Assembly: GCA_942491415.1 (NCBI GenBank)
Contig: CALOAD010000008.1
Span: forward strand, 29,896 to 93,895
Reading direction: 5' to 3'
Source of the DNA: Candidatus Gastranaerophilales bacterium
GTDB lineage: Bacteria; Cyanobacteriota; Vampirovibrionia; Gastranaerophilales; CALOAD01
DNA: 64,000 nucleotides
Part shown: positions 1 through 64,000 of the stretch, piece by piece
Layout: the number at the start of each line of letters is the position of its first letter
Position numbering within the stretch: position 1 is the first letter of the stretch
Program-made: the position numbers and the translations under genes
The notes under the pieces: model-generated
Told to the model about the DNA's origin: nothing
Seen by the model: only the letters and a program-made list of their open reading frames with translations
The model's database searches: none

Positions 1-885
1 ATGTATACCATTTAAAAGGTGTTTATATTTATCAGATAATAATGCTGAAGCGCCATGAGCACCATCAGCGTGAAGCCATAAATTTTCTTCTTCGCAAAAA
101 TCAGCTATTTTACTTAAATCATCATAACTTCCTGTTGCGGTAGAACAAGCATTTGCAACAACAGCGATTACCTTACGACCTTCATTCAACGCCTTTTTAT
201 AGAGAGCCTTTAAATCAGGAATGCTCATTTGATAATTTTCATCCGAAGGTACAAGAATTGCAGAATCTTCTCCCATTCCCATTATTTGAACGGATCTTTG
301 CATACTATAATGAGCTTGCTCTGAAATAAGAAACGCAAATTTATTATCTTTGACACCTTCAGTCCAAATATCATAATCTACTTTCGCCTGTCTTGCAGCT
401 AAAAGTGCTGTCATATTTCCTAAAGTACCTCCAGAGGTAAATATACCGTCCGCACTTTTATCATAACCGGCTAAAGAACACATCCATTTTAATATGTTAG
501 CCTCTAAGGCTGTATTAGCAGGACCCATTTCATAAACAACACTGCTATTATTTAATATACCGACAACAGCCTGACAAAGTGCTGCCAAAGGCATAGGAAT
601 GGACACTTGGTGTCCTATATATCTCGGGCTTTGAAGGTGATTCGACATCAAAACACCTTTTTTTATTATTGCTTCAAAGCTTTCTTGATTTTCAAAGTCT
701 GCTTGCCAATTTTTAAGCATCTCTTCGGGTTTTGTATATGTCAATACACTTTTTAATTCGCCACTAGTTGCACTTTGCAAATAATCAGTAAGTATATCGA
801 CAATTTTATAACCGTTTTGCCTAAATATTTCAGGATCATATATCTCTTTTAAAGAATATTTCTTGGCAGAATCTAATTTTTCCAT
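1..885 (-). CDS. PLP-dependent group II decarboxylase (N-terminal part; gene runs off the window start)
   Basis: Own translation of the minus strand from the ATG at 885..883: MEKLDSAKKYSLKEIYDPEIF...SPRYIGHQVS...FTSGGTLGNMTALLAAR...NLWLHADGAHGA, typical of the glutamate/tyrosine/diaminobutyrate decarboxylase family. Open to position 1 (295 codons). Absent from the ORF track because it is truncated. Confidence 0.75.
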   Translation of the reverse strand, partial: MEKLDSAKKYSLKEIYDPEIFRQNGYKIVDILTDYLQSATSGELKSVLTYTKPEEMLKNWQADFENQESFEAIIKKGVLMSNHLQSPRYIGHQVSIPMPLAALCQAVVGILNNSSVVYEMGPANTALEANILKWMCSLAGYDKSADGIFTSGGTLGNMTALLAARQAKVDYDIWTEGVKDNKFAFLISEQAHYSMQRSVQIMGMGEDSAILVPSDENYQMSIPDLKALYKKALNEGRKVIAVVANACSTATGSYDDLSKIADFCEEENLWLHADGAHGASALLSDKYKHLLNGIH

Positions 886-962
886 TTTTTCACCTATAAA
901 TTAATTAAACTATTCAACTTTAATATCTAGTGAAAATCTTTTAAAAGTTTTTTAACTTTTTA

Positions 963-1409
963 TCAGTAGCCTGTAGATCCAAAGCCTCCGGATGATCTTT
1001 GGGTTTCACTCAAATCTTCAGTCACCACAATATTTGCTTGTTTTATTTTATTTATAACCATTTGAGCAATCCTATCTTCAGGATTGATTGTATAAGAATC
1101 TTTTGAAAGATTCACCAAAGGAACACAAACTTCTCCCCTATAATCCTCATCGATAGTTCCTACACAATTTATTAAAGTTATACCGTGTTTTATTGCAAGT
1201 CCTGATCTTGGTCTTATTTGAGCTTCATATCCGCAAGGCAGCTCTATTATAAGACCGGTAGGTATTAATTTACGCTCTAAGGGTTTCATTATAACAGGCT
1301 TTTCAATAGCAGCTGTAAGATCAGCACCGGCAGCACCCCTTGTTGCATAATTCGGGAGTATTTTATTATGTGCCAGCCTTTTTACTTTTAAAATTATTTC
1401 TTCGTCCAT
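963..1409 (-). CDS. dut: dUTP diphosphatase
   Basis: 148 aa with dUTPase motifs: GAAGADL, RPRSGLAIKHGI, GTIDEDYRGE, RSSGGFGSTG. Confidence 0.95.
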   Translation of the reverse strand: MDEEIILKVKRLAHNKILPNYATRGAAGADLTAAIEKPVIMKPLERKLIPTGLIIELPCGYEAQIRPRSGLAIKHGITLINCVGTIDEDYRGEVCVPLVNLSKDSYTINPEDRIAQMVINKIKQANIVVTEDLSETQRSSGGFGSTGY

Positions 1410-1427
1410 AGGTTTTATTATATATCA

Positions 1428-1467
1428 GAAAAAAAGAGAGAAATATAAATTCCTCTCTTTTTTTTAT
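1428..1467 (-). terminator. Intrinsic terminator downstream of pnp
   Basis: Hairpin aaaaagagag / ctctcttttt flanked by an A-run and a T-run (bidirectional shape), 20 bp after the pnp stop. Confidence 0.6.
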
Positions 1468-1485
1468 CGTTTATTTTTTTAAAGT

Positions 1486-3615
1486 TTAAACAGAAGCTTT
1501 TTCTTCGTCCGAAACTCCTCTAATAGTAAGATTTACTCGTCCTCTTTCATCGACTTTCATTACCTTCACGATAACTTCATCACCAAGATTTAAGTAATCT
1601 TCTACTTTGTTTACTCTTTCTTCGGCAATTTGAGAAATGTGAACCATTCCATCTTTACCGGGAGCTATTTCAACAATTGCACCTATAGGAAGGGTTCTGA
1701 CTACTCTGCCTTTTGCAACCATGCCGGGCTCTAATTTTAAAGTAAGCTCTTTAACCATACGAGTGGCAATATCAATACCTTCTTGGTCAACACTTGTAAT
1801 TGTAACCAATCCGCTATCATCAATATCAATTGTAGCTCCGGAGGCTTCAATAACACCTTTTATTGTTTTTCCTCCAGGACCGATAAGTCCACCTATAGAA
1901 CCTTGCTCTATCTTCATTGTAAATATCTTAGGCGCCCATTCAGAAAGCTGTGTTTTAGGAGTTGAAATAACTTCTTTCATTTTATCAATGATATGAAGTC
2001 TTCCTTCCTTAGCTTGTCCTAAAGCTTCTTTTAATGTTTCAAAGGCAATACCTTTGATTTTCATATCCATTTGAAGAGCTGTAATACCTTCTGTATCACC
2101 TGTTACTTTAAAGTCCATATCACCAAGGAAATCTTCAATTCCTTGAATATCAGTCAATATAACATTTTTATCATCTTCTTTAATAAGTCCCATTGCAACA
2201 CCGCCAACAACGGTTTTTACAGGAACACCTGCATCCATAAGAGCAAGGCAACTGGCACAAGTACTTGCCATACTTGTAGATCCGTTAGATTCGATAACAT
2301 CAGAAGTAACTCTTATAGCATATCCAAATTCTTCTTGAGAAGGAAGTGTTGATAAAATAGCTCTTTCAGCTAAAGCTCCGTGTCCGATTTCACGTCTGCC
2401 CGGACCTCTCATAGGTCTCACTTCTCCCACTGAAAAAGCAGGGAATGCATAACTGTGCATATATCTTTTTTCAGTTTGAGGATGAACACCTTCAAGAGTT
2501 TGAGCAAAACTAGGACCTGCTAATGTTGCAACTGAAAGAACTTGAGTATTTCCTCTTGTGAAAACAGCAGAACCATGAGTTCTAGGTAATATTCCTGTTT
2601 CACACCAAATAGGTCTCACTTCTTTGGAGTTTCTTCCATCAGCTCTAAGTCCTTCGTTAACAACCATAGCTCTCATTACTTTTTTCTCTAGAGCTTTAAA
2701 TTCTTCTGATACAAAATTGATGTCAGAAGACTCGATTAGTTGCTTGATTGAATTATCTTCAGCAAGTTCTTCGATTTTTTGGTTAACAAGGTCTTTAGCT
2801 TCCTTAAGTTTATTTTTTCTACCGGCTCTGTCGAAGTCATGATAAGCCTGGTTTACTAAATCATAAGCAGTTGCTTCTATTAAAGCTTTAAGCTCTGAAA
2901 CATCAAAAGGATTAACAAATTCTTCCCTTTGTATATTACATTGTTTCAGGAATTCAAGCTGAGCAAGAACCTGTTTTTTAATTTCTTTTTGAGCAAATTC
3001 AACAGCTGCAAGAATTTTTTCTTCATCAACGAAGTTACATCCTGCCTCTACCATAATTACAGAATCTTCAGTACCGGATACGATAATATCCAGATCACTA
3101 TTTTCTGATTCGTTGTATGTTGGGTTTGCAACAAGTTGTCCATCAACTTCACTAACTCTTACGGCACCGATAGGTCCTTCAAAAGGAGCTCCTGAAATCA
3201 TTAAAGCGGCTGAAGCTGCTAACATTCCAAGAGTATCGGGTTGTTCAACTTGATCTGAACTTAAAGTTGAAACTACTACTTGAATATCATTTCTGTATCC
3301 TTTAGGAAATAAAGGTCTTATAGGTCTATCTATTAATCTGCAAGTTAAAGTAGCTTTTTCTGAAGGACGTCCCTCTTTTTTCAAAAATCCCCCCGGGATT
3401 CTTCCAACGGATGACATTTTTTCTTCATAATCAATTAATAATGGGAAAAAATCTATACCGGGTCTAGGTTCGTCACTGACCGTTGCTGTTGCCATGATTA
3501 CATTATCACCGCATCTTAAAACAACGTTTCCACTAGCGCTTTTTGCGTACTTTCCGGTTTCTAAAGTTACTTCTTTTCCACCGATTTCCAGTTTGTAAAT
3601 TTGTGCTTGATCCAT
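1486..3615 (-). CDS. pnp: Polyribonucleotide nucleotidyltransferase (PNPase)
   Basis: 709 aa with two RNase PH-like halves, then KH (GGLIGPGGKTIKGV) and S1 (GRVVRTLPIGAIVEI) domains at the C-terminus. Confidence 0.97.
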   Translation of the reverse strand: MDQAQIYKLEIGGKEVTLETGKYAKSASGNVVLRCGDNVIMATATVSDEPRPGIDFFPLLIDYEEKMSSVGRIPGGFLKKEGRPSEKATLTCRLIDRPIRPLFPKGYRNDIQVVVSTLSSDQVEQPDTLGMLAASAALMISGAPFEGPIGAVRVSEVDGQLVANPTYNESENSDLDIIVSGTEDSVIMVEAGCNFVDEEKILAAVEFAQKEIKKQVLAQLEFLKQCNIQREEFVNPFDVSELKALIEATAYDLVNQAYHDFDRAGRKNKLKEAKDLVNQKIEELAEDNSIKQLIESSDINFVSEEFKALEKKVMRAMVVNEGLRADGRNSKEVRPIWCETGILPRTHGSAVFTRGNTQVLSVATLAGPSFAQTLEGVHPQTEKRYMHSYAFPAFSVGEVRPMRGPGRREIGHGALAERAILSTLPSQEEFGYAIRVTSDVIESNGSTSMASTCASCLALMDAGVPVKTVVGGVAMGLIKEDDKNVILTDIQGIEDFLGDMDFKVTGDTEGITALQMDMKIKGIAFETLKEALGQAKEGRLHIIDKMKEVISTPKTQLSEWAPKIFTMKIEQGSIGGLIGPGGKTIKGVIEASGATIDIDDSGLVTITSVDQEGIDIATRMVKELTLKLEPGMVAKGRVVRTLPIGAIVEIAPGKDGMVHISQIAEERVNKVEDYLNLGDEVIVKVMKVDERGRVNLTIRGVSDEEKASV

Positions 3616-3741
3616 TTTCTTTGTCTCACTTTTCTTTTTTACTTTTCATCTTTTCTTATGTTCCTTAATAGTATATATTAAAAACAGGGAAATGATGCGA
3701 ACTAAAACAAAATAATTTTATGAATTTGAAATGGGTAAAAA

Positions 3742-4635
3742 ATGGAAAAGTTGATATTAACTGAAAAACGAAATAAAAATACTATAAACATTGATATAGA
3801 ATCGACTCAAAAAATAGTTGAATTGATAAATGATGAAGATTTAAAAGTAGCTTTAGCCGTCCAAAAAGAATTGGAGTTTATTTCAAAAGCTGTTGATTTG
3901 ATCTCAAGTAATTTTTTAAAAGGCGGTAATTTACTATATTTTGGAGCCGGCACAAGTGGTCGGTTAGGAGTTTTGGATGCTTCTGAATGCCCACCTACTT
4001 TTGGAGTCGACTCTTCTGTCGTAAGAGGTTATATTGCAGGTGGTGATTACGCCCTTAGAAATGCTGTTGAAGGTTCTGAGGATGACTTTGATGCAGGAAT
4101 AAGTGATTTTAAAACGTCCAAAGCAGAATCAAATGATGTAATAGTTGCTATTTCAGCAAGTGGCAATCCTCAATATTTATTGGGAGTTTTACAATCAGCT
4201 AAAGAAAAAAATATTAAGACAATAAGTATTACTTGCAATAAAGAAGCTAAGATAAAAGAATTTAGTGATGTTTTTATTGCCGTAGAAGTAGGACCGGAAG
4301 CACTTACAGGATCCAGTAGAATGAAAGCAGGCACTGCGCAAAAAATGATATTGAATATGTTAACAACAGCTTCGATGATAAAAATCGGGAAAACTTATGA
4401 AAATTACATGATTGATGTTCAACCCACCAATATAAAGTTAAAGGATCGTGCAGCTAGAATTGTATCCGAATTAGCTTGTGTAGATTATAAAACAGCCAAA
4501 TCAACCTTAGAATCCTGTCACTATAAGGTGAAGGAAAGCATTTTAGCTTTAACGAAAAATATTTCATTTAAAGAAGCTGAAAAAATACTTTCCCAAAATA
4601 AAGGAAAGCTCAGATCTGCTTTAAATCTAAATTAA
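3742..4635 (+). CDS. murQ: N-acetylmuramic acid 6-phosphate etherase
   Basis: 297 aa, SIS-domain signature GAGTSGRLGVLDASECPPTFG, and SRMKAGTAQK. Confidence 0.9.
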   Translation: MEKLILTEKRNKNTINIDIESTQKIVELINDEDLKVALAVQKELEFISKAVDLISSNFLKGGNLLYFGAGTSGRLGVLDASECPPTFGVDSSVVRGYIAGGDYALRNAVEGSEDDFDAGISDFKTSKAESNDVIVAISASGNPQYLLGVLQSAKEKNIKTISITCNKEAKIKEFSDVFIAVEVGPEALTGSSRMKAGTAQKMILNMLTTASMIKIGKTYENYMIDVQPTNIKLKDRAARIVSELACVDYKTAKSTLESCHYKVKESILALTKNISFKEAEKILSQNKGKLRSALNLN

Positions 4636-4650
4636 GTAGAATTAAATTTT

Positions 4651-5337
4651 TTATAAAAACGTCTCAATAAAAGAATCAATAAGCTTACTTGTATTTTCAG
4701 CTGCTCTTTCACAACATTGCCTTGCAATTACAGCCCAATCCTTTTTTCTATCATTAGAAATTTTAGGCATGCTTCTTGAATGCTCAACACTATCTGTAAA
4801 TAAATTTTTTGCAATCTCAAAAAAATCACCGCTAGTATTTGATTCACTCATTTTTATTTTTTGTTTAGACATTTTTCTTTGAGAGTTTTGAGCAAGTTGC
4901 TCAAAACTTAAATGCATTTTAGCTTCTATTACTTTTTGTATAAATGGAGCTTTTTCAGTGTGCAAAGGAACACTCATATCCTGTAAAAAATGTAATGCTC
5001 GACCAAATTGCTCAAAAGCCTCTGTGACCTTATTTTCTTTTATCAGTTCTGAAGCTTTTTTTAAATGTTCATTAAAACAATATTTTGCATTAAATTTATC
5101 ATTAAAATCTAAAAAACTTAATTTTGCACCTTTTTCAGCAGGTCCAAAATAAAAATGCTTATTTGCAAACCTACCAATTTCATCAAAATCAGGTTTTTGA
5201 ACAGCTTTTTCTAAGATAACCTTATTTTCAGCACTAATATATTTTCGCATATTTTTTATGGCTGTTCTTGTTAAAAGCGTATGATGCTTAAAATGCCAAC
5301 CAAAAGTTATGTTATTATGAGACCTAATATTATTCAA
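4651..5337 (-). CDS. Zinc-dependent phospholipase C-like fold protein (tentative)
   Basis: 228 aa. Order of W/H, PDFDE, KHFYFGP and GRALHFLQDMSVPLHT resembles the Zn-ligand layout of the clostridial alpha-toxin N-domain (GEAMHYFGDIDTPYH). No signal peptide seen. Confidence 0.5.
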   Translation of the reverse strand: MNNIRSHNNITFGWHFKHHTLLTRTAIKNMRKYISAENKVILEKAVQKPDFDEIGRFANKHFYFGPAEKGAKLSFLDFNDKFNAKYCFNEHLKKASELIKENKVTEAFEQFGRALHFLQDMSVPLHTEKAPFIQKVIEAKMHLSFEQLAQNSQRKMSKQKIKMSESNTSGDFFEIAKNLFTDSVEHSRSMPKISNDRKKDWAVIARQCCERAAENTSKLIDSFIETFL

Positions 5338-5446
5338 AATTCCTAACCTATATGTCTGTAGATTTATGTCGACTACTTATATATAAAACTATAATTGGGA
5401 AAATTAAATAAGTTATTACATGACTTTTAAGTAATCGTAACAAAAT

Positions 5447-6316
5447 TTATTGATTTTTAATCCAATCAATGAACTCTTTTTTCTTTTTATTTTTAATATA
5501 ATTAATTCTATTTACGTGAAAAAAATGACCATCCTTGGTCACAGAACCTTCCGTGGTTGAATCTTCATTTACAATTTCTTTTTGCTTTGCTATAACAGTT
5601 TTCACCGGATAGCTTTTAGCTGTATGATAAATTGCTCTTGCCGTTGAATAAGCCACATCAGAAGAAAACTTTTTTATTTCTTCAACAGGTTTTGTATTTT
5701 CACCAAAATATTGAGAAGGGACATTGAAATCCTCCACCCTGAATTCATCATTATAAGCACTTTCCCATATTTTTACCCCTTTGTAGGGATCAATTAATGT
5801 AGTTAGGATATTTAACTTATAAAAAGGAGAAATTTCTCTTGTACCCCAAAAGCATTTTTTAAAAGCACCAAATAAAGGAAAATCGTTAAAAAAATCAATT
5901 CCTCGTTCTTTTAAAACCATGCTACTTGTATCAAACCCACCAGAGACAAACAAAACTTGAGTAGCCCCTGTTGCCTCAGCAATTTCGTCCATTAAATCAT
6001 TGTCAAGAACATATCTTGTTTTGTAATTTTTTAAAAAACTTCTATACTTTTTATAAAGCCCTGCCCTTACTAAAATTCTCTCAGCTGTTATTGTATTTAT
6101 AATTTCGAGGTTAGTATCTCTTGATAAAACATTAGAAATATCTGCTGAAATTAAACTTATAACCTCAGGGTATATTGAAAAACTTGAACCTTGGACAGGG
6201 GTATCTATAGGCATAATAAGAATTTTATGTACATCTTTAGCCCATAAGGCAGCTTGTGCATTAAAAAAAATGAATATAAACGTTAAGAATATTAATAATT
6301 TTTTCATTTGTCTCAA
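5447..6316 (-). CDS. Hypothetical exported protein
   Basis: 289 aa with an N-terminal signal-like segment MRQMKKLLIFLTFIFIFFNAQAALWA. No recognisable domain. Confidence 0.6.
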   Translation of the reverse strand: MRQMKKLLIFLTFIFIFFNAQAALWAKDVHKILIMPIDTPVQGSSFSIYPEVISLISADISNVLSRDTNLEIINTITAERILVRAGLYKKYRSFLKNYKTRYVLDNDLMDEIAEATGATQVLFVSGGFDTSSMVLKERGIDFFNDFPLFGAFKKCFWGTREISPFYKLNILTTLIDPYKGVKIWESAYNDEFRVEDFNVPSQYFGENTKPVEEIKKFSSDVAYSTARAIYHTAKSYPVKTVIAKQKEIVNEDSTTEGSVTKDGHFFHVNRINYIKNKKKKEFIDWIKNQ

Positions 6317-6568
6317 ATCGGTTTAAAACCAAATCCAAAGACTTTTTACAGTCTTTTTACGGCATATTTTGTTTAATAGTATTTAAATTTATTATTTATT
6401 ATTTAAATAAAGTGCAAATCCCCTGTTTCTAGTATTTTTACTGGTATTTTCTCTTTAAAATACTTTAAATAGTTGATTAAAACTTCTTGATCTTAAAAAT
6501 AATCTATGATATTTATAAAGTACTTCAGTGATTCACTTTAAATTACAAAGTGTTTTTACAGAAGTTGG

Positions 6569-6645
<77 letters not shown>

Positions 6646-6665
6646 TTAAAACCCACACAACCCCT

Positions 6666-6741
6666 GGGGGGTTAGCTCAGTTGGTAGAGCACCTGCTTTG
6701 CACGCAGGGGGTCAGGAGTTCGACTCTCCTATCCTCCACCA
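6666..6741 (+). tRNA. tRNA-Ala (anticodon TGC), CCA encoded
   Basis: Hand fold: acceptor GGGGGGT/ATCCTCC including the G3:U70 Ala identity pair, anticodon loop TTTGCAC, T-arm AGGAGTTCGACTCTCCT, A + CCA. Confidence 0.9.
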
Positions 6742-6742
6742 T

Positions 6743-6790
6743 AAAACTCCGAAATCTGCTTATGGTAAAGATTTCGGAGTTTTATTTTAT
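6743..6790 (+). terminator. Intrinsic terminator after the tRNA-Ile/tRNA-Ala pair
   Basis: 14-bp stem aaaactccgaaatc ... gatttcggagtttt followed by a T-rich tail. Confidence 0.75.
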
Positions 6791-6867
6791 AGCAAATACC
6801 TTTCCATTGCGCTTTTGAGGCTTCATGTGTTTTGATTGATTCTAGCAAGCTATTTTCCAAGGCATTA

Positions 6868-6914
6868 TTTATACACTTTTATGCATTTCTATACACTGCC
6901 CAAAAAACAAAAGG
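6868..6914 (+). repeat. Island direct repeat, copy R1 (matches the left half of R2)
   Basis: tttatacacttttatgcatttctatacactgcccaaaaaacaaaagg versus 8345-8390 tttatacatttttagccatttctataccttacccaaatataaaggg. About 37/47 identical by hand alignment. Confidence 0.7.
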
Positions 6915-6946
6915 CGCCTACTTGCTAAATAAAAAATAATTAAAAC

Positions 6947-8041
6947 TTATTCAAATAATTGTTTGTACTGTGGTGATAACTTATATTTTCTTGCTTTTTT
7001 AGAAAAATCTACCGCTTCTAAAAAACCTTCTTGATGCCATTTAAATGTAAGCTGTCTAGCACTTCTTGTTGAAAAATTAAAGAATAAAGCAACATCATTA
7101 CTTGTTATAATTTCTTGCTGATTGAATAAAGATAATATTTTTCTTTGCTTTGGATCAAGTTGCCTTAATAATGGTGATTGATCTATTTCGTTTTTGCTTA
7201 AAGCCACAAGAGAATGTTTTTCTACTTTGTCAAAAGCTTCTAGCATACCAATTATGAAATAGTTAACCCATTTAGTAATATCGGCTTCCGCTCTGCCCAT
7301 ATAATAATTATGAGAAGGTCCTATTGTAATAGCATCATAATAGGCAGAAAGATTTCTGGCATAATATTCTTCAAGCGAATATAAGCCTTTTAAATCATAT
7401 CCACCTGTATGTAAAACCAAAGTAGTTAAAAGCCTGGCAGTTCTTCCATTGCCATCATAATATGGATGTATTGTGGCAAATTGATAATGAGCAATAGCTG
7501 CAATTATAGGGCAAGGTATTTCCTCTTTATTTTGGTTAATCCAGCTAATTAAGTCTTTCATCAAAGGTGGAACGTCTTTAGCCTCTGGAGGCATATAAAC
7601 AATACGTCCTGTTAAACTGTCTTTTATTACATTTTGTCCATCCCTATATGGATTGGGTCTAATATTAGTAGAACCATTTGCACAAACAAGCGCATGAATT
7701 TTTTGTATTTGCTTTTCAACTAAAGGGTTATTCTTGATTGCTAATTTTTCAACTTCTGCTATTGCTGCATAATACCCTTTTACTTCACTTTCGTCTCTTT
7801 CTCTTCCGGCAATTTGCTTATTCTCTTTTATAACTTGTTGAACATCTTTTTGTGAAAGCCTATTGCCTTCAATCATTGTTGAATAATGTGTTGAATAAAG
7901 CTTTGCACTTTCTCGCAATCCTGCTAAAACTGAAGGGGTGATAGGCAAATTTTTAATACGCTCTTTTATTTGCTCAATCTTTATTAAAGCATTGGCAATT
8001 TGAGGTGTTATTTGATAGTTGGGTGAAAAATTTAACGGCAT
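6947..8041 (-). CDS. Fic/DOC family protein (class II, N-terminal inhibitory helix) with C-terminal winged-helix-like region
   Basis: 364 aa. Fic active-site motif HPYYDGNGRTARLL. Upstream S-x-x-x-E-G inhibitory motif in YSTMIEGN. Confidence 0.9.
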   Translation of the reverse strand: MPLNFSPNYQITPQIANALIKIEQIKERIKNLPITPSVLAGLRESAKLYSTHYSTMIEGNRLSQKDVQQVIKENKQIAGRERDESEVKGYYAAIAEVEKLAIKNNPLVEKQIQKIHALVCANGSTNIRPNPYRDGQNVIKDSLTGRIVYMPPEAKDVPPLMKDLISWINQNKEEIPCPIIAAIAHYQFATIHPYYDGNGRTARLLTTLVLHTGGYDLKGLYSLEEYYARNLSAYYDAITIGPSHNYYMGRAEADITKWVNYFIIGMLEAFDKVEKHSLVALSKNEIDQSPLLRQLDPKQRKILSLFNQQEIITSNDVALFFNFSTRSARQLTFKWHQEGFLEAVDFSKKARKYKLSPQYKQLFE

Positions 8042-8344
8042 AATATAAACTACTTTACTGTCATAAACCTGCCATTATTATGCCATTAAATTGCCGATAA
8101 ATCAACTACTACTTATTAGATTCTTTGTACGAAAAAGAGTTGATTTCTTCTGGATTGCAAGCGATACTTGACTTACGAATGCTAAAATGGGGAATCTCTT
8201 TGAGAAAGTTATTAGTTCGAGTGTTTCTACTACCACCATAAAAGACACATTTATTATGAATGTGTCTTTTATTATGTGAAACTCGCGCTGTGTGTGGGCT
8301 TTTCAAGACAGCCAATATCAAGCAATCTTTTTTTATTCCACGAA

Positions 8345-8423
8345 TTTATACATTTTTAGCCATTTCTATACCTTACCCAAATATAAAGGGTCAGATAGTT
8401 TAATAAAAACGTTCACTTAGTAT
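8345..8423 (+). repeat. Island direct repeat, copy R2 (full length)
   Basis: The left half matches R1. The right half ataaagggtcagatagtttaataaaaacgttcacttagtat matches R3 at 37/41. Confidence 0.7.
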
Positions 8424-8552
8424 AATAAAAAGGTAATCGAAAATTTTGGATTTTCGGAAATGTAAAAATCAACTCGGAAGATTTCCAAAACTAGATGATA
8501 ATTTTTTCGGTCCAGGGTTGTATATGTGAACTTTAAAATTCATGTTGAAATA

Positions 8553-10907
8553 TTACTTTTTTCTTAAACAGCATTTTTTATATTTTTTGCCACTTCCGCA
8601 AGGACATATATCATTGCGTCCTATTTTTTTCTTTGTATTTAATTTTTTCTGAAATCGTCTAGACTTAAGTAGCTCTACTTGAGAGTTGTATTTTTCTAAA
8701 TTTTCTTTATTTAGTTTCATTGTATATTTAACGATTTTAGAGTCATAAATTTTATTATTTTTATCAAAAGATAAAATTAGAGAAAGTCGCTCTTCCCTTT
8801 GTTGAATTATCATTGAAGGATATATAACATCATCCATTTCTTGTTGTGTCAAAAACGGTATGCCGTCTTGCTTGCAAAACATAGACATCCCAAATACTTC
8901 AAGATGCTTAGAGTGTCTTGAAATAAATTGTTCATTTAAAACTTGTTCAATTAAACTAATTATATGATTACGACCTGCTCCTGAAAAATCAAGTAATCTA
9001 CATATAGCTTCAGAAGACCACTTGTCTTGCTTTTCATTAACTATAGATAAAATATCTTTTAAAACAGGAGGCATCTCTTGTGCTGGTTTTATTGCCTCAT
9101 CTGGATAATGATTTAATGATAAATAATACTCATCAATCTTGTCTATATATGTGCCAAAAAAAGCTTTATCAAATTTATGTTCTTTTAAAAGCTCTTCAAT
9201 ATGCTGAACATATTTATTATGAGCAAAGTACATTCCTAAGTGATCTAATTCATCATTCAAATCAACAATATCAGATTGAGTTGCCAACATACGTTCTTTC
9301 AAAAAATGAGTAAATGTAATATCATTTTGAAATAAATCAGAGTAAACTCTTAATTCATCAATAGATAAAGACCAGGCTGGCTTATCTGGTATATTGAAGT
9401 CAACTTTTTTTAATAATGCGATATTATTTGCAAAAGTATTGAAGTTTTCTAATGAAATACTACATATAAAAATATTATCTATTTCATTATTTTTTAGTTT
9501 GAGTTTTACATTGCTATCTAAATCCTCTCTTTCATATAAAGAAATCTCAGAATTTTCATCTAAGATAGAGATAATTTTATCAGCTTGCTCAACTGGTGAT
9601 TCAAGTAATCTTTGAATAGAATCTTTATAAGAATTAAAATCTGAAAGAGGTGATTTTGTTTTAAATTTTCCTGCTTTTATTTCAAGAATAATTACATTTC
9701 CATCATAAATAATAATTCCATCATTTTCAGACCATTCATTTTTATACCTATAAAAATTTGAATCATAAAAAGATGCATTTGGTAAAATATTTTCAAATAA
9801 TTTAAAAGTAATAGATTGACATATTTTGCCTTGCTTCTTATTCCAGCTATCTCTATATGATGGTTTTTCTTGTAAAATAATATCTTCAAGATTTCTATAT
9901 ATATTATCAAACAAGTGTGATGTTTCAAAACAATAATATTTATTTTTATATTTCAAAAAAGGTTTAATCTTAATAGGAAGTTTTTTAAATGGTTGTCCTG
10001 AAAATTTGCCACTAAAAAATGTTTTATCTTTATTTGGCTCTAGTGAAAGAGCATCTAAAAGTTTTTCAGGTAATTCACATATTTTTTTTAAGTCGAAAAA
10101 ATCACAAGATTGTATTTTTGTTCCTGGTTCGTCAATATCGAAATCCAAATGTTTCTGTAATTCTTGTCTAACTTTTTCAATGTTTTCTATATCTTCAAGC
10201 TCATTTGCTATCTCATTAAATTTGTCATGAGTTTGCTTCAATAATTTCCATTGATTTAAATATCCTTGCTCTACAGAGTATTTAAGTTTTTTAAGCTCGT
10301 CAATTAATTTATCAAGTTCTATATCATAAAGCTCTTTGATAATATTTTTATGAGGTTGTAAAATTTCTTTTAAATGAATGAATTCAAAGTAAGCGTGTCT
10401 TTTACCACATACATTAATCCATTCCATTATAGTCATTGTTTTAAACTCATCAAAATTAAAATTATAGTCTGTTCGCTTTTTATTATGTTGAGATTGCGCA
10501 ATGGAATAAAATAGTGTTGAATTCATATAGATGGATTTAATCAGTTCAAATAGTTTTTTATATTCATTTTCATCTACAACAGTTTTTAAATTTACCTCTA
10601 ACTCAGAAGAAACTATTACACTTTGAACATAATCAATCATTCGTCTTGACATGTTTTCTTCCATAGACCACTCTGATTCAGAAATTTTTCCCACAGCAGA
10701 ACAAGCAAAATGTTCATATCCATATTTAAGTAAAGCTAATGGTTCATAACTTCTAATTATATACCTAGCTTCTATTACAGATTGCTGAAGCTGTTCTTCT
10801 ACAGTTTTTATATTAAATTGAGGTGAATACGCCATAAACCTACTCCACTCCAATGCTTCTGCCGTACCAAACAACTTTGCCGATGACCTTAATATCTTGG
10901 CTTTCAT
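8553..10907 (-). CDS. SEC-C motif protein with a possible PD-(D/E)xK nuclease core
   Basis: 784 aa. C-terminal [16 protein letters not shown] is a SEC-C metal-binding motif. The internal segment [22 protein letters not shown] has the D...E-x-K spacing of restriction-endonuclease-like folds. Confidence 0.75.
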
Positions 10908-11371
10908 CTGTTAGGTCGATAATATATGAATCATAGTTTTTGTTATCGCTGATTTTTTGCAGATTTATATTCATTTACTCCACTTGTAAGCCTTGTGCAT
11001 GCCTATTATAACGAAAAGATAATTCAAAATATATAATATACAAATAGTTATTACAAAATTATTTCATCTGCTTTATTAAGCTCCTCATTTGTATCTAACT
11101 CGATAATATTACCTTACACGCAGAAAAAAGGTCTAAATATGTTGTTTTGTGTTTTGCATCGATGAAGAGCAAACAAATATCGTTTGAAAGCCGTTCTAAA
11201 GCGTTTGAAATCACTCTAATAATCTTTTATGAGTTTAGACGTTGTAAATTGCTAAAAAACTCGTTCAACAGCTTCCTGCGATTTGAGTTGAGAAGTAAAA
11301 CCGTTCTCAAACTTCCATCATTTTCTGCAACCCCAAGCTATAATGCTAAAGCAGTGTAGAACAGGTGGCAT

Positions 11372-11710
11372 ATGAACAATCAAATTCTAAATGTGAATGA
11401 CAAATGGCTAGAGCTGAAAAAAGTTGCAGAATTAAAGAATGTAACCCCCAGAGGAATTCGCTTAGCAATTCAAAAAGGTAAATATATTTCACAAAGAGAC
11501 GTTGGTAATAGTTATAAAATATTACTTTCTAGTCTTGAACCTGATGTTCAGAACAAATATTTGAATGAATATTACATTAATATCGTAAGCTCTGAAACAT
11601 CACAATCACTTGCCATTATAGAAAATAAAAGACAAATTCCCCCTGTAAATACCCTGTTATTTAAAAATAAAAAGAGAATAGCACTACCAAAACTACAAGC
11701 ACCACCATAA
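11372..11710 (+). CDS. Small HTH DNA-binding protein, possibly an N-terminal fragment of a transposase/excisionase-like protein
   Basis: 112 aa. KWLELKKVAELKNVTPRGIRLAIQKGKY resembles the N-terminal HTH of Mu-type transposases and excisionases. Followed by a terminator. Confidence 0.4.
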   Translation: MNNQILNVNDKWLELKKVAELKNVTPRGIRLAIQKGKYISQRDVGNSYKILLSSLEPDVQNKYLNEYYINIVSSETSQSLAIIENKRQIPPVNTLLFKNKKRIALPKLQAPP

Positions 11711-11745
11711 AGCCGTCATCATTGCGATAGACGGCTTTCTTGTTT
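11710..11745 (+). terminator. Intrinsic terminator
   Basis: agccgtc ... gacggct hairpin followed by ttcttgttt. Confidence 0.6.
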
Positions 11746-11770
11746 GAAAAAGACCACTGTATGGGTGATT

Positions 11771-11811
11771 ATAAAGGGTCAGATGGTTTCATAAAAACGC
11801 TCACATAGTAT
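11771..11811 (+). repeat. Island direct repeat, copy R3 (matches the right half of R2)
   Basis: ataaagggtcagatggtttcataaaaacgctcacatagtat, 37/41 identical to 8383-8423. Confidence 0.7.
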
Positions 11812-11814
11812 TGA

Positions 11815-11968
11815 AAAAATAATTAGGTTATTTGAATTTCATAATAGTCCACACCCGTATCACAGAAAACATATTTTATGGATGTCGGGCATGTTTTTTT
11901 ATGTAGAATGCTAGTGCTTTAATGTCCTTGCCGTCTGACAGGCTGAGAATGTGATACTCTTTAGGCAT
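11815..11968 (-). pseudogene. Decayed 5' remnant of a PAPS-reductase-family gene (same family as P1-P4 at 48.9-58.5 kb)
   Basis: The minus strand from the ATG at 11968 reads MPKEYHILSLSDGKDIKALAFYIKK, then after a 2-nt loss MPDIH, then after about 8 nt lost YVFCDTGVD. Compare P2: KEYHILSLSGGKDSTALAFYIKENMPDIHEKIEYVFCDTGVD. Nucleotide similarity is visible across about 150 bp and is truncated at repeat R3. Confidence 0.75.
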
Positions 11969-13193
11969 TTGTAATCTCCCTGACTAAAGCCAATTGCTGA
12001 GGCTTTGAAAGCTTTTTAACAGCCTTATAAACACTATTTAAAACCTTGTCAAAATCGATTGAGTTCTTGCCTGTAAGATTTTCTAATCCTTGCGTTTTAA
12101 TAGCAATTTCTTTAATTTTCTGCTTAAAATCAGCAAGGTCATTATCGCACCAATCTTTTGGCACTCGCTTTTTATTCACTACGGTTGCAACTCTTTCTAA
12201 CCAACGATTATAAGGCAGGTCATCGATTAAGATATTATTAGCAAAAATCTTTAATTCATCATTTGAAATATATTCAAAGATATTTTTAAACTTAGTTTCT
12301 AATGCCTCTTTATCCGCTACTTTAATGCTTAGCGACTCAAACAAAAAGCTTTCAATCTCTTGTATAAGCGAGTTATAGCAAGAGTCCATTTCATCAAATG
12401 ATTGTTTTAATTCATCAATACTAAATCTTTTTAAATCTCTAAAAATAAGGGCGTGTGGTTCTTTGGCATTCATTATAATATTTCGCACTCGTTCTGTGGT
12501 TTTGGTTAGGATTGTGGTTTGTTTGGTAAATTTTTCCAATTCTCTAACTTTGACTACAATCCCTTTGACCAAGTGAAGTAGATTTGAAGTGTTTTCTTTT
12601 AAAAGAGTTTCTGATAAAAGCTCAATATACTTTCGCTTTTCACCATCAAAAATATTCTTTTGAAGCTCAAAGTTTTGAGGATTAGCCATTAGTCTATCAA
12701 ATAAAAGCGGAGTAATTTCTAGTGAAAAAGCATTTTTCTCATAAAGTGAAACTTTATCACCTTGCTTCAATAAAACATCAAGCAATAAAAGCGAAATAAT
12801 TGTTTTTGTCAGGCCGTATGGTTCACTTGATAGTTTTGTATAAAGCTCTTGGATATTCGATTTTACTTCAGCCCTGTGGATAAATATCTCAATTTCATCT
12901 CTAATGCATTTAATTTTAACATCTTTTCTAAAAAGCTCTTGAACCATTGCAAGCTCAACACTATTAGCTTTTAAATCTTTATCTTCAATTAAGTGTTTAA
13001 TTACTTCTCTAATAGCCTTAGTACCTGTTGCAGGTGGTTTATTCTGAGTTAAATATTCATTTTTAAAACTTGGGCATCTATCATATTTTTTGTCGAAATA
13101 ATTAGAAATCTCAGGTTGAGATAAATCCTCATCGCCTTCATATATTCTCGTAAAACCTGTTTCAATTAAATGTCGTTTTGCTAGTAGTGTCAT
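11961..13193 (-). CDS. Hypothetical protein (helical, 410 aa) directly upstream of the PAPS-reductase remnant
   Basis: Long ORF. Its stop at 11961-11963 lies 2 nt before the remnant ATG (11968). No motif I can name with confidence. Confidence 0.65.
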   Translation of the reverse strand: MTLLAKRHLIETGFTRIYEGDEDLSQPEISNYFDKKYDRCPSFKNEYLTQNKPPATGTKAIREVIKHLIEDKDLKANSVELAMVQELFRKDVKIKCIRDEIEIFIHRAEVKSNIQELYTKLSSEPYGLTKTIISLLLLDVLLKQGDKVSLYEKNAFSLEITPLLFDRLMANPQNFELQKNIFDGEKRKYIELLSETLLKENTSNLLHLVKGIVVKVRELEKFTKQTTILTKTTERVRNIIMNAKEPHALIFRDLKRFSIDELKQSFDEMDSCYNSLIQEIESFLFESLSIKVADKEALETKFKNIFEYISNDELKIFANNILIDDLPYNRWLERVATVVNKKRVPKDWCDNDLADFKQKIKEIAIKTQGLENLTGKNSIDFDKVLNSVYKAVKKLSKPQQLALVREITNA

Positions 13194-13251
13194 TAAAATT
13201 CCTTTCTTACATTTAGATAGTAGATGTAAGATAAAATTAATGACTATAAAT

Positions 13252-13503
13252 TTATTTATTTAAATCGCACCACTTTTTTTCTTCATTCCATTTCCAATTG
13301 TATTTTAGACAATTTTCTTTGGTTATTTTTACTTTTCCGTATTCAGTATTTACTTCTAACCCTTCAATACACTTGCCTGTATCCAAACAGTAATCTTTAT
13401 CATCAAAGAGTATAGTTGATCCAATAAAAATCAATATAATGGGAACTAAAATAATAATAAGTGATATAACAAATTTTTTCATAGTATTAATTTTATCATA
13501 CAA
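13252..13503 (-). CDS. Small membrane-anchored Cys-containing protein (candidate immunity/partner of the upstream gene)
   Basis: 83 aa with TM segment FVISLIIILVPIILIFIGSTILF followed by a 4-Cys ectodomain. Starts 9 nt after the MuF/SAA gene. Confidence 0.55.
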   Translation of the reverse strand: MYDKINTMKKFVISLIIILVPIILIFIGSTILFDDKDYCLDTGKCIEGLEVNTEYGKVKITKENCLKYNWKWNEEKKWCDLNK

Positions 13504-13512
13504 ATCAAATTA

Positions 13513-14169
13513 CTAATACTTATCAGGCAAGCCTTTAGGTCTTTCGCCTGGGTACATATCTCCGCAATCACCATCAGGATTGTCTTGTCCACATTCTCTA
13601 CCGGCTTTGTTTGCTTCCATATCTTCTTTAGCGTCTTCGATTTGCTCTATAAGGTCATAACCTTTAAATATTACATTATTTGCGCCTTCAATTAGCTCTC
13701 TGGCTAAACTGAGTGCTTCTGCAATTTTTTCCTGATCTCTTTGTGCTGCTTCGCAATTAGCCTTAAAGTGAAAATATTTATCAGCCCCAATAGTATTTGC
13801 TTCTTTCATGTCTTGATAATTTGAAGCAAAATCCCCTAGGGCATTATCCCAAGTTGCTATTTCTGAAATTATCCCGTTTACAGCACCTGAAAAAAATTCT
13901 CCCGCAGAAGATTGAAGTTCACTGACTAAATCACTTAACTCAGATTGAGCACTTTGAGTATCGCCTACAGCTTCATCAATTGCACTATAATCAGGCTCAT
14001 ACTCACAAGGTTGAGCATAAACTTCTTTTACTGCACAATCACAATTAGGATGAGGTCTATCAGGAGCATCTTCAGGATTCTTAAATTGAGTTCCGTTTAA
14101 TGCCTGACAAGCATCGCAAGAATCTCCACCTGCTTCCCATTCATAATGATCAATTATTTGTTCTTCCAT
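13513..14169 (-). CDS. Phage MuF C-terminal motif + serum amyloid A-like domain protein
   Basis: 218 aa. N-terminus: WEAGGDSCDACQALNGTQF...PHPNCDC (MuF/SPP1 gp7-type C-x2-C...HPNC-x-C). C-terminus: DMKEANTIGADKYFHFKANCEAAQR...ARELIEG...EANKAGR...PKGLPDKY aligns with vertebrate SAA [25 protein letters not shown]...ARENIQR...AANEWGR...PAGLPEKY, including the terminal GLP-x-KY. Confidence 0.8.
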   Translation of the reverse strand: MEEQIIDHYEWEAGGDSCDACQALNGTQFKNPEDAPDRPHPNCDCAVKEVYAQPCEYEPDYSAIDEAVGDTQSAQSELSDLVSELQSSAGEFFSGAVNGIISEIATWDNALGDFASNYQDMKEANTIGADKYFHFKANCEAAQRDQEKIAEALSLARELIEGANNVIFKGYDLIEQIEDAKEDMEANKAGRECGQDNPDGDCGDMYPGERPKGLPDKY

Positions 14170-14172
14170 TTT

Positions 14173-14718
14173 TTAGCTCCATTTCATTTTTAAATTATCT
14201 AAAACTTTATTTACTTTTCTTTCCGTATTAATCCTACGGTTATCTTTTGTGTCAAAAATTATATTATTTACTGCTCCACGCTTAATATATTTTTTAATAA
14301 CTCCTAGAGTGTAATGCTTTGATAGTTCAATTAATCGTGCTTTGGTTTTGTCTCCAAAGTCACCATCATATTTTACTTTCCAGCCTTTATTTGCAGCAGA
14401 AATAGCTTTCCCTTTATTTAAAAGATTAATACCCCTTTGAACATCCTTTATTGCTTGTTCTTTTCCAACATCTGCAATATGCTCTTCAATAAAGTTTAAA
14501 ATTTCTTGTGCTCTAGGACATGTCGCTAACTTGTGTTCTACTTCTTGTTTTGATGTTTCGACTTTTTGATTTTGCTGAACTTGTTTTTGACTTAATTCAT
14601 TGGAAAATGGTATTCCGCTACTACGCATTTGCTCCATAATTTCATTTTCTTTTGAAGAGAATTCATCTGATGTCATTTGGTCAATGAATTCTCGAGTGTA
14701 AATTCGTTTGTTTTTCAT
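14173..14718 (-). CDS. Hypothetical protein with peptidoglycan-binding-like motif
   Basis: 181 aa. VQRGINLL...YDGDFGDKTKARL resembles the PG_binding_1 signature (DG-x-FG-x-x-T). Confidence 0.5.
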   Translation of the reverse strand: MKNKRIYTREFIDQMTSDEFSSKENEIMEQMRSSGIPFSNELSQKQVQQNQKVETSKQEVEHKLATCPRAQEILNFIEEHIADVGKEQAIKDVQRGINLLNKGKAISAANKGWKVKYDGDFGDKTKARLIELSKHYTLGVIKKYIKRGAVNNIIFDTKDNRRINTERKVNKVLDNLKMKWS

Positions 14719-15158
14719 TTAATATTCCTTTCTATTTTATATTTTTTGCCATCAAATTTAATTAACCCCAATTCAAAAAATGGATTTTCAGGAGCATATT
14801 CTGAGTACATTTTTAGAAAGGCTTTAACGTCACGACTTATAGCTCTATCTGAAGCATCCTTAAATGTTTCTTTACAAGCTTCTATAAGCTTTTCCAATGA
14901 AAAAGAACTTTTCATTTTTGAAAAAGTAAACATCCACACCGGTAGTTCTAAAATCTGTTTATGCAGATTTTCAATACTTTTCAGGTCTTCCAAGTAGGGG
15001 TCTTCTTTTAAAATGCTTAAATCAAAAACGCTTTTCCAAAATTTTAAGCTATTGATTTTTGTTTTTCCAAGACCTGAATAATCTTCTTCTAGCATCCTTT
15101 TGAAATCTCTAAGGCAAGGATAATGCCCTTGGCTTCTGCCAATGGTGTTAATAGTCAT
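14715..15158 (-). CDS. Hypothetical protein (first gene of the island operon)
   Basis: 147 aa with a 4-nt overlap with the next gene. Preceded by two perfect palindromic sites. Confidence 0.55.
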   Translation of the reverse strand: MTINTIGRSQGHYPCLRDFKRMLEEDYSGLGKTKINSLKFWKSVFDLSILKEDPYLEDLKSIENLHKQILELPVWMFTFSKMKSSFSLEKLIEACKETFKDASDRAISRDVKAFLKMYSEYAPENPFFELGLIKFDGKKYKIERNIK

Positions 15159-15204
15159 TTGATTTTCTCCGTAAGTTCTAGTATAAAAATGTGGTAATAA
15201 TATA

Positions 15205-15220
15205 GTAAACTTCTGTTTAC
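15205..15220. promoter_or_regulatory. Candidate operator GTAAAC-ttct-GTTTAC
   Basis: Perfect 6+4+6 palindrome about 50 bp upstream of the start at 15158. Confidence 0.55.
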
Positions 15221-15250
15221 TTTTTTAGAATATCACATGACTTTATTTTT

Positions 15251-15266
15251 GTAAACCCTTGTTTAC
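15251..15266. promoter_or_regulatory. Candidate operator GTAAAC-cctt-GTTTAC
   Basis: Second perfect palindrome, 46 bp centre-to-centre from the first. Confidence 0.55.
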
Positions 15267-15369
15267 TTATTCGGTCTTTATGCTAAAATTAAATTAATGA
15301 GTATCTAAACTCATCGCCAGAGCAAACTCTAGAAATTGGGGTAAGGTCAAAGCTATAATTTAAATTTTT

Positions 15370-16029
15370 TTATAGACATTTTGTCAAAAAACTTTTTCTA
15401 TGCCATTTTGTTTGACCATGGTTACGAATGGCTTCAAGGTGTGCAGGTGTCGGATATCCCTTGTTTTTATGCCAATCATATACGGGATGTTTTTCAGCAA
15501 GCTCTATCATAAGTTTATCTCGGGAAACTTTTGCTAATATACTTGCTGCAGCTATAGAGGCGGATTGAGAATCGCCTTTTATAATTCCTACTTGTTTTAC
15601 TTTCATATTTTTTATTGTAAATCTACCATCTACAAGGATTTTAGGTGAAACTTCCTCTTTTGTATTTTTTTGAATTTGATTTATAACCTCTTGTGAAGCT
15701 TTACCCATTGCGATTAAAGACGCCTGAAGTATATTATGCTTTTCTATTTCTTGAATCGAGCACTGTTGAACACTATAAATAGCATTGCCCACAACTATTT
15801 CATAAAGCTCGTTTCGTTTTTTAGCGCTTAATTTTTTTGAATCATTTAAGTTCATAAGCGATTCTTTTAATTTTTTATTAAGTTTAGGAAAATACACAGC
15901 CGCAGCTACTACAGGACCTGCAACGGGTCCTCGACCTGCCTCATCAGTTCCTATTAAAACATGACCTTTGCCGTATTGACGGTCAAATTTAATCAAATCA
16001 GTTATTATTGATTTCCGAGTAGGTGTCAA
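15370..16029 (-). CDS. rnhB: Ribonuclease HII
   Basis: 219 aa with GTDEAGRGPVAGPVVAAAV, DSKKLS and the C-terminal YPT..H motif. Confidence 0.93.
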   Translation of the reverse strand: MTPTRKSIITDLIKFDRQYGKGHVLIGTDEAGRGPVAGPVVAAAVYFPKLNKKLKESLMNLNDSKKLSAKKRNELYEIVVGNAIYSVQQCSIQEIEKHNILQASLIAMGKASQEVINQIQKNTKEEVSPKILVDGRFTIKNMKVKQVGIIKGDSQSASIAAASILAKVSRDKLMIELAEKHPVYDWHKNKGYPTPAHLEAIRNHGQTKWHRKSFLTKCL

Positions 16030-16858
16030 GAGTAACCCTCCCTATACGCCCATGCCGGAAGTCCGACAATATAAGAGACGCACATCTATTAATATCAGGA
16101 ATCCCCCCCATTAAAACAAGGTTTCTTGCTTGCGCCACATCTTCCAAGGAAGGTGCTTTGGTAATATCTTGAAGGTTATAGTGATTAAGCATAAGCTCAG
16201 GGTATTTTTCATAAAGCATTTCCAGCAAATCCTTGGCAACTTCAAGGTTGTCATAGGCATTTTCGCTGACGGAATTAACCACTGCCAATTTAGTTGCTGC
16301 TATTTGGTCTTCCAGCTTCATAGGAATAATTCCCGGTGTATCAAGAAGCTCCAGTTTTGGATTTATCCTTACCCATTGAGAAGTCCTTGTTACTCCTGCT
16401 TTTGAGCCTACTTTTGTTTTGCTTTTTCTGATCAATTTGTTTATAACGCTGGATTTTCCAACATTTGGCATTCCTATTACCATAGCTCTTACAGGTCTTG
16501 GTAATAACCCCTTAGCCACTAATTGAGCTATTTTATCTTTTCCCAAATTTACAGCAGCACTTACAAGAGAAGACAGATCCTTCGTTGAGCTAGCTCTAGT
16601 GGTGATTACGGTGAGGTTTGTTACCTTCGCCAGGTAATCTCTCCACTTTTCGCTTTGTTGAGGATCTGCCAAATCTGATTTATTTAAAACAAGCAATCTG
16701 GGTTTACTCCCAATCAGCTTATCTATTTCTATATACTTACTACTCAAGGGTATTCTTGCATCTACAACCTCTATAACAACGTCAACAAGGTTTATCTGCT
16801 CTTTTAATTTTCTTTCGGCTTTTGCTATATGACCGGGATACCATTGAATAATAGCCAT
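15998..16858 (-). CDS. rbgA: Ribosome biogenesis GTPase A (YlqF/RbgA)
   Basis: 286 aa with a circularly permuted GTPase: N-terminal QWYPGHIAKA, LNKSDL (G4) before GMPNVGKSS (G1). Confidence 0.9.
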   Translation of the reverse strand: MAIIQWYPGHIAKAERKLKEQINLVDVVIEVVDARIPLSSKYIEIDKLIGSKPRLLVLNKSDLADPQQSEKWRDYLAKVTNLTVITTRASSTKDLSSLVSAAVNLGKDKIAQLVAKGLLPRPVRAMVIGMPNVGKSSVINKLIRKSKTKVGSKAGVTRTSQWVRINPKLELLDTPGIIPMKLEDQIAATKLAVVNSVSENAYDNLEVAKDLLEMLYEKYPELMLNHYNLQDITKAPSLEDVAQARNLVLMGGIPDINRCASLILSDFRHGRIGRVTLDTYSEINNN

Positions 16859-16863
16859 AATAT

Positions 16864-17220
16864 CTATTTTTTAGTTTGAATTTTTTCTCTAATACGAGTT
16901 GCTTTACCGGTACGCTCGCGTAGGTAATAAAGTTTAGCTCTTCTCACAGCACCTTTTCTTAGCACTCTAACAGTTTCTATTCTTGGTGAGTGAATAGGGA
17001 AAACTCTTTCAACGCCAATACCTTGGAAGATTTTTCTAACCGTAATAGATTTATTTAAACCTTCGCCACGTTTTTTAATAACAACGCCTTCAAAAGCCTG
17101 TGTTCTTTCTTTGTTGCCTTCTTTAATCCTAACTGATACTTTTACTGTATCACCGGGATCAATTTGTGGAAGGTCAGTTTTTAAATTTTCTTTTTCCAGT
17201 TCTGCAATAATAGAATTCAT
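16864..17220 (-). CDS. rplS: 50S ribosomal protein L19
   Basis: The L19 sequence begins at the internal Met [11 protein letters not shown] (ATG 17220). The track ORF extends 23 codons further upstream, which is probably not translated. Confidence 0.88.
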
Positions 17221-17436
17221 TTTTTTATCCTTTATATAGTCTTTTTTAATTTTATTTTTTTCAAAGCCTGTTTTACAGGACATTTCCACTCTTAAATCAG
17301 ATGATATTTAAAACATACAATTAATTCAAGTACTATTATAGTTTTTTTAGCTTTTTCTTACAAAAAAGTAAAATTTGTTATCTTTTTTTCAAAATTAACT
17401 TACAATGTTATTGATAAAGATTATTGAAAGTTTGAC

Positions 17437-18018
17437 ATGAAAAAAATATTATTACTAACTTTAACCCTTTGCTTGATAATCACTCAAGCATCTTATGCTG
17501 TTGAAAATACAAAAGATACAACCATTTTAAAAGAACAAGGTACTTTGTTTTACCAAAATCATGACTATCAAAATGCGTTAAATTATTTGATACAATTACC
17601 ATATCAAGAAAGAGACGAAAAAATCTTATTAATGATCGCTAATTGCTATCAAAGCACGAATAATAATGCCTATGCTTTAAGTACATTGAGATCCATGCTC
17701 AAAAAATATCCCAAAAATTCTTTTGCTTATTACAATCTTGGTATAATTACGCTAAATCAACAACTGTATAAACACGCTATTGTTTATTTTAAAAAATCAA
17801 TAAAATACGATAAGAAGTTTTTCCCGGCTCACTATAATTTAGGATTTGCTTACTACAAATCAAAAGAATACAAAGACGCTTATAAAACCTTTAAAAAAGC
17901 TCATAAATTAAATAAAAACAATTCCGATACCTTATATAACCTTGCTTTAGTTTGTGACAAATTAAAAAAAGAGAGAAAGGCTAAAAAATACCTTGCTCTC
18001 TATGAAAAATTAAAATAA
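17437..18018 (+). CDS. TPR-repeat exported protein
   Basis: 193 aa with a signal peptide ending SYA-VE and repeated A-x-x-x-Y/F-x-K-A-L/I TPR signatures. Confidence 0.8.
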   Translation: MKKILLLTLTLCLIITQASYAVENTKDTTILKEQGTLFYQNHDYQNALNYLIQLPYQERDEKILLMIANCYQSTNNNAYALSTLRSMLKKYPKNSFAYYNLGIITLNQQLYKHAIVYFKKSIKYDKKFFPAHYNLGFAYYKSKEYKDAYKTFKKAHKLNKNNSDTLYNLALVCDKLKKERKAKKYLALYEKLK

Positions 18019-18024
18019 AAACTT

Positions 18025-19032
18025 TTACGAAAGTTCGTAAGTATCTTCACTTTTAAGCTTGCGATGCATCAAATTATATACAACTTTTTCAGGTGGTATA
18101 TTTGAATATACAGCTTCGTAAATAGCCTCTGAGACAGGGGCTTCAATATTTAATTTTTTAGCCAGTTCACAAACTGCTTTTGAAGTTTTAACACCTTCAG
18201 CAACCGATCCCAGCTCTTCCAAAATCTGGTCAAGATTTTTACCTTGTCCAAGACTATAACCTACCTGATAATTACGACTAAACGGGCTCGAGCAGGTAGC
18301 AATCAAATCACCTATTCCCGATAAACCATATAAAGTACTCGGGTTTGCTCCCAGTGCAACGCTCAAACGAACAATCTCCGCCAATCCTCTTGTTAATATT
18401 GCACCTCTTGCATTATCTCCTAATCCCATAGCTCCTACAAAACCTGAAGCTATCGCTATAACGTTTTTAAGACTTCCACCCAATTCAACACCTATTACAT
18501 CGGTATTTGAGTAGAGTCTCATTTTTCCGGGAACGTTAAGAGCTTTTTGTACTTTATTTGCAACTTCTATATCTTTATTAGCAACCGATGCAGCTGTAGG
18601 AAGACCTTTTAAAACTTCTTTCGCTAAAGTAGGACCTGATAAAACCACAACAGGATTTTCAGGAAGCTCACTTTGTATAACTTCGCTCATTCGCTTTAAT
18701 GTAGAGGGTTCAAGACCTTTAGAAGTGTTTACAACAATCTGATTTGGTTTTATTTCAGCTTCTTTCAGTTGCTTGCTGACAGCTCTAACTCCTCCTGTTG
18801 CAATAACCATAAGGATTATATCTGCTTTATTTATAGCACTTTTAAGATTTGATGTTATTTGAACTTTATCTTGTAATTGGACTTCGAGAGGCTTTTCGGC
18901 TTTTTTTGTATTTAAAAACTCTGGTGTTAGATCGCATTCTCTACCCCATAAAGTAACTTCATCAAAATTATCGGTTAAAAGTTTTGTTAACGTCAGTCCC
19001 CAGCAACCGGCTCCTAAAACTGTCAATTTCAT
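18025..19032 (-). CDS. gpsA: NAD(P)H-dependent glycerol-3-phosphate dehydrogenase
   Basis: 335 aa with MKLTVLGAGCWG Rossmann start, GSLKNVIAIA, and LSGIGDLIATC. Confidence 0.93.
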   Translation of the reverse strand: MKLTVLGAGCWGLTLTKLLTDNFDEVTLWGRECDLTPEFLNTKKAEKPLEVQLQDKVQITSNLKSAINKADIILMVIATGGVRAVSKQLKEAEIKPNQIVVNTSKGLEPSTLKRMSEVIQSELPENPVVVLSGPTLAKEVLKGLPTAASVANKDIEVANKVQKALNVPGKMRLYSNTDVIGVELGGSLKNVIAIASGFVGAMGLGDNARGAILTRGLAEIVRLSVALGANPSTLYGLSGIGDLIATCSSPFSRNYQVGYSLGQGKNLDQILEELGSVAEGVKTSKAVCELAKKLNIEAPVSEAIYEAVYSNIPPEKVVYNLMHRKLKSEDTYELS

Positions 19033-19067
19033 AATTTATATATCTCCAACTCGTCTTTTTACCAATT

Positions 19068-19688
19068 TTATCTAACTTTTCGCTCTGTACCTTCAATGAG
19101 TTTTTTAATATTTTCACGGTGAAGGTAAGTAATATATAAACCGCCTAAAAGACAATAGATAACAAAGCTTAAAGGTTGTTTAAATAAATACATCCAAACA
19201 GCTGTAAGCATAACTGCAATTACAGATCCCAACGATACATATTTTGAAATATAAGTAATCAAAGACCATAATACAGCTGTTACAAGCCCTGTATGCCAAT
19301 CTAATCCAATAATTGTACCAACACCTGAAGCAACAGACTTGCCTCCTGTAAATCCAAGGAATATTGATTTACTATGACCTAAAATAACAGCCAAAGAAGC
19401 CAACACAGGTATTATTTGCAAATCTTGAAAAAGACCAAATTTAGCAGCAAGATATTTAGCTCCCAATACCGGTAAAATACCTTTAAAAGCATCTAGAAAC
19501 ATAACCGTAAAAAAGCCTTTTTTACCCAAGACTCTTTTTACATTTGTAGCTCCGGTACTTCCGCTTCCTTCGGTTCTTATATCTATTCCTTTTATCAAGC
19601 GTACAAGAATGTATCCTGTAGGGATTGAACCTATCAAATAAGCAGCAAATACTATCAATACTGAATATAAATAAATTGTATATTCCAT
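19068..19688 (-). CDS. plsY: Glycerol-3-phosphate acyltransferase PlsY
   Basis: 206 aa membrane protein with GSIPTG, GSGSTGATNV and GGKSVA motifs. Confidence 0.93.
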   Translation of the reverse strand: MEYTIYLYSVLIVFAAYLIGSIPTGYILVRLIKGIDIRTEGSGSTGATNVKRVLGKKGFFTVMFLDAFKGILPVLGAKYLAAKFGLFQDLQIIPVLASLAVILGHSKSIFLGFTGGKSVASGVGTIIGLDWHTGLVTAVLWSLITYISKYVSLGSVIAVMLTAVWMYLFKQPLSFVIYCLLGGLYITYLHRENIKKLIEGTERKVR

Positions 19689-19699
19689 AATTCCAGCCT

Positions 19700-21034
19700 T
19701 TATTTAACTTTCTTTTCTTTACGTTCTCTAAAAACAAGCCTTATAGGAGTTCCAAAGAATCCAAAAGCTTCTCTGAATTTTTTCTCCAAGTATCTTTTAT
19801 AATTTTCTTTTACTAGTTTTAAGTCATTAATAAAAATGATAAAAGTAGGAGGTGCAACTCCTAATTGCGTAGCATAATAGGCTTTTAGTTTTTTGCCTTT
19901 TACACTTGTAGGAGGGTTTAAAGCAAAAGCCTCTAATAATATTCTATTTAAAATACTTGTAGAAATCTTTTTATTGGCATGTGCATAGGTTTCAAGAGCC
20001 AAAGGAAAAAGTTTTTCGATTCTTTGCTTTGTTTTTGCACTAATAAAAAGCATTGGAGCAAAATCCAAGAATGGCGCCTCATCACGAATTTCTTTGGTAT
20101 ATTTATTGATAGTCAAAGAATCTTTACCTTCAATGGTATCCCATTTATTCATTACTAAAATCAAGCCTTTTCCTGATTTTATAGCCATTTGAGATATTTT
20201 CTTATCTTGATCTGTAAGACCTTCTTCAATATCAAGCAATAAAATTGCTATATCAGCATTATCAATAGCTTTTATTGCTCTAGTCACGGCAAATTTTTCA
20301 ACGCCGTAATCAACTTTTGATTTTTTTCTTATACCTGCGGTATCAAGCAATACAAAGTTATTTCCCCCGTAGCAAACCTCTGTGTCTATTGTGTCTCTTG
20401 TTGTTCCTGCTATTTCACTTACGATAACACGTTCTTCTCCAAGTAAAGAATTGACCAAAGAGGATTTTCCCGCATTTGGTTTCCCTACGATAGCAAGTTT
20501 TATGGGAGCATCATCCTCATCGGGTACATATTCAGGTAAAACTGCCACCAATTCATCAAGCAAGTCACCAACACCGCCTGACCCATGCATCGCTGAAATA
20601 GAATGTGGTTCACCTATTCCTAACGAATAAAAGTCGTTTATATATAACTCTTTTTCAGGTGTATCAATTTTATTCACAGCAAGGAAAATCTTTTTGTCGA
20701 TTCTTCTTAAAAGATTAGCTATGTCTATATCTATTGGGTTTAAACCTTCTATGCCATCTACTACAAAAATTATAGCATCAGCTTGCTCTGCCGCTATTTC
20801 GGCTTGTGCATATATAGACATCATTATTTCGTCTTCCATTCCGGGGACAATACCACCTGTATCGATTATGGTAAAATTATGTCTTGTCCATTCGACATCA
20901 AAATAAATTCGATCTCTTGTAACTCCCGGCATGTCGTCTACAATAGACTCTCTAGAGCCCACGAGTCTATTTACAAGTGTTGACTTGCCTACATTTGGTC
21001 TTCCGACTATTGCTACTATAGGTTTTCTTTTCAT
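19700..21034 (-). CDS. der: Ribosome-associated GTPase Der/EngA
   Basis: 444 aa with two G domains (GRPNVGKST and GKPNAGKSS) plus a KH-like C-terminus. Confidence 0.95.
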   Translation of the reverse strand: MKRKPIVAIVGRPNVGKSTLVNRLVGSRESIVDDMPGVTRDRIYFDVEWTRHNFTIIDTGGIVPGMEDEIMMSIYAQAEIAAEQADAIIFVVDGIEGLNPIDIDIANLLRRIDKKIFLAVNKIDTPEKELYINDFYSLGIGEPHSISAMHGSGGVGDLLDELVAVLPEYVPDEDDAPIKLAIVGKPNAGKSSLVNSLLGEERVIVSEIAGTTRDTIDTEVCYGGNNFVLLDTAGIRKKSKVDYGVEKFAVTRAIKAIDNADIAILLLDIEEGLTDQDKKISQMAIKSGKGLILVMNKWDTIEGKDSLTINKYTKEIRDEAPFLDFAPMLFISAKTKQRIEKLFPLALETYAHANKKISTSILNRILLEAFALNPPTSVKGKKLKAYYATQLGVAPPTFIIFINDLKLVKENYKRYLEKKFREAFGFFGTPIRLVFRERKEKKVK

Positions 21035-21146
21035 TATTTTCTACTTTATTAATTACTCACTTTCCTTAGTATAAATCAAACCAAAGATAATTGAAAATTA
21101 TAAAGCCTGTGTATACGTAAAATTTAATACTTAATCAAATTATCAT

Positions 21147-21581
21147 TCAATTAAGTAACATAACTCCAAGGTTTAACAATACTGCAAAACTGACCCATAT
21201 TGCATAAGGGAACAATAAATAAGCAGCTGGTTTTGATACGTAATAAAAATACTTAATTGTAAGAATAATAAAAATCAGCAAAAAGATTATTTCAACAAAA
21301 GCTAATGTTATTAAATGGTAGCCAAAAAATATTACCGTCCAGCCTCCATTTAAAATCAATTGCAATAAATAAAAAATAAGCCCTTTTCTTTTTTCAATAG
21401 AAGGTTTTTCAATTAACACAAGAAAAAAAGAAAGTCCTATTAAAAAATACAAAAGCATCCAAACAGGCGTGAAAACTTCATTTGGAGGTGTAAAAAAGGG
21501 TTTTTGTAACGATCCGTACCAGCTATCAATATTATTATAATTAACAAATACCGAACTTAAAGCGGGCAGATACCCTATCAA
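21147..21581 (-). CDS. TspO/MBR family tryptophan-rich membrane protein
   Basis: 144 aa with WYGSLQKPFFTPPNEVFTPVWMLLYFLIG. The track start is a TTG, so the exact start is uncertain. Confidence 0.72.
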   Translation of the reverse strand: MIGYLPALSSVFVNYNNIDSWYGSLQKPFFTPPNEVFTPVWMLLYFLIGLSFFLVLIEKPSIEKRKGLIFYLLQLILNGGWTVIFFGYHLITLAFVEIIFLLIFIILTIKYFYYVSKPAAYLLFPYAIWVSFAVLLNLGVMLLN

Positions 21582-21691
21582 TAATGAAAAAATGGAATAT
21601 AAAAAATTTTTTCATAAAATACTCCACAAGAAATTAAACTTATGAAATACATTTTTCCATCATTAAAGCTTTTTTTAATGCCCTTAAAGTT

Positions 21692-22777
21692 TTATTTTAA
21701 TCTTATTTTAGTATCTTTATCAAAGAAAATAATTTTAGACACATCAAAAGATAAACGGGTTGGCTCATTTATATTAACAACTGCATCAGGCGGTAATTTT
21801 GCCTTAACCGAATAACCTGAAATATCAAAATGTACCAATTTTTCACTACCTAGCATTTCAATTAAATCGGGGGTTACTTCTATAAAAATTTCATCTTGTG
21901 GTTTTTTATAGAAATGTTCGGGTCTTATTCCCAAAATAACTTCTTTTTGTGCTAAATCATTGTTTTTTATAATTTCTAAAATTGAATCAAACGGTTTTAT
22001 TAATTGATCCTGAATTAATATATCGTTATTTTCAGTTATTTTTACGTTTATAAAATTCATTGCAGGTGAGCCTATAAAGCCTGCTACAAAAATATTTTCG
22101 GGATTATTATAAATATTATCGGGCGTATCGATTTGTTGAATAACTCCTGCGTTTAAAATAACTATTCTATCTCCCATTGTCAAAGCTTCTACCTGATCGT
22201 GAGTTACATAGATAAAAGTTGTTTGAAGTTTCTTATGAAGTTTCTTAATTTCGCTTCTCATCTGTACTCTTAGCTTTGCATCAAGGTTAGATAGCGGCTC
22301 ATCCATAAGAAAAGCGGCAGGATTTCTCACAATTGCTCGTCCTAAAGCAACTCGCTGTCTTTGACCGCCTGATAATTGTTTTGGTTTTCGGTTCAAATAT
22401 TCTGTTAAATCAAGAATAGAAGCAGCTTCTTTGACCCTCTTGTCAATATCACCTTTTTTGAATTTTCTCATTTTTAAACCAAAAGCCATATTATCGTAGA
22501 CATTCATATGCGGATAAAGGGCATAGTTTTGGAAGACCATTGCTATATCACGATCTTTGGGTGGAGTGTCATTGACTTTATTGTCTCCGATATAAATATC
22601 ACCATCAGTAATAGACTCAAGTCCTGCTATCATACGTAATATAGTTGTTTTACCGCATCCTGAAGGACCAACAAGCACAAGAAATTCTTTATCTTTTATT
22701 TCAAGATTTATATCTTTTATTGTATGAACTTTATTATCATACGTTTTAGAGATATTTTTAAGCTCAACTTTTGCCAT
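21692..22777 (-). CDS. ABC transporter ATP-binding protein (MalK/UgpC/MsmK-type sugar importer ATPase)
   Basis: 361 aa with Walker A GPSGCGKTT, signature LSGGQRQR, Walker B FLMDEPLSNLD and a regulatory C-domain. Confidence 0.9.
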   Translation of the reverse strand: MAKVELKNISKTYDNKVHTIKDINLEIKDKEFLVLVGPSGCGKTTILRMIAGLESITDGDIYIGDNKVNDTPPKDRDIAMVFQNYALYPHMNVYDNMAFGLKMRKFKKGDIDKRVKEAASILDLTEYLNRKPKQLSGGQRQRVALGRAIVRNPAAFLMDEPLSNLDAKLRVQMRSEIKKLHKKLQTTFIYVTHDQVEALTMGDRIVILNAGVIQQIDTPDNIYNNPENIFVAGFIGSPAMNFINVKITENNDILIQDQLIKPFDSILEIIKNNDLAQKEVILGIRPEHFYKKPQDEIFIEVTPDLIEMLGSEKLVHFDISGYSVKAKLPPDAVVNINEPTRLSFDVSKIIFFDKDTKIRLK

Positions 22778-22844
22778 TTAATACTTGATTACCTAAAACT
22801 ACGTTCGTGTGATTATTTTACCATGAGTATAAAAGAAATTTATA

Positions 22845-24002
22845 CTAAATTAAATCACCCTGCAATGGTTTTGGTTTATCGACAGGAACTATAAAATTAA
22901 AGGTAGAACCTTGTAATAATTCGCTTTCAACCCAAATAGAACCGCCCAGCTCTTCTATAATTTTTCTCGTTATAGAAAGACCTAAACCCGCACCGTTGCT
23001 TTTTTTGAGAGTATTCTCTGCTTTTTTATATTCTTCAAAAATAGCATCCAAATTTTCATTCGGAATGCCCGCTCCTGTATCTGTTATCGAGAATAACAAG
23101 TAAGATTTATCTGTAAATCCCTCGTGAATGCTAATTTTATGATAATTCACAAAATCAAGATCAGGATGAGAAATTTTAAGCCTGACAGAGCCTGAATCTG
23201 TATATCTCACAGCATTATCCAGCAAGTGCATAAGTGCTTCTTTTAACATAAGTTCGTCCGTATAACAGATTTTTTTAACAAGATCCTCTGTATCTATAGT
23301 GAAAGATAATCTTTTTTCTTCCGAATAAGGACTTATTGCTCCTTTTACGGCAAGTATCACGTTATTGATATCAATGTTTTTATATTTAAATTCAATTTTG
23401 CCTGATTCAAGTTTTGCAATATCAATAATACTATTCAGTAAAGATAACAGTCTATTTGCGTTTCTGCTGATTATTGAAATGTATTTTTCTTGTTTTTCTG
23501 AAAGTTCACCGCCCAGACCATCAGACAAAGCTTGCGAAAACCCTATAATAGAATGCATAGGAGTTTTTAGCTCATGAGACAACTCGGCGATAAATTGATT
23601 TTTATCCTTACTGGCTTTTTTAGTTTTTTCATAATCATCAAGTATTGTATCCAGAAGGTTTTGCCTTTGAGTAACGTTCCGTATTGAGATAATTATCTTA
23701 TCTCCTTCTTGAGAATCTGAAGCTGTTATTTCTACAAAAACCTGATGTCCTGTTTTTGTATTTATACTGATAACAGCAGATTTTTCTTTGCTTAAAGCTC
23801 TATAAACCTGTTCAATTCCGCCATCAATAATAAAATTGATATTTTGTCCTATGGCTTCTTTTCTCGTATAGCCGAATATTTCTTGGCAACGTCTGTTCCA
23901 AAAAACAATTTGTTTATTAAAATTTATAATTACAACTCCGTCAGGATGGTTGTTCAGTAGCTCTTCTTGACTGCCTGATTTAAAAAGTGACTTTAAATTC
24001 AT
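22845..24002 (-). CDS. PAS-domain sensor histidine kinase (cytoplasmic)
   Basis: 385 aa with a PAS segment, H-box FIAELSHELKTP, N-box LLDNAVRYT, and G-boxes DTGAGIP / GAGLGLSI. Confidence 0.9.
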   Translation of the reverse strand: MNLKSLFKSGSQEELLNNHPDGVVIINFNKQIVFWNRRCQEIFGYTRKEAIGQNINFIIDGGIEQVYRALSKEKSAVISINTKTGHQVFVEITASDSQEGDKIIISIRNVTQRQNLLDTILDDYEKTKKASKDKNQFIAELSHELKTPMHSIIGFSQALSDGLGGELSEKQEKYISIISRNANRLLSLLNSIIDIAKLESGKIEFKYKNIDINNVILAVKGAISPYSEEKRLSFTIDTEDLVKKICYTDELMLKEALMHLLDNAVRYTDSGSVRLKISHPDLDFVNYHKISIHEGFTDKSYLLFSITDTGAGIPNENLDAIFEEYKKAENTLKKSNGAGLGLSITRKIIEELGGSIWVESELLQGSTFNFIVPVDKPKPLQGDLI

Positions 24003-24103
24003 ACTCTCACAAAAAATTTATATAATATCTTTAACACTGCAAACTAATATTAACATGCTAAATAGAATCAGAATAGTTATTAAGTTTTTTTTAATAAAAA
24101 ACT

Positions 24104-24940
24104 TTAAACATTTTTTGAAGACATAGCTATATCATAGATTTCACGTTTTGAAATACCTGTAAAAATTGAAACAATTTTACTGATATCTTTAGTTGAAAAT
24201 CCTTCTTTTTGCAATTGTTCTATTTTTTCTACAATCTTTGCATCAAGCTTAATGTCTGTTTTTTCAGCTTTTAGCACAGCCACAATTTCACCTTTTGGAG
24301 GTTTATTTTTGTAATGTAAATAAATTTCTTCGACATTACCTGTTTTTATCTCTTCAAAAATTTTTGTAAGTTCTCTACCCACTGTTATTTCTCGTTTTGA
24401 GCTTATATCTGTAAGTTCTTTAAGAGTTTTTACAAGCCTATTGGGTGATTCAAAAAATACAAGATTTGTATCAGAATATTTTTTCCAAAGTTTTTCTTTT
24501 TCAGACAGGTTTTTGGGTAAAAAACCCACAAACGTAAATCCTGAATCTTTAATATTTGTAGCAGATAGAACAGTGGTTAGCGAACAAGCCCCCGGTAAAG
24601 GAATTACGTTAATATTTTCTTTTTTTGCCATTTTAATTAATTCACTACCCGGATCTGATATCAAAGGAGTTCCTGCATCTGAGACCAAAGCTATATTTTT
24701 ACCTTCGAGCATTAAATCAACAAGAGTTTTTGCTTTTTCTTTTTCACTAAATTTATGATAACTAAAAAGCTTTGTCTTTATTTCATAATGATTTAGAAGT
24801 TTTTGGGTTACTCTTGTATCTTCGCAAGCAATAAAATCAACTTCTTTGAGTACTCGAAGAACCCTTAATGTTATATCTTCAAGGTTGCCGATAGGCGTTG
24901 GGCAAATATATAAAATACTTTTTTTATCCATTGAGCTCAT
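24104..24940 (-). CDS. rsmI: 16S rRNA (cytidine1402-2'-O)-methyltransferase
   Basis: 278 aa tetrapyrrole-methylase fold with LYICPTPIGNLEDITLR, CEDTR and SDAGTPLISDPG. Confidence 0.9.
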   Translation of the reverse strand: MSSMDKKSILYICPTPIGNLEDITLRVLRVLKEVDFIACEDTRVTQKLLNHYEIKTKLFSYHKFSEKEKAKTLVDLMLEGKNIALVSDAGTPLISDPGSELIKMAKKENINVIPLPGACSLTTVLSATNIKDSGFTFVGFLPKNLSEKEKLWKKYSDTNLVFFESPNRLVKTLKELTDISSKREITVGRELTKIFEEIKTGNVEEIYLHYKNKPPKGEIVAVLKAEKTDIKLDAKIVEKIEQLQKEGFSTKDISKIVSIFTGISKREIYDIAMSSKNV

Positions 24941-25709
24941 TCATTTCTTTTATAAAACTGTTTACGACATAACTCGCCATAAAATAACCTGCAACCGGTG
25001 GAACAAATGGAACACTCGCCGGCGTAAATTTAGTTATAGAAATAACTTCACCACTTTGAGTATTTATAGTTTCATTTGTTTCAACTTTTTTAAGGTTTTG
25101 AGGATGTTCAAAGCTTGTAACTACAGGCAAATTACTTTTAATATTTTCTGCTTTTAATTTGCTTAAAACATTTTTTATAAAGGGGCATTTCCCGGATTTG
25201 ACTTCGGAAATATCTGCTATATAAAGCTTTGAGGGATCAAGTCTATTGCCTGCACCCATTGAACTGATAATAGGGATGTTTTTATCCTTGCAACTTTTTA
25301 TAAGTTCAATTTTATATTTTAAAGTATCTATAGCATCTAAAACATAGTCAAAATCTTGCAATAAGGGATTAAGCTCCTTTGTGTAAAAGTCTTTAACCGT
25401 ATTAACTTTTATATGGGGATTTATTTGTTCAATTCGATCTTTCATAAGATCTGTTTTTTGCTTGCCCACATCAGGCAATAAAGCTAAAAGTTGCCTATTG
25501 ATATTTGAAGCTGAAACAGTATCAAAATCAACTAAAGTAAGTTCGCCTACGCCACTTCTTGCCAGTGCATCAGCCGCATAAGCGCCAACACCACCAAGCC
25601 CGAAGATCGCAACATGTTTTTTGAACAAACCTGCTTGGGCTTCTTCACCCCAGATCAGTTCGTTTCGGCTATAAATTTCGCTATTTTCAGTTTTATTTTT
25701 CATTTTCAA
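24924..25709 (-). CDS. tcdA: tRNA threonylcarbamoyladenosine dehydratase (ThiF/MoeB-like E1 fold)
   Basis: 261 aa with [41 protein letters not shown]. Confidence 0.82.
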
Positions 25710-26715
25710 GATCTAAGAGTTTCTTATACAGTTTTTCTTGCTCCTCAGATGGATTTTCAGGGATTGTTATTTTTATTTTTGCCATATGGTCTCCAAAACC
25801 GGCACTTTTCTTGGGTAGTCCTAAGTTTTTGAGTCTTAAAGATTTGCCCGATTGTGTCTTGGGAGGAATAGTTATTTTCACAACTCCATGAAGTGTTTTC
25901 GCCTCAGTAACAGTTCCGAAAAGAGCCTTTGCCGGAGAAATAGCAACTTCACCAATTACGTTATCACCTTCTATTTTAAGATTAGGATGTTTTCTATACT
26001 TGACAACAAGGAATAAAGTGCCTTTTCTTCCGTATTCATCTGTTTTTCCTTCTTCCTGGAATCTGAATTTTGCACCTTCTTTTATGCCTTTAGGGATTTT
26101 GAGATTTAATGTTCTTTGATTAGTTGCATAACCGCTACCGCCACATTTAGAACAGGCGCTACCTATTTGACCTTTGCATTCGGAGCATTTGTCCATAAAA
26201 GTTACTTTTACAGATTTTGTGGTTTCACCCATTAAGTCTTCTAAATCTAAAGGAAGTTCCTGTGTTACATCAAGATTTTTTGCCGGTGGATGAGTTTGAG
26301 GATTTGTATAAGATCTAGCTCTTTTTGTATAGGCTGTTCTTGGATCTTTTTGGGCAAAATCACCGAACATCGCAGAGAAAAAGTCACTAAAGCCAAAGCC
26401 CCCAAGGTCTTCGAACCCTCCAAAACCACCCATGTTATCACCAAAATTTATATTGACATTTTCAAATCCCGGTGGTGGGGTGAAATCGGAACCTTGATTC
26501 CAATTTGAACCCAGTGAGTCATATCTTTTTCGCTTATTAGAATCTGAAAGTACTTCATAAGCTTCGTTTATATCCTTAAAATTTTCGGAGGCACCTACTG
26601 CTTTGTTGACATCAGGATGATATTTACGAGCCAATTTTCTGAATGCAGCTTTTATTTCTTTTTCAGATGCGTTTCTGGATACACCTAATATTTCGTAATA
26701 ATCTTTATATTTCAT
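25693..26715 (-). CDS. J-domain co-chaperone (DnaJ family)
   Basis: 340 aa with KDYYEILGV...YHPD J-domain, G/F-rich linker, reduced Zn-finger (CSECKG...CSKCGGSG) and C-terminal substrate-binding domains. Confidence 0.85.
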
Positions 26716-26766
26716 AGTTTAAACCGTTTTATTCTCTCAATTACACTTTATTTTAATCGATTATCG

Positions 26767-29700
26767 TTACTTTTGAAATAACCCTTGTAACGATTTGTTT
26801 TGAAGCTGATTAGCGATATTTAAACCTTTTTCAAAGGCTTTAGATGATTTAGTAATTGTACCAAGATCTTTATATAAAAAACATTGTAAAGCAAATAAAT
26901 TTTGATCTATAGCGAGTTTTAAAGCTTTTTCCGTGTACATTTTGGCTGTTTCAACATCACCTTTTTGCAAGTTTATTTTGCCTATAAGCTGTTGAATTAA
27001 AGACGCAAAAACAAAGTTATTAATCTCGGGTTTTTGAGCTACATCAAGAGCTTTTTGCGCTATAGATTCTGCTTCTTCCAAATTACCCGAATCCTTTTCC
27101 AGTTCCGCTATCAAGTACCATAACAGTAATGAAGGTAGTGCCAGTTTATTTCTTGAAACAAAGTTTATAAGCTCGTAATAAATATGCTTTGCCCGCTCAA
27201 TGTCCCCTTCGTCCTTGAAAGCTTTCGCTAAAAGAGTTCTCAAAATAACAAGGAAATTATAATTGCCGGTTCCTTGCGATTGGTTTATCAAAGTGGATAA
27301 ATCTTCTTTAATATTTGGTAATTTACCCTTTATAACATCATTTAACTGACTTATGAAGTTCCAATATAAGATCGATTCCGCATTATTTGGTATTTGAAGC
27401 AAAATTGGTTTTACCTTTTCAAGAATTTCTTCCGAAACAGTAGCATTACCTTGGATTGTTACACAAAGAGCTTTGACAAGATATGCTGTCATTGTCATTT
27501 CCGGCATGTTTGAATTTTGCGTTTGCTTGATTATATTTTCAATCTCAATCAATCCGTTTTTATTCCCCTGTAATGCCATTGATTCAGAGGAAACAAGCAT
27601 TGTCTCAACTATAGTTTGATAAAGCTCTTCAACTTGCAAACCGCCTATTGTTTGTGACTCCTGAATTGCAGATTGTACAATCGGCAGTACCTTTTTTTGA
27701 GCTACAGAAACAACCTCTTGAAATTTACCTAAATTACATAAAGGCTCTAATTTTGAAAAATTAAGCAATGCGTTTTCTAGAACCATAGACTCATCAAGCA
27801 TAGAAAGCGCTTTGTCTATGCATTCTATAGCACCTAAAAAGTCTGCATTCAATTCGCAACTTTTTGATAAATAACTGCACAGCTCAAGTGTTTTTATGTT
27901 ATTACCTTCTTTTTCATAATATTCAAGAGCTTTTGTAAGATAAGGAATCGATTCCTGAGGTCTTGTTATATTGTTAATTTTGCCTAATTGTTCACAAATT
28001 TGAGCTTCATATTGTTCTTTATCAGGAATTTCAATATCGCTCAATAGTTGTATTTGTCGAGTTAAAGTTGTTGAATAAACATTAATATCACCTACACTTA
28101 TTGCTTCTTGAGTGGCTATCTTCCACTGTTCAAAAGCTTTTTCTTTAATATTTGCATAATCAAAATAGCTTGCCGTGATTGAACTTGAAGATCGAGTATG
28201 CCCTTCAATGAAATTTGCAACATTTAAGCTGTAATTAACCTTATCTTCTTCTTCCAAAGAAAAATTAAGCACCGTTTCCCATATCATTTTATGCTTGAAT
28301 AAATAATTAAAATCATCAAACATAACAAAAAAACCATTAGCTGTAATCATTTGCATACACTCTTGAAATGACTTATTTTCTATTACAACAAGGGGTGGTA
28401 AAATGGCAGGCATAAATTTAGGACCGAATAAAGCTGCATAACAAATGACTTTGAATACCTCTTGAGAATAATTTTTAACACTCTCTAATCTTGCTTGAAT
28501 AACTTGCTCAAGCGTTTCCGGAAGTTTTATTTTATCAAGCTGAGGATTGGCTAAAATTCGATCTTCTTCAGGCTGCAAAAGCCCTGTTTGCATAAGCAAA
28601 AGCATTGTTTCTTCTAGATAAAGAGGTAATCCTTTTGAATTTTCAATCATTTGCGTTTTTATGTTATCAGGCAATACATCTTTACCCCCAAGCAAATTCA
28701 TTACCATTGAAATAATTTCCTGTTGCTCAAAAGGCTTTATCCTATAATTTAGAGAATTTTGTTCTCCTAAAACAGGAGCAAAGAAAAAATTATCAAGTGT
28801 AAAATTCTTACTATGAGTGGCTATTAGTTTAATGTTTTGATCAAGAATATTATTTTCTATCAAAAATTTCAAACATTCATAAGAAGATCTATCAATATCT
28901 TCAATATCTTCGACCACTAATACAGTTTTGGTTTTGGAGCTGATTCGTATTAATAAACGACCGAGGGCAGCAAATGTAGATTGTTTATTTTCCAAAATAG
29001 ATTGGTTATCATCATTAGGAATCGGTAATATAATATTTTTAATTGTATTTATAAAATTTAAATCTTCTTCTCCTAGATGATGTTTCATTGCTGTTTCAAT
29101 TTTTTGAGAAGAATTATCATTATCAATATTGAAAGCAGGAAGGGCAAAAAGAGTCTTTAAGACATCTTGAAAATAAGAAAAAGGTACAGCATCATTATAT
29201 TTTGAACATTGTCCAAATAGCCATACAATATTTTCTTCAGCCAAAGCTTGCCTGGCGTTTGTTACTATAGAACTTTTACCGGCTCCTGCCGAGCCCGATA
29301 TAGCGATAGCTTTAGAGGGTATTTCTTCTTTTACCAAGCTTATTATGGCATTAAATATTTCTTCTGAAGGACGAACCTCACCAAGAAAAGGGGGTTCAGG
29401 TATTGATGTCGATGTGTTTTCATTTTTGGTTTCTTTTGATTTTTTTTCTTCAGCCTCGGAAGGTTCAATATTTTTAACCTCTTTTGGTTGTACTTCTACA
29501 AATTGTGATTCTAAATTATATCGATATAAAGGTATTTCAGACTCTTTTACTGAAATTTTTTCAAAAGGGCATTGGTCTTTTAATAATTCATGAATTTGAT
29601 GATCAACAATTATATTTCCTGTTTGCCCAATTGATCTTTCCATTTGTGCATAATTTTTTTTATCATCTAAGGAGGCTAAAACTATTGCATACCTTAGTTT

Positions 29701-30342
29701 TAAACTTATTTTCAGTTTTTCTTGCAAGATAAAGTTAAGCTCTTTAATTAATTTTTGAATCTCAAAAGCTGATTGCAAAGCTTTTATTGAAGAATTTTGA
29801 GTTGAATCTGTATTTGTAAACTCAATAACCAATGTTTGAGACGATATTTTTTTTGCACTTACAGAAGCTATTTTTGCCTGCTTGGCTATAGTTTGATAAA
29901 ATTTATTTAAAATTTTATTTAAAATATTTTCATTTGATATTCTTGTTTTTAAAACTTTTAAATTAATTAAATCTATTGCTAATAAGGCATATTTATCTAA
30001 TGCTGGCTGTTTTTGTGGTTTTGATTTTTGCTTTCCTACTGTTTCAAAAATATTCCCGCATTTCAAACATTTTGGCATTTGATACGGATTTAAAACACCA
30101 CACTTTATACACTTTTTAAGAAGCAGAAAGCCACATTCTCTGCATTTAGAAGAGCTTGCCAAGTTTAAAGTTTTACAATTAGGACAAATTCTTGTTAAAC
30201 CAAGTCCACAATTAGAGCATTGTTTTGCATTTCTGAAATTCAAAGTTTTACATCTTGGGCAAGGTAATTTAAAGCTCAACCCACAGCTTGAGCAGTTATT
30301 ATTTGATTCAGGGTTTTCTGTTTTGCACTTGGGACAGAGCAT
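26767..30342 (-). CDS. Multi-zinc-ribbon / P-loop NTPase (STAND-like) / TPR protein
   Basis: 1191 aa. Five consecutive CP-x-C...C-x-x-CG zinc ribbons in the first 100 aa. Walker A ISGSAGAGKSS around aa 350. Long helical TPR-like C-terminus. Confidence 0.8.
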   Translation of the reverse strand: MLCPKCKTENPESNNNCSSCGLSFKLPCPRCKTLNFRNAKQCSNCGLGLTRICPNCKTLNLASSSKCRECGFLLLKKCIKCGVLNPYQMPKCLKCGNIFETVGKQKSKPQKQPALDKYALLAIDLINLKVLKTRISNENILNKILNKFYQTIAKQAKIASVSAKKISSQTLVIEFTNTDSTQNSSIKALQSAFEIQKLIKELNFILQEKLKISLKLRYAIVLASLDDKKNYAQMERSIGQTGNIIVDHQIHELLKDQCPFEKISVKESEIPLYRYNLESQFVEVQPKEVKNIEPSEAEEKKSKETKNENTSTSIPEPPFLGEVRPSEEIFNAIISLVKEEIPSKAIAISGSAGAGKSSIVTNARQALAEENIVWLFGQCSKYNDAVPFSYFQDVLKTLFALPAFNIDNDNSSQKIETAMKHHLGEEDLNFINTIKNIILPIPNDDNQSILENKQSTFAALGRLLIRISSKTKTVLVVEDIEDIDRSSYECLKFLIENNILDQNIKLIATHSKNFTLDNFFFAPVLGEQNSLNYRIKPFEQQEIISMVMNLLGGKDVLPDNIKTQMIENSKGLPLYLEETMLLLMQTGLLQPEEDRILANPQLDKIKLPETLEQVIQARLESVKNYSQEVFKVICYAALFGPKFMPAILPPLVVIENKSFQECMQMITANGFFVMFDDFNYLFKHKMIWETVLNFSLEEEDKVNYSLNVANFIEGHTRSSSSITASYFDYANIKEKAFEQWKIATQEAISVGDINVYSTTLTRQIQLLSDIEIPDKEQYEAQICEQLGKINNITRPQESIPYLTKALEYYEKEGNNIKTLELCSYLSKSCELNADFLGAIECIDKALSMLDESMVLENALLNFSKLEPLCNLGKFQEVVSVAQKKVLPIVQSAIQESQTIGGLQVEELYQTIVETMLVSSESMALQGNKNGLIEIENIIKQTQNSNMPEMTMTAYLVKALCVTIQGNATVSEEILEKVKPILLQIPNNAESILYWNFISQLNDVIKGKLPNIKEDLSTLINQSQGTGNYNFLVILRTLLAKAFKDEGDIERAKHIYYELINFVSRNKLALPSLLLWYLIAELEKDSGNLEEAESIAQKALDVAQKPEINNFVFASLIQQLIGKINLQKGDVETAKMYTEKALKLAIDQNLFALQCFLYKDLGTITKSSKAFEKGLNIANQLQNKSLQGLFQK

Positions 30343-30546
30343 TTATAGACTTTCTATCATTCATTTAATCAGTATTATTGTATCATTAAAAGATTAATAA
30401 ACTTGAAATAACATAATCTTTTAGCAAAAATTCTTAAAATTGCTATTTTAAAAGGCTCTTAATAGATAAAAAATAATTTTACAAGTTCTCTTTTTTGTTC
30501 CATACTTGAGTTATAAAGCGTTGTTATTCAAAAATGAGGCAACTTC

Positions 30547-30867
30547 ATGGATAAAGAAATGGAATTGAAAATTGTTGAAGATATGCAAGCTGTTGTAAAC
30601 CAGATGAAGCTGGATGACCTTGAAGATAATCCTGATTCTGAATATGAAACAATAAACTGCGATTCTTGCGGTGAAGAAAAATCAACAGCAGGCTCTGTAG
30701 TGTATGGAGATAAAGTACTATGCAATGATTGTGTTTTATTTGCCGAAATCGGATTCGCATTAAAAAAGTTTAAAAATATAGACGATTTAATTGCGAATAT
30801 GGAAGATAAACGTCTTGAAGATATGTGCAACTTCATTAAAGAAGATAAAAATCGACACAATAATTAA
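30547..30867 (+). CDS. Small acidic zinc-ribbon protein
   Basis: 106 aa with CDSCG...CNDC. Chosen over two overlapping antisense ORFs of low-complexity composition. Confidence 0.5.
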   Translation: MDKEMELKIVEDMQAVVNQMKLDDLEDNPDSEYETINCDSCGEEKSTAGSVVYGDKVLCNDCVLFAEIGFALKKFKNIDDLIANMEDKRLEDMCNFIKEDKNRHNN

Positions 30868-30965
30868 AAGCCTATTATTACAAACTTCATAAGAAATATG
30901 ATGTGTTGTATAATAAATCAGATAAGTTTCTTTTTATTTTATAATTCAGTTTTGGAGACAAATAA

Positions 30966-32018
30966 GTGCAAGTAGTTTCAGTAGATAAGCTGGTAACAAA
31001 GAAAATACTCCCTTTTGATCTTTATAATGAAAATGGTGAGAAAATTTTTAGCGCAGGAGAAGTACTCACTCCGGGTAAACTTTTGCAATTAAGATATATA
31101 TCGGTTCTTTATACCGATGATTCTTCCGAAAAAAAAGAAATACAGCAAGAAACCCTCGAATCTCAACAGTCTGAAGAACCTGTTGTAAAACCTGAAGAAA
31201 TTGTAATCAAAGAAGTTACAGCAACTAAAGATGATTTTGCGGACGAGTTGCCTGATGTTGAATTTTCAAAAGCCATTAATACAACCTCTTTTATAACTCC
31301 AAAGTCTCAACTGTCTGTAAAAGCTTTTTACGCAAAAGCTTTAGAGCTATTTATATCAACAAAAGAACCTGACAAAACCATCCAACTCTTTAACGATACT
31401 CGAGATAAAATTGTTGAAGATATTTATCCTATTGCAAATGATATAACTCATAAATCACAATTGAAAATGATCGGTCCTTACAACCAAAGCCATGGCATTA
31501 ATGTTGCCATTTTAAGTGCTTTTTTAGCTCTAAAATTAGGACTCAACGAAGGGCAGGTAAATGATGTTGCATTAGCTGCTTTGCTTCATGATATAGGAAA
31601 AGTAAGAATTCCTAATGAAGTACTTTCAAAATCTTCTTCATATCAAAGCCCTAAAGATTCTAAGTTAATACAATTACACCCTCAATTGGGTTATAAAATA
31701 TTAAAAAGAGAATTTGAACTTCCTGAGCATATTTGCAAAGTTGCTTTGGAGCACCACGAAAAAAATGACGGTTCAGGCTTCCCTTACGGCATATCAGGGG
31801 ATCAAATAAGCTTGTTAAGTCAAATAGTTTCAGTATGTAATGAATATGAAAACTTAATATCAAATAAAAGCACTCCGGAAATCAAAAGCCCTAAAGACGC
31901 CATAAGAGTAATGCTTGAAATCGGCACAAGATGGTTCACTCCTGATGTTTTTTATACTTTTGTTCATATGTCAAATTACAACGATATGATGCAAGTAGAC
32001 GATTTGAGCAGTATTTAA
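30966..32018 (+). CDS. HD-GYP domain protein (putative c-di-GMP phosphodiesterase)
   Basis: 350 aa with LLHDIGK and HHEKNDGSGFPYG. GTG start in the track. Confidence 0.85.
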   Translation: MQVVSVDKLVTKKILPFDLYNENGEKIFSAGEVLTPGKLLQLRYISVLYTDDSSEKKEIQQETLESQQSEEPVVKPEEIVIKEVTATKDDFADELPDVEFSKAINTTSFITPKSQLSVKAFYAKALELFISTKEPDKTIQLFNDTRDKIVEDIYPIANDITHKSQLKMIGPYNQSHGINVAILSAFLALKLGLNEGQVNDVALAALLHDIGKVRIPNEVLSKSSSYQSPKDSKLIQLHPQLGYKILKREFELPEHICKVALEHHEKNDGSGFPYGISGDQISLLSQIVSVCNEYENLISNKSTPEIKSPKDAIRVMLEIGTRWFTPDVFYTFVHMSNYNDMMQVDDLSSI

Positions 32019-32031
32019 AAAGGAAATTAAT

Positions 32032-33348
32032 TTGAAAGCTATTGTTATAGGAGGAGGGTTAGCAGGAGCAGAAGCGTCTTTGCAGCTTTCTAAAGCGGGT
32101 ATTGAAGTTGATTTATATGAAATGCGTCCGGAAAAAAAGACAGGGGCTCATTGTACTGAATTTCTCGGAGAATTGGTTTGTAGCAATAGTTTAGGATCAG
32201 GTGATATTGGCGTTGCAAGCGGGCTTTTAAAAGAAGAAATGCGCAAGCTCGGCGGTTTTTTGATTGGTTTTGCCGATGAATCCAAAGTTCCAGCAGGTAA
32301 TGCTCTTGCTGTTGATAGGGATGTTTTTGCAAAAAAAATAACTGCTGCTCTCGAAGAAGATAAAAATATAAATATAATAAGAAAAGAATTAAAAGAAATA
32401 CCTGAAGATACTCCAACAATAATAGCATCAGGACCTTTGACTTCTGATTCGCTTTCTGAAAATATAGCAAAATTCACGGGAGAAGATCATTTGCATTTTT
32501 TTGATGCCGTTGCCCCTATCGTCGAAAAAGATTCTGTAAATTTTGATATTGCCTTTTATGCAAGCAGATATGGAAAAGGAGAAGCCTCTTATATCAACTG
32601 TCCTATGGACGAAGCCCAATATGAAAAATTCTATAATACTCTTATAGAAGCTCCTAAAGCAGAACTTAAAAACTTTGAAAAAGATGCGAAGTTTTTTGAA
32701 TCTTGCCTTCCGGTGGAAGTTATAGCCTCTCGAGGTAAAGACACTCTAAGATTTGGACCTTTAAAACCTGTTGGACTAATAGACGAAAGAACAAATAAGC
32801 AAAATTTTGCCGTGGTTCAACTCAGACAGGATAATATGACAGGTACTTTGTATAACTTGGTTGGTTTTCAAACAAATTTAAAATGGGGAGCGCAAAAAGA
32901 ACTCATACAAACAATTCCCGGACTTGAAAATGCAACTATAGTCAGATACGGAGTTATGCATCGTAATACATTTATACACAGTCCTAATGTTTTAAAATCG
33001 ACATTGCAAACCCAAAAAAAGGATAACCTATTTTTTGCAGGACAAATAACAGGCGTTGAAGGTTATACAGAATCCATCGCTACCGGCATGCTTGCTGGCA
33101 TAAACCTTGCCAGATTTTTAAAATCTCAAGAACTTCTAAACCTTGATAGTAGCTGCATACTAGGTGCATTAACTGACTATATAACATTCAAAGAACACAA
33201 ACGATTTCAACCTATAAATAGCAATTGGGGTATATTAAAACCTATGAAATTTGATCGTAAAATAAAAAAAGACAAAAAAAGACGTAATGCAATCTATGCA
33301 CAACGATCATTAGATTATATTGAAGAAATAATGACAATAAAGTCTTAA
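32032..33348 (+). CDS. trmFO: Methylenetetrahydrofolate--tRNA-(uracil-5-)-methyltransferase
   Basis: 438 aa with N-terminal VIGGGLAGAEAS FAD motif and the GQITGVEGYTES motif. Confidence 0.92.
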   Translation: MKAIVIGGGLAGAEASLQLSKAGIEVDLYEMRPEKKTGAHCTEFLGELVCSNSLGSGDIGVASGLLKEEMRKLGGFLIGFADESKVPAGNALAVDRDVFAKKITAALEEDKNINIIRKELKEIPEDTPTIIASGPLTSDSLSENIAKFTGEDHLHFFDAVAPIVEKDSVNFDIAFYASRYGKGEASYINCPMDEAQYEKFYNTLIEAPKAELKNFEKDAKFFESCLPVEVIASRGKDTLRFGPLKPVGLIDERTNKQNFAVVQLRQDNMTGTLYNLVGFQTNLKWGAQKELIQTIPGLENATIVRYGVMHRNTFIHSPNVLKSTLQTQKKDNLFFAGQITGVEGYTESIATGMLAGINLARFLKSQELLNLDSSCILGALTDYITFKEHKRFQPINSNWGILKPMKFDRKIKKDKKRRNAIYAQRSLDYIEEIMTIKS

Positions 33349-33438
33349 AGGTTAAATTTAAAATCTTGAAACAAAATTTATAAGTAGTGCTTGACTATTA
33401 AGTTTTATCGTTGTTAAATAATAATTATGTTAATCCAC

Positions 33439-33521
33439 GGGTGAGTGGCGAAATTGGTAGACGCACTAGATTTAGGATCTAGCGAGCAACCCTCGTGAGA
33501 GTTCGAGTCTCTCCTCGCCCA
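33439..33521 (+). tRNA. tRNA-Leu (anticodon TAG), CCA not encoded
   Basis: Hand fold: acceptor GGGTGAG/CTCGCCC, D-arm GGCGAAATTGGTAGACGC, anticodon stem CTAGA/TCTAG with loop TTTAGGA, long variable arm, T-arm GAGAGTTCGAGTCTCTC, discriminator A. Confidence 0.85.
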
Positions 33522-33536
33522 TTTTTTATTTTAAAG

Positions 33537-34499
33537 GTGTTAAAACTGAGAAGTCTAAAGACAATCTTGAATCCTATAGATAATGATTTAAACTGTTTTG
33601 ATTCTTCTTTAATAGAAAGTTTAAACACAAATAATAACTTTATTAATGAGTTATCAAATCAAATAATAAAGTCTGGCGGTAAAAGGATAAGACCTGCTAT
33701 CGCTTTTTTAGTGTCTAAAAATTTGGATAATAATAGTCCTAAAATTAATAATATAGCTAAAGCAATAGAGCTCATTCACACAGCAACGCTTATTCATGAC
33801 GATATTATTGATGAAGCTTCTACAAGAAGGGGTGTTGAAACCACAAATAAACTTTTTGGTTCTAAAATCGCTGTTGTAATGGGTGATTTTTTCCTTTCAA
33901 CAGCATTAAAAGAGCTTGCAGCTGTTGAAAATCCTCAAATTATAAGTATTTTTTCGGATTATATGAAAGAAGTTTGCGAAGGTGAAATTCAACAAACTTC
34001 AAGTCAGGGGGAATTTTTATCTATTGATGAATATCTGGAAAAATCTAAGCGAAAAACAGCTTTGCTTTTTGCAGCTTCTGCTCAATCGGCGGCGATAATA
34101 AGCACTGAGAATAAGTCTTTAATAAAAGCAGTTACAGAATTTGCGTTAAACTTGGGAATTGCATTTCAAATAACTGATGATATTTTGAATTTTACAACTT
34201 GCAAAAAAGATAAGCCTAAGGGAAATGATATTTTATCGGGGATTTATACAGCTCCGATTATTTACGCTGTTGAATATCATCAAGATAAACTTAAAAAGCT
34301 TTTAAATGTTGAATCTGAAGAATTAAAACTTAATAAAATTATTGAGCTTATAAATGAAGCAGAGGGGATAGAAAAGTCAAAAAAACTAGCCGTTGATTAT
34401 GCTCAAAAAGCCTATTCTTCAATTGATTTACTACCGTTAAATGATTATAATAAATCGTTAAAAAATCTCATAGATTATATTTTGCAAAGAGATTATTAA
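33537..34499 (+). CDS. All-trans polyprenyl diphosphate synthase (octaprenyl/solanesyl type)
   Basis: First DDxxD LIHDDIID and second DDILN motifs. The track ORF start (33495) lies inside tRNA-Leu, so I moved the start to the in-frame GTG at 33537. The exact start is uncertain. Confidence 0.82.
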   Translation: MLKLRSLKTILNPIDNDLNCFDSSLIESLNTNNNFINELSNQIIKSGGKRIRPAIAFLVSKNLDNNSPKINNIAKAIELIHTATLIHDDIIDEASTRRGVETTNKLFGSKIAVVMGDFFLSTALKELAAVENPQIISIFSDYMKEVCEGEIQQTSSQGEFLSIDEYLEKSKRKTALLFAASAQSAAIISTENKSLIKAVTEFALNLGIAFQITDDILNFTTCKKDKPKGNDILSGIYTAPIIYAVEYHQDKLKKLLNVESEELKLNKIIELINEAEGIEKSKKLAVDYAQKAYSSIDLLPLNDYNKSLKNLIDYILQRDY

Positions 34500-34594
34500 A
34501 ATTTAATAACTATTGTTTTAAGACTTTGCTTTTTTTATACTGAAAAAAGAATTTAAAATTTTAAATTTGAAATTATATTTTAATAGGGTAAAAA

Positions 34595-35254
34595 ATGAGT
34601 AAATTCAAACATAAAAAAGCTTTTTCACTATTCGAGCTCTTAAAAGAAGCGATTGAAACGATAGTTATAGTAGTTGTTTTAGTTATACTAATCAGAAATT
34701 TTCTTGGAGAACCCAGGTGGATTCCGTCAGGATCAATGAAACCGACATTGCTTGAAGGAGATAGGATTTTTATTGAAAAAATAAGTAATTTTTTATCCGA
34801 ACCAAAAAGAGGCGAGATTGTAGTTTTTTATCCTCCTTTTGAAGAATTAGAGCAAGATTCTTGGGCTATTTTTACTCGATTATCGGGATTTTTCAATAAA
34901 GATACTGCCTATATAAAAAGGATTGTAGGGATTCCCGGAGATAATATTGAAATAAAGCAAAATATCGATAACGAGACTAATGATGTTTATATAAACGGAA
35001 AATTACTAAAGGAAAATTATAGACTTGATAATAGTTTTATAAATTGTAAGCCTGATATGTATTGTGGTCCTGCCGTAATTCCGAAGGACTCTTATTTTAT
35101 GATGGGAGATAATAGAGGGAATAGTCAGGATAGTAGATTTTGGGGCTTTTTGCCGAAAGATAGAATTATAGGTCGAGCTGTTTTCAGATTCTGGCCTATA
35201 CCAAGAGTCGGTACTTTTAAAACTCCTCAATATAAAGTTGAAACTGAAAAATAA
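34595..35254 (+). CDS. lepB: Signal peptidase I
   Basis: 219 aa with TM anchor, SGSMKPTL (catalytic Ser), YIKRIVG (Lys box), and GDNRGNSQDSR. Confidence 0.9.
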   Translation: MSKFKHKKAFSLFELLKEAIETIVIVVVLVILIRNFLGEPRWIPSGSMKPTLLEGDRIFIEKISNFLSEPKRGEIVVFYPPFEELEQDSWAIFTRLSGFFNKDTAYIKRIVGIPGDNIEIKQNIDNETNDVYINGKLLKENYRLDNSFINCKPDMYCGPAVIPKDSYFMMGDNRGNSQDSRFWGFLPKDRIIGRAVFRFWPIPRVGTFKTPQYKVETEK

Positions 35255-35296
35255 GTTTATATAACTCGAATCCATAAAACTATTTAGTAATTTAGG

Positions 35297-35956
35297 CTAT
35301 TTATTCTTTTCATTTTTCAAATAATATGAAGCGCAACCAAAACCTTTTTGCTCCATAATATTTGAGGAATAAGGATCGCAACTGTTAGAATATGCGCTTA
35401 TTCCAGCACCACCTGGGAATAAACCTTCTTTTAAAAAGTGCAGTACAAATATATCTTTGCCGAATTTATTAGGTGCTTTTAATCCATTAACATCGAAAAA
35501 AGCCATAGCGCAACCGTTAGCTTCTTTTAAATGACCAATATTATCAGAAGTACAATCTATACTTGCACTAACAAATTTCAAATAACTACCGTCACTTAAA
35601 ACAAAGCCGGTAGCTTTTTGGTTTGAAGCCTTTTTTTCATTTAAAAAGTTGTTTTCTTTACTCCAGCATTTTCCATAGATGTCATTATCTGTGCATTTTT
35701 TTGAAACGTTTAGATATTTTGAAAAAATTTCCTGTACTTGGGTTATATCAGAAAATAATCCTTTTAAAGAGTTTTCATTATCTTCTTTTAAAAGTTTTGT
35801 AGCTTGAGAAATGTCGTTATATCCTTTTTTTAACATTTCTATTTTATCTTTCATCTCAAGCATATCAACAACTTTGGGTATAATAATTAAAGTAGCTACT
35901 GTCATTACAACAAAAGCAGCTACAAATTCTTCTATGGAAAAGCCATTTTTTTTCAT
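35297..35956 (-). CDS. Type IV pilin/pseudopilin-like protein
   Basis: From the internal Met (ATG 35956): MKKNGFSIEEFVAAFVVMTVATLIII, a prepilin-like leader + hydrophobic helix with Glu at +5. Starts 1 nt after the stop of the upstream gene. Confidence 0.55.
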   Translation of the reverse strand: MKKNGFSIEEFVAAFVVMTVATLIIIPKVVDMLEMKDKIEMLKKGYNDISQATKLLKEDNENSLKGLFSDITQVQEIFSKYLNVSKKCTDNDIYGKCWSKENNFLNEKKASNQKATGFVLSDGSYLKFVSASIDCTSDNIGHLKEANGCAMAFFDVNGLKAPNKFGKDIFVLHFLKEGLFPGGAGISAYSNSCDPYSSNIMEQKGFGCASYYLKNEKNK

Positions 35957-35957
35957 T

Positions 35958-36485
35958 TTAAGCTTCTTCTTCTTCAGCTTCAGCTGAATCTGAATAGAAA
36001 ATGGAATCATGGCTGGTATCAGCTTCAAGAACTTTATCTTTTCTGTCTCCCAGTTCTTTATTTATCATAAAAGAATCAATTTCATTTAAGGTTAATTTGC
36101 CGTCTTTGTTAGTATCCATATCAGAAAAATTTGCCATAACAGTCTCTAAAAGAGTTTTATTTACTCCCATTCCATTTGCCGAAAGTGCATAAATCTCTTC
36201 TATTGTCATTCCTTTATCAACGAAATCAGATAAATATTTGTTCAACTCATCTTCTGAAACCACTGAGTTTTTATTTGTATCTATTTTCCCAATATTTTGA
36301 GATAAAAAATTTGCAAACGGCAAATCCAAACTTGTAAGACCTTCCAGCTCTTCAAGTTCTTTTTGTGTAAGACCGTTTGAAGCCTCGGTATTAAGTTTTT
36401 TATAAATATTAGTTAAATTCATTGCACTATTAACAAACAATTGTTTGGAAGTAAGGTTTTCAAGCATAACTTTTTCCTTTATCAA
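35958..36485 (-). CDS. EF-hand calcium-binding domain protein
   Basis: 175 aa with two EF-hand-like loops, DTNKNSVVSEDE and DTNKDGKLTLNE. Confidence 0.6.
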   Translation of the reverse strand: MIKEKVMLENLTSKQLFVNSAMNLTNIYKKLNTEASNGLTQKELEELEGLTSLDLPFANFLSQNIGKIDTNKNSVVSEDELNKYLSDFVDKGMTIEEIYALSANGMGVNKTLLETVMANFSDMDTNKDGKLTLNEIDSFMINKELGDRKDKVLEADTSHDSIFYSDSAEAEEEEA

Positions 36486-36561
36486 TAAACACTTTAAGTA
36501 TAATGATTTCTTTTAAAAAAGTCATACTTTATTCAATTTAGTTTTTTGTTTAATTGAAATT

Positions 36562-39500
36562 TTAATAGTAAAGCCATTTAAATGATTTTACCGCTGTTGG
36601 TTTATTTATATCTCCGCTGATACGAACTTGAAATTCTTTTGAAAGTTTATCTTCAGGAATTAAAGGAGGGATTCTGTCCACCATTTCTTTATTTGTCTGA
36701 GCTTGAAATAATATGAGAAAATCTTTTGCAAATAAGCCAACACCCGGGATTTTTCCTACCAGTTTTTCTAGCGAAAGATCTCCTAATACTCCTAACGCCT
36801 GAACAATTTCTTGAGATGTTCGACCTAAGATAATGATATTGCCAACATTATTTGTTAAATTCAAATCGCCTGTAATATACAAACTCAAGTTCTCGCCTTT
36901 GCTTTTTATGGGGTTAAGACTTGCTATGCCGTTATTTAAGTATATAACACCTTGCATTTCTTCAAATTTACCTGTGTTTTTAGGATGTAAAGTTGAAATA
37001 ATATTATCAAGATTAAGTCTTAAAAGATTATTGGAGGCTAAATTGGCTGCTTTTAAATAGTATTCCATATTACCTAAAGAGCCGGCTTGTCCATCTTTTA
37101 CGTCGAAAACTATTTTACCTTTGGCATTCCTTGTCATTTGCTCCGGGGTGAGTCCTGATGTGCTTATTTTTACTTCAGAATTGAGCTTCCCTGATAATTG
37201 TCCCGGCATCATCGCAACTTTTTCCATAAATTGAGCAGCATCAATATCTGAAGCTTTAATATCAGCAAACAGAAAAGCTTTTGGAATATTATATAAAGCA
37301 TTTCCTTTTACGAATCCCCCCAGTGTTTTTGTTTTTAAATCCGGAGTTATAATTTCACTTTTTTCATTTATCTTAAAATGCCCTGAAGAGTTATAAGCTA
37401 AAATATTGTTTACCTTTAATGTCGTGATTTTAAACTTGCCGTTATCAACAACTAATGGTAATGCCGATAAAGGTTTTGCAGGCTGTTGGGGTTGTGAATT
37501 TAAGCTTATAATTTTATCGACATCAAGATTTTCAGAAGTAATATCAAGGTTTTTGAATACAAAAGGTTCGCTAAAAGAAGTTTTCATAGTCGCTTTTAGC
37601 GTTAAGTCAGACCCATCCAGTTTTAGAGCGTTAGCCTCTATACTTATATTTTCTTGATTCATTAATATTTTCATAAGGTCAGCTTTAAAATTGTAGGTAG
37701 GTATTGAAAGGTTTTCAATCTGTAAATTTCCTTGCACGGTAGGATTTGACACCTTACCGTTTACATTAACCTTTCCTGATAATGTAACTTCTGCATTATC
37801 AAATTTTTCAACCGTAATACTTAACGGTTCAGAAAGTGAAATAGCAAGATTTTGCATTTCGGGATTTTTGGTATTCAAATCTTTTAAAATTCCCTTTGCA
37901 GAAAGGACTTCAATAGAATTGACGAGGTTAGATCTTAAGCTACTACTGAGTTTTCTATTTTCTTCAGCAGTTCGTAAAGAAATATCTTCCATTTTCAGTT
38001 CTGTTGGCTTTAATGCAAGTGAGAGGTTTAATATTTTTGTTTTATTTCTCAGTTGTTCAATTTCAGCGATTGAAATATAATTTTTAGAGTTAGAGAGTAA
38101 TTGAGTTTTGAGACTAAGGTTTTCAGGAATACCTGAAAGATATGCAATAAAAGGCATTGTGCCTCGTGAATGTGCATAATTTGAAGCTTGCGGCAATAAG
38201 GATTTTATATCAGCTGAAATAATAAGACCTTTTGCTTTTATATCGAGTGTAGGGTTTTCAATATAATTACTTATGGCACCATTAATTCTTATAGGACTAT
38301 TTTTTAATCTAAATAAAATTTTATTTAACTCTATATTTTTTTCGTCTAAAAGCACTTTGCCGCTTTCAATTCTTAAAGGCAAGTTTAGAGGTTTATAAAT
38401 AGCTGTAATTTCATTTAAAGAGGCTATTCCGTTTGTTTTTTCGCCTGATATATTTGCTTTTAAAGAAATAAATCCTGTTATTTTTTGTATATCATTTAAT
38501 TGTTTTTTTAGATTTTTATCGAGCATTGAAGATTGTTGAATAGCTTTGATATTAGCAACATTAAACTTTGGGATGGATATTGTTATTTCAGGGTTGGGCT
38601 TAGTATCGATATTGGTTATTTTTCCAAGTATAAAAGCGTCTGTATTAAGAGCGTTTAATTTGATGTTCTTAAGTTTTAGTTCTTTGATATTTGCTGATAT
38701 TTCTCCTTGAGTTATTTTTAAAGGAAAACCTAATAAAGCAGGGGTAATAGAAGCATTATCAAAGCTTATTTTTATATTAGGTTCTATTTTATCTAATTTG
38801 CCTTTTATATTTAAAAACACATCAATAAAGCCGTTTACCGTTTTAATTTGTTCTATTTGAGCACTCAATTCCGGCATTAACGTGCTTGCTTTGGTTATTT
38901 CATATATTGTTTTTAAATTAACTTTTGGGGCTGAAAGTTCAATATTTGCGTTTGCATTTTTATCTATATTGCCTTTGACAGTGAATTTTGAAGTATCTAC
39001 AAAGCCGTACATATTATCAAATATTAAAGAATTTTCAATCAGTTTTAAATTTCCGTTTACATCATGAATTGCGCCTGCAAAGCCTTTGTAGCCAATATAA
39101 GCATCTTTTAGATTGAAATACCCGTCAAAGTTAAATTTTTTCAAATTAGTGCAAATGACAAAGTCTGCTTTTGAATGTCCTTTTACAATAAGATTTTCAA
39201 GGTTTTTTGTGTCTATATTTGCTATATCGGTAAAAACAAGGGCTAAATTTTTAAGATTATTTAAATTAACATCAGTCGATTTTACTTTTAAATCAGTAAG
39301 TTTTTTATCTCTGGGGTTAACTTTGCCGGAAATATTAATATATTCATTTTTAGCTACATAGAATTTTGATTTTATATCTAATTTATCACCTTTAAAATGA
39401 ATTTGAGCTTTGCTTTTAGGCAGTTGTCCGCTTAAGGTTTTTACAGTAAAGTCATTAATATTTAAATCACCATATACTCTGGGAAGCTCTCTTTTTAAAT

Positions 39501-40269
39501 CTTTTATCTTTAAATCTGCAACTAAATCACCTTTTAGTCGATGTTTTAAAATAGGTTCCAACGGGTTTGTGAATTTGATTGGTAGTGGCTTTGTTTTTTT
39601 AGGCTGCTTTTTAACTTGAGTCGGAAGCTCTGTTTTTAGCTTTAAATCATATTTTATGTTTGAACCTTCACCCTTTATAAAACCCATGGTATCAAGTTGA
39701 ATTCCTTTATCAGGGTTGAAATTCTTTATTATAAATTTTTCACCTGCTATGATTGATTCCTTTTTATCATCAGAAGAAAAATCAATAAATTTGACTTTAT
39801 AATCTTTGATATTTAAATGGAAACTGTCAAAATGAGTCTCTATTTCTGATGGTTTGCTTTCCGGCATGTTGGATAATAATTCGTTTATTTTATATTTTCC
39901 GTTTTTTCTTTTTATAATATTAACAATAGGAGATTGAAGCTCAGCTTTTTCTATTACGGCAATTTTAAAAATCAAAGGCATCACTGCCACTTCAACGGCT
40001 GCTTTATCAGCTTGAAATAACTGTTCTTTATCAGAAAATTTCAGATCTATATCTTTTAACTCGACTCTTCCTCTTAGATTCCAGGTCGTTTTAAATTTAA
40101 TGTTCTCAATATTCAAATTTAAACCAAAATCTTTTTTAAACTGTGATTTTACTTGTGGTTTAAATGAATTGGCATCAACTAAAGACGGTACTAAAATTAA
40201 AAACAATAGATATATCGCAAAAAGTATCGAAAGTATTATTACGAATATATTTTTAATTGTATTTGTCAT
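36562..40269 (-). CDS. AsmA/TamB-like large envelope protein
   Basis: 1235 aa with a single N-terminal TM anchor, then long beta-rich repetitive sequence typical of AsmA-family lipid-transport/assembly proteins of diderms. Confidence 0.72.
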   Translation of the reverse strand: MTNTIKNIFVIILSILFAIYLLFLILVPSLVDANSFKPQVKSQFKKDFGLNLNIENIKFKTTWNLRGRVELKDIDLKFSDKEQLFQADKAAVEVAVMPLIFKIAVIEKAELQSPIVNIIKRKNGKYKINELLSNMPESKPSEIETHFDSFHLNIKDYKVKFIDFSSDDKKESIIAGEKFIIKNFNPDKGIQLDTMGFIKGEGSNIKYDLKLKTELPTQVKKQPKKTKPLPIKFTNPLEPILKHRLKGDLVADLKIKDLKRELPRVYGDLNINDFTVKTLSGQLPKSKAQIHFKGDKLDIKSKFYVAKNEYINISGKVNPRDKKLTDLKVKSTDVNLNNLKNLALVFTDIANIDTKNLENLIVKGHSKADFVICTNLKKFNFDGYFNLKDAYIGYKGFAGAIHDVNGNLKLIENSLIFDNMYGFVDTSKFTVKGNIDKNANANIELSAPKVNLKTIYEITKASTLMPELSAQIEQIKTVNGFIDVFLNIKGKLDKIEPNIKISFDNASITPALLGFPLKITQGEISANIKELKLKNIKLNALNTDAFILGKITNIDTKPNPEITISIPKFNVANIKAIQQSSMLDKNLKKQLNDIQKITGFISLKANISGEKTNGIASLNEITAIYKPLNLPLRIESGKVLLDEKNIELNKILFRLKNSPIRINGAISNYIENPTLDIKAKGLIISADIKSLLPQASNYAHSRGTMPFIAYLSGIPENLSLKTQLLSNSKNYISIAEIEQLRNKTKILNLSLALKPTELKMEDISLRTAEENRKLSSSLRSNLVNSIEVLSAKGILKDLNTKNPEMQNLAISLSEPLSITVEKFDNAEVTLSGKVNVNGKVSNPTVQGNLQIENLSIPTYNFKADLMKILMNQENISIEANALKLDGSDLTLKATMKTSFSEPFVFKNLDITSENLDVDKIISLNSQPQQPAKPLSALPLVVDNGKFKITTLKVNNILAYNSSGHFKINEKSEIITPDLKTKTLGGFVKGNALYNIPKAFLFADIKASDIDAAQFMEKVAMMPGQLSGKLNSEVKISTSGLTPEQMTRNAKGKIVFDVKDGQAGSLGNMEYYLKAANLASNNLLRLNLDNIISTLHPKNTGKFEEMQGVIYLNNGIASLNPIKSKGENLSLYITGDLNLTNNVGNIIILGRTSQEIVQALGVLGDLSLEKLVGKIPGVGLFAKDFLILFQAQTNKEMVDRIPPLIPEDKLSKEFQVRISGDINKPTAVKSFKWLYY

Positions 40270-40440
40270 TTATTTTCCTCGACATTCTGATAAAAACAAG
40301 TTAGCTCTCTTATTTTTAATGTAATTGTTCGTTAGAATAAATTAGCTGGACGGGCAAAACTATAGCTAAAAAAAGCTTAAAACAAAATAATAAGGTTGGA
40401 TATTATAATTTAAGACTTTTTAACACTTTTATTCCTTAAG

Positions 40441-40471
40441 AAAAAAGAAGCGCATTATTGCGCTTCTTTTT
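40441..40471 (-). terminator. Intrinsic terminator after rpoD
   Basis: gaagcgc-attatt-gcgcttc hairpin flanked by an A-run and a T-run. Confidence 0.75.
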
Positions 40472-40487
40472 GATCTGATTTTATTTT

Positions 40488-41519
40488 TTAATTTTCTACA
40501 TATTCTTTAAGTCTTCTGCTTCTATTTGGATGACGCAGTTTTCTTAAAGCTTTAGCTTCGATCTGTCTGATTCTTTCTCTTGTTACGCCGAACAACTGAC
40601 CTACTTCTTCTAAAGTTCTTTGTCTGCCGTCGTCCATCCCGAATCTAAGCCTTAGAACATCTCTTTCTCTAGGAGATAGGCTACTAAGAACTTCAGCAAG
40701 ATCTTCTCTAAGAAGTTCGTGAGCAACTGTCATGACAGGAGCATCTGCTTCTCTATCTTCAATGAAATCACCAAGTCTGGAGTCTTCTTCTTTTCCGATA
40801 GGAGTTTCAAGAGAAAGAGGCTCTTGAGCTACTTTAATAATTTCTCTAAGTTTGTTAATGGTGATCCCCATTGCTTCAGAAAGTTCTTCCTCGGAAGGTT
40901 TCCTACTCAAATCTTGAGCAAGCTTACGAGTAATTTTCTTAAGCTTATTGATTGTCTCAACCATATGGACAGGGATTCTTATAGTTCTTGCTTGATCGGC
41001 AATAGCTCTTGTTATTGCTTGTCTAATCCACCAGGTTGCATATGTAGAAAATTTATAACCTCTTTCGTGGTCAAATTTTTCAGCAGCCCTGATTAAACCA
41101 AGGTTACCTTCTTGAATCAGATCAAGGAAAAGCATTCCGCGACCAACATATTTTTTTGCGATACTTACAACAAGTCTTAAGTTAGCTTGCACAAGCTTAC
41201 GCTTAGCTATTTCACCGGATTTACCGCCTTTTACAATTTTTCTTGCCAATTCAATTTCTTCTTCAGCAGTTAATAGTTTAATTCTACCAATTTCCCTTAA
41301 ATACATTCTTACAGGATCATCAACTGATACACCCCTTGGCACTGAAATTTCAGATTCGCTATGTCCTTCAGATCGTTGTTTCAAAGGAGGTGTGTTTACT
41401 TCTGTAAGGGTAGCTGTTCCGCCAAATAAACTGCCAATATCATCGGAGTCCATTTCGCCACTACTTGTAAGAATTTCATCAACGCTACTTTGTGATAGTT
41501 TTTCGTTTTTTTCCATCAT
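40488..41519 (-). CDS. rpoD: Primary RNA polymerase sigma factor (group 1 sigma-70)
   Basis: 343 aa with regions 1.2-4.2, including [30 protein letters not shown] and [19 protein letters not shown]. Confidence 0.95.
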
Positions 41520-41530
41520 TTATAAGTGCC

Positions 41531-43447
41531 TCATCGTTTGTTTTCTCGGTTTTCTAACAATTTTGTTTTTTGTTGTTTGAGTTGTTCTCTTACCTGGTAT
41601 TGTAGCTGTAGAGATGTCATTTCATCATCATTAGCTGTTCTATACTCGGTTTTTAGCTTTTCAAAGTTTTGGATATTATTATAGCTCTTAATGCACTCTA
41701 TATTTTCGTTAATATATTCTTTAATTCTATTTGCATCGAGCATTTTTTTATCTTCAACCGAAAAGATTATGTCTACCAGTTCATTTTTTACTTCTTCATT
41801 ATCCGCCAAAACCGTCAGTATAGAGTTTGTAAGTTGTTCTACATCATTAGTCTTTTGAGATAATTTTTCTGCGTGCTCCTTTATTAATGCCAACTTTGGT
41901 TCTGTAAATTCAATGTTTGATAAAATTTGATTTAAACTTTCAAAAGTAAGTTTGCCTTCTTCTATAAAATAAAAGCTCAATAAATTTTTTTGCGCAATTA
42001 TGTGCTTTTTTGAAGTTTTTGTTACAAATCTAGTATTTCTTTTAATAGAAGTTGTTTTCAGTGACAAACCTCTGTTTAACTCTTCTCTAAGCGCTTTTTC
42101 ATCAACTCTAATAATTTGAGCAATTTTATTTATATATTCATTTCTTGTAATAGAATTGTTGACCTCTGAAATGACCGGTGTAATGGCTTTTATAAGCTTC
42201 ATTTTCTTTTGGGGGGTGTTTAGTTCTCCAAAAGAACTAAGTACGTTATCTATTTGAAAATCAATCAATAACGGTGCTTTTTCAACATGCTTCTTATAAG
42301 CATCTACACCTTCTGTGCGGATAAATTCATCAGGATCTTTGCCCGTACTTGTTTTTACGACTCTAACTTCGCAGGAATATTTACCTTTACTTGCTTCATG
42401 TCCAAAACTTTCGTCAAATTGCTTTATTTCGCCCAGGTCGCCCAAAGAGTTTTTAATTATCTCAGCACCTCTGTTTGTTGCGTTTATTCCCGCTGTATCA
42501 GAATCAAAAGCTAAATAAATGCGCCTGGAGGGGGTAAATCTTGAGATGAGTTTAATGTGTTGATCTGTTAATGATGTTCCTGAAGAAGCTACAGCGTTTT
42601 TAATTCCGTGAGCATGAGCTGTTATTACATCAAAATAACCTTCCATTATCAATACTCTATCTTCAGCTTTTATTGCGTTAATCCCTTGATAAAGCCCGTA
42701 TAAAATACGGCTTTTGTTATAGGCGGGAGTTTCAGGAGAGTTTAGATATTTGGGGTTTTGACCGTCTTCTAACGCTCTAGCTCCAAAAGCTACGACATTT
42801 CCTTTTTCATCGTGGATGGGTATAATTATTCGATCTCTAAATCTATCTAGAAAGCCTTTTCCGTTAGATCTTTGAGAAACTAAACCTGCTTTATCCAAAA
42901 GATCCATTGTGAATTTTTCTGTGTTAACAAGGTAATTTATAAGGGCATCAAATTGTTTAGGAGCATATCCTATTTGATATTCAGTCAAAATAGCGTCGCT
43001 TAAATCTCTATTATTTAAGTATTCTTTTGCTTTTAAAGCTTCCTGATTGTTTTTTAACTGTTGTGAATAAAAATGAGCCGCTTTTTGGTTAACTTCATAT
43101 ATTTGTTTTTTTAGTTCGGCTTTTTCTGAGGAAAAGCCTGTATTAGGCATTTCTAATCCGAATTTTTGCGCCAGCTCTGTTATTACTTCCATAAATGATT
43201 GATTTTGTAGTTTCATCAAAAAGCTGATAGAATCACCACCTGCTCCGCAACCAAAGCATTTGTAGATACCTTTTTCGGGATTAACCGAAAAAGATGGAGT
43301 TTTTTCTTGATGAAAAGGACAAACTCCCCAGAAGTTTCTTCCGGATTTTTTAAGCACAACATGTTCAGATACAGTATCAACTATATCTAATCTGTCTTTT
43401 ATTTCTTGAACTATGTCTGAGTTGCTTAATTTCATCTGGTTTGTCAT
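41531..43447 (-). CDS. dnaG: DNA primase
   Basis: 638 aa with Zn-ribbon CPFHQEKTPSFSVNPEKGIYKCFGCG and TOPRIM EGYFDV / DSDTAG. Confidence 0.95.
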   Translation of the reverse strand: MTNQMKLSNSDIVQEIKDRLDIVDTVSEHVVLKKSGRNFWGVCPFHQEKTPSFSVNPEKGIYKCFGCGAGGDSISFLMKLQNQSFMEVITELAQKFGLEMPNTGFSSEKAELKKQIYEVNQKAAHFYSQQLKNNQEALKAKEYLNNRDLSDAILTEYQIGYAPKQFDALINYLVNTEKFTMDLLDKAGLVSQRSNGKGFLDRFRDRIIIPIHDEKGNVVAFGARALEDGQNPKYLNSPETPAYNKSRILYGLYQGINAIKAEDRVLIMEGYFDVITAHAHGIKNAVASSGTSLTDQHIKLISRFTPSRRIYLAFDSDTAGINATNRGAEIIKNSLGDLGEIKQFDESFGHEASKGKYSCEVRVVKTSTGKDPDEFIRTEGVDAYKKHVEKAPLLIDFQIDNVLSSFGELNTPQKKMKLIKAITPVISEVNNSITRNEYINKIAQIIRVDEKALREELNRGLSLKTTSIKRNTRFVTKTSKKHIIAQKNLLSFYFIEEGKLTFESLNQILSNIEFTEPKLALIKEHAEKLSQKTNDVEQLTNSILTVLADNEEVKNELVDIIFSVEDKKMLDANRIKEYINENIECIKSYNNIQNFEKLKTEYRTANDDEMTSLQLQYQVREQLKQQKTKLLENRENKR

Positions 43448-43486
43448 TTATTCTTCCGTGGTTATAAACATATATCTTCTACTACA

Positions 43487-44551
43487 CTATTTGCACAATA
43501 TTTGATTTTTTTCGGCTAATTTAAGCAAAAATCCATCATCTGTTTGAAGGCTCATCGGTTTAGGAATAAAGTTATCTTCGTACAGCTGTATAGCATATCG
43601 ATCTGTCATGCCGGCAATAAAGTCTGCTACTGTTGTTTCTGTTAATAATTCATTTGTTGAATTTACTTGGGGATTGTTTTTGAGTGCTTCTTTATAAAAG
43701 TTAAACAATTCTTTAATTATTTTCTTTGCTTTTCCTTCTTCTTTTTTTGCAACAAAATCAACATAGACGTTATCAAACATCCAGTCTCTGAGCTTTTCCA
43801 TCATTGCAAAGCATTTATCGGACATAATTATTTTATTTTTATCATAACTGCTTAAAATAAGGTCTTTAACCATAAAACTTATACGTCTGCTGTGACGGGT
43901 TCCAAAATAGTCATTACATTCTTTTGGAATATCTTCGATCTTTAAAACACCCGCTCTTATTGAATCGTCTATATCATGATTTAAATATGCAATTTTATCA
44001 GCTATTTTAACTATTTGTCCTTCAAGAGTTTGAGGAGGGGTGCAATCATAAGAATGGTTCAAAATACCTTCAATTGTCTCATATGTTAGGTTTAAATCTT
44101 CAATAAGTGATACAACTCTAACACTTTGCTCGTTATGTTTAAAACCGTTTTGTAACAGTTCATTTAGTACTGATTCTCCGGAGTGACCAAAAGGCGTATG
44201 CCCTAAATCATGCCCAAGTGCAATTGCTTCTGTTAAATCTTCATTCAACTTTAAAGCGCGAGCTATTGTCCTTGATATTTGAGCAACCTCAAGAGTGTGA
44301 GTCATTCTTGTTCTGTAATGATCTCCCAATGGAGATATATAAACCTGTGTTTTGTGCTTCAGGCGTCTAAAAGCCTTGCAATGTAAGATTTTGTCTCGAT
44401 CTCGCTGATATTCAGAGCGAATATCGCAGATATTTTCTTCATGCTTTCTACCTTTAGTACAATTACTCTTTGCTGCGTATATACTAAGATAGTTATTTTC
44501 AAATTCAATTTGTGATTCTTTTGGTGTCAATTGCATTATTAAAATGTCCAA
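43487..44551 (-). CDS. dgt: dGTPase-like HD-domain triphosphohydrolase
   Basis: 354 aa with YQRDRDKILHCKAFRRLKHKTQV and HTLEVAQI...GHDLGHTPFGH. Confidence 0.88.
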   Translation of the reverse strand: MDILIMQLTPKESQIEFENNYLSIYAAKSNCTKGRKHEENICDIRSEYQRDRDKILHCKAFRRLKHKTQVYISPLGDHYRTRMTHTLEVAQISRTIARALKLNEDLTEAIALGHDLGHTPFGHSGESVLNELLQNGFKHNEQSVRVVSLIEDLNLTYETIEGILNHSYDCTPPQTLEGQIVKIADKIAYLNHDIDDSIRAGVLKIEDIPKECNDYFGTRHSRRISFMVKDLILSSYDKNKIIMSDKCFAMMEKLRDWMFDNVYVDFVAKKEEGKAKKIIKELFNFYKEALKNNPQVNSTNELLTETTVADFIAGMTDRYAIQLYEDNFIPKPMSLQTDDGFLLKLAEKNQILCK

Positions 44552-44775
44552 AACCCTGTAAGCATAAGAAGCCTTGGTAGTATAACAAATAAGTGTACTT
44601 TTTGCACTAAATCTTAAATAATTAATCTGATATTTTTATAAATCTTAATATAAATATTAAAGTTATTATTGAATTTTGAGAAATTTCCTAAATGAAAAAG
44701 AAAAAATTTTAAAAAAGTATCAAAGTTTTAAAAAAATGTGTCGATGTTAAAATAAGAAAGAGAAGTTTTTTCTAA

Positions 44776-46158
44776 ATGGTAAGAATTAAGAAGGCATCAA
44801 TTATGACAACAGAGACCACTATTGGAGGCGAATTTTTGAGCGAGCATCCTGATAAAATTTTAGAAAATGATCCGATGGAAGCAATCTTTGCCCTTAATCT
44901 CGGCGATTTTGTAACCGAACATTTAATTTCTGATGATCTTTTAGGCAAGATTAATACATCTGTGCAAGATAAAGTGTCAGGCTTAAAAAATCAATTAAAA
45001 GAACTTATTTCTATTTACTCACTTGATAATACCCTTACTTTACTAGGTTTTAGCAGTGAAGAAGATTTTATTATCTATAATTCAATCGCAAAAACAATAT
45101 CTCAAATGTTAGAAATTGACGCATGTCATATATTTTTAACAACAGAGTATGCAAAAACTCTTGATAAAGAAAATAAATTTGATTTAATTTTAGCCGGTAG
45201 TTCAAAAACTGTATCAAAAGAAGTAAAATCTTCTATCGGTTGTAATCTTAAAGATGAGCAAAACCCCTTAACACAATCGTTTATGATGGGTGAGAGCATC
45301 TATAAAACAGATATTTCTACAACAAGTGTTTTAAATAATGGTGAAATTATCAAAACATTGCTAACAATTCCAATGGTGAGCAACTCGGGTGAAGTTGGCG
45401 TGATTTCTCTTGAATGTACTGATAATAGAGAAATACTGCCTGAATTTATTGCACTTCTTGAAATTACCGCAAGATTATTCGTGACTTCAATGAATTTGCA
45501 ACGTTTAATTGAAGATACGCAAAATCTTTTAGACAATCCAAATCCAACACCAATGGAATTAAGACACTTACGAACTGAATTAACGGCTGTTATCGGTGAT
45601 TTAGGCGATGAGCAGCAAATGTTCGTAGAAGCAATGGCTAGCGCTGTAGACGCAAAAGGTCATTATGTAAAAGAACATTCCACAAAAGTGGCTAAACTTG
45701 CAAGACGTATCGCAGAATACTTGCATTTGAACGAAAAAACTACAGATTTAATCTATTATGCAGGTTTATTGCAAAATATCGGCAAAATAACTTTGCCTGA
45801 AGAGCTTTTCAACAAAAAAGAAAAACTATCAAAAGAAGATTGGGAAAAACTTGAAAACCATCCAAACGTCGGTGTTAATCTTCTTATGAAAATAAATTTC
45901 TTATCCGAGGTTATTCCTTATATTCATTATCATCGTGAAAGATGGAATGGAAAAGGTGAACCTGAAGGTTTATCCGGTAATAGCATTCCGTTAGGTTCTA
46001 GAATTATAGCGGTTGCGGATGCTTATCAAGCTATGGTGGCGGAAAGACCGTATAGAAGACCTATTTCAAATGATAAAGCACTGGAAATTATAAAATCTGA
46101 ATCAGGCGAAAAATGGGATCCTATAATTGTAGATGCTTTGGTTGAAATTAGGACTTAA
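44776..46158 (+). CDS. GAF + HD-GYP domain protein
   Basis: 460 aa with a GAF-like middle and C-terminal HS..VA...GLLQNIGK and HHERWNGKGEPEG. Confidence 0.82.
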   Translation: MVRIKKASIMTTETTIGGEFLSEHPDKILENDPMEAIFALNLGDFVTEHLISDDLLGKINTSVQDKVSGLKNQLKELISIYSLDNTLTLLGFSSEEDFIIYNSIAKTISQMLEIDACHIFLTTEYAKTLDKENKFDLILAGSSKTVSKEVKSSIGCNLKDEQNPLTQSFMMGESIYKTDISTTSVLNNGEIIKTLLTIPMVSNSGEVGVISLECTDNREILPEFIALLEITARLFVTSMNLQRLIEDTQNLLDNPNPTPMELRHLRTELTAVIGDLGDEQQMFVEAMASAVDAKGHYVKEHSTKVAKLARRIAEYLHLNEKTTDLIYYAGLLQNIGKITLPEELFNKKEKLSKEDWEKLENHPNVGVNLLMKINFLSEVIPYIHYHRERWNGKGEPEGLSGNSIPLGSRIIAVADAYQAMVAERPYRRPISNDKALEIIKSESGEKWDPIIVDALVEIRT

Positions 46159-46182
46159 GTAAAAGTATGTATATTAAAAATA

Positions 46183-46209
46183 AAAAAACACCCTTGGGGT
46201 GTTTTTTTA
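46183..46209. terminator. Bidirectional intrinsic terminator between convergent genes
   Basis: aaaaaaacaccc-ttg-gggtgttttttt. Confidence 0.75.
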
Positions 46210-47019
46210 TTTGCAAGCACTAAGTTTAAATAATGTTATCTCAGGAGTAGAATTCAATCTGGGAGTTTTTATATAAAATTTCTTGTTAAAAATTTCAGGA
46301 GTGAGCAAAGATGTGCCAATTCCACGATTAACATAAAGTTTTGAAATACCGTATTTATAGATTCCTTTTATAAATTCACAACCTAAAATTGATTTATAAA
46401 TAGAGTTTAAAATTTCTGAATAAAACTGACATCCGTGAGTATGCCCCGATAAAACAATTGAAGGTCTATGTCTTGCAAATTCTTTGAAATTAATAGGGTT
46501 GTGAGTTAAAAATATACAGTTTTTTTGATCATTAATATTTTTCATCATTTTAAAAATATTTTGATCGCCGAGTTCAATATCATCTGCTCCCGCAATATTA
46601 ACAGGAGTTCCTTTTATGAAAAGTTTTTCAGACTCATTCACTAGTATTCTTATATCCGCTTTATTATAAGCATCTATAATTGCCTGTCCATCATCACCAT
46701 CGGAATGGTCATGATTGCCTAAGCAAGCATATTTTCCAAAAGTAGCATTTATTTGCTTTAACATAGATATTAAATCAGGAATATATTTTTTGCCGTTGCA
46801 AATTACGTCTCCTGTAATTACAACTATATCGGCTTTTAAAGAATTAACGCGATCAACAGTTTCTTCAATTAGGGCTTTATTCCAACGATTAATATGAAGG
46901 TCTGAAATTTGAACAACTCTGAGTCCGTTTAATTGTTCACTAAAATTTTTTAATTTTAGCTCTTGTTCGTTTATTTCAACTTTTTCTTGTCCTAGGAAAG
47001 ATTTAATGTTTATATGCAT
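46207..47019 (-). CDS. Calcineurin-like metallophosphoesterase
   Basis: 270 aa with ISDLHI, TGDV, LGNHD and SGHTHG motifs. Confidence 0.85.
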   Translation of the reverse strand: MHINIKSFLGQEKVEINEQELKLKNFSEQLNGLRVVQISDLHINRWNKALIEETVDRVNSLKADIVVITGDVICNGKKYIPDLISMLKQINATFGKYACLGNHDHSDGDDGQAIIDAYNKADIRILVNESEKLFIKGTPVNIAGADDIELGDQNIFKMMKNINDQKNCIFLTHNPINFKEFARHRPSIVLSGHTHGCQFYSEILNSIYKSILGCEFIKGIYKYGISKLYVNRGIGTSLLTPEIFNKKFYIKTPRLNSTPEITLFKLSACK

Positions 47020-47156
47020 AAATTATCCTTGAAATATACAAATTGAATATTTATATCAACAATTTAGCACATTGAATCTATTTAATTCCACAAAAATTAT
47101 GATTTAAAAAGCCTTAGTTAATTTTTAAATCACAACCTTTTTGATAATATAATTGT

Positions 47157-48917
47157 ATGAAAACTTTAAAATTCGGCTTTACCATAATTATTTTACTCTT
47201 TTTACTTTGGCTTTGTATTGACCATTTCTGGGGTTACAAGGTTTTAAAAGTTATAGATGGCGATACTCTCTATGTCGATCTAAATCGTAATAATAGGGCT
47301 GAAACGGAAGAAAAAATCAGAATAAAGTCTATAGATACTTTTGAAACAAAATATTCTTATCAATTATCAAAGCAATCAAGAAATTTTGGTATAACTAAAA
47401 AACAAGCTTTAGGGCTTGGTTATTTAGGCAAGGAATTTGCAAAGAAAAAGCTTTTGAATAAAAGAGTCAAATTGCAAATAGAAGGCAAAGGGGATTTTAA
47501 CAGAAAACTTGCTCATATTTATATTAACGGTAAAAACTATGAAAAATTAATCTTAAAAGAAGGCTTAGCTACTGTTTATAAACGTGCTGATGACGCAGAA
47601 AAATACCTGCAATATGAGAATACAGATAAAATAAAGCAAAATGCCCAAAAAGTCCAAAATTTAGACCTTGTGATATTGAATCTAAAAAACAACAAATATC
47701 ATAAACCCTACTGCAAATACGCCCGAAATATCAGCAGATTTGAGCTGGTAGAGAAGAAAAACCTGTCTCAAAATGCTAAAGAAGCAGGGTGTTGTGAAAA
47801 ATTAAAAGATTATAAGTCAAGTAAATTTGATGAAAAAATTTTTTTAAAAGATTTGGAAAAGAATAAAGCAGAAATGTTTTTTGTAAATCCAGTAAATGTT
47901 AAATATTCAGAAAATAGTTGTTTAAATTCGGTTTGTGGTTCATTATTAACCTTGATAAAAAGTGCTCATAAAAGTATTGATATAGCAGCCTATGGTTATT
48001 ACGGGCAAGATGATATTATAAACGCTTTAAGAGCTGCTAAACAACGAGGTGTAAAAATAAGAGGTGTTGTAGATGATACAACATACAAATTTTATCTTGA
48101 TACAAAAAAAGTACAATCTGAATTTGGATTTAAACAAGATTTTTTCACGCCAATTGGTTCAGGTAAAAAATTTAAATCAAAATTTACTCGGGAAACATCA
48201 GCATTAATGCATAATAAATTTGCAATTATAGATAATAAATATCTTTGGACAGGGTCAACTAATATTACAGATAGTGGAATGACAAAAAATGCCAATAATT
48301 CCATAGTTTTTTATTCTTCAGATATTTCTAATATTTACTTGCAAGAATTTAATCAAATGTACACAAATAATAAGTTTCATTCATTGAAAGATAAAATTTT
48401 AAATGCAAAAAATATAAAACTTAAAAAAGATTTCGATATATCGATTTATTTTTCTCCCAAGGATAAAGCTTTAAGGAATGCTGTAATACCTTTAATAAAT
48501 GAATCTACAGAAACTATAGAAATAATGATTTTTTATTTAACCAACAAAAAAGTGGTAAAAGCATTAGAAGACGCCCACTTTCGAGGTGTTAAAGTCAGAA
48601 TTATAATGGATTTTGAACCAACTGCGGAAATATATAGCCCAATAGATAGACTTAGAAAATTAGGTGTTTTAGTAAAAGCTGAGAATTGGGCAGGTAAAAT
48701 GCATATGAAAACAGCTATATTTGATAGAAAAAAAGTTGTGCTTGGTAGTACAAATTGGACTAGTACAGCAGAATATGTTAATGATGAAAATCTTTTAGTA
48801 ATAAAAAATCCAGTTATCACAACCAAAGTTTATAATGAATTTGAAAGGCTCTGGAATTCCATACCTGATAAATATTTAAAAATAAAAGCTTCAAAAAAAT
48901 ATTTTAAGAAAAAATAG
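47157..48917 (+). CDS. N1: membrane-anchored/exported staphylococcal-nuclease + double-HKD (PLD/Nuc-like) fusion, lacks the Cys-rich tail
   Basis: 586 aa. Anchor MKTLKFGFTIIILLFLLWLC. SNase motifs VIDGDT, IRIKSIDTFE, NRKLAHIY. YHKPYC...AGCC motif. HKD1 MHNKFAIIDNKYLWTGSTN. HKD2 MHMKTAIFDRKKVVLGSTN. Confidence 0.88.
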   Translation: MKTLKFGFTIIILLFLLWLCIDHFWGYKVLKVIDGDTLYVDLNRNNRAETEEKIRIKSIDTFETKYSYQLSKQSRNFGITKKQALGLGYLGKEFAKKKLLNKRVKLQIEGKGDFNRKLAHIYINGKNYEKLILKEGLATVYKRADDAEKYLQYENTDKIKQNAQKVQNLDLVILNLKNNKYHKPYCKYARNISRFELVEKKNLSQNAKEAGCCEKLKDYKSSKFDEKIFLKDLEKNKAEMFFVNPVNVKYSENSCLNSVCGSLLTLIKSAHKSIDIAAYGYYGQDDIINALRAAKQRGVKIRGVVDDTTYKFYLDTKKVQSEFGFKQDFFTPIGSGKKFKSKFTRETSALMHNKFAIIDNKYLWTGSTNITDSGMTKNANNSIVFYSSDISNIYLQEFNQMYTNNKFHSLKDKILNAKNIKLKKDFDISIYFSPKDKALRNAVIPLINESTETIEIMIFYLTNKKVVKALEDAHFRGVKVRIIMDFEPTAEIYSPIDRLRKLGVLVKAENWAGKMHMKTAIFDRKKVVLGSTNWTSTAEYVNDENLLVIKNPVITTKVYNEFERLWNSIPDKYLKIKASKKYFKKK

Positions 48918-49701
48918 TTATTAAACTTGAGGATAAATCAGTGTTTTCAAGCTTTTTTGTCATAGAATACTTTTCTTTTATTTTTTTTCTATTTTCTGGC
49001 TCTATAAGTTTTTTTAACGATAAATCTTTAATCCAATAAAAATAACCTTTTTTAATTTTGTCGTTATTGTAATATTCATAATTCATAGCTTTTTGAAATA
49101 ATTTTGGGTGGTTTTCATATAATCCGATCCATTCTATTTTTTTCTGATAAAAACAAAAATAACAACCGGAACGACTTCTCCAGTTGTAATAATCGGGGAA
49201 GCCTATTCCAGCTTTAGTTAATATATTTTCAATGTCTTTTTTTATGAGCCCTTTTTCCACAAAAGGAAAAGAAGCTTTTATATGCTCGCCGACACTTTTA
49301 TCGTTAGTAGCTCTATGGGATTCATCTGCTCTAATTCCTATATATAAATTTACGAGCTGTTTTTTTGAATTCTTTAGTTTGTCGAAAATATATTTATTAA
49401 AGGTTTTTGTTTTTAATTCAAAAGTACACCAACGATTATATTGAGTTGGTAAATATCCATTGCAATTAATCAAATGTTCAAAACTCTTTTCAGGCTTTAT
49501 TCGAGTGATTTTTTTATTTAAATAAACTTCTATTTTATTCAAATAATCATAAGTTTCAGGCAAATCACAACCGGTATCGCAAAAAACATACTCAATTTTT
49601 TCGTGGATTTCGGGCATATTTTCTTTTATATAAAACGCCAGTGCTGTAGAGTCCTTACCACCCGATAGACTTAGTATATGATATTCCTTTTCTTGTTCCA
49701 T
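48904..49701 (-). CDS. P1: PAPS-reductase-family PP-loop ATP pyrophosphatase
   Basis: 265 aa with SLSGGKDS, RWCTFELK, GIRADESHR and GCYFCF. Overlaps the N1 3' end by 14 nt. Confidence 0.88.
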   Translation of the reverse strand: MEQEKEYHILSLSGGKDSTALAFYIKENMPEIHEKIEYVFCDTGCDLPETYDYLNKIEVYLNKKITRIKPEKSFEHLINCNGYLPTQYNRWCTFELKTKTFNKYIFDKLKNSKKQLVNLYIGIRADESHRATNDKSVGEHIKASFPFVEKGLIKKDIENILTKAGIGFPDYYNWRSRSGCYFCFYQKKIEWIGLYENHPKLFQKAMNYEYYNNDKIKKGYFYWIKDLSLKKLIEPENRKKIKEKYSMTKKLENTDLSSSLITIFS

Positions 49702-50600
49702 GTAAAACTAACACTCCCAACGACTTTGTAAATATAAACAACTGTTTACTTTTATCAGGATAGCATATTTTTTTGTTTTGTAAACCCCTATATTCAGAAT
49801 CAGGTCTTTTTTTGAGGTTAATAAATCTTTAGCGGCAGGAATTTTAATATAAGAATTTATTAAAAGAACGTATTGCTTTTTACCGTCTTCTTTTTCATAG
49901 ACCCTAATTTTTGCAGATAAATCACAACCTTTTTGATAATATAATTGTATGAAAACTTTAAAATTCGGCTTTACCATAATTATTTTACTCTTTTTACTTT
50001 GGCTTTGTGTTGATCATTTCAAGGGTTATAAAGTTTTAAAGGTAATAGACGGTGATACTGTTTATATTGACCTAAATCGAAATAATAAGGGTGAAACGGA
50101 AGAAAAAATCAGAATAAAGTCTATTGATACTTTTGAAACAAAGTATTCTTACCAATTATCAAAGCAATCAAGAAATTTTGGTATAACTAAAAACAAGCTT
50201 TAGGGCTTGGTTATTTAGGCAAGGAATTTGCAAAGAAAAAGCTTTTGAATAAAAGGGTTAAGGTTGTTTTTGACGCCAACAGGTCAAAAGGTGACTATGG
50301 CAGAAAGCTGGCTCATATTTATATTAACGGTAAAAACTATGAAAAACTAATATTAAAAGAAGGATTGGCTGTTGTTTATAAACGTGCTGATGATGCAAAA
50401 GAATATTTAAAGTATGAAAACATAGAAAAAATAAAGCAAAATGCCCAAAAAGCCCGAGACTTAGACCTTGTAATACTGAATCTAAAAAACAATAAATACC
50501 ATAAACCTTATTGCAAATACGCCCATAATATTAGTAAGTTTGAACTGATTGAGAAAAAAGATTTGCCTAGGGATGCTAAACAAGCAGGATGTTGTAAGGA
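49500..50600. repeat. Conserved block B (P1 5' end + 247-bp spacer + N2 5' part); approximate edges
   Basis: Near-identical by eye to 52390-53500 and 55320-56415. Partial copies at 47127-47800 and 58300-58585. Confidence 0.8.
49734..49749. promoter_or_regulatory. Candidate operator aTAAAC-aact-GTTTAc upstream of P1
   Basis: 15/16 palindrome about 40 bp upstream of the P1 ATG. GTAAAC half-site at 49780-49785, with site starts 46 bp apart. Confidence 0.5.
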
Positions 50601-51822
50601 TTTGAAAGAGCCAATTATTTCTATAAAAGCAAACTATAGAATAAATAATCCGCCTAAAGAATTAAAATATTCAAAAAAGAATGAAATTGATACCAGCATA
50701 AAGTTGTTATTTAATAGTCCTTTAGTTTATAACGAATCGCCATCAGAAAAAAGCAAAACTCCTGTTGGAAAAACAATAATTGAAGAATTAAATAAGTTAA
50801 ATCATCAAGATATTTATATTGCAACTTATGGTTTTGCTTATCAACCTGAAATTGTAAATTCCTTTAAATATGCAGAAATTAGGGGTTATTCTCTTTTTGG
50901 TGTCGCTGATGTTGATATTCATAACAGAAGTATTTATCGAGATACTCATTATGTTATGCAACAAATAGGCAAATGGCAGACTGATCATAAGGCCAATTTA
51001 GAGCAACAAAAATATAGACCTAAATATAATGGAAGTATAATGCATAATAAATTTATAACCTTCGGCAAAAATAAAGTCTTAACAGGTTCTACAAATTTTA
51101 GCTCATCAGGAACAGGTGGTTTAAATGCTAATTTATCAATTTTGATAACTTCTCCCGTAATAACCAAAGCTTTTATCCAAGAAGCAAAGCAAATGTATGA
51201 GAAAAAATTATTTCACGAATTTAAAACACCTTACTATATAAAAAACGTAGAATTAGATGATAAAAGCATTGTTTCAGTTTATTTTTGCCCAAATCCTTTA
51301 GTTATTAATGAATTAGTTAAAAATATAGACAATGCAAAAAAATATGTTTATGTAGCAATGTTTTTTTTGACTCATAATAAAATCATTAATGCCCTTGAAA
51401 TTGCTAATAATAGAGGAGTAGATGTTAAGGTGATAACTGATGCTTCAGCAGCTCAAGAAATTTTTTCAAAACATCACAAAATAAGAGCTAAAAATATTCC
51501 TGTAAAAGTCGAAAATTGGACAGGTAAAATGCATATGAAAACTATTATTATTGATGATGAACTTTTTACGGTTGGTTCAATGAATGCTACAAAAACTGCA
51601 GAAACTAAGAATGATGAAAATATTGTTATCGTTAAAAACCCAAAATTAGCAAAAGAATTAAAAAATATTTTTAATCAATTATATATTTCTATTGACGATA
51701 AATGGTTAAAAGAAACACCATTAGCAGAGTCTTTTCAGTCCGGCAATTCTTGCAACGATGGTATTGATAATGACCACAATTGGAAATATGATAATCAAGA
51801 TAATAGTTGCAAAGTGCATTAA
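49949..51822 (+). pseudogene. N2: SNase-PLD paralog interrupted by a -1 frameshift in a poly-A run
   Basis: Track ORFs 49949..50203 and 50245..51822 together match N3 end to end. N2 has ctaaaaacaagc (A5, 50189-50193) where N1, N3 and N4 have A6. HKD1 also reads HNKFITFG (Asp replaced by Gly). Confidence 0.8.
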
Positions 51823-52589
51823 TAAAAGTCTAAAAGATTTGGTATGAAATTTTGAGTCTTAGGATTTTTTTTATTATTAGCTTTTATTTTTTCTATATTT
51901 TCAGGTAAAATAAGCTCTCTTAAAAGCATATCCATATTCCAACCAATTTTATTTTTGCCATCATCAATTTCATAAGACATAGCCTTTTCGAACAATTCAG
52001 GATTATTTTCTTTTAATCTTAACCAACTCATTTTAGTTTGATAAAAACAAAAATAACATCCGTTTCTATTGCTCCATTTATAATACTCAGGGAAATTAAT
52101 ACCATTATCAATTAATATTTTTTCAATATCAGGCTTGTTTAATCCAGCTTCTATAAAAGGATACAGTTGATTAACAAAATCTTCTCCCCCGTCAGGCTTT
52201 GATCGATGAGCCTCATCAGATCTAATTCCTATATATAAATTTAACTTTTTACAATTTTGATGAAAACGTTCTTTTTTAAATTTACTAAAAGGCTTTAATT
52301 TTAGCTCAATAGTACACCATCTTCTATGAGGAGCAGGTAGACACTTATAAATACTATATAAATGTTCAAAGCTTTTCTCAGGCTGAATATAAGTAATTTT
52401 TTTATTTAGGTAAACTTCAATTTTATTCAAATAGTCATAAGTTTCAGGTAGGTCCACCCCCGTATCGCAAAAAACATATTCGATTTTTTCGTGGATGTCG
52501 GGCATATTTTCTTTTATATAAAACGCTAATGCTGTAGAGTCCTTACCTCCCGATAGACTTAGTATATGATATTCCTTTTCTTGTTCCAT
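51819..52589 (-). CDS. P2: PAPS-reductase-family PP-loop enzyme
   Basis: 256 aa with the same motifs as P1. Its stop overlaps the N2 stop in TTAA (51819-51822). Confidence 0.88.
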   Translation of the reverse strand: MEQEKEYHILSLSGGKDSTALAFYIKENMPDIHEKIEYVFCDTGVDLPETYDYLNKIEVYLNKKITYIQPEKSFEHLYSIYKCLPAPHRRWCTIELKLKPFSKFKKERFHQNCKKLNLYIGIRSDEAHRSKPDGGEDFVNQLYPFIEAGLNKPDIEKILIDNGINFPEYYKWSNRNGCYFCFYQTKMSWLRLKENNPELFEKAMSYEIDDGKNKIGWNMDMLLRELILPENIEKIKANNKKNPKTQNFIPNLLDFY

Positions 52590-53500
52590 GTAAAACCAAC
52601 TCTCCCAACGACTTTGTGAATATAAACAACTGTTTACTTTTATCAGGATAGCATATTTTTTTGTTTTGTAAACCCCTATATTCAGAATCAGGTCTTTTTT
52701 GAGGTTAATAAATCTTTAGCGGCAGGAATTTTAATATAAGAATTTATTAAAAGAACGTATTGCTTTTTACCGTCTTCTTTTTCATAGACCCTAATTTTTG
52801 CAGATAAATCACAACCTTTTTGATAATATAATTGTATGAAAACTTTAAAATTCGGCTTTACCATAATTATTTTACTCTTTTTACTTTGGCTTTGTGTTGA
52901 TCATTTCAAGGGTTATAAAGTTTTAAAGGTAATAGACGGTGATACTATCTATGTCGATTTAAATCGTAATAATAAGGCTGAAACGGAAGAAAAAATCAGA
53001 ATAAAGTCTATTGATACTTTTGAAACAAAGTATTCTTACCAATTATCAAAGCAATCAAGAAATTTTGGTATAACTAAAAAACAAGCTTTAGGGCTTGGTT
53101 ATTTAGGCAAGGAATTTGCAAAGAAAAAGCTTTTGAATAAAAGGGTTAAGGTTGTTTTTGACGCCAACAGGTCAAAAGGTGACTATGGCAGAAAGCTGGC
53201 TCATATTTATATTAACGGTAAAAACTATGAAAAACTAATATTAAAAGAAGGATTGGCTGTTGTTTATAAACGTGCTGATGATGCAAAAGAATATTTAAAG
53301 TATGAAAACATAGAAAAAATAAAGCAAAATGCCCAAAAAGCCCGAGACTTAGACCTTGTAATACTGAATCTAAAAAACAATAAATACCATAAACCTTATT
53401 GCAAATACGCCCATAATATTAGTAAGTTTGAACTGATTGAGAAGAAGAATCTGCCTCAAAATGCCAAACAAGCCGGGTGTTGCAAGGGATTAAAAGATTT
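52390..53500. repeat. Conserved block C (P2 5' end + 246-bp spacer + N3 5' part); approximate edges
   Basis: See block B. Confidence 0.8.
52622..52637. promoter_or_regulatory. Candidate operator aTAAAC-aact-GTTTAc upstream of P2
   Basis: Same site as at 49734. GTAAAC half-site at 52668-52673. Confidence 0.5.
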
Positions 53501-54749
53501 TAAAAAGAATACTTTTAATTATAAAGATAATTCATTAGAAGTTTATTTTTTTGATCCTAATATTAACTATTTTAATCAGGCAAACGAGGGAAAATATGCT
53601 CTCATTAAAGCTATTAATGATTCAAAGAATAAATTGTATTTTGCAATTTATGGAATTTCAAACTATGACATTATGAATGCTCTTATAGCTAAATATGAGA
53701 ATGGTATTGATGTTCAATGGGTTACTGATATAAATAAATATGGAAAGAATAATTACTCTAAGACACATTTATTGCAGAAAAAAATCCATAATTTTAATAT
53801 TGATAAAATTGCTGAACAATTTAAAGCCAACCGAAATCAAAAATTTGAATATTATATTGACGGAAAGAAGTACACAAGAGAGTTTACTGATAGTCAAATT
53901 AAATATTTTACAGATCAATTAATGCATAATAAATTTTTCATTTTTGACAATGATTTAATTTCAACAGGCTCAGTTAATATGAGCGTATCGGGAATTGAAG
54001 GACAAAATGCAAATGATTTATTGATAATTAATTCACCTAAAATTAATCAAATTTACACTCAAGAATTTCAGCAGATGAAATCAGGTTTATTTCATAAACA
54101 AAAGAAAAAGATTAAGAACAAAAAACACTTAAAACTTGATAATGGCTTTAATATTTCTGTGTATTTTGCTCCTTATGATAATGATTTTATGCTTGATGTT
54201 ATTCAAATAATCAATGAAGCAAAAGATTTTATTTATATACCAATGTTTTTCTTTACGGATAAAAAAATCCCCCAAACTCTTATAAATGCTAAAGAAAGAG
54301 GCGTTGATGTTAGGGTTATACTTGATGCTACTTCAGCAGCAAGAAAATACTCAAAACACGAAATTTTAAGGGAAGCAGGAATAAAAGTTAAGGTTGAAAA
54401 CTGGGCAGGTAAAATGCATATGAAAGCATTAATTACAGAATGTTACGTGGTTACAGGCAGTTTAAACTGGACGAATAGAGCTCAGTTTTTTAACGACGAA
54501 AATTCTTTGATAATTAAAAATAAAAAATTATCTAGCATTTATAAAGAATTTTTCTTAAGTCTTTATGAGTCAATTCCCAATAAATGGTTAACTTTAAATC
54601 CAAGAGCTGAAAGCTGGGATAGTAAAGGCTCTTGTAAAGATGGTATTGATAATGACCACGATGGATATACAGATTTAAAAGATTTTGATTGTAGCAAAAA
54701 ATCCCCTCAGGGTGTTGATTTTGAAGATTATTATCATAAACAAAATTAA
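52836..54749 (+). CDS. N3: exported SNase + double-HKD fusion with Cys-rich DGIDNDHDG tail
   Basis: 637 aa. N-terminal 200 aa nearly identical to N2. HKD1 MHNKFFIFDNDLISTGSVN. HKD2 MHMKALITECYVVTGSLN (Asp position is Glu). Tail GSCKDGIDNDHDGYTDLKDFDC. Confidence 0.88.
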   Translation: MKTLKFGFTIIILLFLLWLCVDHFKGYKVLKVIDGDTIYVDLNRNNKAETEEKIRIKSIDTFETKYSYQLSKQSRNFGITKKQALGLGYLGKEFAKKKLLNKRVKVVFDANRSKGDYGRKLAHIYINGKNYEKLILKEGLAVVYKRADDAKEYLKYENIEKIKQNAQKARDLDLVILNLKNNKYHKPYCKYAHNISKFELIEKKNLPQNAKQAGCCKGLKDFKKNTFNYKDNSLEVYFFDPNINYFNQANEGKYALIKAINDSKNKLYFAIYGISNYDIMNALIAKYENGIDVQWVTDINKYGKNNYSKTHLLQKKIHNFNIDKIAEQFKANRNQKFEYYIDGKKYTREFTDSQIKYFTDQLMHNKFFIFDNDLISTGSVNMSVSGIEGQNANDLLIINSPKINQIYTQEFQQMKSGLFHKQKKKIKNKKHLKLDNGFNISVYFAPYDNDFMLDVIQIINEAKDFIYIPMFFFTDKKIPQTLINAKERGVDVRVILDATSAARKYSKHEILREAGIKVKVENWAGKMHMKALITECYVVTGSLNWTNRAQFFNDENSLIIKNKKLSSIYKEFFLSLYESIPNKWLTLNPRAESWDSKGSCKDGIDNDHDGYTDLKDFDCSKKSPQGVDFEDYYHKQN

Positions 54750-55522
54750 GCTAGTAATTCATTTAAATTCTGTTGAGCAGCTTTCTTTTTTGCTCTTTGT
54801 TCTTCAAGTTTTTTATACTTTTCTTTATAAAATTTGATATTTTGAGGTTTGCATAAATCTTTTAATCTTATTTCTTGTAGCCATCCAAGTTCTTTTTTTT
54901 CAAAATTCATTGCTTTTTTATAAAGATTCGGGTGATTTTCATAGAGCTTTATCCAATCAAGCGGATTTTGAAAAAAGCAAAAATAACAACTGGAACGTTC
55001 TTTCCATTTATAATAATCAGGCAATAATATTCCTGAATTCATTAAAATATTAACAATATCATTTTTATTTAATCCATTTTCTACAAACGGATAAATCCTA
55101 AAAAGATTTTCAGGATCATCGTAAATCCGCTTTGCACGTTGAGGTTCATCCGCTCTAAATCCAATATAATTATAAACTTTGGAATTATTTTCCAGCTTAG
55201 ATTTTATGTATTTTAAAAAAGGTAAAGTCTTTAATTCACTTGTGCACCAACGATTAGCTATGGATGGTAAAAATCCATTTGAAGATTCAACTAAATGTTC
55301 AAAACTTTTCTCTGGATGTATTCTTGTTATTTTTTTATCTAGAAAAATTTCTATCTTATTCAAATAATCATAAGTTTCAGGCAAATCTACACCGGTATCG
55401 CAAAAAACATATTCGATTTTTTCGTGGATGTCGGGCATATTTTCTTTTATATAAAACGCTAATGCTGTAGAGTCCTTACCTCCCGATAGACTTAGTATAT
55501 GATATTCCTTTTCTTGTTCCAT
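54746..55522 (-). CDS. P3: PAPS-reductase-family PP-loop enzyme
   Basis: 258 aa with SLSGGKDS, RWCTSELK, GFRADEPQR and SCYFCF. TTAA stop overlap with N3 (54746-54749). Confidence 0.88.
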   Translation of the reverse strand: MEQEKEYHILSLSGGKDSTALAFYIKENMPDIHEKIEYVFCDTGVDLPETYDYLNKIEIFLDKKITRIHPEKSFEHLVESSNGFLPSIANRWCTSELKTLPFLKYIKSKLENNSKVYNYIGFRADEPQRAKRIYDDPENLFRIYPFVENGLNKNDIVNILMNSGILLPDYYKWKERSSCYFCFFQNPLDWIKLYENHPNLYKKAMNFEKKELGWLQEIRLKDLCKPQNIKFYKEKYKKLEEQRAKKKAAQQNLNELLA

Positions 55523-56415
55523 GTAAAACCAACTCTCCCAACGACCTTGTGAATATAAACAACTGTTTACTTTTATCAGGATAGCATATTTTTTTGTTTT
55601 GTAAACCCCTATATTCAGAATCAGGTCTTTTTTGAGGTTAATAAATCTTTAGCGGCAGGAATTTTAATATAAGAATTTATTAAAAGAACGTATTGCTTTT
55701 TACCGTCTTCTTTTTCATAGACCCTAATTTTTGCAGATAAATCACAACCTTTTTGATAATATAATTGTATGAAAACTTTAAAATTCGGCTTTACCATAAT
55801 TATTTTACTCTTTTTACTTTGGCTTTGTGTTGACCATTTCAGGGGTTATAAAGTTTTAAAGGTAATAGATGGCGATACTGTTTACGTTGATTTAAACAGG
55901 AATAATAAGGCTGAAAAAGAAGAAAAAATCAGGATAAAATCTATTGATACTTTTGAAACAAAGTATTCTTACCAATTATCTAAACAATCAAAGGTTTTTG
56001 GTATAACCCAAAAACAAGCTCTCGGGCTTGGTTATTTAGGTAAGGAATTTGCCAAGAAAAAGCTTTTGAATAAAAGGGTTAAAGTGCAAATAGATGGTAA
56101 AGGGGATTTTAACAGAAAACTTGCCCATATTTATATTAACGGTCAAAACTATGAAAAGCTAATATTAAAAGAAGGGCTAGCGAGCGTATATAAGAGAGCT
56201 GATGATGCAGAAAAATACCTGCAATATGAGAATACAAATAAAATAAAGCAAAATGCCCAAAAAGCCAAAGACTTAGACCTTGTAATACTGAATCTAAAAA
56301 ACAATAAATACCATAAACCTTATTGCAAATACGCCCGTAATATCAGCAGGTTTGAACTGGTAGAGAAAAAGCATCTGCTCCAAGCAGATGCAAAACAAGC
56401 AGGGTGTTGCAAGAA
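55320..56415. repeat. Conserved block D (P3 5' end + 246-bp spacer + N4 5' part); approximate edges
   Basis: See block B. Confidence 0.8.
55555..55570. promoter_or_regulatory. Candidate operator aTAAAC-aact-GTTTAc upstream of P3
   Basis: Same site as at 49734. GTAAAC half-site at 55601-55606. Confidence 0.5.
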
Positions 56416-57649
56416 AAAAAACTTTATAAATCATAAAGAACAGAGAAAATATTTACAATCAAACAATATTACAAATCCTGTTTTTGAAAAAGCGGTTCCT
56501 GATATACAAACAAAAAATATTGAATTGTATTTTATTGATCCTACAAAATATAAAAAACCTGTAAATTATTGTCGTACTGCTGCTGTTCAAGCTTTGATTA
56601 GAGAGATTGATAAGGCTAAAAATACTATAGATTTTTCAGTATTTGGTTTTTCTAATCAACCAGAATTGATTAAATCAATAAAAAAAGCTTCTTTGCGAGG
56701 AGTAAAAGTGAGATGGGTTACAGATGTTACTCCTTGGAATTTTAATTTTTATTCGGGAACAAAAGAAGCAATGAAGAAAATTCCTAATTATAAAACTGAT
56801 TTTAATACAGATAAAAAATTGCTTGAAAAGTTTCGAAAAAAAGGAATGAAAAGTTATAACGGGACTTTAATTCATAATAAATTTTTTATAATTGATAATA
56901 AGTTAGTTTGGACTGGTTCTACAAATATTAGTTCTTCTGGGACGGGAGGTTATAATGCCAATGTTTCAGCTCTTATTCGCTCTAAAAAAATAGCTAATAT
57001 TTATACAAAAGAGTTTAATCAAATGTTTATCGAAGAAAAATTTCATAGAGATAAGCAAAAGATCTTTACTAAAAATTTGATTTTAAAGGATGGTTCTATT
57101 ATTTCTATTTATTTTTCTCCTAATCCTTCAATTATTGATGAAGGTATAACTCCTGTTATAAGTAGTTCTAACTCTTTTATTTATATGCCAATGTTTTATC
57201 TTACAAATGAAAAAATCTTCGAAGCTTTAATTGGAGCTAAAAAAAGAAATGTAGATGTGAAAATTATAGTTGATGCTCATTATGCTAAAAGCCAACATTC
57301 AAAAGTTAAAAAGCTTAGAGATGCGGGAATAAAATTGAAAGTAGAAAATTGGGGCGGTAAAATGCATATGAAATCTATGATAACGGACAATGACTATATA
57401 GTAATAGGCTCCACCAATTTTACAAAAACAGGAATAACACAAAATGATGAAAATATGTTAATTATCAAAAACTCAAAATTAAATCAAAAGTTTAAATCTG
57501 AATTTTTAAAATATTGGAAAAGTATTCCTGATAAATGGCTATATAATAGTCCTTTGCCAGAAGGCAAAGACAGTATAAATTCTTGTAGCGATGGTATAGA
57601 TAATGACCACGATGGTTATTACGATAAAAAAGATTTTGATTGTTCTTAA
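55769..57649 (+). CDS. N4: exported SNase + double-HKD fusion with Cys-rich DGIDNDHDG tail
   Basis: 626 aa. HKD1 IHNKFFIIDNKLVWTGSTN. HKD2 MHMKSMITDNDYIVIGSTN. Tail NSCSDGIDNDHDGYYDKKDFDC. Confidence 0.88.
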   Translation: MKTLKFGFTIIILLFLLWLCVDHFRGYKVLKVIDGDTVYVDLNRNNKAEKEEKIRIKSIDTFETKYSYQLSKQSKVFGITQKQALGLGYLGKEFAKKKLLNKRVKVQIDGKGDFNRKLAHIYINGQNYEKLILKEGLASVYKRADDAEKYLQYENTNKIKQNAQKAKDLDLVILNLKNNKYHKPYCKYARNISRFELVEKKHLLQADAKQAGCCKKKNFINHKEQRKYLQSNNITNPVFEKAVPDIQTKNIELYFIDPTKYKKPVNYCRTAAVQALIREIDKAKNTIDFSVFGFSNQPELIKSIKKASLRGVKVRWVTDVTPWNFNFYSGTKEAMKKIPNYKTDFNTDKKLLEKFRKKGMKSYNGTLIHNKFFIIDNKLVWTGSTNISSSGTGGYNANVSALIRSKKIANIYTKEFNQMFIEEKFHRDKQKIFTKNLILKDGSIISIYFSPNPSIIDEGITPVISSSNSFIYMPMFYLTNEKIFEALIGAKKRNVDVKIIVDAHYAKSQHSKVKKLRDAGIKLKVENWGGKMHMKSMITDNDYIVIGSTNFTKTGITQNDENMLIIKNSKLNQKFKSEFLKYWKSIPDKWLYNSPLPEGKDSINSCSDGIDNDHDGYYDKKDFDCS

Positions 57650-58500
57650 GCAAAAGATCCAATTAAAAATTTAGTTGGTAATTTTATGATTTTCTTTTTA
57701 TTTAATTCATATTTTTCTTTAATTGCTTTTATATTCTGAGGTTTAATAAGCTCCCTTAATGAAAAACCCTCTGCCCAGGTATAATTTTCCTTGCAGCAAT
57801 TTTCTTCGTAGTACATAGCTTTTTCATAAAGATCAGGATGGTTTTCAAATAGTTTAATCCATTCAATTTTCTTTTGATAAAAACAAAAATAGCAACCGGT
57901 TCGACTTCTCCATTTATAATAATCAGGATAATTTATACCATTTTTAATTAAAATTTTCTCAACATCTGCTAAATCTACACCATTATCAACAAAAGGATAT
58001 TGAGCCTTGATAAATTGTTTTTCCAATTCTGTTTTAGAGGAAAATCCTCTATCAGCTTCATCTGCCCTAATTCCAATATACAAATTTATAATACCTTCGC
58101 CTTCTTTTTCAAGTTTTTCTTTAATAAAATTCTGAGAAGTTTTGATTTTAAACTCATATGTACACCAACGTTGCTTTGCAGATGGTATCATTTTGTATTG
58201 TTCATATCTTTCATCAAAACTTTTAGGGGGTAAAAGCCGTAAAACAGGCTTATTCAAAAAAACTTCTATTTTATTGAGATAATCATAAGTTTCAGGTATT
58301 TCTAAGCCGGTATCATAGAATACATATTCTATCTGTTCGTGGATATTGGGCATATTTTCTTTTATGTAAAAAGCCAATGCTGTAGAGTCCTTACCTCCTG
58401 ATAGGCTTAGTATGTGATATTCTTTGGGTTTATAATCGCCCCTTTGGGGCTCCTTGCCTCCTGATGGGCTTAGTATATGATATTCCTTTTCTTGTTCCAT
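57646..58500 (-). CDS. P4: PAPS-reductase-family PP-loop enzyme with a duplicated 5' segment
   Basis: 284 aa. MEQEKEYHILSPSGGKE...KPKEYHILSLSGGKDS, a 63-bp in-frame repeat of the PP-loop-coding segment. TTAA stop overlap with N4 (57646-57649). Confidence 0.85.
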   Translation of the reverse strand: MEQEKEYHILSPSGGKEPQRGDYKPKEYHILSLSGGKDSTALAFYIKENMPNIHEQIEYVFYDTGLEIPETYDYLNKIEVFLNKPVLRLLPPKSFDERYEQYKMIPSAKQRWCTYEFKIKTSQNFIKEKLEKEGEGIINLYIGIRADEADRGFSSKTELEKQFIKAQYPFVDNGVDLADVEKILIKNGINYPDYYKWRSRTGCYFCFYQKKIEWIKLFENHPDLYEKAMYYEENCCKENYTWAEGFSLRELIKPQNIKAIKEKYELNKKKIIKLPTKFLIGSFA

Positions 58501-58532
58501 GTAAAACCAACTTTCCCAATGATTTTATAAAT

Positions 58533-58548
58533 ATAAACAACTGTTTAC
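58533..58548. promoter_or_regulatory. Candidate operator aTAAAC-aact-GTTTAc upstream of P4
   Basis: Same site as at 49734. GTAAAC-cctt at 58579-58588, as in the island site at 15251. Confidence 0.5.
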
Positions 58549-58778
58549 TTTTATCAGGATAGCATATTTTTTTGTTTTGTAAACCCTTTTAGACTTTTAA
58601 TCTTACATATTTAATAAAAAACAGGTTTAATCTGCTATCGGGTAGTCTTGTTGTTTAGATATAAAATCACTCTGATAATCGCAAGGTTTATTCCCTAGCG
58701 CAATGAAAAGATCTCTAAAAATTGGTTATATAAAATTAGTGATTATTCATTCTTATTAACCGTCTGTTTTTCAGCTGT

Positions 58779-58811
58779 AGATCGGATTTTAATATCCGAT
58801 CTTATTTTTTT
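58779..58811 (+). terminator. Hairpin + T-run at the right edge of the array
   Basis: agatcggat-tttaat-atccgatct followed by tattttttt on the plus strand. Also lies just past the stop of the minus-strand TPR gene, so the strand assignment is uncertain. Confidence 0.5.
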
Positions 58812-59355
58812 ATTCAATTTCGTTCAAAATTCTATTAACAGAACTTGTGAGAATAATATCAGGTTCCAGAAAACAAAATTGTTTTAAATATTCTTTTGCT
58901 TTTTTATTTTCACCAAAGTCTTTATATATCAAACCACACAGAAGCCAAGAAGCAGAATTATTGGGATTTTCTTTTCTTATATTTTCTTGTTTTTCTAAAA
59001 AAGCATTTATTTTACCGGATCTTTTAATTGCTTTAAGAATGTTCAAATAATAACTTATAAAATTAGGATTTATTTTTGCTGCATTTTCAAAAGAGTCAAT
59101 AGCCCACTCATATTCATCTATTTTCATATAAACAAGACCGAGATTATTATAAAAACTTGCCGTAACGCTACTATTAGGGTTTAAAAGTATCGCTGTTTTG
59201 AATTCTGTTATGGCTGCTTTATAATAACCGTTTCTAAAGTGCATTACTCCTTTTTCACTGTGTTCAACAGCATTTTGGGTAATATCAAAATTACTACTAC
59301 CCTGAAAAAGAAGCAAAAAAGTTATTATTATTAAGGATTTAAAGGTTTTTTGCAT
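58810..59355 (-). CDS. TPR-repeat exported protein
   Basis: 181 aa with a signal-like N-terminus and TPR signatures (AI..F..AI.LNP). Confidence 0.78.
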   Translation of the reverse strand: MQKTFKSLIIITFLLLFQGSSNFDITQNAVEHSEKGVMHFRNGYYKAAITEFKTAILLNPNSSVTASFYNNLGLVYMKIDEYEWAIDSFENAAKINPNFISYYLNILKAIKRSGKINAFLEKQENIRKENPNNSASWLLCGLIYKDFGENKKAKEYLKQFCFLEPDIILTSSVNRILNEIE

Positions 59356-59356
59356 A

Positions 59357-60301
59357 TTATAATAAATCTATTTCAAGACCTTCTTTTGCCACAAATAAAC
59401 TTGGGAATTTGTTTTTTGCAGACTCTTCCATTTTTTTAACAAAATCATCGTTGTAGGTGGGGTCTATATGGAATAAAGCAAGTTTTTTTGCATTACAATG
59501 CTTTGCAATTTCGATAGCCATTTCAGGAGTACTATGACCGTAACCTTGTTTTGGTACAATCGGTGATAAGTAATCATCTTGAGTATATTGAGAATCATGA
59601 ATCAAAAGATCCGTGTTTCTTGCAAAGGCTGACAGTTTTCTATCTACACCAACATAACTTTCTTTATCACTTGCATATACTAAAGACCTGTTTTTCCATT
59701 CTATTCGATAGGCATAAACACCATCTTTAGGATGCGCATAGCATTTTACACATTTTATAACTACAGTATCATCATCTAAATTCAAATCATCTTCGGTTCC
59801 TGTTTTTAGAATTTTAGGAGGTCGATTTTTTTCAAGTAAAATAACATCATTTTCGCTTACATCAAAAAAGTTCATATCAGCTGAAGTTTCATGCAGTTCC
59901 AAAGGAAAAAACGGTAAAAATAAGTGTTCAGAAAGGTGATCTTTTAAGGAGATGCCTTTAGTTGTCGGTCCAAATAAATTTACGTTCGTTGTTTTTAAAA
60001 AAGCAGGTTTAAAAAACGGTAAACCTTGAATATGGTCTAAATGAGTATGGCTTAAGAGTAAATTGGCATTTATAGGATTTCTTGTTTCGTCACTTATACC
60101 ACTGGCAAGGTAAGATTTCATAAGATCATTACCAAGGTCAATTATTCCGGTTCCTGAATCGATTATTATTAAATGTCCGTTTACATTCACTTCTATACAA
60201 GAGGTGTTGCCTCCGTATTCTAAAGTATTTTGAGAAGGAGTAGGATGACTACCTCTTATTCCTCGAAATTTTATATTAAATGATTTATCTTTTTTCGACA
60301 T
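59357..60301 (-). CDS. MBL-fold metallo-hydrolase
   Basis: 314 aa with LLSHTHLDHIQG (H-x-H-x-D-H) and downstream His/Asp ligands. Confidence 0.85.
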   Translation of the reverse strand: MSKKDKSFNIKFRGIRGSHPTPSQNTLEYGGNTSCIEVNVNGHLIIIDSGTGIIDLGNDLMKSYLASGISDETRNPINANLLLSHTHLDHIQGLPFFKPAFLKTTNVNLFGPTTKGISLKDHLSEHLFLPFFPLELHETSADMNFFDVSENDVILLEKNRPPKILKTGTEDDLNLDDDTVVIKCVKCYAHPKDGVYAYRIEWKNRSLVYASDKESYVGVDRKLSAFARNTDLLIHDSQYTQDDYLSPIVPKQGYGHSTPEMAIEIAKHCNAKKLALFHIDPTYNDDFVKKMEESAKNKFPSLFVAKEGLEIDLL

Positions 60302-60791
60302 AATATTTTTATCTCTTTATTTTTTACATTGATATATATTTTAGATCATAAGAAATAAATCGCCAAGTAAAATTTTAAAAAGCTGTCTTATGACAGCTTT
60401 TCGTTAATTCAAATTCTCTTGAAAAGATTTAATAGATTGTTCTTCTAGAGTTTTATGTTCTTTAAATTTTCTTATTGTATCCAACACTAATTGTGAATCA
60501 TTTTCGTTCAATAATTTTTCCAGTGAATTCATAGATGTTTCTAAATCACCTGAAATAGTAGTAAAAATACTCAAACCTTATTCCCCTATAAACTTTTAAT
60601 CAATTTTAGTTTATAAAATATTTCTTTTAATATCATCCTCTATTTTTAGTAAATGTAAAACCTTACAAATAAAAATAAAATCAATCTAAAGTCTTTTGCT
60701 GTGTGATAATTTTAATTAATGACTCTTTTAGAAAATTTAAAAGTATGTATACAAATACAGAATATTATAGAAATATTGGCATGTTTTTTCT

Positions 60792-62183
60792 ATGATATTA
60801 AAAAGGCATCTTATATGGAGAAATACTTTGGGTAAGTCAAAATCAAAATCAAAATCAAAATTAACTTTTTATATTTTCCTGGCTCTTATATTAGGTATAA
60901 TCGCCGGTTGTATTATAAATAACGTGGATCCTAATCACGCAAACATTTTAAAACCAATAGCTGATGGATTTTTAAGAATGATCAAAATGATCATAGCTCC
61001 ACTGTTATTTGCAACACTAGTCGTAGGCATAGCAGGACATGGTGATGCCAAAGGTCTTGGTAAGCTTGGCTTAAAAACTATTGTTTATTTTGAAATAGTA
61101 ACTACAATAGCTCTTGCAATAGGTCTATTTGCGGGTAATTTACTGCAACCCGGTTGTGGTATTGACATTCAGGCTACTACCGAGCAGCTGACTCAGTTAG
61201 AGACTATGAAGAATGTTCAACACGGTGGAATACTTGCCGGTTTAATTGAACATATGATTCCTACCAGTATCGTCAAAGCAATGGCGGAAGGAGAAATCCT
61301 TCAATTGGTTTTCTTTGCCGTGTTTTTTGCTATAGCGCTGGGGAAAATTGGGAAAAAAGGTGAGCCTATATTAAACTTTTTAAGGTCCCTTGCTGATATA
61401 ATGTTTAAATTTACGGAATATGTTATGAACTTTGCACCTTTGGGTGTTTTTGCTGCTATAGCTCATACAATAGGTCATAATGGTCCATCTGTACTTATGG
61501 GCTACGGAAAGCTGATTTTAACTTTATATGGATCTTTAATAATATTTGTAGTTTTTGTGCTTTTAGTCGCTTGCATGATTGTGAAAATTCCATTTATGGC
61601 ATTGCTTAATGCAATTAAAGAACCTGCTACAATTGCTTTTTCAACAGCGAGTAGTGAGGCTGCTTTGCCAAAAGCTATGGAAATAATGGAAAACTTTGGT
61701 GTTCCAAAAAATATTGTTGGATTTGTGATGCCGACAGGGTATACCTTTAATCTTGACGGTAGCACTTTATACTTGTCCTTAGCGGCTCTTTTTGTAACTC
61801 AAATGGCGGGTATCGAATTGGGACTAAGTCAACAAATAATGATAATGTTAGCTTTAATGCTCACAAGTAAAGGTATTGCTGCAATACCAAGAGTTTCTTT
61901 GGTAGTTTTGACTGCGACTTTGGCAAGTTTCAACCTGCCTGTTGCAGGCATTGCAGTGTTATTGGGTATTGATCAAATCCTTGATATGGGAAGAACAACG
62001 GTTAATCTCATTGGTAATTGCGTTGCGACTACAGTGGTGGCTCGATGGGAAAATGTTTTTGACTATGAAAAAATGCAAAGGTTTATTTCAGAATCAGACG
62101 AAGAAATTCCTGTTCTTGAAGCTGTTAGCGTTATAAAAGAATCTATACAAGAAACTGATAATGAAGCAGTATTAAAAAGTTAG
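60792..62183 (+). CDS. Dicarboxylate/amino acid:cation symporter (DAACS family)
   Basis: 463 aa polytopic protein with family-typical segments AFSTASSEAALP and GRTTVNLIGN. The exact start is uncertain. Confidence 0.9.
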   Translation: MILKRHLIWRNTLGKSKSKSKSKLTFYIFLALILGIIAGCIINNVDPNHANILKPIADGFLRMIKMIIAPLLFATLVVGIAGHGDAKGLGKLGLKTIVYFEIVTTIALAIGLFAGNLLQPGCGIDIQATTEQLTQLETMKNVQHGGILAGLIEHMIPTSIVKAMAEGEILQLVFFAVFFAIALGKIGKKGEPILNFLRSLADIMFKFTEYVMNFAPLGVFAAIAHTIGHNGPSVLMGYGKLILTLYGSLIIFVVFVLLVACMIVKIPFMALLNAIKEPATIAFSTASSEAALPKAMEIMENFGVPKNIVGFVMPTGYTFNLDGSTLYLSLAALFVTQMAGIELGLSQQIMIMLALMLTSKGIAAIPRVSLVVLTATLASFNLPVAGIAVLLGIDQILDMGRTTVNLIGNCVATTVVARWENVFDYEKMQRFISESDEEIPVLEAVSVIKESIQETDNEAVLKS

Positions 62184-63226
62184 GATAAACTTTCCAGTAC
62201 TGTCCAACTTGGCGCCTTTGATTTTAAATAATCTTCGCAATATTTGATTGGGTAAATCATCCTGTCGAAACGAGAAGCAGGAAATGCGATCGGGTTTGTT
62301 TCAAGCAAAATCCAATTACTTATTTGATCTGCCATTTTGAGCATTTTCTCATTTGCGGCAACTTCAACTCTTATAATTCCAAAATCACGTTTCCCTTTTG
62401 AGTCAGAGGTATGTAATCTTAAATACCAACTAAGGACATTTTCTTCTTTTCCGTTTTTATTCACAGGTCTGAAAATACTTGTTCTCTCGCCTTTTTTTAG
62501 CTCATATATTTTATATTGTTCATTTGGCGAAAAATACTGAACGTGATGCGATTTTATTACACCAACAATATTATTAGCATTGATTAGATCGTTATTTTTG
62601 TTTTCAAGCCTACCGTCCAAAAACAACCAACCGTCTTCGAAAGATTTTTCTACCCATAATTTTGCGAGACCTCGCTCCAGTCTTCCTCTGGTTTCTTGAA
62701 TATCACTTCTTGCAATATTCTCAAGATCAAGAGGATAAAGCGGATATTCGCCTGTTTTTTTATCTTTTTCTCCTATATTTTTGGGCTTAAAATCAAAATC
62801 CTTAAAATCTTTATAATCCATATAAAATTCAGGTGATGATTCTTGAACTTTTATAGGTGCATATAAATTTTCAACAAAATCTTCAATACCAACCGAATGC
62901 ATTTTTTTCTCGGTTCGTTTCATGATTACAGCAGATACATAACCATAGGTCACTGGAAGATAATTGTAGTTGAATAAAATTCTTTTTCGTTCTATTCCAT
63001 CTAAAAAATAACTAAAGCGTGAGATTTCTTCTGTAAGGGGTACCTTTTTTGTTTCTAAAAATTGTGAATTCCCTTCCACAATATTAGCTTTTAAATATTT
63101 TAAATCTTGATCCTTGTAATTTTGCTGAAAATACTCATTTTCAGTTTCGGATTTTATTATTTGAATATTTTTGCCTTTTTGCTTTAAGTTTTTTGCTAAC
63201 TTTATTGAATTTTTAAAAACGAGCAT
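62180..63226 (-). CDS. Hypothetical protein, possibly a NurA-like nuclease domain
   Basis: 348 aa. FLDGIERK, WLFLDGRL and VGVIKSHH loosely resemble the NurA motifs (DGS, DG-x-L, G-x-x-K-S/T). SD GGAG lies 8 nt upstream of the ATG. Confidence 0.6.
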   Translation of the reverse strand: MLVFKNSIKLAKNLKQKGKNIQIIKSETENEYFQQNYKDQDLKYLKANIVEGNSQFLETKKVPLTEEISRFSYFLDGIERKRILFNYNYLPVTYGYVSAVIMKRTEKKMHSVGIEDFVENLYAPIKVQESSPEFYMDYKDFKDFDFKPKNIGEKDKKTGEYPLYPLDLENIARSDIQETRGRLERGLAKLWVEKSFEDGWLFLDGRLENKNNDLINANNIVGVIKSHHVQYFSPNEQYKIYELKKGERTSIFRPVNKNGKEENVLSWYLRLHTSDSKGKRDFGIIRVEVAANEKMLKMADQISNWILLETNPIAFPASRFDRMIYPIKYCEDYLKSKAPSWTVLESLS

Positions 63227-63244
63227 TTAAATTCTCCGTTTAAA

Positions 63245-63287
63245 AGATTTTTTTACAAAAAATAAAGCCGTCCTTTTTAGGGCGGCT
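63245..63287 (-). terminator. Intrinsic terminator-like hairpin immediately upstream of the 62180..63226 CDS
   Basis: The minus strand reads AGCCGCCC-TAAAAA-GGACGGCT followed by TTATTTTTT. Located about 20-60 nt before the start codon. Confidence 0.55.
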
Positions 63288-63864
63288 ACTAGACTTGGGG
63301 AGGAGGTTGGGGTATGACCTTTCGGTCTTACATATAAGTTATCGGTCATTTTAAAAATTACTTTAGACTTTTTTGCGACTTCTTTACAAATCTACATCAT
63401 TTAATGTAGAAGCTAATAATTTTTTTCCAGAATTCAAGCCTTTCTGCTTTTTAAAAGATTTGATATATAAGAATTTAAACTCATTTGCTAAACAAGAGGG
63501 AAACTATGGTTATTTGTAGACTTCACCTTTTTGTTATCTACCAAAATGGATAATCGGGCTAGTTTGTTTCACTAGTAAAGCAGGGTAAGTTTAAAAAATT
63601 TTTTGGGTACTCAAAAAACAACAAGACTATACAGGCAGGTGATATGAATATTTTTCTTAAATCCTATAATTTTCATATCAACTAAAGAAAAAAAGGTTGA
63701 AAAGCTTTGTATAAAGCACCGTAGTTAAATCTATACATGATCTTGAGGAATGGAAATGAAAACAATTTATTCAACAGCAAAAGAACACCTACATTTATTA
63801 ATGCCTATAACATCTTTAACTATAATACATTCAGCATTAATGTTTTATTTGATTCAAGTATTTT

Positions 63865-63906
63865 AAAAAAAAACTCCCTCCAAATTTGTTTGAGAGGGAG
63901 TTTTTT
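63865..63906. terminator. Bidirectional intrinsic terminator
   Basis: aaaaaaaaactccctc ... gagggagtttttt, directly after the stop of the partial minus-strand CDS at the window end. Confidence 0.7.
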
Positions 63907-64000
63907 ATAATCTTGCAATTATAATTCTGTCTATGTCGTTAAAATCTTTAACTATTTCGATATCTTTGAATCCTTCTTTTTCAAAAAAGTCTTTAACTAT
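63905..64000 (-). CDS. C-terminal end of a gene entering from the right (methyltransferase-like tail, PrmC/HemK-like; tentative)
   Basis: Own translation: IVKDFFEKEGFKDIEIVKDFNDIDRIIIARL-stop. The ...KD..G/N.DR...A ending is typical of HemK-family methyltransferases. Only 31 aa are visible. Confidence 0.4.
   Translation of the reverse strand: MVKDFFEKEGFKDIEIVKDFNDIDRIIIARL

Follow-up and report, generated by a model that had tools for sequence, protein, structure and literature searches.

The window analysed here (a stretch of 64,000 nucleotides) holds, on its minus strand between 11.8 and 15.3 kb, a promoter, a run of open reading frames (ORFs) and, behind the last of these, the beginning of a decayed PAPS-reductase gene, whose relatives P1-P4 form an array at 47-58 kb in which each P gene is paired with a nuclease gene, N. 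Two of the ORFs, of 147 and 410 aa, are treated below as parts of one gene, C. The features are as follows.

11702..11711, plus strand: third direct copy of the tRNA-Ala 3' end core CCACCATAAA (repeat search)
11770..11819, plus strand: repeat R3, a 50-nt direct repeat of 8382-8431 at 86% identity (repeat search)
11820..11968, minus strand: SspD-type PAPS-reductase 5' remnant, ~55 codons (blastn, tblastn, MAFFT, translation)
11961..13193, minus strand: 3' part of C, 410 aa, homologue of the SspC/BrxC C-terminal tail (profile search, P0002 alignment)
13190..13207, minus strand: bracketing direct repeat, right copy, AGAAAGGAAT-TTTAATGA
13194..14714, minus strand: inserted three-gene cassette of 1.5 kb (gene scan, relatives)
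13252-13503, minus strand: 83-aa ORF with a hydrophobic N-terminal stretch
13513-14169, minus strand: 218-aa protein, MuF tail plus SAA domain
14173-14718, minus strand: 181-aa ORF of the cassette
14715..14733, minus strand: bracketing direct repeat, left copy, 18-19 nt, AGAAAGGAATATTAAATGA
14715..15158, minus strand: 5' part of C, 147 aa, predicted SspB/DUF4007-type DNA-binding segment (Pfam, PADLOC)
15205..15266, minus strand: C promoter with two palindromic operators (motif scan)
15220-15205, minus strand: operator GTAAACAGAAGTTTAC, just past the TG-extended -10 TATTCT
15266-15251, minus strand: operator GTAAACAAGGGTTTAC, overlapping the -35 TTTACA
58429..58441, minus strand: probable relic of the 3' end of C inside P4, GGGCGATTATAAA (11/13 match to GGGAGATTACAAA at 11980-11968)

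SspABCD, to which these names refer, is a single-strand DNA phosphorothioation system in which SspB is a DUF4007 DNA-binding and nicking protein, SspC an ORC/Cdc6-type AAA+ ATPase and SspD a PAPS-reductase-like ATP pyrophosphatase (PMC8092258, PMC12914056, PMC10853773). The P-loop ATPase of such systems (SspC, DndD or BrxC) has been reported to be essential for phosphorothioation (PMC12914056).

The reductase remnant, gene C and their surroundings

That the minus strand from 11968 down to about 11815 is related to P1-P4 had been claimed in an earlier note on this DNA, and the claim stands: when 12300..11500 (minus) was compared with P1-P4 by blastn, each copy gave one significant local match (E 6e-19 for P4, with 101/137 identities, 9e-17 for P2, 1e-14 for P3 and 7e-12 for P1), at ~73% identity and with one 2-nt and one 8-nt gap in every alignment. 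The tblastn search with P2 that the note had proposed aligned 11974..11891 with residues 1-28 (68%) and 11882..11838 with residues 35-49 (73%), at a joint E of 1.7e-8. Translated in three successive frames, the remnant reads MPKEYHILSLSDGKDIKALAFYIKK, MPDIH and YVFCDTGVD, just as had been described; its two frameshifts are of -2 nt and -8 nt. It keeps ~55 of the ~256 SspD codons, with a degenerate PP-loop (SLSDGKDI vs SLSGGKDS, that is, SGGKDS changed to SDGKDI), and a MAFFT alignment suggests that homology extends weakly, with a 7-nt insertion, to ~11822, flush against R3. R3 itself is real (just two copies in the window vs 0 expected) and marks the point where the remnant is cut off, which agrees with the halt that had been placed there. 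One detail has to be corrected: the remnant ATG (11968-11966) does not follow the stop codon of the 410-aa ORF by 2 nt; it lies 5' of that stop (11963-11961), and the ORFs overlap by 8 nt (ATGCCTAA). The alignments show minus 11968 to ~11820 to be a truncated, frameshifted P-family (SspD) pseudogene. Such a pseudogene is in itself ordinary, and its value is as a fossil of the third component of the SspD-nuclease pairs. Neither SNase/PLD sequences nor extra P or C fragments were found near the remnant or elsewhere in the window, the array excepted, and no remnant of N was found within 8-12 kb of it.

The 410-aa ORF directly upstream is intact, is preceded by an AAGGA ribosome-binding site and matches only positions ~740-1050 of the ~1050 of the SspC profile (PADLOC, E 3e-47), the ATPase part being absent. 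The 147-aa ORF matches Pfam DUF4007 (E 7e-14) and PADLOC SspB (E 3e-12); both here and in P0002, a 548-aa homologue from a relative, only positions ~82-200 of the 288 in the SspB profile are covered, and most C homologues carry an N-terminal winged helix (wHTH) of a different type. P0002 spans both ORFs, its residues 2-127 aligning to 15143..14769 and its residues 135-548 to 13184..11964, each at 52% identity, and P0011 is a second contiguous (unsplit) example. In an AlphaFold2 model of P0002 (pLDDT 82) the sole internal low-confidence stretch, residues 129-155, is the site at which the window gene is split. The two window ORFs show zero frame disruptions over 1671 nt; the remnant next to them has two or three indels in ~150 nt. 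The 147-aa and 410-aa ORFs are two halves of a single gene, cut in its inter-domain linker, whose product joins a predicted SspB-like, DNA-binding part to the C-terminal SspC tail, lacks the AAA+ ATPase and, by homology, derives from these known Ssp partners.

What kind of protein is C? A search of 1.84 billion representatives gave two tiers of homologues: an upper one (at least 344 bits) of proteins up to 616 aa, and a second one (at most 229 bits) of mostly 1000-1200-aa proteins that were matched over their last ~40%; both second-tier members checked, P0082 and P0086, are full-length SspC. The close homologues (n = 28) are all of 268-548 aa, and C homologues form a discrete family of about 370-550 aa, whose boundaries agree across at least 30 species and which aligns to the SspC profile only at positions ~580/720-1050, with full-length SspC (1100-1200 aa) as a separate, lower tier. 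The window yielded no sequence like the SspC ATPase, and no remnant of full-length SspC was found between 13194 and 14714. A sequence search of PDB chains with the C family gave no match and a Foldseek search of the PDB with the AlphaFold2 model gave nothing below E 0.49; the SspC tail is without a structural handle.

Between the halves of C lies the cassette, bracketed by a direct repeat whose left copy takes in both the 147-aa stop and the 181-aa start and whose right copy gives the 410-aa ORF its ribosome-binding site and ATG; because it overlaps such signals, the repeat could be partly convergent in origin. The same type of cassette is found in other genomes outside C genes, beside Fic, Kiwa and recombinase genes, and none of 34 related loci has homologues of the 181-, 218- or 83-aa genes adjoining C or P. 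To judge from these neighborhoods, the three genes are a secondary insertion into C. The stretch 15257..12904 (2.35 kb) is present, 99.96% identical, in the Logan assembly for run ERR9669565, possibly from the same sample, so the arrangement is not peculiar to the present assembly. Queried as an exact sequence, the 410-aa protein matched no recorded gene, and the 218-aa protein led only to a 2.35-kb contig.

On the other flank, the truncation point of P abuts a repeat of a tandem island array integrated at tRNA-Ala. Besides the copy listed above, CCACCATAAA occurs on the plus strand at 6736-6745 (the tRNA-Ala itself) and 8233-8242, three copies vs 0.05 expected, and the third copy marks the outer limit of two islands in tandem, of which one carries SoFic and the other a 784-aa SEC-C/NERD-like protein and a 112-aa HTH ORF. 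Longer arm repeats, D4 and D2, are likewise present. The inserted DNA is thus bounded by direct repeats of a tRNA 3' end, as expected of a tRNA-linked island; no integrase was found between 6.7 and 11.8 kb, where only SoFic, the 784-aa protein and the 112-aa HTH ORF lie, the last being a weak match to a transposase N terminus. None of the other loci has tRNA genes beside the module described below, so the tRNA-Ala position is not conserved. The locus does, as had been proposed, link the tRNA island to the 47-58 kb array. An inverted 13-mer also lies at 11763-11775, which we considered as the mark of a recombination site.

The C-P-N module and the P1-P4 array

Of 29 informative GTDB species representatives, 13 have C directly upstream of an SspD gene (in two others, P-N is nearby or inverted), as do four further assemblies, always with a convergent, predicted secreted SNase/PLD nuclease. 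Intact modules of this kind are present at the loci L001, L002/L003, L004, L041 and L042. The 8-nt overlap of C and P is common to the window, L001 and L004, and in this subset of loci the start of P is probably translationally coupled to C. By gene order, a three-gene C-P-N module is conserved in Gastranaerophilales; it is also apparently undescribed, our literature searches having turned up no description of SspD with PLD/SNase, or of DUF4007 with PAPS reductase, in Melainabacteria. No conserved ATPase gene lies beside the module at L001, L002 or L004, and no sspA, SspE or SspFGH was found among the ORFs scanned around the present locus or at those three. The earlier note had made the 410-aa gene a candidate alternative or ancestral partner of P. 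A partner it is, for in intact relatives it sits immediately upstream of the PAPS-reductase gene; "alternative" is the wrong word, since it is the usual partner of this SspD clade and derives, as far as homology can tell, from SspB and SspC. C is an orphan, set among housekeeping genes, in 13 species, and no P remnant was found downstream of orphan C genes in 15 loci.

The P proteins are clear SspD relatives (PADLOC SspD, E 5e-81 for P2, 1e-91 for P of L001 and 1e-84 for P of L002), with SGGKDS and CYFC motifs in P1-P4 and in the P genes of related loci. Among PDB chains P2 has a sole match, to an unpublished "PptA" chain (21fy_C, E 6e-7), and literature searches on PptA gave nothing relevant. 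The nuclease N has two PLD/HKD domains (Pfam PLDc_2 E 1e-42, DrmC E 3e-21, NucT E 1e-17), usually an N-terminal SNase domain as well (EcnA E 3e-20), a predicted signal peptide or anchor and C-terminal repeats of a disulfide/Ca type (acidic, with double disulfides), and it is found, in convergent orientation, beside every P gene (23/23).

P1-P4 are accompanied by the same type of SNase/PLD gene as the intact C-P modules, and their array units contain no C gene and keep their own promoters. The promoter architecture of C recurs upstream of P1-P4 (49735-49787, 52623-52675, 55556-55608 and 58534-58586), and within the window the exact palindrome GTAAAC-N4-GTTTA is found only there and upstream of the 147-aa gene (15205-15220 and 15251-15266). 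A half-site, GGGTTTACAAAA, stands at equal spacing in both places, and together these matches uphold the note's statement that the operator is of the same type at C and at the array copies. The palindrome was found in 0/34 related loci and is specific to the present lineage. L014, where a single C gene goes with three P-N pairs, is an independent replicate with another shared leader: two P copies that lack a C gene have leaders matching the 158 nt upstream of C at 92-95% identity. Scanned against Rfam, the window and L014 returned tRNAs only and no known leader RNA in the shared promoter regions. P4, finally, probably keeps a short relic of the 3' end of C, which adjoins, on the 5' side, the second "PKEYHIL" start of P4; the 11/13 match compares with a background of 2.3e-5 per position, in a short sequence whose significance was assessed post hoc.

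What the locus was and what it may still do

The stretch 11.8-15.3 kb (minus) is a decayed C-P-N module, in which P ends after about codon 55 and was later frameshifted, nothing of N is left and C was split by the cassette. It retains the C-P adjacency and the 8-nt overlap; with P truncated and N missing, it is a relic and not a functional member of the family. The deletion in P may have arisen by recombination at the tRNA-Ala integration hot spot. The array at 47-58 kb, with its four P-N pairs, would descend from a module of the same kind after loss of C, as the relic of C in P4 and the C-type promoter and operator kept by all four suggest. The shared operator and the frameshift-free halves of C raise the prospect that C still serves the array in trans, perhaps as a DNA-binding or scaffold subunit for P1-P4 under a common repressor, and C would then have outlived its partner in cis because of this work in trans. 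By homology, P may carry out an Ssp-like (phosphorothioate-type) DNA backbone modification step for which C provides the targeting, and this modification may be functionally tied to the exported nuclease; these are the least certain steps, and for the function of C and the working of its split halves we offer pure inference. As the reportedly essential P-loop ATPase is missing from the module, P may act otherwise or use an unlinked ATPase; the signal peptide or anchor and the disulfide/Ca-type repeats of N fit poorly with a cytoplasmic restriction partner; and orphan C genes in 13 species without a P remnant mean that the role of C may not be tied to P. Taken as a whole, a decayed C-P-N copy whose C possibly still serves P1-P4 in trans is nonetheless, in our judgment, quite probably the right explanation.

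Might the whole locus simply be dead, with the 147-aa and 410-aa ORFs nonfunctional and open only because the insertion is recent, and with P1-P4 needing no C? The gene for C is, after all, physically split, its partners in cis are destroyed or absent, and the array units do without a C gene under promoters of their own. We regard this as a real possibility, on the doubtful side, because the halves of C keep their frames over 1671 nt against two or three indels in the adjacent ~150-nt remnant, the linker in which the split falls is predicted to be disordered, each half is equipped with a ribosome-binding site and start codon of its own, the homologous parts are already separate proteins in canonical Ssp systems, one C for three P-N pairs does exist (L014) and the operator of C is common to the array. 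A quite different history was proposed in the earlier note, namely an ancestral six-gene operon, [147]-[181]-[MuF/SAA 218]-[83]-[410]-[PAPS reductase], as an alternative set of partners for P. The six ORFs are indeed tightly packed on one strand behind one promoter, with one weak terminator-like site found by scanning that strand (inside the 218-aa gene), and are probably co-transcribed today; yet we consider such an ancestor very unlikely, given that the 147- and 410-aa parts are one 548-aa gene in an intact relative (colinear at 52% identity, and P0011 agrees) into which the other three would have been inserted later, and that the cassette occurs by itself elsewhere. Of the intact version that the note had proposed to search for in related genomes, the 410-type gene beside P is there, and the order with the 181-, 218- and 83-aa genes is absent from all 34 loci.

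One could also read the locus as a decayed canonical sspBCD, the 410 aa being the tail that remains of a ~1050-aa SspC after the cassette took the place of its ATPase half, and the 147 aa a fragment of SspB, and it is true that PADLOC SspB, SspC and SspD matches come in canonical order with each profile partly covered. We give this very little credence: the nearest homologues are the discrete short family (full-length SspC scoring far lower), the 548-aa relative joins both parts directly by a short linker, and the window lacks detectable SspC ATPase-like sequence. As for similarity by chance or low complexity, or an assembly chimera, which an AT-rich genome (31% GC) and a metagenome-assembled contig might invite, E values down to 6e-19 against a 5-kb database, colinearity at the protein level, the conserved geometry of the junction and the near-identical copy of 15257..12904 in another assembly make it scarcely believable.

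A bolder reading than the decayed copy with a C acting in trans, and an unlikely one in our view, is that C-P-N is a self-sufficient, ATPase-independent derivative of Ssp, in which C, with its winged helix and SspC tail, would direct SspD to a backbone modification of DNA, a mark that would protect self DNA from the module's own exported N. This would amount to restriction in the periplasm or outside the cell, or to telling kin DNA apart on uptake; several specificities would come from arrays in which old P-N pairs, having diverged together, share one C subunit and one repressor, and in the present genome C, as two polypeptides, would serve four P-N pairs 35 kb away.

Whatever its function, the SspD fossil points to the missing third component of the window's four SspD-nuclease pairs, and it has led to a conserved, apparently undescribed module of gut Melainabacteria (Gastranaerophilales), one that seems to retain SspD and the DNA-binding and tail parts of SspB and SspC, to drop the P-loop ATPase and to be wired to an exported nuclease. 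If C-P-N modifies DNA, the minimal Ssp machinery would be redefined and a small three-gene system would be at hand for heterologous testing; otherwise the SspD family of enzymes would have a second, different role. The shared operator defines a directly testable regulon (C and P1-P4), and the split gene offers a natural test of whether C can work with its two domains on separate proteins.

Relation to known systems

MuF-type polymorphic toxin cassettes belong to prophages (Jamet et al. 2017). The cassette inserted in C resembles them in that its 218-aa protein opens with the Zn-ribbon region from the C-terminal end of the MuF/SPP1 gp7 domain (a homologue bears Pfam Phage_Mu_F) and ends in an SAA-like domain that is also found at the C termini of RHS proteins, and in that a small hydrophobic ORF follows; it differs in having only the tail of the MuF domain and no phage context, and its toxin role is putative.

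With the PLD-family nucleases of defence and DNA uptake (DISARM DrmC, DpdK, Helicobacter NucT), N shares its two PLD/HKD domains, and with staphylococcal-type thermonucleases (EcnA) its usual N-terminal SNase domain; unlike either, it is a fusion that has, in addition, a signal peptide or anchor and, at the C terminus, acidic repeats with double disulfides, and it is invariably convergent with an SspD gene.

In BREX type 4, BrxP is a PAPS reductase fused to DUF4007 and is accompanied by BrxC, PglZ and BrxL (PMC12914056, PMC12839542). The C-P-N module has the same SspD-like and DUF4007 modules in another fusion arrangement, and C is a homologue of the tail of BrxC (E 1e-11 to 1e-21 with PADLOC BrxC), whereas in C it is this BrxC/SspC tail, not the PAPS reductase, to which DUF4007 is fused; precomputed Pfam lists show no PglZ, BrxL, BrxC ATPase or BrxP fusion around C-P-N at L001, L002, L004 or L042.

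SspABCD itself resembles the module in several ways: profile searches place P with SspD (E 5e-81 to 1e-91), C consists of an SspB-like segment and an SspC tail, and the gene order runs B-like, C-like, D, with the SspC-tail gene directly before SspD. The C-P-N module departs from SspABCD in having neither an AAA+ ATPase domain nor sspA, in fusing the B-like and C-like parts in a single 450-550-aa protein, in its nuclease, a predicted exported SNase/PLD protein rather than SspE or SspFGH, and in occurring often as multi-copy P-N arrays, the copy at 11.8-15.3 kb being a pseudogene.

A dead SspD copy and the edge where it stops

What remains of a PAPS-reductase gene of the SspD type (called P here; the intact copy P2 matches the PADLOC SspD profile at E 5e-81) lies just behind the 410-aa ORF, and its intact relatives P1–P4 make up, with their paired nuclease genes N, an array at 47–58 kb.

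11968 down to ~11820, minus strand: SspD remnant, homologous to the 5' ends of P1–P4
13513–14169, minus strand: 218-aa SAA protein (Pfam SAA, E 1.6e-18, after a MuF-tail zinc-ribbon segment)
48904–49701, 51819–52589, 54746–55522 and 57646–58500: PAPS-reductase genes P1, P2, P3 and P4 of the array
58380–58500, minus strand: duplicated N-terminus of P4, MEQEKEYHILSPSGGK-EPQRGDYK-PKEYHILSLSGGKDS

The similarity described in the earlier note holds up: blastn gives one clear match to the remnant per P copy (E 6e-19 to 7e-12, 72–74% identity, gaps of 2 and 8 nt), tblastn finds P2 residues 1–28 and 35–49 in two different frames, and the three peptide strings that the note listed are exactly those encoded by the remnant's three frames. 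A multiple alignment suggests that the homology extends weakly, with a 7-nt insertion, to ~11822, where the 50-nt repeat 11770–11819 (R3) starts; the PP-loop reads SDGKDI vs SGGKDS. One detail is wrong, in that the remnant ATG had been placed 2 nt past the stop of the 410-aa ORF. The ATG (11968–11966) in fact precedes the TAA (11963–11961), and the two ORFs therefore overlap by 8 nt. The remnant is a dead gene copy, and a pseudogene beside a split gene is, as a feature, ordinary. (The stretch 15257–12904 was found again, at 99.96% identity, in a Logan assembly of run ERR9669565.)

Why does the remnant stop where it does? The core of the tRNA-Ala 3' end, CCACCATAAA, occurs in three direct copies (6736–6745, 8233–8242 and 11702–11711; 0.05 expected) that bound two tandem islands, one carrying SoFic and the other a 784-aa SEC-C/NERD-like protein and a 112-aa HTH ORF; no integrase remains in either. 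Their arm repeats pair 6867–6904 with 8344–8381 and 8382–8431 with 11770–11819 (86% identity over 50 nt). The remnant ends at this last arm repeat, ~110 nt past the outermost att-like copy, and no trace of N lies beside it. The most economical reading is that the truncation was a deletion linked to recombination at an integration hot spot.

One gene in two pieces

The 147-aa ORF matches SspB (PADLOC, E 3e-12) and Pfam DUF4007 (E 7e-14, profile positions 82–196 of 288), and the 410-aa ORF matches SspC (E 3e-47, only over profile positions ~740–1050 of ~1050) and BrxC (E 1e-11). Among 5.8 billion proteins searched with the 410-aa ORF, the homologues are all 268–548 aa long, plus one weak match of 567 aa; those with a source name all come from Gastranaerophilales/Gastranaerophilaceae MAGs, and none has the size of SspC (1000–1200 aa). 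One homologue, P0002 (548 aa), is colinear with both ORFs, its residues 2–127 corresponding to 15143..14769 and 135–548 to 13184..11964 (52% identity each), and in a second, P0011, the same N-terminal part is again contiguous with the tail. When P0002 is modelled with AlphaFold2 (mean pLDDT 82), confidence drops internally only at residues 129–155, precisely the place at which the window gene is interrupted. The two ORFs are the halves of one gene, C.

The interruption (13194–14714) is bracketed by an 18–19-nt direct repeat, AGAAAGGAAT(A)TTAAATGA, from which the 181-aa and 410-aa ORFs also take their start codons and ribosome-binding sites. Profile scans find no Ssp similarity in the 181-, 218- and 83-aa ORFs within it. 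The 218-aa protein joins a C-terminal piece of a MuF/SPP1-gp7 domain to a serum-amyloid-A-like domain, and its gene is followed by the 83-aa ORF, which has a hydrophobic N-terminal stretch. Because relatives of the SAA domain include proteins named RHS repeat proteins by their sources, we read the cassette as toxin-like, and the SAA domain itself may be a toxin domain. Cassettes of this type ([~175 aa]-[218-aa SAA protein]-[small ORF]) sit elsewhere beside Fic, Kiwa or recombinase genes, or in unrelated contexts; in the other assemblies that carry them, none was seen inside a C gene. The earlier note, whose observation stands and whose interpretation stands in part, had proposed an ancestral six-gene operon ending in P. 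Since the 147- and 410-aa ORFs are one gene and the cassette is found elsewhere on its own, that arrangement is a secondary state and not an ancestral set of partners.

What, then, is C? A C-family profile search of 1.84 billion representatives returned two tiers: proteins of up to 616 aa scoring at least 344 bits and proteins mostly of 1000–1200 aa scoring at most 229 bits, aligned over their last ~40%. Two of the latter that we checked are full-length SspC, matching the PADLOC profile from end to end (E 4e-270 and 0); C-family members cover only its tail. In SspC/BrxC, an ORC/Cdc6-type AAA+ ATPase comes first, then wHTH, alpha+beta and wHTH domains, and finally a coiled-coil tail; DUF4007/SspB binds DNA through a tripartite HTH/wHTH module (PMC12839542, PMC10853773). 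With the ATPase at the front of SspC and C matching only the tail, C is, by profile coverage, an ATPase-less derivative of SspC, to which the subtype of the window and of L001 (the P0002 contig) adds an SspB-like N-terminal piece. PDB sequence and structure searches found no solved structure resembling C.

The module in relatives and its ties to the array

In L001, the 548-aa C gene is followed, with an 8-nt overlap, by a 295-aa SspD, whose 3' end is overlapped by 4 nt by a convergent gene for a 645-aa SNase + 2xPLD protein; the same C-P-N trio surrounds the C homologues P0021, P0023 and P0017 and occurs on an IMG/VR contig. We found C homologues in 30 GTDB species representatives, 29 of them with enough flank to judge. 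The adjacency of the 410-aa gene to a PAPS reductase—which the earlier note would have given up had it never been seen in intact relatives—is real and frequent: SspD lies directly downstream of C in 13 of the 29 (1.5 kb off in one more and in an inverted pair in another). The SspD ATG falls within the C-terminal codons "...N G/A stop" of C in the window, L001 and L004 alike, and a convergent N abuts all 23 complete P genes recovered. The other 14 representatives have no P near C; in one of them, L020, a fragment of N lies immediately upstream of C. In the remaining 13 (L006, L007, L010, L017–L019, L024–L028, L031 and L033), the neighbours of C are housekeeping genes (citrate transporter, OTCase, MatE, MscS and others) and P has left no remnant there, so C may work independently of a neighbouring SspD, or may act on P-N pairs to which it is not linked.

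Two side observations concern mobility. In L004 (same contig as L029), a SoFic homologue (11660–12739), 58% identical to window 6947–8041, directly follows the nuclease gene of an intact module, a hint that SoFic moves together with the module. The 112-aa HTH ORF (11372–11710, plus strand) has a weak transposase N-terminal match and resembles the replaced N-terminus of P0017 (L042 7001–8308), whose gene lies just behind an IS110 transposase; a mobile element may break up such modules again and again.

That C and the array share an operator type, as the earlier note had it, is borne out, the exact form GTAAAC-N4-GTTTA being confined within the window to the 147-aa gene's promoter and the upstream regions of all four of P1–P4. 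Palindromes GTAAACAAGGGTTTAC and GTAAACAGAAGTTTAC flank that promoter (-35 TTTACA, TG-extended -10 TATTCT), and GGGTTTACAAAA recurs at equal spacing and orientation there and upstream of P1–P4. Arrays of the type [P N][C P N][P N] exist in L014 and L016, and in L014 the 158-nt leader of C shares 92–95% identity with those of two P copies that lack a C. L014 being an independent species, the sharing of control regions between units with and without C is recurrent. This genome (Clostridium sp. CAG:768, a Gastranaerophilales genome) has the conserved leader, ~75–160 nt long, at 7526–7683, 5283–5357 and 11207–11364, upstream of C and the two C-less P genes; it contains complementary segments CTCTTGCC...GCAAGGAG, has no Rfam match and may be a cis-regulatory RNA or an operator region that has gone unrecognised.

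P4 has a second start of the "PKEYHIL" type, as in the remnant, and just 5' of it GGGCGATTATAAA matches the last codons of C, GGGAGATTACAAA, at 11 of 13 positions; 13-nt matches that good to the C 3' end occur at three places only in 128 kb (both strands). We read the P4 spacer as what is left of a C gene's 3' end, P4 having once stood behind such a gene, and the match suggests that recombination deleted that C gene. The third such match, on the opposite strand at 11763–11775, touches R3, the repeat that cuts off the remnant. The inverted 13-nt repeat (GGGTGATTATAAA, 11763–11775, plus; GGGAGATTACAAA, 11968–11980, minus) brackets the remnant and R3 and could be microhomology, a recombination site or chance.

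The array (47157–58500) is mosaic: homogenisation covers the promoter and the 5' end of P as well as that of N (P residues 1–65 at 84–97% and N residues 1–215 at 88–90% identity); the 3' halves of P and N are only 39–51% identical and are old. Window P-N pairs are nearer to other species' pairs than to one another, and over 23 pairs the divergence of P correlates with that of N (r 0.67, Mantel 0/2000), which shows co-inheritance and is compatible with matched specificities without proving them. N2 (49949–51822, plus strand) is frameshifted near 50200, N3 query residues 1–87 and 82–619 matching it out of frame with each other; the 525-aa ORF listed for it, with a TTG start, is therefore called too short.

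A module without a P-loop ATPase

Over 1671 nt, the two C halves are free of frameshifts and internal stops, vs two to three indels in the adjacent ~150-nt remnant; even one tenth of that indel rate would predict ~3 disruptions. C would thus have been maintained by selection after its cis P died. Does the split gene still work in trans? The odds seem to us about even, and consistent with it are the split at a disordered linker, start signals for each half, the separateness of the homologous parts in canonical Ssp systems and an operator common to four intact P genes.

By homology, P is a PP-loop ATP pyrophosphatase, one of the enzymes whose activation step puts sulfur into the DNA backbone, and C would provide DNA binding and a scaffold, their translational coupling suggesting co-assembly. 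Two things make such a modification mechanism difficult. Dnd, Ssp and BREX type 4 reportedly cannot do without a P-loop ATPase (PMC12914056), and the module has none. N, moreover, looks exported: it starts with a hydrophobic signal or anchor, in L014 a classic Sec signal peptide, and its C-terminus matches the NCBIfam "acidic double-disulfide repeat" model.

We found no literature account of SspD with an SNase/PLD nuclease and a C-like protein. The C-P-N module is a variant of Ssp-type systems worth experimental follow-up.

Follow-up and report, generated by a model that had tools for sequence, protein, structure and literature searches.

The locus studied here raises the question of what a bacterial protein does with a domain resembling serum amyloid A (SAA), and why this domain should follow a part of the MuF domain known from phage head morphogenesis. 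The open reading frame (ORF) concerned, called the toxin ORF below, encodes 218 amino acids from an ATG start and lies at 13513..14169 on the minus strand (stop codon at 13513-13515) of the window, that is, the whole stretch of 64,000 nucleotides that was analysed. In the sequence-only reading it was described as a truncated MuF-type protein with an SAA fold as its C-terminal cargo.

The C-terminal domain of this ORF is a genuine SAA-family domain. With the Pfam profile for SAA (PF00277) the ORF scored 67.4 bits (E=1.6e-18), well above the gathering cutoff of 30.8 bits, and residues 111-218 were aligned with positions 11-102 of the 102 in the profile. The 8 top matches of a phmmer search against the PDB were all SAA chains, the best being 7zh7_A (E=4.8e-12). 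The likeness along the conserved core that had been seen in the sequence is thereby confirmed, and so are the motif pairs that had been quoted for it; in the alignment with human SAA1, DMKEANTIGADKYFHFKANCEAAQR, ARE, ANxxGR and the terminal GLP(D/E)KY are all matched, and the toxin ORF itself ends in GLPDKY. Compared with the metazoan proteins (SAA1, SAA3; 4ip8, 4q5g, 6pxz) the identity is 30-36% over about 110 residues, and DMxEAN, DKYFH, ARE, ANxxGR and terminal GLPxKY are common to both.

The fold agrees with the sequence. The AlphaFold2 model of the toxin ORF has a pLDDT of 79.6 overall and above 80-95 across residues 110-218, with helices at 104-124, 130-143, 147-168 and 173-196 that form a four-helix core. 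The published definition of the bacterial domain, prok-SAA, also includes a short fifth helix packed between H2 and H4 (PMC12419801); residues 197-218 of the model are coil according to DSSP, at a pLDDT of 90-95. The Foldseek comparison that had been suggested as a check placed SAA crystal structures (6pxz, 4ip8, 4ip9, 6py0, 4q5g) in all seven best positions among PDB entries, with target-normalised TM scores of 0.71-0.76 and a probability of 1.00, and the next match had E=2.7.

What differs from the metazoan proteins is the setting. Metazoan SAA is a stand-alone acute-phase apolipoprotein of about 104 amino acids that is secreted by means of a signal peptide and has no immunity partner, whereas the domain in the window (residues 104-218; 13516..13860, minus strand), which is assigned to the prok-SAA toxin domains of the Lipocone superfamily on sequence, fold and invariant columns, is the C-terminal tip of a 218-aa protein and follows a MuF tail and a linker. 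The linker (residues 52-103; 13861..14016, minus strand) is predicted to be helical with low confidence (pLDDT 45-64), and it varies in both length and sequence throughout the family.

This arrangement is already described. Prok-SAA has been defined as a member of the Lipocone superfamily that forms the toxin tip of polymorphic toxins, which are delivered by MuF or by T6SS/RHS and accompanied by a membrane-anchored immunity protein with four cysteines, Imm-SAA (Burroughs, Nicastro & Aravind, eLife 2025;14:RP108061, PMC12419801). The same work counted 195 prok-SAA loci, with a C-terminal Prok-SAA on MuF in 19 loci and a downstream Imm-SAA in 14, lists a network entry 'MuF, downstream Prok-SAA (3)', and proposes bacterial toxins of this kind as the source from which animals obtained SAA (PMC12419801). 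Its dataset contains a Melainabacteria homologue with 43% identity and the same architecture (P0006, OGH97551.1); the window protein itself and the Imm motif are absent from the supplements of PMC12419801, where this homologue alone is found. The fusion of MuF and SAA is therefore not new, and the bacterial members of the family are not few: relatives were found in 168 species-representative genomes, and the published count of loci is the 195 given above. The assignment to a polymorphic-toxin-type system, on the other hand, holds, given the MuF tail, the exchange of tips between related proteins and the downstream immunity gene.

The locus is thus an ordinary further instance of the published class, with nothing essential that is different. 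It has in common with the class the domain, the H/E/D residues with sNxxGR, the position as a C-terminal tip, the association with MuF and the downstream Imm-SAA with its transmembrane segment and four cysteines. The local details that are not spelled out in the text of the prok-SAA paper are the division of MuF over two coupled ORFs, the preceding peptidoglycan-binding-like module and the insertion at sspB/sspC. In the other delivery type, SAA domains were found directly after the DPxG ends of RHS cores in Proteobacteria, Nitrospira, Acidobacteria and others, which is the canonical position of a toxin tip. These RHS/T6SS toxins (P0025, P0027, P0028, P0031, P0032; L050-L084) carry a homologous toxin domain with the same invariant residues as the window protein, but differ from it in the RHS cage, in the DPxG autoproteolysis motif that precedes the tip, in four conserved cysteines and in an occurrence mostly in Proteobacteria and other phyla.

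The invariant residues indicate what the domain may do. Among 32 family members, the RHS-type included, H134, E158, D183, N187 and G190 never vary and R191 is kept in at least 90%, the window protein reading A-N187-K-A-G190-R191; further invariant polar or charged positions are K136, N138 and R157. The Lipocone active site has been defined by a His in H2, a Glu in H3 and an Asp in H4, and the SAA-Wnt clade by the motif sNxxGR (PMC12419801), and it is with this set that H134/E158/D183 and N187-x-x-G-R coincide. The invariant prok-SAA positions are moreover the active-site positions of TelC and PTDSS, which have been characterized enzymatically, TelC being the sole characterized member among the Lipocone toxins, and a lipid head-group phosphoesterase or transferase activity has been predicted for prok-SAA by analogy with these two (PMC12419801). 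The lipid-directed action suggested in the sequence-only reading is the current published prediction for the class (PMC12419801). Taken with the topology of the immunity protein, the homology to TelC and PTDSS makes it likely that the SAA domain of the window is a toxin acting in the periplasm as a lipid-head-group phosphoesterase.

The functional template for such a mechanism is TelC-TipC, the lipid II phosphatase toxin of the Streptococcus intermedius T7SS and its immunity protein (Whitney et al. 2017, as summarized in PMC12419801). TelC belongs to the Lipocone superfamily, like the window domain, and shows its activity only when outside the cytoplasm, and TipC is membrane-anchored and faces outward (PMC12419801). 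The pair differs from the window locus in belonging to another Lipocone family, in its LXG/T7SS delivery and in the unrelated fold of its immunity protein; the activity of TelC was shown by experiment and that of the window protein is predicted.

A domain that sequesters lipids or permeabilizes membranes without being an enzyme, which is essentially what the sequence-only reading had in mind, is an unlikely alternative that has some points in its favour. Vertebrate SAA binds lipids and retinol and oligomerizes, it is known for this binding and not as an enzyme, and the predicted fold equals that of crystallized SAA, retinol-bound SAA3 (6py0) among the structures matched. To our knowledge, catalysis has not been demonstrated for a single member of the SAA family. 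The pattern of conservation points the other way, as the invariant positions (H134, K136, N138, R157, E158, D183, N187) are polar or charged and not hydrophobic, they fall on the active-site positions of TelC and PTDSS (PMC12419801), and they are strictly kept across MuF- and RHS-type toxins at 30-45% identity, which is more typical of catalysis.

Some positions of the window protein deviate from the family. Residue 145 is Asp where at least 90% of the members carry Gly, the loop between helix 2 and helix 3 is shorter by 2 residues, and GERP replaces YRP. The SAA domain contains three cysteines (C139, C193 and C202), a further difference from animal SAA. Four conserved cysteines in the pattern HC...NC...CxxxC are found in the RHS-type SAA domains, and the MuF-type members have the NC plus 0-2 cysteines. 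A conserved disulfide as a general trait of the MuF-type domains was rejected, because the number of cysteines in the tail is 0-2 and only the four-cysteine RHS pattern is consistent.

At the other end of the toxin ORF, residues 1-51 (14017..14169, minus strand) correspond to the C-terminal half of the MuF domain. In the model this part is a strand-helix-strand mini-domain with a pLDDT above 90, and its motif W-x6-CxxC ... HPNCxC is a possible zinc site, judging from the sequence. For the window protein alone the MuF match is weak, covers the last third of the domain only and is below all curated thresholds. In the proposed search with PF04233, residues 8-47 were aligned with positions 66-111 of 112, but at E=0.12 and 13.5 bits the match stayed under the cutoff of 29.6. 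TIGR01641 (SPP1_gp7) gave E=0.0079 and PHROG 115 'minor head protein' E=7.8e-4 over residues 2-46; the head proteins of PHROG 595 and 1657 were also matched. The weak match is credible because homologues score higher, with 37.3 bits for P0080 (above the cutoff), 28.7 bits for P0009 and a PHROG E-value of 4.5e-8 for P0016. A Foldseek comparison of the toxin model with viral structures gave no significant match (best E=0.23); its short local matches of 45-55 columns, at an rmsd of 2.2-3.3 Å, were enriched for 'minor capsid / MuF-like', which is suggestive. The resemblance that had been noted between the first 50 or so amino acids and the C-terminal signature of MuF/SPP1 gp7 is thus upheld, weakly for the window protein by itself and more firmly through its homologues.

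The protein is not a truncated MuF-type protein, since the other half of the domain is encoded by the adjoining upstream ORF. This ORF (14173..14718, minus strand; 181 aa) was recognized as a delivery or adaptor module by its colinear alignment with P0090. Its residues 1-50 contain a motif of about 45 amino acids (IYTREFIDQMTSDEFSSKENEIMEQM), residues ~85-145 a peptidoglycan-binding-like module (QAIKDVQRGINLL...YDGDFGDKTKARL) and residues ~127-181 the N-terminal half of the MuF domain. No signal peptide was found on the upstream ORF or on the toxin ORF, which has no N-terminal hydrophobic signal. The two ORFs share one frame and only TAA-AAA stands between them, the in-frame TAA at 14173-14175 (minus strand) being the stop of the upstream ORF. 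Read through, they are colinear with residues 811-1001 of P0090 across the TAA junction (E=3e-12), and residues 891-997 of P0090 match Pfam MuF with 48 bits (profile positions 5-110); the score of the read-through itself against PF04233 is 12.5 bits, below the cutoff of 29.6. P0090 carries the peptidoglycan-binding-like module four times, with overlapping matches to PG_binding_1/3.

An exhaustive HMMER search gave 83 relatives of the upstream module, most of them stand-alone proteins of 110-240 aa that end just after the module; this search was required, as the upstream module with the MuF tail yielded one extra relative only in a word-indexed homology search. The module is on one chain with the toxin in P0011, P0076 and P0080, and in about 14 loci the toxin gene has a homologue of it directly 5'. 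Upstream module and MuF tail also occur with tips other than SAA, in P0058 (unknown tip) and P0091 (weak Phage_lysozyme match).

The in-frame TAA could be a nonsense mutation in a former single-chain toxin gene, and the cassette could be decaying and without function. The shared frame with TAA-AAA alone between the ORFs, the fused versions in P0011, P0076 and P0080, the truncation of the flanking sspB and sspC and the deviations noted above, at residue 145 (Gly in the consensus) and in the length of the loop, would all be compatible with this. The toxin ORF has, however, its own Shine-Dalgarno sequence, GGAG at 14177..14180 (minus strand), which is read from the sequence 7 nt ahead of the ATG, within the final part of the upstream ORF, and at least 6 toxin homologues have a Met at the same start. 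The division into two genes was found in 12 other loci, all 12 with GGAGG or GAGGA and an ATG that overlaps or abuts the stop, and in these the upstream ORF is mostly in another frame, with overlapping stop and start codons. Most homologues of the upstream module stand alone and end at the same point, and in the window none of the three ORFs is interrupted and every invariant residue is kept. Because of the 12 other loci with their own Shine-Dalgarno sequences and start codons, stop-codon read-through or a nonsense pseudogene was rejected as the main reading of the TAA, and functional decay of the cassette, given the sspB and sspC fragments around it, retains a very small probability.

The third gene, directly downstream of the toxin gene, had been overlooked. 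It encodes 76 amino acids (13252..13482, minus strand), identified by synteny, its four cysteines and a model, and its ATG at 13482 follows 31 nt past the toxin stop codon. The product, whose sequence begins with MKKFVISLIIILVPIILIFIGSTILF, has an N-terminal transmembrane helix and a small ectodomain with four cysteines in the arrangement CLDTGKC...(19)...C...(13)...C. In about 30 loci a homologue immediately follows the SAA gene on its 3' side, and about 25 of the 30 distinct ectodomains have the CLDxxxC...C...C spacing with exactly four cysteines; in alignment A2 this spacing does not vary. With its transmembrane anchor, four cysteines and downstream position the product matches the published Imm-SAA, which is described as one alpha-helix and then four successive beta-strands, with four absolutely conserved cysteines (PMC12419801). 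The model, built from 5 sequences, consists of a helix (2-35), strands 37-39, 43-46 and 49-52, a helix (55-60) and strands 64-66 and 71-73, a topology that is not identical to this one-line description; the ectodomain is modelled as a small, cysteine-stabilized alpha/beta domain with a pLDDT of 87-94. Foldseek found no structural relative of the model in the PDB. Because of the N-terminal Lys-Lys, the positive-inside rule predicts that the ectodomain faces outward, into the periplasm.

The surroundings of the cassette do not suggest a phage. It sits between truncated sspB and sspC, and 5' of the toxin ORF the 181-aa module is followed by the SspB fragment and rnhB. The ±12 kb around it contain dut, pnp, genes for a SIS-domain protein, Fic and a SEC-C-motif protein, the Ssp fragments, rnhB, ylqF, rplS, gpsA and der; scans with Pfam, PHROGs and PADLOC found no portal, terminase, capsid or other phage structural gene in this range, the neighbours of the cassette gave no PHROG head or portal match, and no secretion system was found near it. 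The phage-borne context of the MuF toxins, to which the sequence-only reading referred, is therefore not found here. A known anti-phage defence system was rejected, PADLOC giving no match to the three cassette proteins, and so was a recent transfer judged by composition, the GC content of the cassette (30-35%) being equal to that of the flanks.

A stranded remnant of prophage head morphogenesis, that is, a classical MuF toxin packaged in the capsid and injected together with the DNA, is very improbable. The similarity to MuF, minor head and head-morphogenesis proteins is what speaks for it, and so does a phage-type nuclease protein (PBECR1) that carries the motif found at the N-terminus of the upstream ORF. 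Phage genes are lacking not only within ±12 kb here but also within ±8 kb of the cassette in four relatives, and the cassette is found in many chromosomal neighbourhoods (with flagellar, aro and ribosomal genes). The MuF part is always paired with modules of peptidoglycan-binding type, and the immunity protein points to action in the periplasm and not to injection into the cytoplasm. The MuF toxins of phages (Jamet et al., BMC Biol 2017, PMC5576092) resemble the window locus in the MuF-type N-terminus, the variable C-terminal toxin and the small (<150 aa) ORF that follows. In contrast to them, the toxin chain of the window has half a MuF domain only, below the curated threshold (13.5 vs 29.6 bits), there is no upstream portal gene of a DNA-packaging module and no prophage, and the host belongs to the Melainabacteria and not to Firmicutes. 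The tips of the classical MuF toxins mostly act in the cytoplasm, as nucleases, ADP-ribosyltransferases or (p)ppApp synthetases, and the predicted extracytoplasmic location of the window immunity protein implies a periplasmic target.

The preferred explanation, with a probability of about 0.75, is a three-gene cassette of polymorphic-toxin type, most likely on the chromosome of a Gastranaerophilales-like member of the Melainabacteria, that belongs to the published prok-SAA class and in which the SAA tip would be an extracytoplasmic lipid-head-group enzyme. The first gene (14173..14718) would provide the peptidoglycan-binding-like module and the N-terminal MuF half, and the second (13513..14169), translationally coupled to it, the C-terminal MuF half, the flexible helical linker and the soluble SAA/Lipocone toxic tip. 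The two MuF halves would reassemble non-covalently, and MuF and the peptidoglycan-binding module may have a role in export or targeting. The SAA domain would act on a competitor cell, outside its cytoplasm, and cleave there a phosphate-linked lipid head group, for example on undecaprenyl-PP-linked cell-wall precursors or outer-leaflet phospholipids, and the product of the third gene (13252..13482), the membrane-anchored Imm-SAA with four cysteines, would neutralize the toxin in the periplasm. The homology to TelC and PTDSS, with the location and the topology of the immunity protein, is the ground for the activity, target and site of action predicted in this scheme.

The recurrent division of MuF over two coupled genes, in a phage-free part of the chromosome, raises the question how such toxins leave the cell. 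A doubtful but possible answer is that the MuF domain of Melainabacteria has been domesticated away from phages, so that a divided, non-covalently reassembling module with a peptidoglycan-binding-like domain would provide phage-independent export or targeting of periplasm-acting toxins with SAA/Lipocone, lysozyme-like or unknown tips. If this is true, the domesticated, divided MuF would be a delivery mechanism apart from capsid packaging and from the known secretion systems.

For the family, the prok-SAA class connects the animal acute-phase protein SAA to toxins of bacterial warfare, as published (eLife 2025), and it predicts that SAA itself has an as yet unrecognized enzyme activity directed at lipid head groups, which is also a published idea (eLife 2025). 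The locus in the window adds no new concept to this; it is a compact and complete test case, consisting of a toxin domain of 115 residues and an immunity protein of 76 residues, and is suited to a first biochemical test of a prok-SAA toxin.

The C-terminal half of the toxin ORF (218 aa with an ATG start, 13513-14169 on the reverse strand) is a serum amyloid A (SAA) family domain. The Pfam profile PF00277 matched residues 111-218, corresponding to profile positions 11-102 of 102, with 67.4 bits (E=1.6e-18; gathering cutoff 30.8). The best eight matches in a sequence search of the PDB were all SAA chains, with 7zh7_A at the top (E=4.8e-12). The AlphaFold2 model, built on an alignment of 32 family members that included RHS-type ones, had a mean pLDDT of 79.6. 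Two parts of it are modelled with confidence: residues 6-51 form a small strand-helix-strand domain at the N-terminus, and helices 104-124, 130-143, 147-168 and 173-196 make up a four-helix domain. The linker between them has low confidence. With Foldseek the top seven PDB matches were SAA crystal structures of mouse SAA3 (6pxz/6py0/4q5g) and human SAA1 (4ip8/4ip9), with target-normalised TM-scores of 0.71-0.76 and a probability of 1.00; the next match had only E=2.7. The motif pairs on which the sequence-only reading was based are all present in the alignment with human SAA1, including the common C-terminal GLP(D/E)KY. The SAA assignment holds in both profile search and structure superposition, the two analyses on which it had been staked beforehand.

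The prok-SAA family was defined by Burroughs, Nicastro & Aravind (eLife 2025, PMC12419801) as a polymorphic-toxin tip and as the bacterial forerunner from which animal SAA derives. It belongs to the Lipocone superfamily together with the lipid II phosphatase toxin TelC and the phosphatidylserine synthases, and the active site inferred there comprises a His in helix H2, a Glu in H3 and an Asp in H4, with sNxxGR in the SAA-Wnt clade (PMC12419801). In the alignment of the 32 members H134, E158, D183, N187 and G190 are invariant and R191 is at least 90% conserved; these are exactly the published positions. The domain identities, the fold and the invariant polar residues of the cassette are established. 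The SAA domain would be an enzyme that cleaves lipid head groups attached through a phosphate; the foremost candidate for this is a TelC-like attack on undecaprenyl-PP-linked precursors. Its site of action would be the periplasm of a competitor. A less probable rival explanation is that the domain is a non-enzymatic lipid binder.

The window protein has D145 where at least 90% of family members have Gly, a loop between helices 2 and 3 that is two residues shorter (QRDQEKIAEALSLARE versus QRGxxGExxAxxISDLRE), and GERP where the family has YRP. That the cassette is a decaying pseudogene is another, unlikely rival explanation; the departures from the consensus are found within residues 143-158 and 205-211, and the invariant residues are all kept.

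The N-terminal part of the toxin ORF weakly resembles the last third of the phage head-morphogenesis (MuF) domain only. Pfam PF04233 matched residues 8-47 of the window protein alone at profile positions 66-111 of 112 with E=0.12 and 13.5 bits, below the cutoff of 29.6. The SPP1 gp7 model TIGR01641 gave E=0.0079, the 'minor head protein' family PHROG 115 matched residues 2-46 with E=7.8e-4, and two further head-morphogenesis PHROGs also matched. The same region is stronger in homologous proteins (P0009, 28.7 bits; P0016, PHROG E=4.5e-8) and exceeds the threshold in P0080 (37.3 bits). No significant match to viral models was found with Foldseek; most of its local alignments, which were short (45-55 columns, rmsd 2.2-3.3 A), were to 'minor capsid / MuF-like' proteins. 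The proposed homology to the C-terminal MuF motif is retained, and a full MuF domain on the toxin chain is not.

The missing part is found in the upstream ORF (181 aa, 14173-14718, reverse strand), which is directly 5' of the toxin ORF in the same frame. Only TAA-AAA separates the two, and a GGAG is located 7 nt 5' of the toxin ATG. A conceptual read-through of both ORFs is colinear, without interruption at the junction, with the C-terminus of the homologue P0090 (residues 811-1001, E=3e-12), in which the Pfam MuF profile matches residues 891-997 at its positions 5-110 with 48 bits. The N-terminal MuF half therefore corresponds to residues ~127-181 of the upstream ORF and the C-terminal half to toxin residues 1-47. 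Ahead of its MuF half the upstream ORF has a module (QAIKDVQRGINLL...YDGDFGDKTKARL) of which P0090 carries four copies; there the copies overlap PG_binding_1 and PG_binding_3 matches, and the module is therefore peptidoglycan-binding-like. Single-chain forms of the pair are P0011, P0076 and P0080, the last with PG_binding_1, module, MuF and SAA.

At least six toxin homologues begin with Met at the same position, and the upstream ORF has 83 relatives, the majority of which stand alone as proteins of 110-240 aa that end just past the module. In each of the 12 other split loci the last part of the upstream ORF contains a Shine-Dalgarno sequence, and the ATG that follows overlaps or abuts the upstream stop; the reading frames of the two ORFs differ in most cases. 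The split form is thus no one-off accident, and the 'truncated MuF' of the sequence-only reading is replaced by a MuF domain shared between two genes that are translationally coupled. The two halves would reassemble, and the MuF / peptidoglycan-binding module may take part in export or targeting. As clues to export, neither a signal peptide, a secretion system nearby nor a phage was found for the cassette.

Residues 1-50 of the upstream ORF (14569-14718, reverse strand) contain a motif of about 45 aa (IYTREFIDQMTSDEFSSKENEIMEQM...GIPF) that also occurs near the C-termini of otherwise unrelated toxin-like proteins, namely P0075 (DUF6973, two copies), P0095 (PBECR1 phage-type nuclease) and P0098 (lipase-like). 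P0036 has two copies as well. The motif may be a docking or adaptor repeat.

An Imm-SAA-type ORF of 76 aa (13252-13482, reverse strand) starts 31 nt 3' of the toxin stop codon and encodes an N-terminal hydrophobic helix and a small four-cysteine domain. The published Imm-SAA has an alpha-helix and four beta-strands stabilised by four absolutely conserved cysteines, with a predicted periplasmic action; the published context network lists 19 loci of MuF with a C-terminal Prok-SAA, 14 with a downstream Imm-SAA and three with a downstream Prok-SAA (PMC12419801). In about 30 fetched loci a homologue of the 76-aa ORF directly follows the SAA gene, and about 25 of 30 distinct sequences have the CLDxxxC...C...C spacing with exactly four Cys. 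In the model, made from only five sequences, the long helix 2-35 precedes short strands and a single short helix, and the ectodomain has a pLDDT of 87-94; no relatives of it were found in the PDB. The predicted topology of this partner is extracytoplasmic, and it looks like a membrane-anchored, outward-facing immunity protein that would block the SAA domain in the periplasm. In some relatives a second Imm-SAA copy or a second partial SAA segment is present 3' of the main cassette (locus L010, 4970-5113 and 5627-5821; locus L016, 5142-5405). Such extra copies are possibly orphans, either immunity genes or toxin tips, of the kind present in other polymorphic toxin loci.

Polymorphic toxin systems by definition combine a common delivery part, exchangeable tips and an adjoining small immunity gene. 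SAA domains with the same invariant residues directly follow RHS-core DPxG ends in P0025, P0027, P0028, P0031 and P0032, and this arrangement is also found in many Proteobacteria, Nitrospira and Acidobacteria loci. The upstream module and MuF tail in turn carry other C-terminal tips, of unknown kind in P0058 and weakly matching Phage_lysozyme in P0091. The three-gene order is conserved and the tips are exchangeable, in keeping with this definition. In a scan of one genome per species, relatives of the toxin were found in 168 species. Full-length matches (MuF tail and SAA) were concentrated in gut and rumen Melainabacteria, Gastranaerophilales and Vampirovibrio MAGs, and SAA-only matches in Proteobacteria, Verrucomicrobia, Nitrospira, photosynthetic Cyanobacteria and Acidobacteria. 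The species representatives did not include the window's own genome; the best match among them was 57% identical.

Two cysteine classes were seen among the bacterial SAA domains (loci L042-L087 versus L001-L041). The RHS and other types of Proteobacteria and other phyla have four Cys (HC...NC...CxxxC), probably forming two disulfides, and the Melainabacteria MuF type has the NC cysteine and 0-2 additional Cys only. The MAG records of four loci with the Melainabacteria-type cassette (L008, L010, L012 and L022) have obviously inconsistent titles, 'uncultured Gammaproteobacteria', 'Muribaculaceae' or 'Acinetobacter sp.'; probably they were mislabelled automatically, or the contigs were mis-binned.

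A third rival explanation, likewise unlikely, is that the locus is a prophage remnant. No phage genes were found within ±12 kb of the cassette; the neighbours are dut, pnp, a SIS-domain gene, a SoFic Fic protein, a SEC-C-motif protein, rnhB, ylqF, rplS, gpsA and der, and the cassettes of four relatives also have housekeeping neighbours. Unlike the classical MuF toxins (Jamet et al. 2017, PMC5576092), the locus is below the MuF domain threshold used there, is not positioned downstream of a portal gene and is outside any prophage; like them, it combines a toxin extension with a small ORF downstream of it. The GC content of the region is 30-35%, and the window would belong to a low-GC chromosome of Melainabacteria type. 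On both sides of the cassette are fragments of DNA-phosphorothioation (Ssp) genes, an SspB/DUF4007 fragment (147 aa, 14715-15158, reverse strand; model positions ~85-201 of 295, E=3e-12) and the C-terminal third of SspC (11961-13193, reverse strand; positions ~749-1052 of ~1054, E=3e-47), with no adjoining sspA or sspD. It therefore looks as if the cassette has taken the place of the middle of an sspB-sspC pair.

The SoFic-type Fic protein (6947-8041, reverse strand; PADLOC E=3e-50) adjoins a 784-aa protein (8553-10907, reverse strand) that has a SEC-C motif at its C-terminus and a region weakly resembling NERD; the gene of this 784-aa protein has an unusually low GC content (24-28% versus 30-35% around it). 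Together with the Ssp remnants these genes look like a degraded defence island beside rnhB-ylqF-rplS. In the relative's locus L002 a SEC-C protein is 3.5 kb from the SAA cassette.

The observation behind the sequence-only reading is real and its core interpretation largely right. The prok-SAA class, including the MuF fusion and the immunity protein, was already published in 2025, and the sequence set includes a homologue of the same clade, P0006 from Melainabacteria (OGH97551.1; PMC12419801). The locus has minor peculiarities of its own: MuF is split, the surroundings are free of phage genes, and the cassette is inserted into Ssp remnants. What it chiefly offers is a compact candidate with which a prok-SAA toxin could be put to experimental test for the first time.

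Follow-up and report, generated by a model that had tools for sequence, protein, structure and literature searches.

Paired palindromes as candidate operators at a duplicated promoter of an Ssp-like defence module in a Gastranaerophilales bacterium

Genomic context

The 64-kb stretch of DNA analysed here (the window) is chromosomal, with pnp, dut, rplS, ylqF, rnhB, gpsA, plsY, der, dnaG and the gene of a sigma-70 factor, and the closest relatives of its proteins occur in metagenome-assembled genomes (MAGs) of Candidatus Gastranaerophilales or Gastranaerophilaceae. The palindromic motif GTAAAC-N4-GTTTAC lies at two places in the window, upstream of a minus-strand gene group (the island) and upstream of each of four P genes that form an array with convergent N genes. 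The island and P genes are as follows.

11838..11968, minus strand: frameshifted sspD pseudogene remnant, first ~50 codons (MPKEYHILSLSDGKD...YVFCDTGVD), overlapping the stop codon of the 410-aa ORF as at a canonical sspBC-sspD junction
11961..13193, minus strand: 410-aa ORF, SspC-C-terminal-like part of an sspB/sspC fusion (residues 135-548 of homologue P0122, 52% identity)
13252..14718, minus strand: three ORFs between the halves of the fusion gene (181 aa, 218 aa with an SAA domain, 83 aa)
14715..15158, minus strand: 147-aa ORF, N-terminal DUF4007/SspB-like part of the same fusion (residues 2-127 of P0122, 52% identity)
48904..49701, minus strand: P1, SspD paralogue, 265 aa
51819..52589, minus strand: P2, SspD paralogue, 256 aa (PADLOC SspD, E 5e-81)
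54746..55522, minus strand: P3, SspD paralogue, 258 aa
57646..58500, minus strand: P4, SspD paralogue, 284 aa, with an internally duplicated head

The 147-aa and 410-aa ORFs tile one 548-aa homologue (P0122) and are therefore two parts of a single sspB/sspC-fusion gene, split by three ORFs; the nearest homologues of the 410-aa protein are single proteins of 537-548 aa. The island operon is accordingly one split fusion gene followed by an sspD pseudogene, and not five unrelated genes. The 147-aa ORF matches DUF4007 (E 7e-14) and the PADLOC SspB profile (3e-12), covering profile positions ~82-200 only. The 410-aa ORF and homologues of 455-548 aa match only positions ~750-1050 of the ~1050 in the SspC profile, that is, its last third, and thus no AAA+ (ORC/Cdc6-type) ATPase region was detected. 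The pair formed by the 181-aa and SAA-domain ORFs also adjoins a 407-aa homologue in the related locus L012. Beyond the sspD remnant lies an N-terminal remnant of a Mu-like transposase.

The Pfam PAPS_reduct domain was found in all four P genes, in keeping with their assignment to SspD. The N genes encode plus-strand nucleases with one SNase and two PLD domains and a signal- or TM-like N-terminus, and each converges with a P gene so that the stop codons overlap. The array consists of four sspD-nuclease cassettes with identical heads and diverged bodies. A fusion gene followed by sspD and a convergent SNase-PLD nuclease gene is the canonical module in L010 and L003, and the ORF list and PADLOC matches of L001 indicate the same layout; in L011, an Aminotran_5 gene (cysteine desulfurase) follows the fusion homologue. 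As the island holds an sspBC fusion with a dead sspD and the array holds sspD copies, both places with the motif belong to a single Ssp-like system whose components have become separated. Neither an SspA cysteine desulfurase nor SspE or SspFGH was found in the window.

Palindromes and the underlying promoter

Two perfect dyads, GTAAAC-TTCT-GTTTAC (15205-15220) and GTAAAC-CCTT-GTTTAC (15251-15266), sit 5' of the minus-strand ATG at 15158. The P genes are preceded by ATAAACAACTGTTTAC (ATAAAC-AACT-GTTTAC, one mismatch) at 49734, 52622, 55555 and 58533, and a GTAAAC hexamer (49780, 52668, 55601 and 58579) lies exactly 46 bp from each of these palindromes, the same offset as between the two island dyads. 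The promoter features are listed below.

15197..15280, minus strand: ~80-bp island promoter module homologous to the P promoters (69-73% identity)
15205..15220, minus strand: O1, candidate operator, read on this strand as GTAAAC-AGAA-GTTTAC, at about +1 to +16 and starting 7 nt past the predicted -10
15227..15255, minus strand: predicted sigma-70-type island promoter from a consensus scan, TTTACA (15255-15250), 17 nt, TGa-TATTCT, with the -10 at 15232-15227
15251..15266, minus strand: O2, candidate operator, read on this strand as GTAAAC-AAGG-GTTTAC, centred at about -38.5, its promoter-proximal arm including the -35 hexamer
49734..49785, minus strand: P1 promoter core, palindrome 49734-49749, -10 TATCCT, -35 TTTACA within GTAAAC 49780-49785 (coordinates transferred from P2 via the 2888-bp offset)
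52622..52673, minus strand: P2 promoter core, palindrome 52622-52637, TTTACA 52672-52667, 16 nt, TGc-TATCCT 52650-52645
55555..55606, minus strand: P3 promoter core, same sequence as P2
58533..58584, minus strand: P4 promoter core, palindrome 58533-58548, promoter 58583-58556

Allowing at most one mismatch, the window contains six matches to the motif, compared with 0.22 +/- 0.46 expected from shuffled sequence, and at least six were reached in none of 100 shuffles. These six are the island pair and the four P sites and nothing else, all of them at ssp promoters. With up to two mismatches there were nine matches against 3.3 expected in shuffles, the additional ones (37398, 39045 and 60169) all falling within listed ORFs. 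Perfect 6-N4-6 palindromes of any sequence number 39 in the window (31% G+C), about one per 1.6 kb; a lone palindrome of this kind is ordinary here, whereas identical arms are far rarer, and a pair that shares its arms at a distance of 46 bp stands out. The motif is a genuine cis-element and not a product of chance. Its dyads reach beyond the core at the island and at the P sites (13-nt arms, 85% complementarity), and the 12-mers GGGTTTACAAAA and AAAAGTAAACAG are perfect at all five loci, separated by 22 nt at the island and P genes alike.

The first-pass annotation had the positions of all these sites right, as well as the collinearity of the two regions, but its gap of 21 or 22 nt turns out to be 22 nt throughout, and the palindrome that it placed about 40 bp upstream of each P start codon is present at all four genes with its near edge 33 bp from the ATG. 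It had also proposed that the divergent N promoters may be under the same control, an extension that fails, as these carry no copy of the motif and the region upstream of N1 is different.

Read on the minus strand, the five loci share one layout, namely GGG-TTTACA (-35), 16-17 nt, TGnTATyCT (extended -10), about 7 nt and GTAAAC-AGnn-GTTTAy (about +1 to +16). The transcription start is predicted, and all positions relative to +1 rest on that prediction. The consensus scan calls TG-extended promoters at equivalent spots of the island (TTTACA-17-TATTCT) and of P2 and P4 (TTTACA-16-TATCCT), so that -35- and -10-like hexamers stand 16-18 nt apart on the strand of the gene, as in sigma-70-type promoters; at the island it also calls TTTACT-18-TATACT, using an arm of the proximal palindrome. 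Since TTTACA is called as the -35 element at the island, P2 and P4, what had been taken for a half-site 46 bp further upstream of the P palindromes is the promoter -35 hexamer TTTACA, at exactly the reported offset in all four cases.

O2 is intact at the island only, and the other four promoters have one full dyad each. P1-P3 have lost the distal arm of this second palindrome, and in P4 it is degenerate (GTAAAC-CCTT-TTAGAC). The centres of the two island dyads are 46 bp apart, or ~4.4 helical turns, which is out of phase for cooperative looping.

Several familiar identities of such a sequence were rejected. The half-site TTGTAAACC resembles an arm of E. coli bioO, but the arms here are 4 nt apart, not ~15 as in a BirA operator, and none of the genes has a link to biotin. 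NtcA sites are GTA-N8-TAC, and the spacing here is GTA-N10-TAC. A T-run follows the dyad on the plus strand as in an intrinsic terminator, but the stems have only two G-C pairs, no plus-strand gene ends there and no terminator was called. Recombinase sites or a shufflon are at odds with the atypical 4-bp spacer and with the lack of a recombinase gene in the window. As for the C-protein boxes of restriction-modification systems, the first gene is a DUF4007 fragment, and no HTH_3-type ORF that might be a small Xre-type controller was found.

Probable shared descent of the five promoters

Aligned over ~80 bp, the island and P modules score 49-54, compared with 21 +/- 2.7 for shuffles, and the island-P4 alignment takes in the CCTT spacer of the distal dyad. 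This homology implies that the shared motif reflects common descent of one promoter and not separate recruitment into a regulon, and we regard it as very probable that the promoter is shared by descent. The stretch from at least -300 to about +120, counted from the ATG, shows 100% identity among P1-P3, while their gene bodies share 45-75%, and P4 enters the identical tract at -82, precisely at GTAAACCC. The four P sites are therefore non-independent copies whose likeness is due to recent duplication or gene conversion. Judged by these alignments, the six sites amount to about two observations and not to six independent ones.

Between the island and the P genes, the promoter modules are 69-73% identical, and the dead sspD remnant is 74% identical to P2. 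The palindrome arms agree at 11 of 12 positions (p ~0.1 against the background identity, in our own binomial estimate). Since the palindrome is no better conserved than the module or the dead remnant, its conservation between copies gives no independent evidence of selection or function, and conservation beyond the neutral expectation, as anticipated for a repressor operator in related promoters, was not observed.

Short remnants in the array hint at how the P genes came by this promoter. In one frame, the final ~25 nt of the P-gene leaders (GGTTTTAcATGGA) read ...SLGELVLHG, and the 3' end of the L010 fusion gene (GGTTTTAaATGGA) encodes ...LLREVLNG followed by a stop that overlaps the sspD ATG. 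P4 has a second such junction in its duplicated head, where GDYKPKEYHILS resembles the island REITNA-stop/MPKEYHILS. These remnants are suggestive of a history, the simplest one, in which each array unit was formerly promoter-sspBC-sspD and the sspBC frame was deleted while the promoter was kept.

Related loci

Phylogenetic footprinting used the loci of the closest SspD homologues (66-70% identity; L003, L004, L006, L007 and L009) and of fusion-gene homologues (L010-L016). None of the homologue loci had the palindrome, with several contigs ending too near the gene; it was not found in L001, L003, L007, L010, L011, L012 or L014, including the orthologous promoter of L011, and a total of 108 kb from related loci showed no copy of the motif. 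A genome scan with the SspD alignment returned two sheep-gut MAG loci only, both without the motif. Searching with the two-site DNA pattern gave one match among metagenome contigs, in a coding region of an unrelated AT-rich contig and most likely due to chance, and none among viral contigs.

The promoter itself has a probable counterpart in one of these loci. In L011, from a Gastranaerophilaceae MAG, the region 5' of a 538-aa fusion gene contains TTTACAA, an A-run, TGtTAT and AAAAAAGTA (z 3.6-4.9 against shuffles); the alignment spans the -35, the spacer, TGnTAT and AAAAGTA, and the likeness ends where the palindrome would start. The same comparison gave no promoter-region similarity to L010, L003 or L001. 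The L011 core resembles the predicted promoter without its palindrome and lends some support to the promoter assignment.

Comparison with known regulatory and defence systems

Dyads placed over the -35 and +1 are the textbook layout for dimeric repressors. Like the operator promoters of TetR (tetO), LexA and phage repressors, the island promoter has short perfect dyads, two of them, with centres at about -38.5 and +8.5 relative to the predicted start. It differs from them in that no cognate regulator was found in the window, one full dyad is all that is left at four of the five promoters, the 46-bp spacing is out of phase, and the dyads are not conserved in the orthologous promoters of related genomes. 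The sites of DndB, a regulator of another phosphorothioation system, are direct repeats and not 6-N4-6 palindromes.

The Dnd phosphorothioation operon is described as negatively regulated by DndB/DptB in a passage of PMC8569181 that cites work on Salmonella. The likeness to the present case lies in a phosphorothioation cluster whose promoter has repeated sites (candidate sites here) and whose regulation is negative (proposed here), with a DNA-binding first product. Unlike that operon, the system in the window is of the Ssp type and not the Dnd type, and it has no DndB (DGQHR) homologue. Repressors of the WYL type (BrxR/CapW-type) in defence islands bind inverted repeats (PMC9122601), and here too inverted repeats lie in a defence-operon promoter, where the presumed logic would be that a potentially toxic system is kept low until needed; no WYL or HTH regulator gene adjoins either locus in the window, in contrast to those systems.

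With SspABCD-SspE and SspFGH systems (PMC8092258, PMC9646914; domains in PMC10853773 and PMC12839542) the locus has in common an SspD of the PAPS-reductase type, a DUF4007/SspB part and an SspC-like C-terminal part, and a cysteine desulfurase gene adjoins the homologue in L011. The differences are that SspB and SspC are fused here into a protein of ~540 aa, that the place of SspE or SspFGH as partner is taken by a convergent nuclease with SNase and two PLD domains and a signal- or TM-like N-terminus, and that the parts are dispersed, with sspD and nuclease genes in a four-cassette array.

Candidate operators and alternative explanations

On balance, we lean towards reading the palindromes as candidate operators for a dimeric repressor on a promoter duplicated by descent. 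The dyads are of the size expected for a helix-turn-helix (HTH) dimer (two perfect 6-N4-6 dyads at the island, one with a single mismatch at the P genes), and they overlap the region contacted by RNA polymerase, the distal dyad holding the -35 and the proximal one starting 7 nt past the -10. This symmetry and the placement over the -35 and the predicted start site argue for function as a repressed promoter. The common dimeric repressor suggested in the first-pass annotation is in line with these features, but the regulon by recruitment that it implied is not, since descent explains the sharing. Weaknesses of the operator reading are the out-of-phase spacing, the decay of the distal dyad in the P copies, the partly decayed island locus and the palindrome-free related loci. 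In addition, scans of nearly all ORFs of the window with Pfam, PADLOC and PHROGs found no HTH or WYL regulator gene, only the sigma factor and the N-terminal transposase remnant, and the sole DNA-binding candidates for a cognate regulator in the window are the DUF4007 fragment and that remnant.

The palindromes might instead be a relic carried along in five copies of one promoter, with no dedicated binder, their arms mattering as -35-like TTTAC(A/T) and as A/T-rich initially transcribed sequence. This is an unlikely explanation in our view: descent does account for the similarity of the copies, and each arm can be read as a -35-like hexamer, to the extent that TTTACT-18-TATACT is called from the proximal palindrome, but, had neither selection nor some specific mutational process been at work, a pair of perfect 16-bp dyads sharing the same arms inside 62 bp would be very unlikely, and at the island and P sites the symmetry of the dyad continues into flanking sequence. 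Also consistent with a relic are the predicted orthologous promoter of L011, which would work without the palindrome, the failure to find a regulator in the window, and the decay around the island copy, where the fusion gene is split and sspD is dead. A role in RNA is a less probable alternative still, one that we doubt strongly, in which the proximal palindrome would form a 5'-terminal stem-loop of the mRNA that is stabilising or is bound by an RNA-binding regulator. The predicted start would put a hairpin at the 5' end of the mRNA (-6.0 kcal/mol at the island, where 7 bp are formed and the corresponding DNA value is -4.9 kcal/mol, and -3.1 kcal/mol at the P genes), and the lone P mismatch (GTTTAT) retains a G-U pair on the sense strand. 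With no terminator predicted in the interval from rnhB to the island operon, read-through RNA could hold both hairpins, yet a transcript from the predicted promoter would lack the distal palindrome, which lies upstream of it. The stems are moreover short and A/U-rich, the P hairpin as single-stranded DNA is no better than shuffles (z -0.06), no credible Rfam match was obtained, and there is no covariation to assess because the copies are near-identical.

The resemblance to the Gram-positive LexA (Cheo) box, noticed at the outset, concerns geometry and not sequence. The Cheo box consensus is CGAAC-N4-GTTCG, and its outer G/C is critical. An AAC-N4-GTT core with its spacing is common to both, and placement over the -35 and +1 is typical of LexA operators, so that the sites could be the LexA boxes of this lineage and the Ssp-like genes induced by DNA damage. 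We consider this highly improbable: TAAAC-N4-GTTTA agrees with the Cheo consensus at 6 of its 10 fixed positions, with the outer G/C replaced by A/T and an extra outer GT/AC, and it also misfits the cyanobacterial RGTACNNNDGTWCB box. The motif is confined to ssp promoters in the window and is absent from the 108 kb of related loci, no SOS gene in the window carries it, and no lexA, recA or uvr gene was found among the scanned ORFs of the 64-kb window, in agreement with the first-pass annotation for lexA and recA.

In the account that we favour, an Ssp-like (DNA phosphorothioation-type) defence module had a single ancestral promoter, which very probably survives in the five copies seen today. 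The island copy would drive the sspB/sspC fusion, since split by three ORFs and trailed by a dead sspD, and the array copies would drive the four sspD paralogues from an sspBC promoter kept after deletion of the sspBC frame, the array promoter and 5' heads having later been homogenised by recombination. The start-site palindrome would most likely be an operator, and the -35 palindrome of the island likewise; a dimeric DNA-binding protein may occlude RNA polymerase at these operators, and the dispersed sspBC-like and sspD genes would stay co-repressed until a signal releases them.

As to the identity of that protein, the 147-aa part of the fusion, free-standing because the gene is split, might itself be an autoregulator. 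DUF4007/SspB is a recognition module with an HTH and two winged-HTH domains (PMC12839542, PMC10853773), and our conjecture, which has a precedent in DndB/DptB (PMC8569181) but which we hold to be improbable, is that the free-standing DUF4007/SspB-like protein binds the palindromes and coordinates in trans the split sspBC and the four cassettes of sspD and exported nuclease. The AF2 model of the fragment (pLDDT 42) is unusable for checking a winged-HTH fold, and a PDB sequence search with P0122 gave no match.

Implications

The gene context may prove of greater interest than the motif, as it combines a short SspB/C fusion, in which no ATPase part was detected, and an SspD paired with a signal-peptide-bearing SNase-PLD nuclease. 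For the study of such elements, the locus also illustrates that a motif common to paralogous promoters which have undergone gene conversion counts once and not six times, and that it tells one little about a regulon. If the conjectured autoregulation were true, the recognition subunit of a modification complex would double as a transcriptional controller, analogous to DndB or to the C proteins of restriction-modification systems. If the palindromes are operators, they would be the first entry point into the cis-regulation of an Ssp-type phosphorothioation module, and this in a gut lineage that has received little study (Gastranaerophilales/Melainabacteria-like), and the scattered and multiplied parts of this defence system would stay co-regulated, each copy retaining the ancestral promoter.

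Array of nuclease and SspD genes

The convergent pairs of a plus-strand nuclease gene (N) and a minus-strand SspD paralogue (P) form a tandem array.

47126-58591: four units of about 2.9 kb each, convergent SNase + 2xPLD nuclease / SspD pairs
49949-51822: N2, the frameshifted second nuclease gene
57646-58500, minus strand: P4, the fourth SspD paralogue, its head duplicated internally (MEQEKEYHILSPSGGKEPQRGDYKPKEYHILSLSGGKD)

The unit heads, comprising the P promoter, the intergenic region, the first ~40 P codons and ~100 N codons, are ~100% identical between units, and the gene bodies share 45-75% identity at the DNA level and 45-58% at the protein level. The array thus consists of cassettes with a homogenised head and a diversified body. 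The sequence ahead of the second head copy in P4 resembles the 3' end of sspBC from the island, the locus of the split sspB/sspC-fusion gene; the arrangement is a recombination scar. Other metagenomic relatives (L007, 115-1748, and L008) carry two tandem, same-orientation SspD paralogues followed by a convergent gene, so sspD has been multiplied outside this genome as well.

The reading frame of N2 is broken by the loss of one A from an A6 run (A5 in N2 versus A6 in N3) located ~240 nt past the ATG and immediately ahead of a stop at 50203, with flanks otherwise the same in N2 and N3. This could mean that N2 is a pseudogene, that the assembly is wrong here or that the tract is phase-variable.

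The broken island locus and its surroundings

6569-6642 and 6666-6738: two tRNA genes, bordering a defence-island-like stretch (region 6569-10907) that includes the next two genes
6947-8041: Fic protein (PADLOC SoFic match, E 3e-50)
8553-10907: 784-aa protein whose C-terminus bears a SEC-C motif
11372-11710, plus strand: 112-aa ORF similar to the DNA-binding N-terminus of a Mu-like transposase (phrog_310, E 4e-4)
13513-14718 (and 1508-2628 in the related locus L012): a 140-181-aa protein paired with one carrying a serum-amyloid-A domain (PF00277)

The transposase-like ORF lies directly past the frameshifted sspD remnant; it was probably left behind when a rearrangement disrupted the island locus. 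The three ORFs splitting the fusion gene may be functionally linked rather than randomly inserted, because the protein pair adjoins an SspC-C-like gene both here and in the genome of L012, with the order differing between the two. The 181-aa and 140-aa proteins share 42% identity, and the SAA-like protein has a Mu-F-like motif at its N-terminus.

SspB/SspC fusions and their nuclease neighbours

The SspB/SspC fusion proteins (455-548 aa; 11961-15158 in the window, and in L001, L003, L010 and L011) match only the final third of the SspC profiles, and no ATPase region was detected in them. The fusions are kept beside SspD and a PLD nuclease in several gut MAGs, and with these neighbours may constitute an undescribed minimal Ssp-like module.

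47157-48917, 52836-54749 and 55769-57649: nucleases in the window with a signal/TM-like start
10893-13055 in L003: nuclease with the same type of start

The signal/TM-like N-terminal segment (MKTLKFGFTIIILLFLLWLCV) of these nucleases, together with their Cys/Asp-rich C-terminal motif (CxDGxDNDxDG), suggests that they are exported or membrane-anchored, which would be surprising in the restriction partner of a phosphorothioation enzyme.

Follow-up and report, generated by a model that had tools for sequence, protein, structure and literature searches.

A convergent gene pair for a predicted exported nuclease and an SspD-family enzyme is a conserved module in gut Melainabacteria

Results

A convergent gene pair, encoding a predicted exported nuclease (N) and a PP-loop enzyme that resembles SspD (P), is a conserved module of, and specific to, gut Melainabacteria (Gastranaerophilales), where many copies occur per genome. 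In the window, by which we mean the whole 64,000-nucleotide stretch of contig CALOAD010000008.1 that was analysed, four such pairs lie in tandem. We tentatively read this array, at somewhat less than even confidence, as four old paralogous copies of a cut-down, Ssp-derived DNA-marking module coupled to an exported nuclease, such that marked DNA would be spared and unmarked DNA destroyed outside the cytoplasm.

Layout and sequence of the array

The array and its parts are as follows.

47117..58600, whole array: four units of convergent N (plus strand) and P (minus strand) with shared spacers, delimited by between-unit homology and open reading frames
47157..48917, plus strand, N1: 586 aa; signal or anchor, SNase, YH-x3-C...CC, tandem-HKD Nuc-like domain
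48904..49701, minus strand, P1: 265 aa, SspD-like PP-loop ATP pyrophosphatase (SGGKDS, RWCT, CYFC); 14-bp 3' overlap with N1
49702..49948, spacer with divergent promoter-like sites (consensus matches only); equivalent spacers at 52590-52835 and 55523-55768
49949..51822, plus strand, N2: architecture as N1, frameshifted, in two frames
51819..52589, minus strand, P2: 256 aa, SspD-like; 4-bp 3' overlap with N2
52836..54749, plus strand, N3: 637 aa, N1 architecture plus a C-terminal acidic double-disulfide repeat
54746..55522, minus strand, P3: 258 aa, SspD-like; 4-bp 3' overlap with N3
55769..57649, plus strand, N4: 626 aa, N1 architecture plus a C-terminal acidic double-disulfide repeat
57646..58500, minus strand, P4: 284 aa, SspD-like; 4-bp 3' overlap with N4

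Homology between the units extends from about 40 bp 5' of the N1 ATG to about 105 bp past the start of P4, which places the limits given in the initial annotation (47127-58585) within about 15 bp of ours. Its coordinates and lengths for all eight reading frames were reproduced, as were the N start-to-start spacings of 2792, 2887 and 2933 bp. The 3' ends of N and P overlap by 4-14 bp. The spacers of units 1-3 are 99% identical and carry a P promoter-like site (TTTACA-16-TG-TATCCT) and an N promoter-like site just 5' of the ATG, both being consensus matches only.

Identity between the units is uneven, with 80-100% over the first 620 bp of N against 45-60% over the HKD half and P. The PLD part of N has 45-51% amino acid identity between units; the units are thus diverged paralogues, and neither chance nor an assembly artefact accounts for them. 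The tandem amplification that had been suggested is not a recent one; the paralogues are ancient, and homogenisation is limited to their 5' ends. The PLD half of N4 is 91% identical to P0122 from a related genome. The frameshift already noticed in N2 results from the loss of one A from an A6 run (A5 at 50189-50193), and N2 is possibly decaying, or the loss is a homopolymer sequencing error. P4 has its own 5' end partly duplicated, in frame. An unrelated toxin-like cassette is found near the array.

N is predicted to be a two-headed exported nuclease

Along N1 we map a hydrophobic signal or anchor (aa 1-24), an SNase domain (about aa 27-165), the YH-x3-C...CC motif (aa 181-213) and a tandem-HKD region (about aa 230-586); the C-terminal acidic disulfide repeat is absent from N1, and acidic Cys-rich repeats are present in other N proteins. 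Pfam searches returned SNase (E 1e-10 to 1e-11) and two PLDc_2 domains, in agreement with the initial annotation. The SNase residues D19, D21, R35, D40, T41, E43 and R87 are intact in N1-N4, and these include the Ca ligands (D21, D40, T41) and catalytic positions (R35, E43, R87) that we used as the test of this domain. The YH-x3-C...CC motif is likewise present in all four. An HKD nuclease was defined by two HxK(x)4D...GSxN motifs making one active site, together with similarity to Nuc; both motifs, which had been claimed for every N, are found in N1, N3 and N4, but N2 has G for D in its first. Among solved structures the HKD half is nearest to Nuc (1byr, E 1e-14), Zucchini/MitoPLD and NucT (6ehi). 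As judged from sequence, this half is a predicted PLD-superfamily nuclease of the Nuc/NucT type, and its scores fall short of the NCBIfam equivalog cut-offs for NucT and EcnA. An assignment of N to DISARM DrmC was rejected: NF038319 gave 37-95 bits against a cut-off of 133, no DISARM genes (DrmA, DrmB, methylase) lie nearby, and N carries a predicted signal peptide.

Export was assessed by a positive n-region, a hydrophobic h-region and a small-x-small cleavage site. By a crude hydropathy rule the N-terminus is signal-peptide-like in 66 of 75 N partners versus 2 of 75 P proteins, and the small-x-small motif occurs in 65 N partners, in line with the earlier impression that N looks exported. The N proteins of the window have a strong h-region ending in LWLC, compatible with either a cleaved signal peptide or an anchor. 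From this signal-peptide-like N-terminus, N is predicted to work outside the cytoplasm.

P belongs to the SspD family

Pfam confirmed the PAPS_reduct domain of P, and its proposed place in the phosphorothioation branch of that family can be narrowed to SspD. The PADLOC SspD model matches P almost from end to end (E 1e-81 to 1e-89), and P is 42-50% identical to, and co-linear with, the SspD proteins inside canonical DUF4007-SspC-SspD(-SspA) or sspBCD operons. The PP-loop and three invariant Cys are retained, and the AF2 model (pLDDT 84.6) has the PP-loop/PAPS-reductase fold, which is common to tRNA thiolases and LarE. These features place P among the cytoplasmic PP-loop ATP pyrophosphatases of the SspD family and set it apart from a generic PAPS reductase.

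Two other identities were rejected. As CysH, P scores 18-22 bits against NCBIfam cut-offs of 154-165, and solved CysH structures give 15-18% identity and a TM of about 0.5. As DndC, it scores 21-32 bits against the TIGR03183 cut-off of 290 and has no dnd neighbours (DndD, DndE). The chemistry of P may nevertheless differ from that of canonical SspD, since the C-terminal CxxCH tail, present in all four canonical SspDs examined, is lost in 65 of 80 PLD-linked P, P1-P4 included.

A third component, X, is split in the window

X was absent from the initial account of the array. It is a fusion of an SspB-like (DUF4007) piece with the C-terminal domain of SspC, lacks the ATPase, and is found immediately 5' of P in about 25% of loci, being absent in cis from about 75%. 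The single copy in the window lies 34 kb from the array and is split by an inserted cassette.

11961..13193, minus strand, X C-terminal part: 410 aa, homologous to the C-terminal domain of SspC, no ATPase
13252..14718, minus strand, three-gene cassette (A, B, C) interrupting X
14715..15158, minus strand, X N-terminal part: 147 aa, DUF4007/SspB-like piece

The C-terminal part matches the X-family HMM (E 2e-99) and PADLOC SspC (E 3e-47, model positions 658-1062 of 1104), and shares 52% identity with aa 135-548 of the intact protein P0242 (548 aa). The N-terminal part matches Pfam DUF4007 (E 7e-14) and PADLOC SspB (E 3e-12) and is 52% identical to aa 2-127 of the same protein. A 15-nt direct repeat marks both cassette edges (13193-13207 and 14719-14733); the cassette need not belong to the N-P system.

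Across the X family the last ~300 aa give hits to SspC models (E 1e-41 to 1e-47). The domains that follow the ATPase in BrxC/SspC have been proposed, from computational analysis, as a DNA-binding interface (PMC12839542). By this homology X would tie the N-P module to Ssp DNA modification. The other Ssp components are largely missing. SspC, an AAA+/P-loop ATPase of ~1100 aa, is represented only by its C-terminal ~300-350 aa within X, its ATPase part being found neither in the window nor in 80 loci. SspB, the DUF4007 nickase, is represented only by a ~130-aa piece in the long form of X, and the SspB of locus L085 has no homologue in the Melainabacterial loci. An sspA cysteine desulfurase was found neither among the ~38 larger window ORFs scanned nor among recurrent neighbours. 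A housekeeping desulfurase can replace the dedicated one in Dnd and BREX (PMC12839542), so SspA is not strictly required in the cluster. Neither SspE nor SspFGH is the partner, a place taken by the predicted exported SNase/HKD nuclease, and only the canonical Vibrio locus L088 contained a DUF262 SspE.

The pairing is conserved across genomes

A convergent N, with its 3' end at -46 to +90 bp of P (overlapping or abutting), accompanies 84 of 95 P genes, so that the 1:1 pairing described for the array is real and strongly conserved elsewhere. The two proteins share their nearest neighbour in 52 of 75 pairs, and none of 500 Mantel permutations reached the observed N/P correlation. Both genes are under strong purifying selection, with a median omega of 0.09 (P) and 0.12 (N). 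One clade, without canonical SspD, holds 78 of the 86 PLD-linked P.

The initial annotation had held that its reading would fall if the two families showed no enriched co-occurrence, or if profile searches assigned P to a housekeeping CysH/tRNA-thiolation orthogroup and N to generic secreted nucleases that occur elsewhere without P. The last of these applies in part. Exported SNase/HKD relatives without P are common (53 of 63 in a PLD-seeded scan), but they form two clades separate from the P-linked ones, and only two singletons fall within P-linked diversity. P is almost never found without N, and its loss within P-linked N lineages is rare. The SNase half is absent from half of the N partners. 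No transporter or salvage gene recurs beside the pair among recurrent neighbours. In the literature searched we found no paper describing the pairing, as the initial annotation had supposed.

Discussion

According to our proposal, P, together with a housekeeping cysteine desulfurase and with X serving as its adaptor for DNA binding, would put a backbone mark, most likely a phosphorothioate, on the cell's own DNA. The cognate exported N would degrade unmarked DNA (environmental, incoming transforming or invader DNA) in the periplasm or at the cell surface, and would spare, or treat differently, DNA with the matching mark. Several diverged pairs could then provide several independent mark-nuclease specificities, and overlapping convergent transcription could balance N and P, as in many restriction-modification systems. 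The pair may in this way tell self from foreign DNA outside the cytoplasm. In its most specific form, the proposal is of a restriction-modification-like system in which the chromosome receives a kin-specific backbone mark from a minimal Ssp derivative that lacks the ATPase, and matching exported nucleases gate DNA survival, controlling DNA uptake or the persistence of eDNA by self versus non-self, with several such specificities per genome; we consider this form unlikely.

Several points should caution against the marking proposal. An exported nuclease ought not to come into contact with the cell's own chromosome at all, which leaves no obvious need to protect self DNA. In two related clades, the exported nucleases manage without P. 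Characterised phosphorothioation systems depend on a desulfurase, the SspB nickase and a P-loop ATPase (SspC/DndD) (PMC7188994, PMC12914056), all of which are absent from the N-P module. X is mostly absent in cis and is split in the window.

The same evidence for an SspD enzyme beside a nuclease would apply if N were a scavenging, eDNA-degrading nuclease and P marked the chromosome only against mislocalised cognate N. Nuc-type nucleases, nearest to the HKD half, are metal-independent, and a half free of metal cofactor could cut the chromosome before export; that P almost never occurs without N, and that the convergent overlap suggests balanced expression, would fit. Toxicity before export is not general, however, as most related exported nucleases have no such partner, Sec substrates are normally exported unfolded, and the long retention of several diverged pairs would go unexplained. 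We regard this explanation as improbable. Rather doubtful is the suggestion that P does not modify DNA at all, and instead thiolates or adenylates tRNA, nucleotides or imported oligonucleotide products of N digestion, the pair being a scavenging or salvage unit. The missing SspA, SspB nickase and SspC ATPase functions, the lost CxxCH tail, the fold shared with tRNA thiolases and LarE, and the ordinary secreted nucleases of many environments among the relatives of N are consistent with it. Yet P is far closer to SspD than to any solved tRNA or sulfate enzyme (15-18% identity), X keeps the SspB/SspC regions proposed computationally to bind DNA, and salvage or transport genes do not recur nearby.

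We think it very unlikely that the array is a polymorphic toxin-immunity locus, with a variable HKD toxin on a constant N-terminal carrier delivered to competitors and P giving immunity by target modification. Homogeneous 5' ends beside diverged HKD halves and P, the tandem arrangement, the predicted secretion signals and the nearby toxin-like cassette would be expected of such a locus. No recognisable trafficking or translocation domain was found, though, the SNase "carrier" is missing altogether from half of the partners, and orthologues sit in stable lineages under strong purifying selection (omega ~0.1) and not in rapid turnover. The immunity proteins known from such loci are small binders whose genes lie downstream in the same direction, unlike the convergent 260-aa enzyme P. 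Equally hard to sustain is the view that linkage, or antisense regulation where their 3' ends overlap, is all that keeps N and P together. Linkage alone would give co-divergence, which the observed N/P co-divergence may reflect; but the arrangement has been kept across dS > 1, many genomes, many paralogous lineages and different neighbourhoods, and P rarely stands alone or is lost.

The module shares with SspABCD-SspE and SspABCD-SspFGH an SspD-like enzyme with all motifs, the SspB piece and SspC C-terminal domain in X, and the combination of a modification enzyme with a nuclease. It differs in lacking SspA, full SspB and the SspC ATPase, in its predicted exported, convergent and overlapping SNase/HKD partner, in its many paralogous copies per genome, and in the absence of the CxxCH tail from most P. 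Type 4 BREX (BrxP-BrxC-PglZ-BrxL), for which phosphorothioate production has been shown (PMC12914056), also combines an SspD-related PAPS-reductase-domain enzyme with a BrxC/SspC-type protein, whereas BrxP is a ~780-aa fusion with DUF4007. Membership in type 4 BREX was rejected: P matches BrxP only in part (E 1e-12 to 1e-15), and no PglZ, BrxL or BrxC ATPase lies near P in the examined loci.

The pairing of phosphorothioation modules with varied nucleases, HKD ones included, is an established pattern (PMC10853773). Dnd modules with HKD endonucleases such as PbeA (PMC10853773) similarly place a phosphorothioation gene beside an HKD nuclease, but those nucleases are cytoplasmic and fused to an SF2 helicase, and the modification module is complete (DndC, DndD, DndE). 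With Nuc of pKM101, NucT of Helicobacter pylori and secreted staphylococcal nuclease, N shares the HKD half, the SNase catalytic residues and, by prediction, a signal peptide, and stand-alone relatives with its architecture are common; unlike these, N joins both nuclease types and tandem HKD halves in one chain and is tied to an SspD-like gene in gut Melainabacteria. Type II restriction-modification systems with convergent genes are likewise two-gene enzyme pairs in which the modification partner is rarely lost and several diverged specificities are possible. Here, by contrast, the "R" (N) is predicted to be exported and has relatives that survive without "M", and the "M" (P) is a PP-loop enzyme and not a methyltransferase.

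Should the proposal be correct, SspD-type backbone modification would proceed with far fewer parts than in any characterised Dnd, Ssp or type 4 BREX system, dispensing with a dedicated desulfurase, nickase and ATPase. It would be the first DNA-marking enzyme coupled to a nuclease acting outside the cytoplasm, making discrimination of self and non-self DNA possible before cell entry, and a large gene family, present in many copies in the poorly understood and largely uncultured gut Melainabacteria, would gain a function. Published dnd/ssp surveys would have missed this family, because a P-loop NTPase next door was a requirement in at least one of them (PMC12914056). A failure of the proposed mechanism would still leave the conserved X-P/N module as a concrete, testable entry point; this three-gene form recurs (L089-91, L173, L174), sometimes in defence-island-like settings with type I-C CRISPR-Cas or TIR/PIN/GIY-YIG genes.

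Layout and age of the array

The analysis shows a stable module, present in many copies, in which an SspD-family enzyme, sometimes accompanied by an ATPase-less protein derived from SspB and SspC, is hard-wired to a nuclease with two catalytic domains that is predicted to be exported. An ORF scan of the window reproduced all array coordinates, gene lengths and spacings of the initial annotation. Four plus-strand genes for nucleases of 586-637 aa (N1-N4) each face, convergently, one minus-strand P gene for an SspD-like PP-loop enzyme of 256-284 aa. Within each unit the two genes share 4-14 bp at their 3' ends, and the units are spaced at 2792, 2887 and 2933 bp.

47157-48917 (+): N1
48904-49701 (-): P1
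49949-51822 (+): N2, split over two frames
51819-52589 (-): P2
52836-54749 (+): N3
54746-55522 (-): P3
55769-57649 (+): N4
57646-58500 (-): P4

The N2 frameshift consists of one A missing from an A6 run (A5 at 50189-50193), and spacer alignment places the limits of the repeat at ~47117 and ~58600. A 16-nt hairpin (CAAGCTTTAGGGCTTG), flagged on both strands by a terminator scan, directly follows this A-run and is kept within all four N genes (47403-47418, 50194-50209, 53082-53097 and 56015-56030). GC content is low, about 0.27-0.35 per 2-kb window and about 0.28 over the array. Outside the array, housekeeping functions account for most of the ~38 larger ORFs scanned (PNPase, DnaG, RpoD, Der, TrmFO, YhdP, signal peptidase, RNase HII, L19). 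Three tRNAs were the sole matches in an Rfam search; neither riboswitches nor RNA elements of other kinds were detected in the spacers. A tRNA-Ile(GAT) and tRNA-Ala(TGC) pair stands at 6569-6741 (+); such pairs are the usual occupants of the 16S-23S spacer, and no rRNA was detected in the window. A 1191-aa protein of STAND-like architecture (double zinc ribbon, AAA_16 ATPase, MalT-like TPR repeats) is encoded at 26767-30342 (-).

DNA identity between units is 80-100% in the 5' ~620 bp of N, which encode the signal, SNase and Cys motif, and about 70-85% at the P 5' end; among units 1-3 the ~150 bp of spacer nearest N are 99% identical. Identity falls abruptly to 45-60% in the HKD half of N and the body of P. 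Since each HKD domain of the array resembles one from a pair of a different genome (57-62%; 91% for N4 and P0122, from a related genome) more closely than its array neighbours (45-51%), the array is ancient. Together with the divergence of the variable parts, this led us to reject an assembly artefact or a recent duplication. The tandem amplification of diverged paralogues proposed in the initial annotation thus holds as regards four diverged units, but the amplification is not recent. The 5' constant segments are undergoing homogenisation: N2 and N3 share stretches at 100% identity there, which points to gene conversion. The same promoter-like site for P recurs in each spacer; because the promoter and terminator scan gave promoter-like sites no more commonly than in shuffled sequence (64 vs 69), these sites should be read as consensus matches.

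N as a predicted exported nuclease

By Pfam, all four N copies consist of an SNase domain followed by two PLDc_2 halves. Alignment to staphylococcal nuclease shows D19, D21, R35, D40, T41, E43 and R87 kept in all four, in agreement with the intact SNase positions reported earlier. Each copy has two HxK(x)4D...GSxN motifs, although in N2 the first of them has G in place of D. The SNase and HKD modules are separated by a YH-x3-C...CC motif, and N2-N4 end in an acidic double-disulfide repeat. The solved proteins nearest to the HKD half are Nuc of pKM101 (E 1e-14), Zucchini/MitoPLD and NucT; Nuc of pKM101 is a periplasmic endonuclease. NCBIfam scores were all well under the cut-offs for NucT, EcnA, DrmC, DpdK and cardiolipin synthase, and the comparison previously drawn with DrmC of DISARM was abandoned.

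A signal-peptide-like N-terminus was present in 66 of 75 N partners against 2 of 75 P proteins, in agreement with the earlier impression that N is exported, and a small-x-small motif was present in 65 of the 75 partners. N-termini of typical partners read MKKILAIALILTTVSIIPVSAS; those of the window copies (MKTLKFGFTIIILLFLLWLC) may be either cleaved or anchored. From the nuclease domains, their motifs and the N-termini across partners, N is predicted to be an exported, two-headed nuclease.

P as a member of the SspD family

The assignment of P to the PAPS-reductase family was confirmed by Pfam (PAPS_reduct), although the informative match is to the PADLOC SspD model (E 1e-81 to 1e-89 over nearly the full length). 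As CysH or DndC, P scored 18-32 bits against cut-offs of 154-290, which speaks against a housekeeping CysH. Equivalog membership likewise failed for BrxP, far below the cut-offs, and the analogy with type 4 BREX falls with it. SspD, a known ATP pyrophosphatase, interacts with SspA and is believed to pass sulfur on into DNA (PMC7188994).

Plasmid relatives of P, found by tblastn at 40-47% identity, sit in canonical Ssp operons ordered DUF4007 (SspB), ~1100-aa SspC and SspD; that of Vibrio scophthalmi also contains a cysteine desulfurase and a DUF262 SspE. A Desulfobacteraceae locus with 50% identity to P encodes SspB, SspC, SspD and SspA (PADLOC and Pfam). P is co-linear with canonical SspDs and keeps SGGKDS, RWCT, DE..R and SGCYFCF, with three Cys invariant in the family. 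The CxxCH(L) ending of all four canonical SspDs examined is absent from P1-P4 and from 65 of 80 P proteins linked to a convergent HKD gene. By sequence, P had no match in the PDB, and the AF2 model (pLDDT 84.6) retrieved generic PP-loop relatives only: PAPS/APS reductases at TM ~0.5 and 15-18% identity, then GMP synthase, LarE and TtuA. At its 5' end (about 58438-58500), P4 repeats part of its N-terminus in frame, and the second PP-loop is degenerate (MEQEKEYHILSPSGGKE...KEYHILSLSGGKDS); this suggests a trace of recombination in the conserved 5' segment.

Conservation of the pair

A genome scan seeded by the P alignment returned 485 relatives. The best 80 loci, in which ORFs were called and searched with HMMs made from the window genes, came almost all from Gastranaerophilales (Melainabacteria) MAGs, one MAG often supplying several; the few contigs with other taxon labels share the same low GC. 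Among the 95 full-length P genes with sufficient downstream sequence, 84 face a convergent HKD gene at -46 to +90 bp, in line with the co-occurrence anticipated from the window, and half of these partners have the SNase module while the other half lack it. Further tandem arrays occur in Clostridium sp. CAG:768 (three units, L059) and in five more loci (two units each). The strict 1:1 pairing initially described is therefore the rule but not absolute, as one convergent N serves two or three P genes in tandem in L020 (7998-9631), L021 (7998-9631) and L082 (6410-8777).

P and the HKD domain co-diverge: the nearest neighbour was identical in 52 of 75 pairs, and the observed correlation exceeded that of all 500 Mantel permutations. 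Across 38 comparisons of orthologous pairs, in which dS ranged up to >1, median omega was 0.09 (P) and 0.12 (N), so both genes are functional and the pair lineages old. In a neighbour-joining tree, 78 of 86 HKD-linked P proteins fell in a clade without any SspC-linked SspD, and canonical SspDs formed their own. The pair adjoins a type I-C CRISPR-Cas system in L001-4. A viral origin was rejected, as one of 80 viral-contig matches was of this type and the rest were canonical Ssp or distant phage PAPS reductases.

The reverse scan, seeded by the PLD domain on metagenome contigs, considered full-length HKD genes with room downstream, with or without SNase. Only 10 of 63 full-length exported HKD genes had a convergent P, and one further N relative adjoins minCDE and no P. 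Exported nucleases of the N type are therefore widespread without a partner, in samples from gut, sea, sediment and freshwater. Occurrence of N without P, counted against the pairing in the initial annotation, thus applies to most relatives, but the stand-alone genes form separate clades. Unrooted clade analysis gave two stand-alone clades (43 and 26 leaves) with zero P-linked members and only two stand-alone singletons inside P-linked diversity, so the coupling is lineage-specific and holds stably in both directions within its lineage.

A third component derived from SspB and SspC

In about 20 of the 80 loci, clustering of neighbouring ORFs revealed a ~455-aa gene, X, that lies immediately upstream of P in the same orientation, separated from it by a few to ~30 bp. 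The last ~300 residues of X align with positions ~750-1050 of the 1054 in SspC models (E 1e-41 to 1e-46), its N-terminus is winged-helix-like on weak matches only, and domain and model searches found no ATPase part. The BrxC/SspC region past the ATPase (wHTH, alpha+beta, wHTH, coiled coil) has been proposed on computational grounds to form an extended interface for DNA binding (PMC12839542). No significant PDB match was obtained for the X model (pLDDT 77.5), so any function is read from homology to SspB and SspC.

An intact X (548 aa) and P (295 aa) with convergent N (645 aa) occur in L173, beside TIR, PIN, GIY-YIG and D12-methylase genes, and the three-gene form recurs in L089-91 and L174. 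The assembly collection indexes the N protein of L089-91 in 94 blocks, with gut metagenome assemblies at the three places listed. In L030, a more distant 316-aa PAPS-reductase-like gene (3242-4192) lies 4 kb from an X-P/N module among ORFs judged phage-like, adjoining an ORF in which a D12 adenine-methyltransferase-like motif was recognised by eye.

The window has X-related features of its own:

11961-13193 (-): C-terminal part of X (X-family HMM E 2e-99; PADLOC SspC E 3e-47), 34 kb from the array
13252-14718 (-): cassette A-B-C splitting X, with a 15-nt direct repeat at both edges
14715-15158 (-): DUF4007/SspB-like ORF, 147 aa (Pfam E 7e-14)

Since the closest relative, P0242 (548 aa), spans both ORFs (residues 2-127 match the 147-aa ORF and 135-548 match the window X, each at 52% identity), the window X is one gene, an SspB piece fused to the SspC C-terminal domain, split by a 1.5-kb three-gene cassette. 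A has 181 aa; B (218 aa) has an N-terminal CxxC...HPNCDC motif and an SAA-like C-terminus (Pfam E 2e-18); C (83 aa) is hydrophobic. The same cassette recurs in L013 (X-A-B-C-P) and L006 (A-B-C-P), adjoining X or P, while L044, L058 and L063 have B/C-like genes ~1.2 kb upstream of P. The cassette may be a mobile unit resembling a toxin-immunity pair, or it may be one more accessory of the system. No sspA, sspB or sspC was found elsewhere in the window among the ~38 larger ORFs scanned. Adjoining X is a 784-aa protein (8553-10907, -) in which Pfam sees only a C-terminal SEC-C motif and which has a 'DG...ILEIK' stretch resembling a PD-(D/E)xK nuclease motif; a few kb from the split X lies a Fic-domain protein (6947-8041, -; PADLOC SoFic E 3e-50).

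Possible function

We tentatively favor, at somewhat less than an even chance, a reading in which P, with X and a housekeeping desulfurase, would mark the backbone of the cell's own DNA, and the cognate exported nuclease, acting outside the cytoplasm, would distinguish marked from unmarked DNA. Coupling of modification modules to diverse nucleases is an established Dnd/Ssp pattern (PMC10853773), and many restriction-modification pairs share the convergent overlap seen in P/N. However, an exported nuclease does not normally encounter self DNA, and two sister clades of N-type nucleases manage without P. Moreover, phosphorothioation is known to need a desulfurase, a nickase and an ATPase (PMC7188994, PMC12914056); these needs are unmet in cis, and the CxxCH tail is missing.

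Alternatively, P might serve as a safety catch against mislocalised nuclease, which we regard as unlikely, or act on a substrate other than DNA, which is less likely still. We give little credence to N and P as a toxin and its immunity factor, and similarly little to two proteins without biochemical coupling. We class the P-N module as an Ssp-derived modification module with a nuclease partner, unusual in the extreme reduction of the modification machinery, the exported nuclease and the multi-copy arrays with concerted 5' ends.

In PMC and bioRxiv, searches for SspD, PAPS reductase or DUF4007 with PLD/HKD, and for Melainabacteria or Gastranaerophilales with phosphorothioate or nuclease, gave no description of the pair, as the initial annotation had supposed. 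Nor do the three most relevant comparative papers (PMC10853773, PMC12914056 and PMC12839542) mention it; the survey in PMC12914056 demanded a P-loop NTPase neighbour, which would exclude the pair. In the Desulfobacteraceae MAG locus L085 (9978-14510), the canonical SspB-C-D-A operon is followed by a 1510-aa STAND-like protein with NERD nuclease and protein kinase domains, which may be an undescribed Ssp effector.
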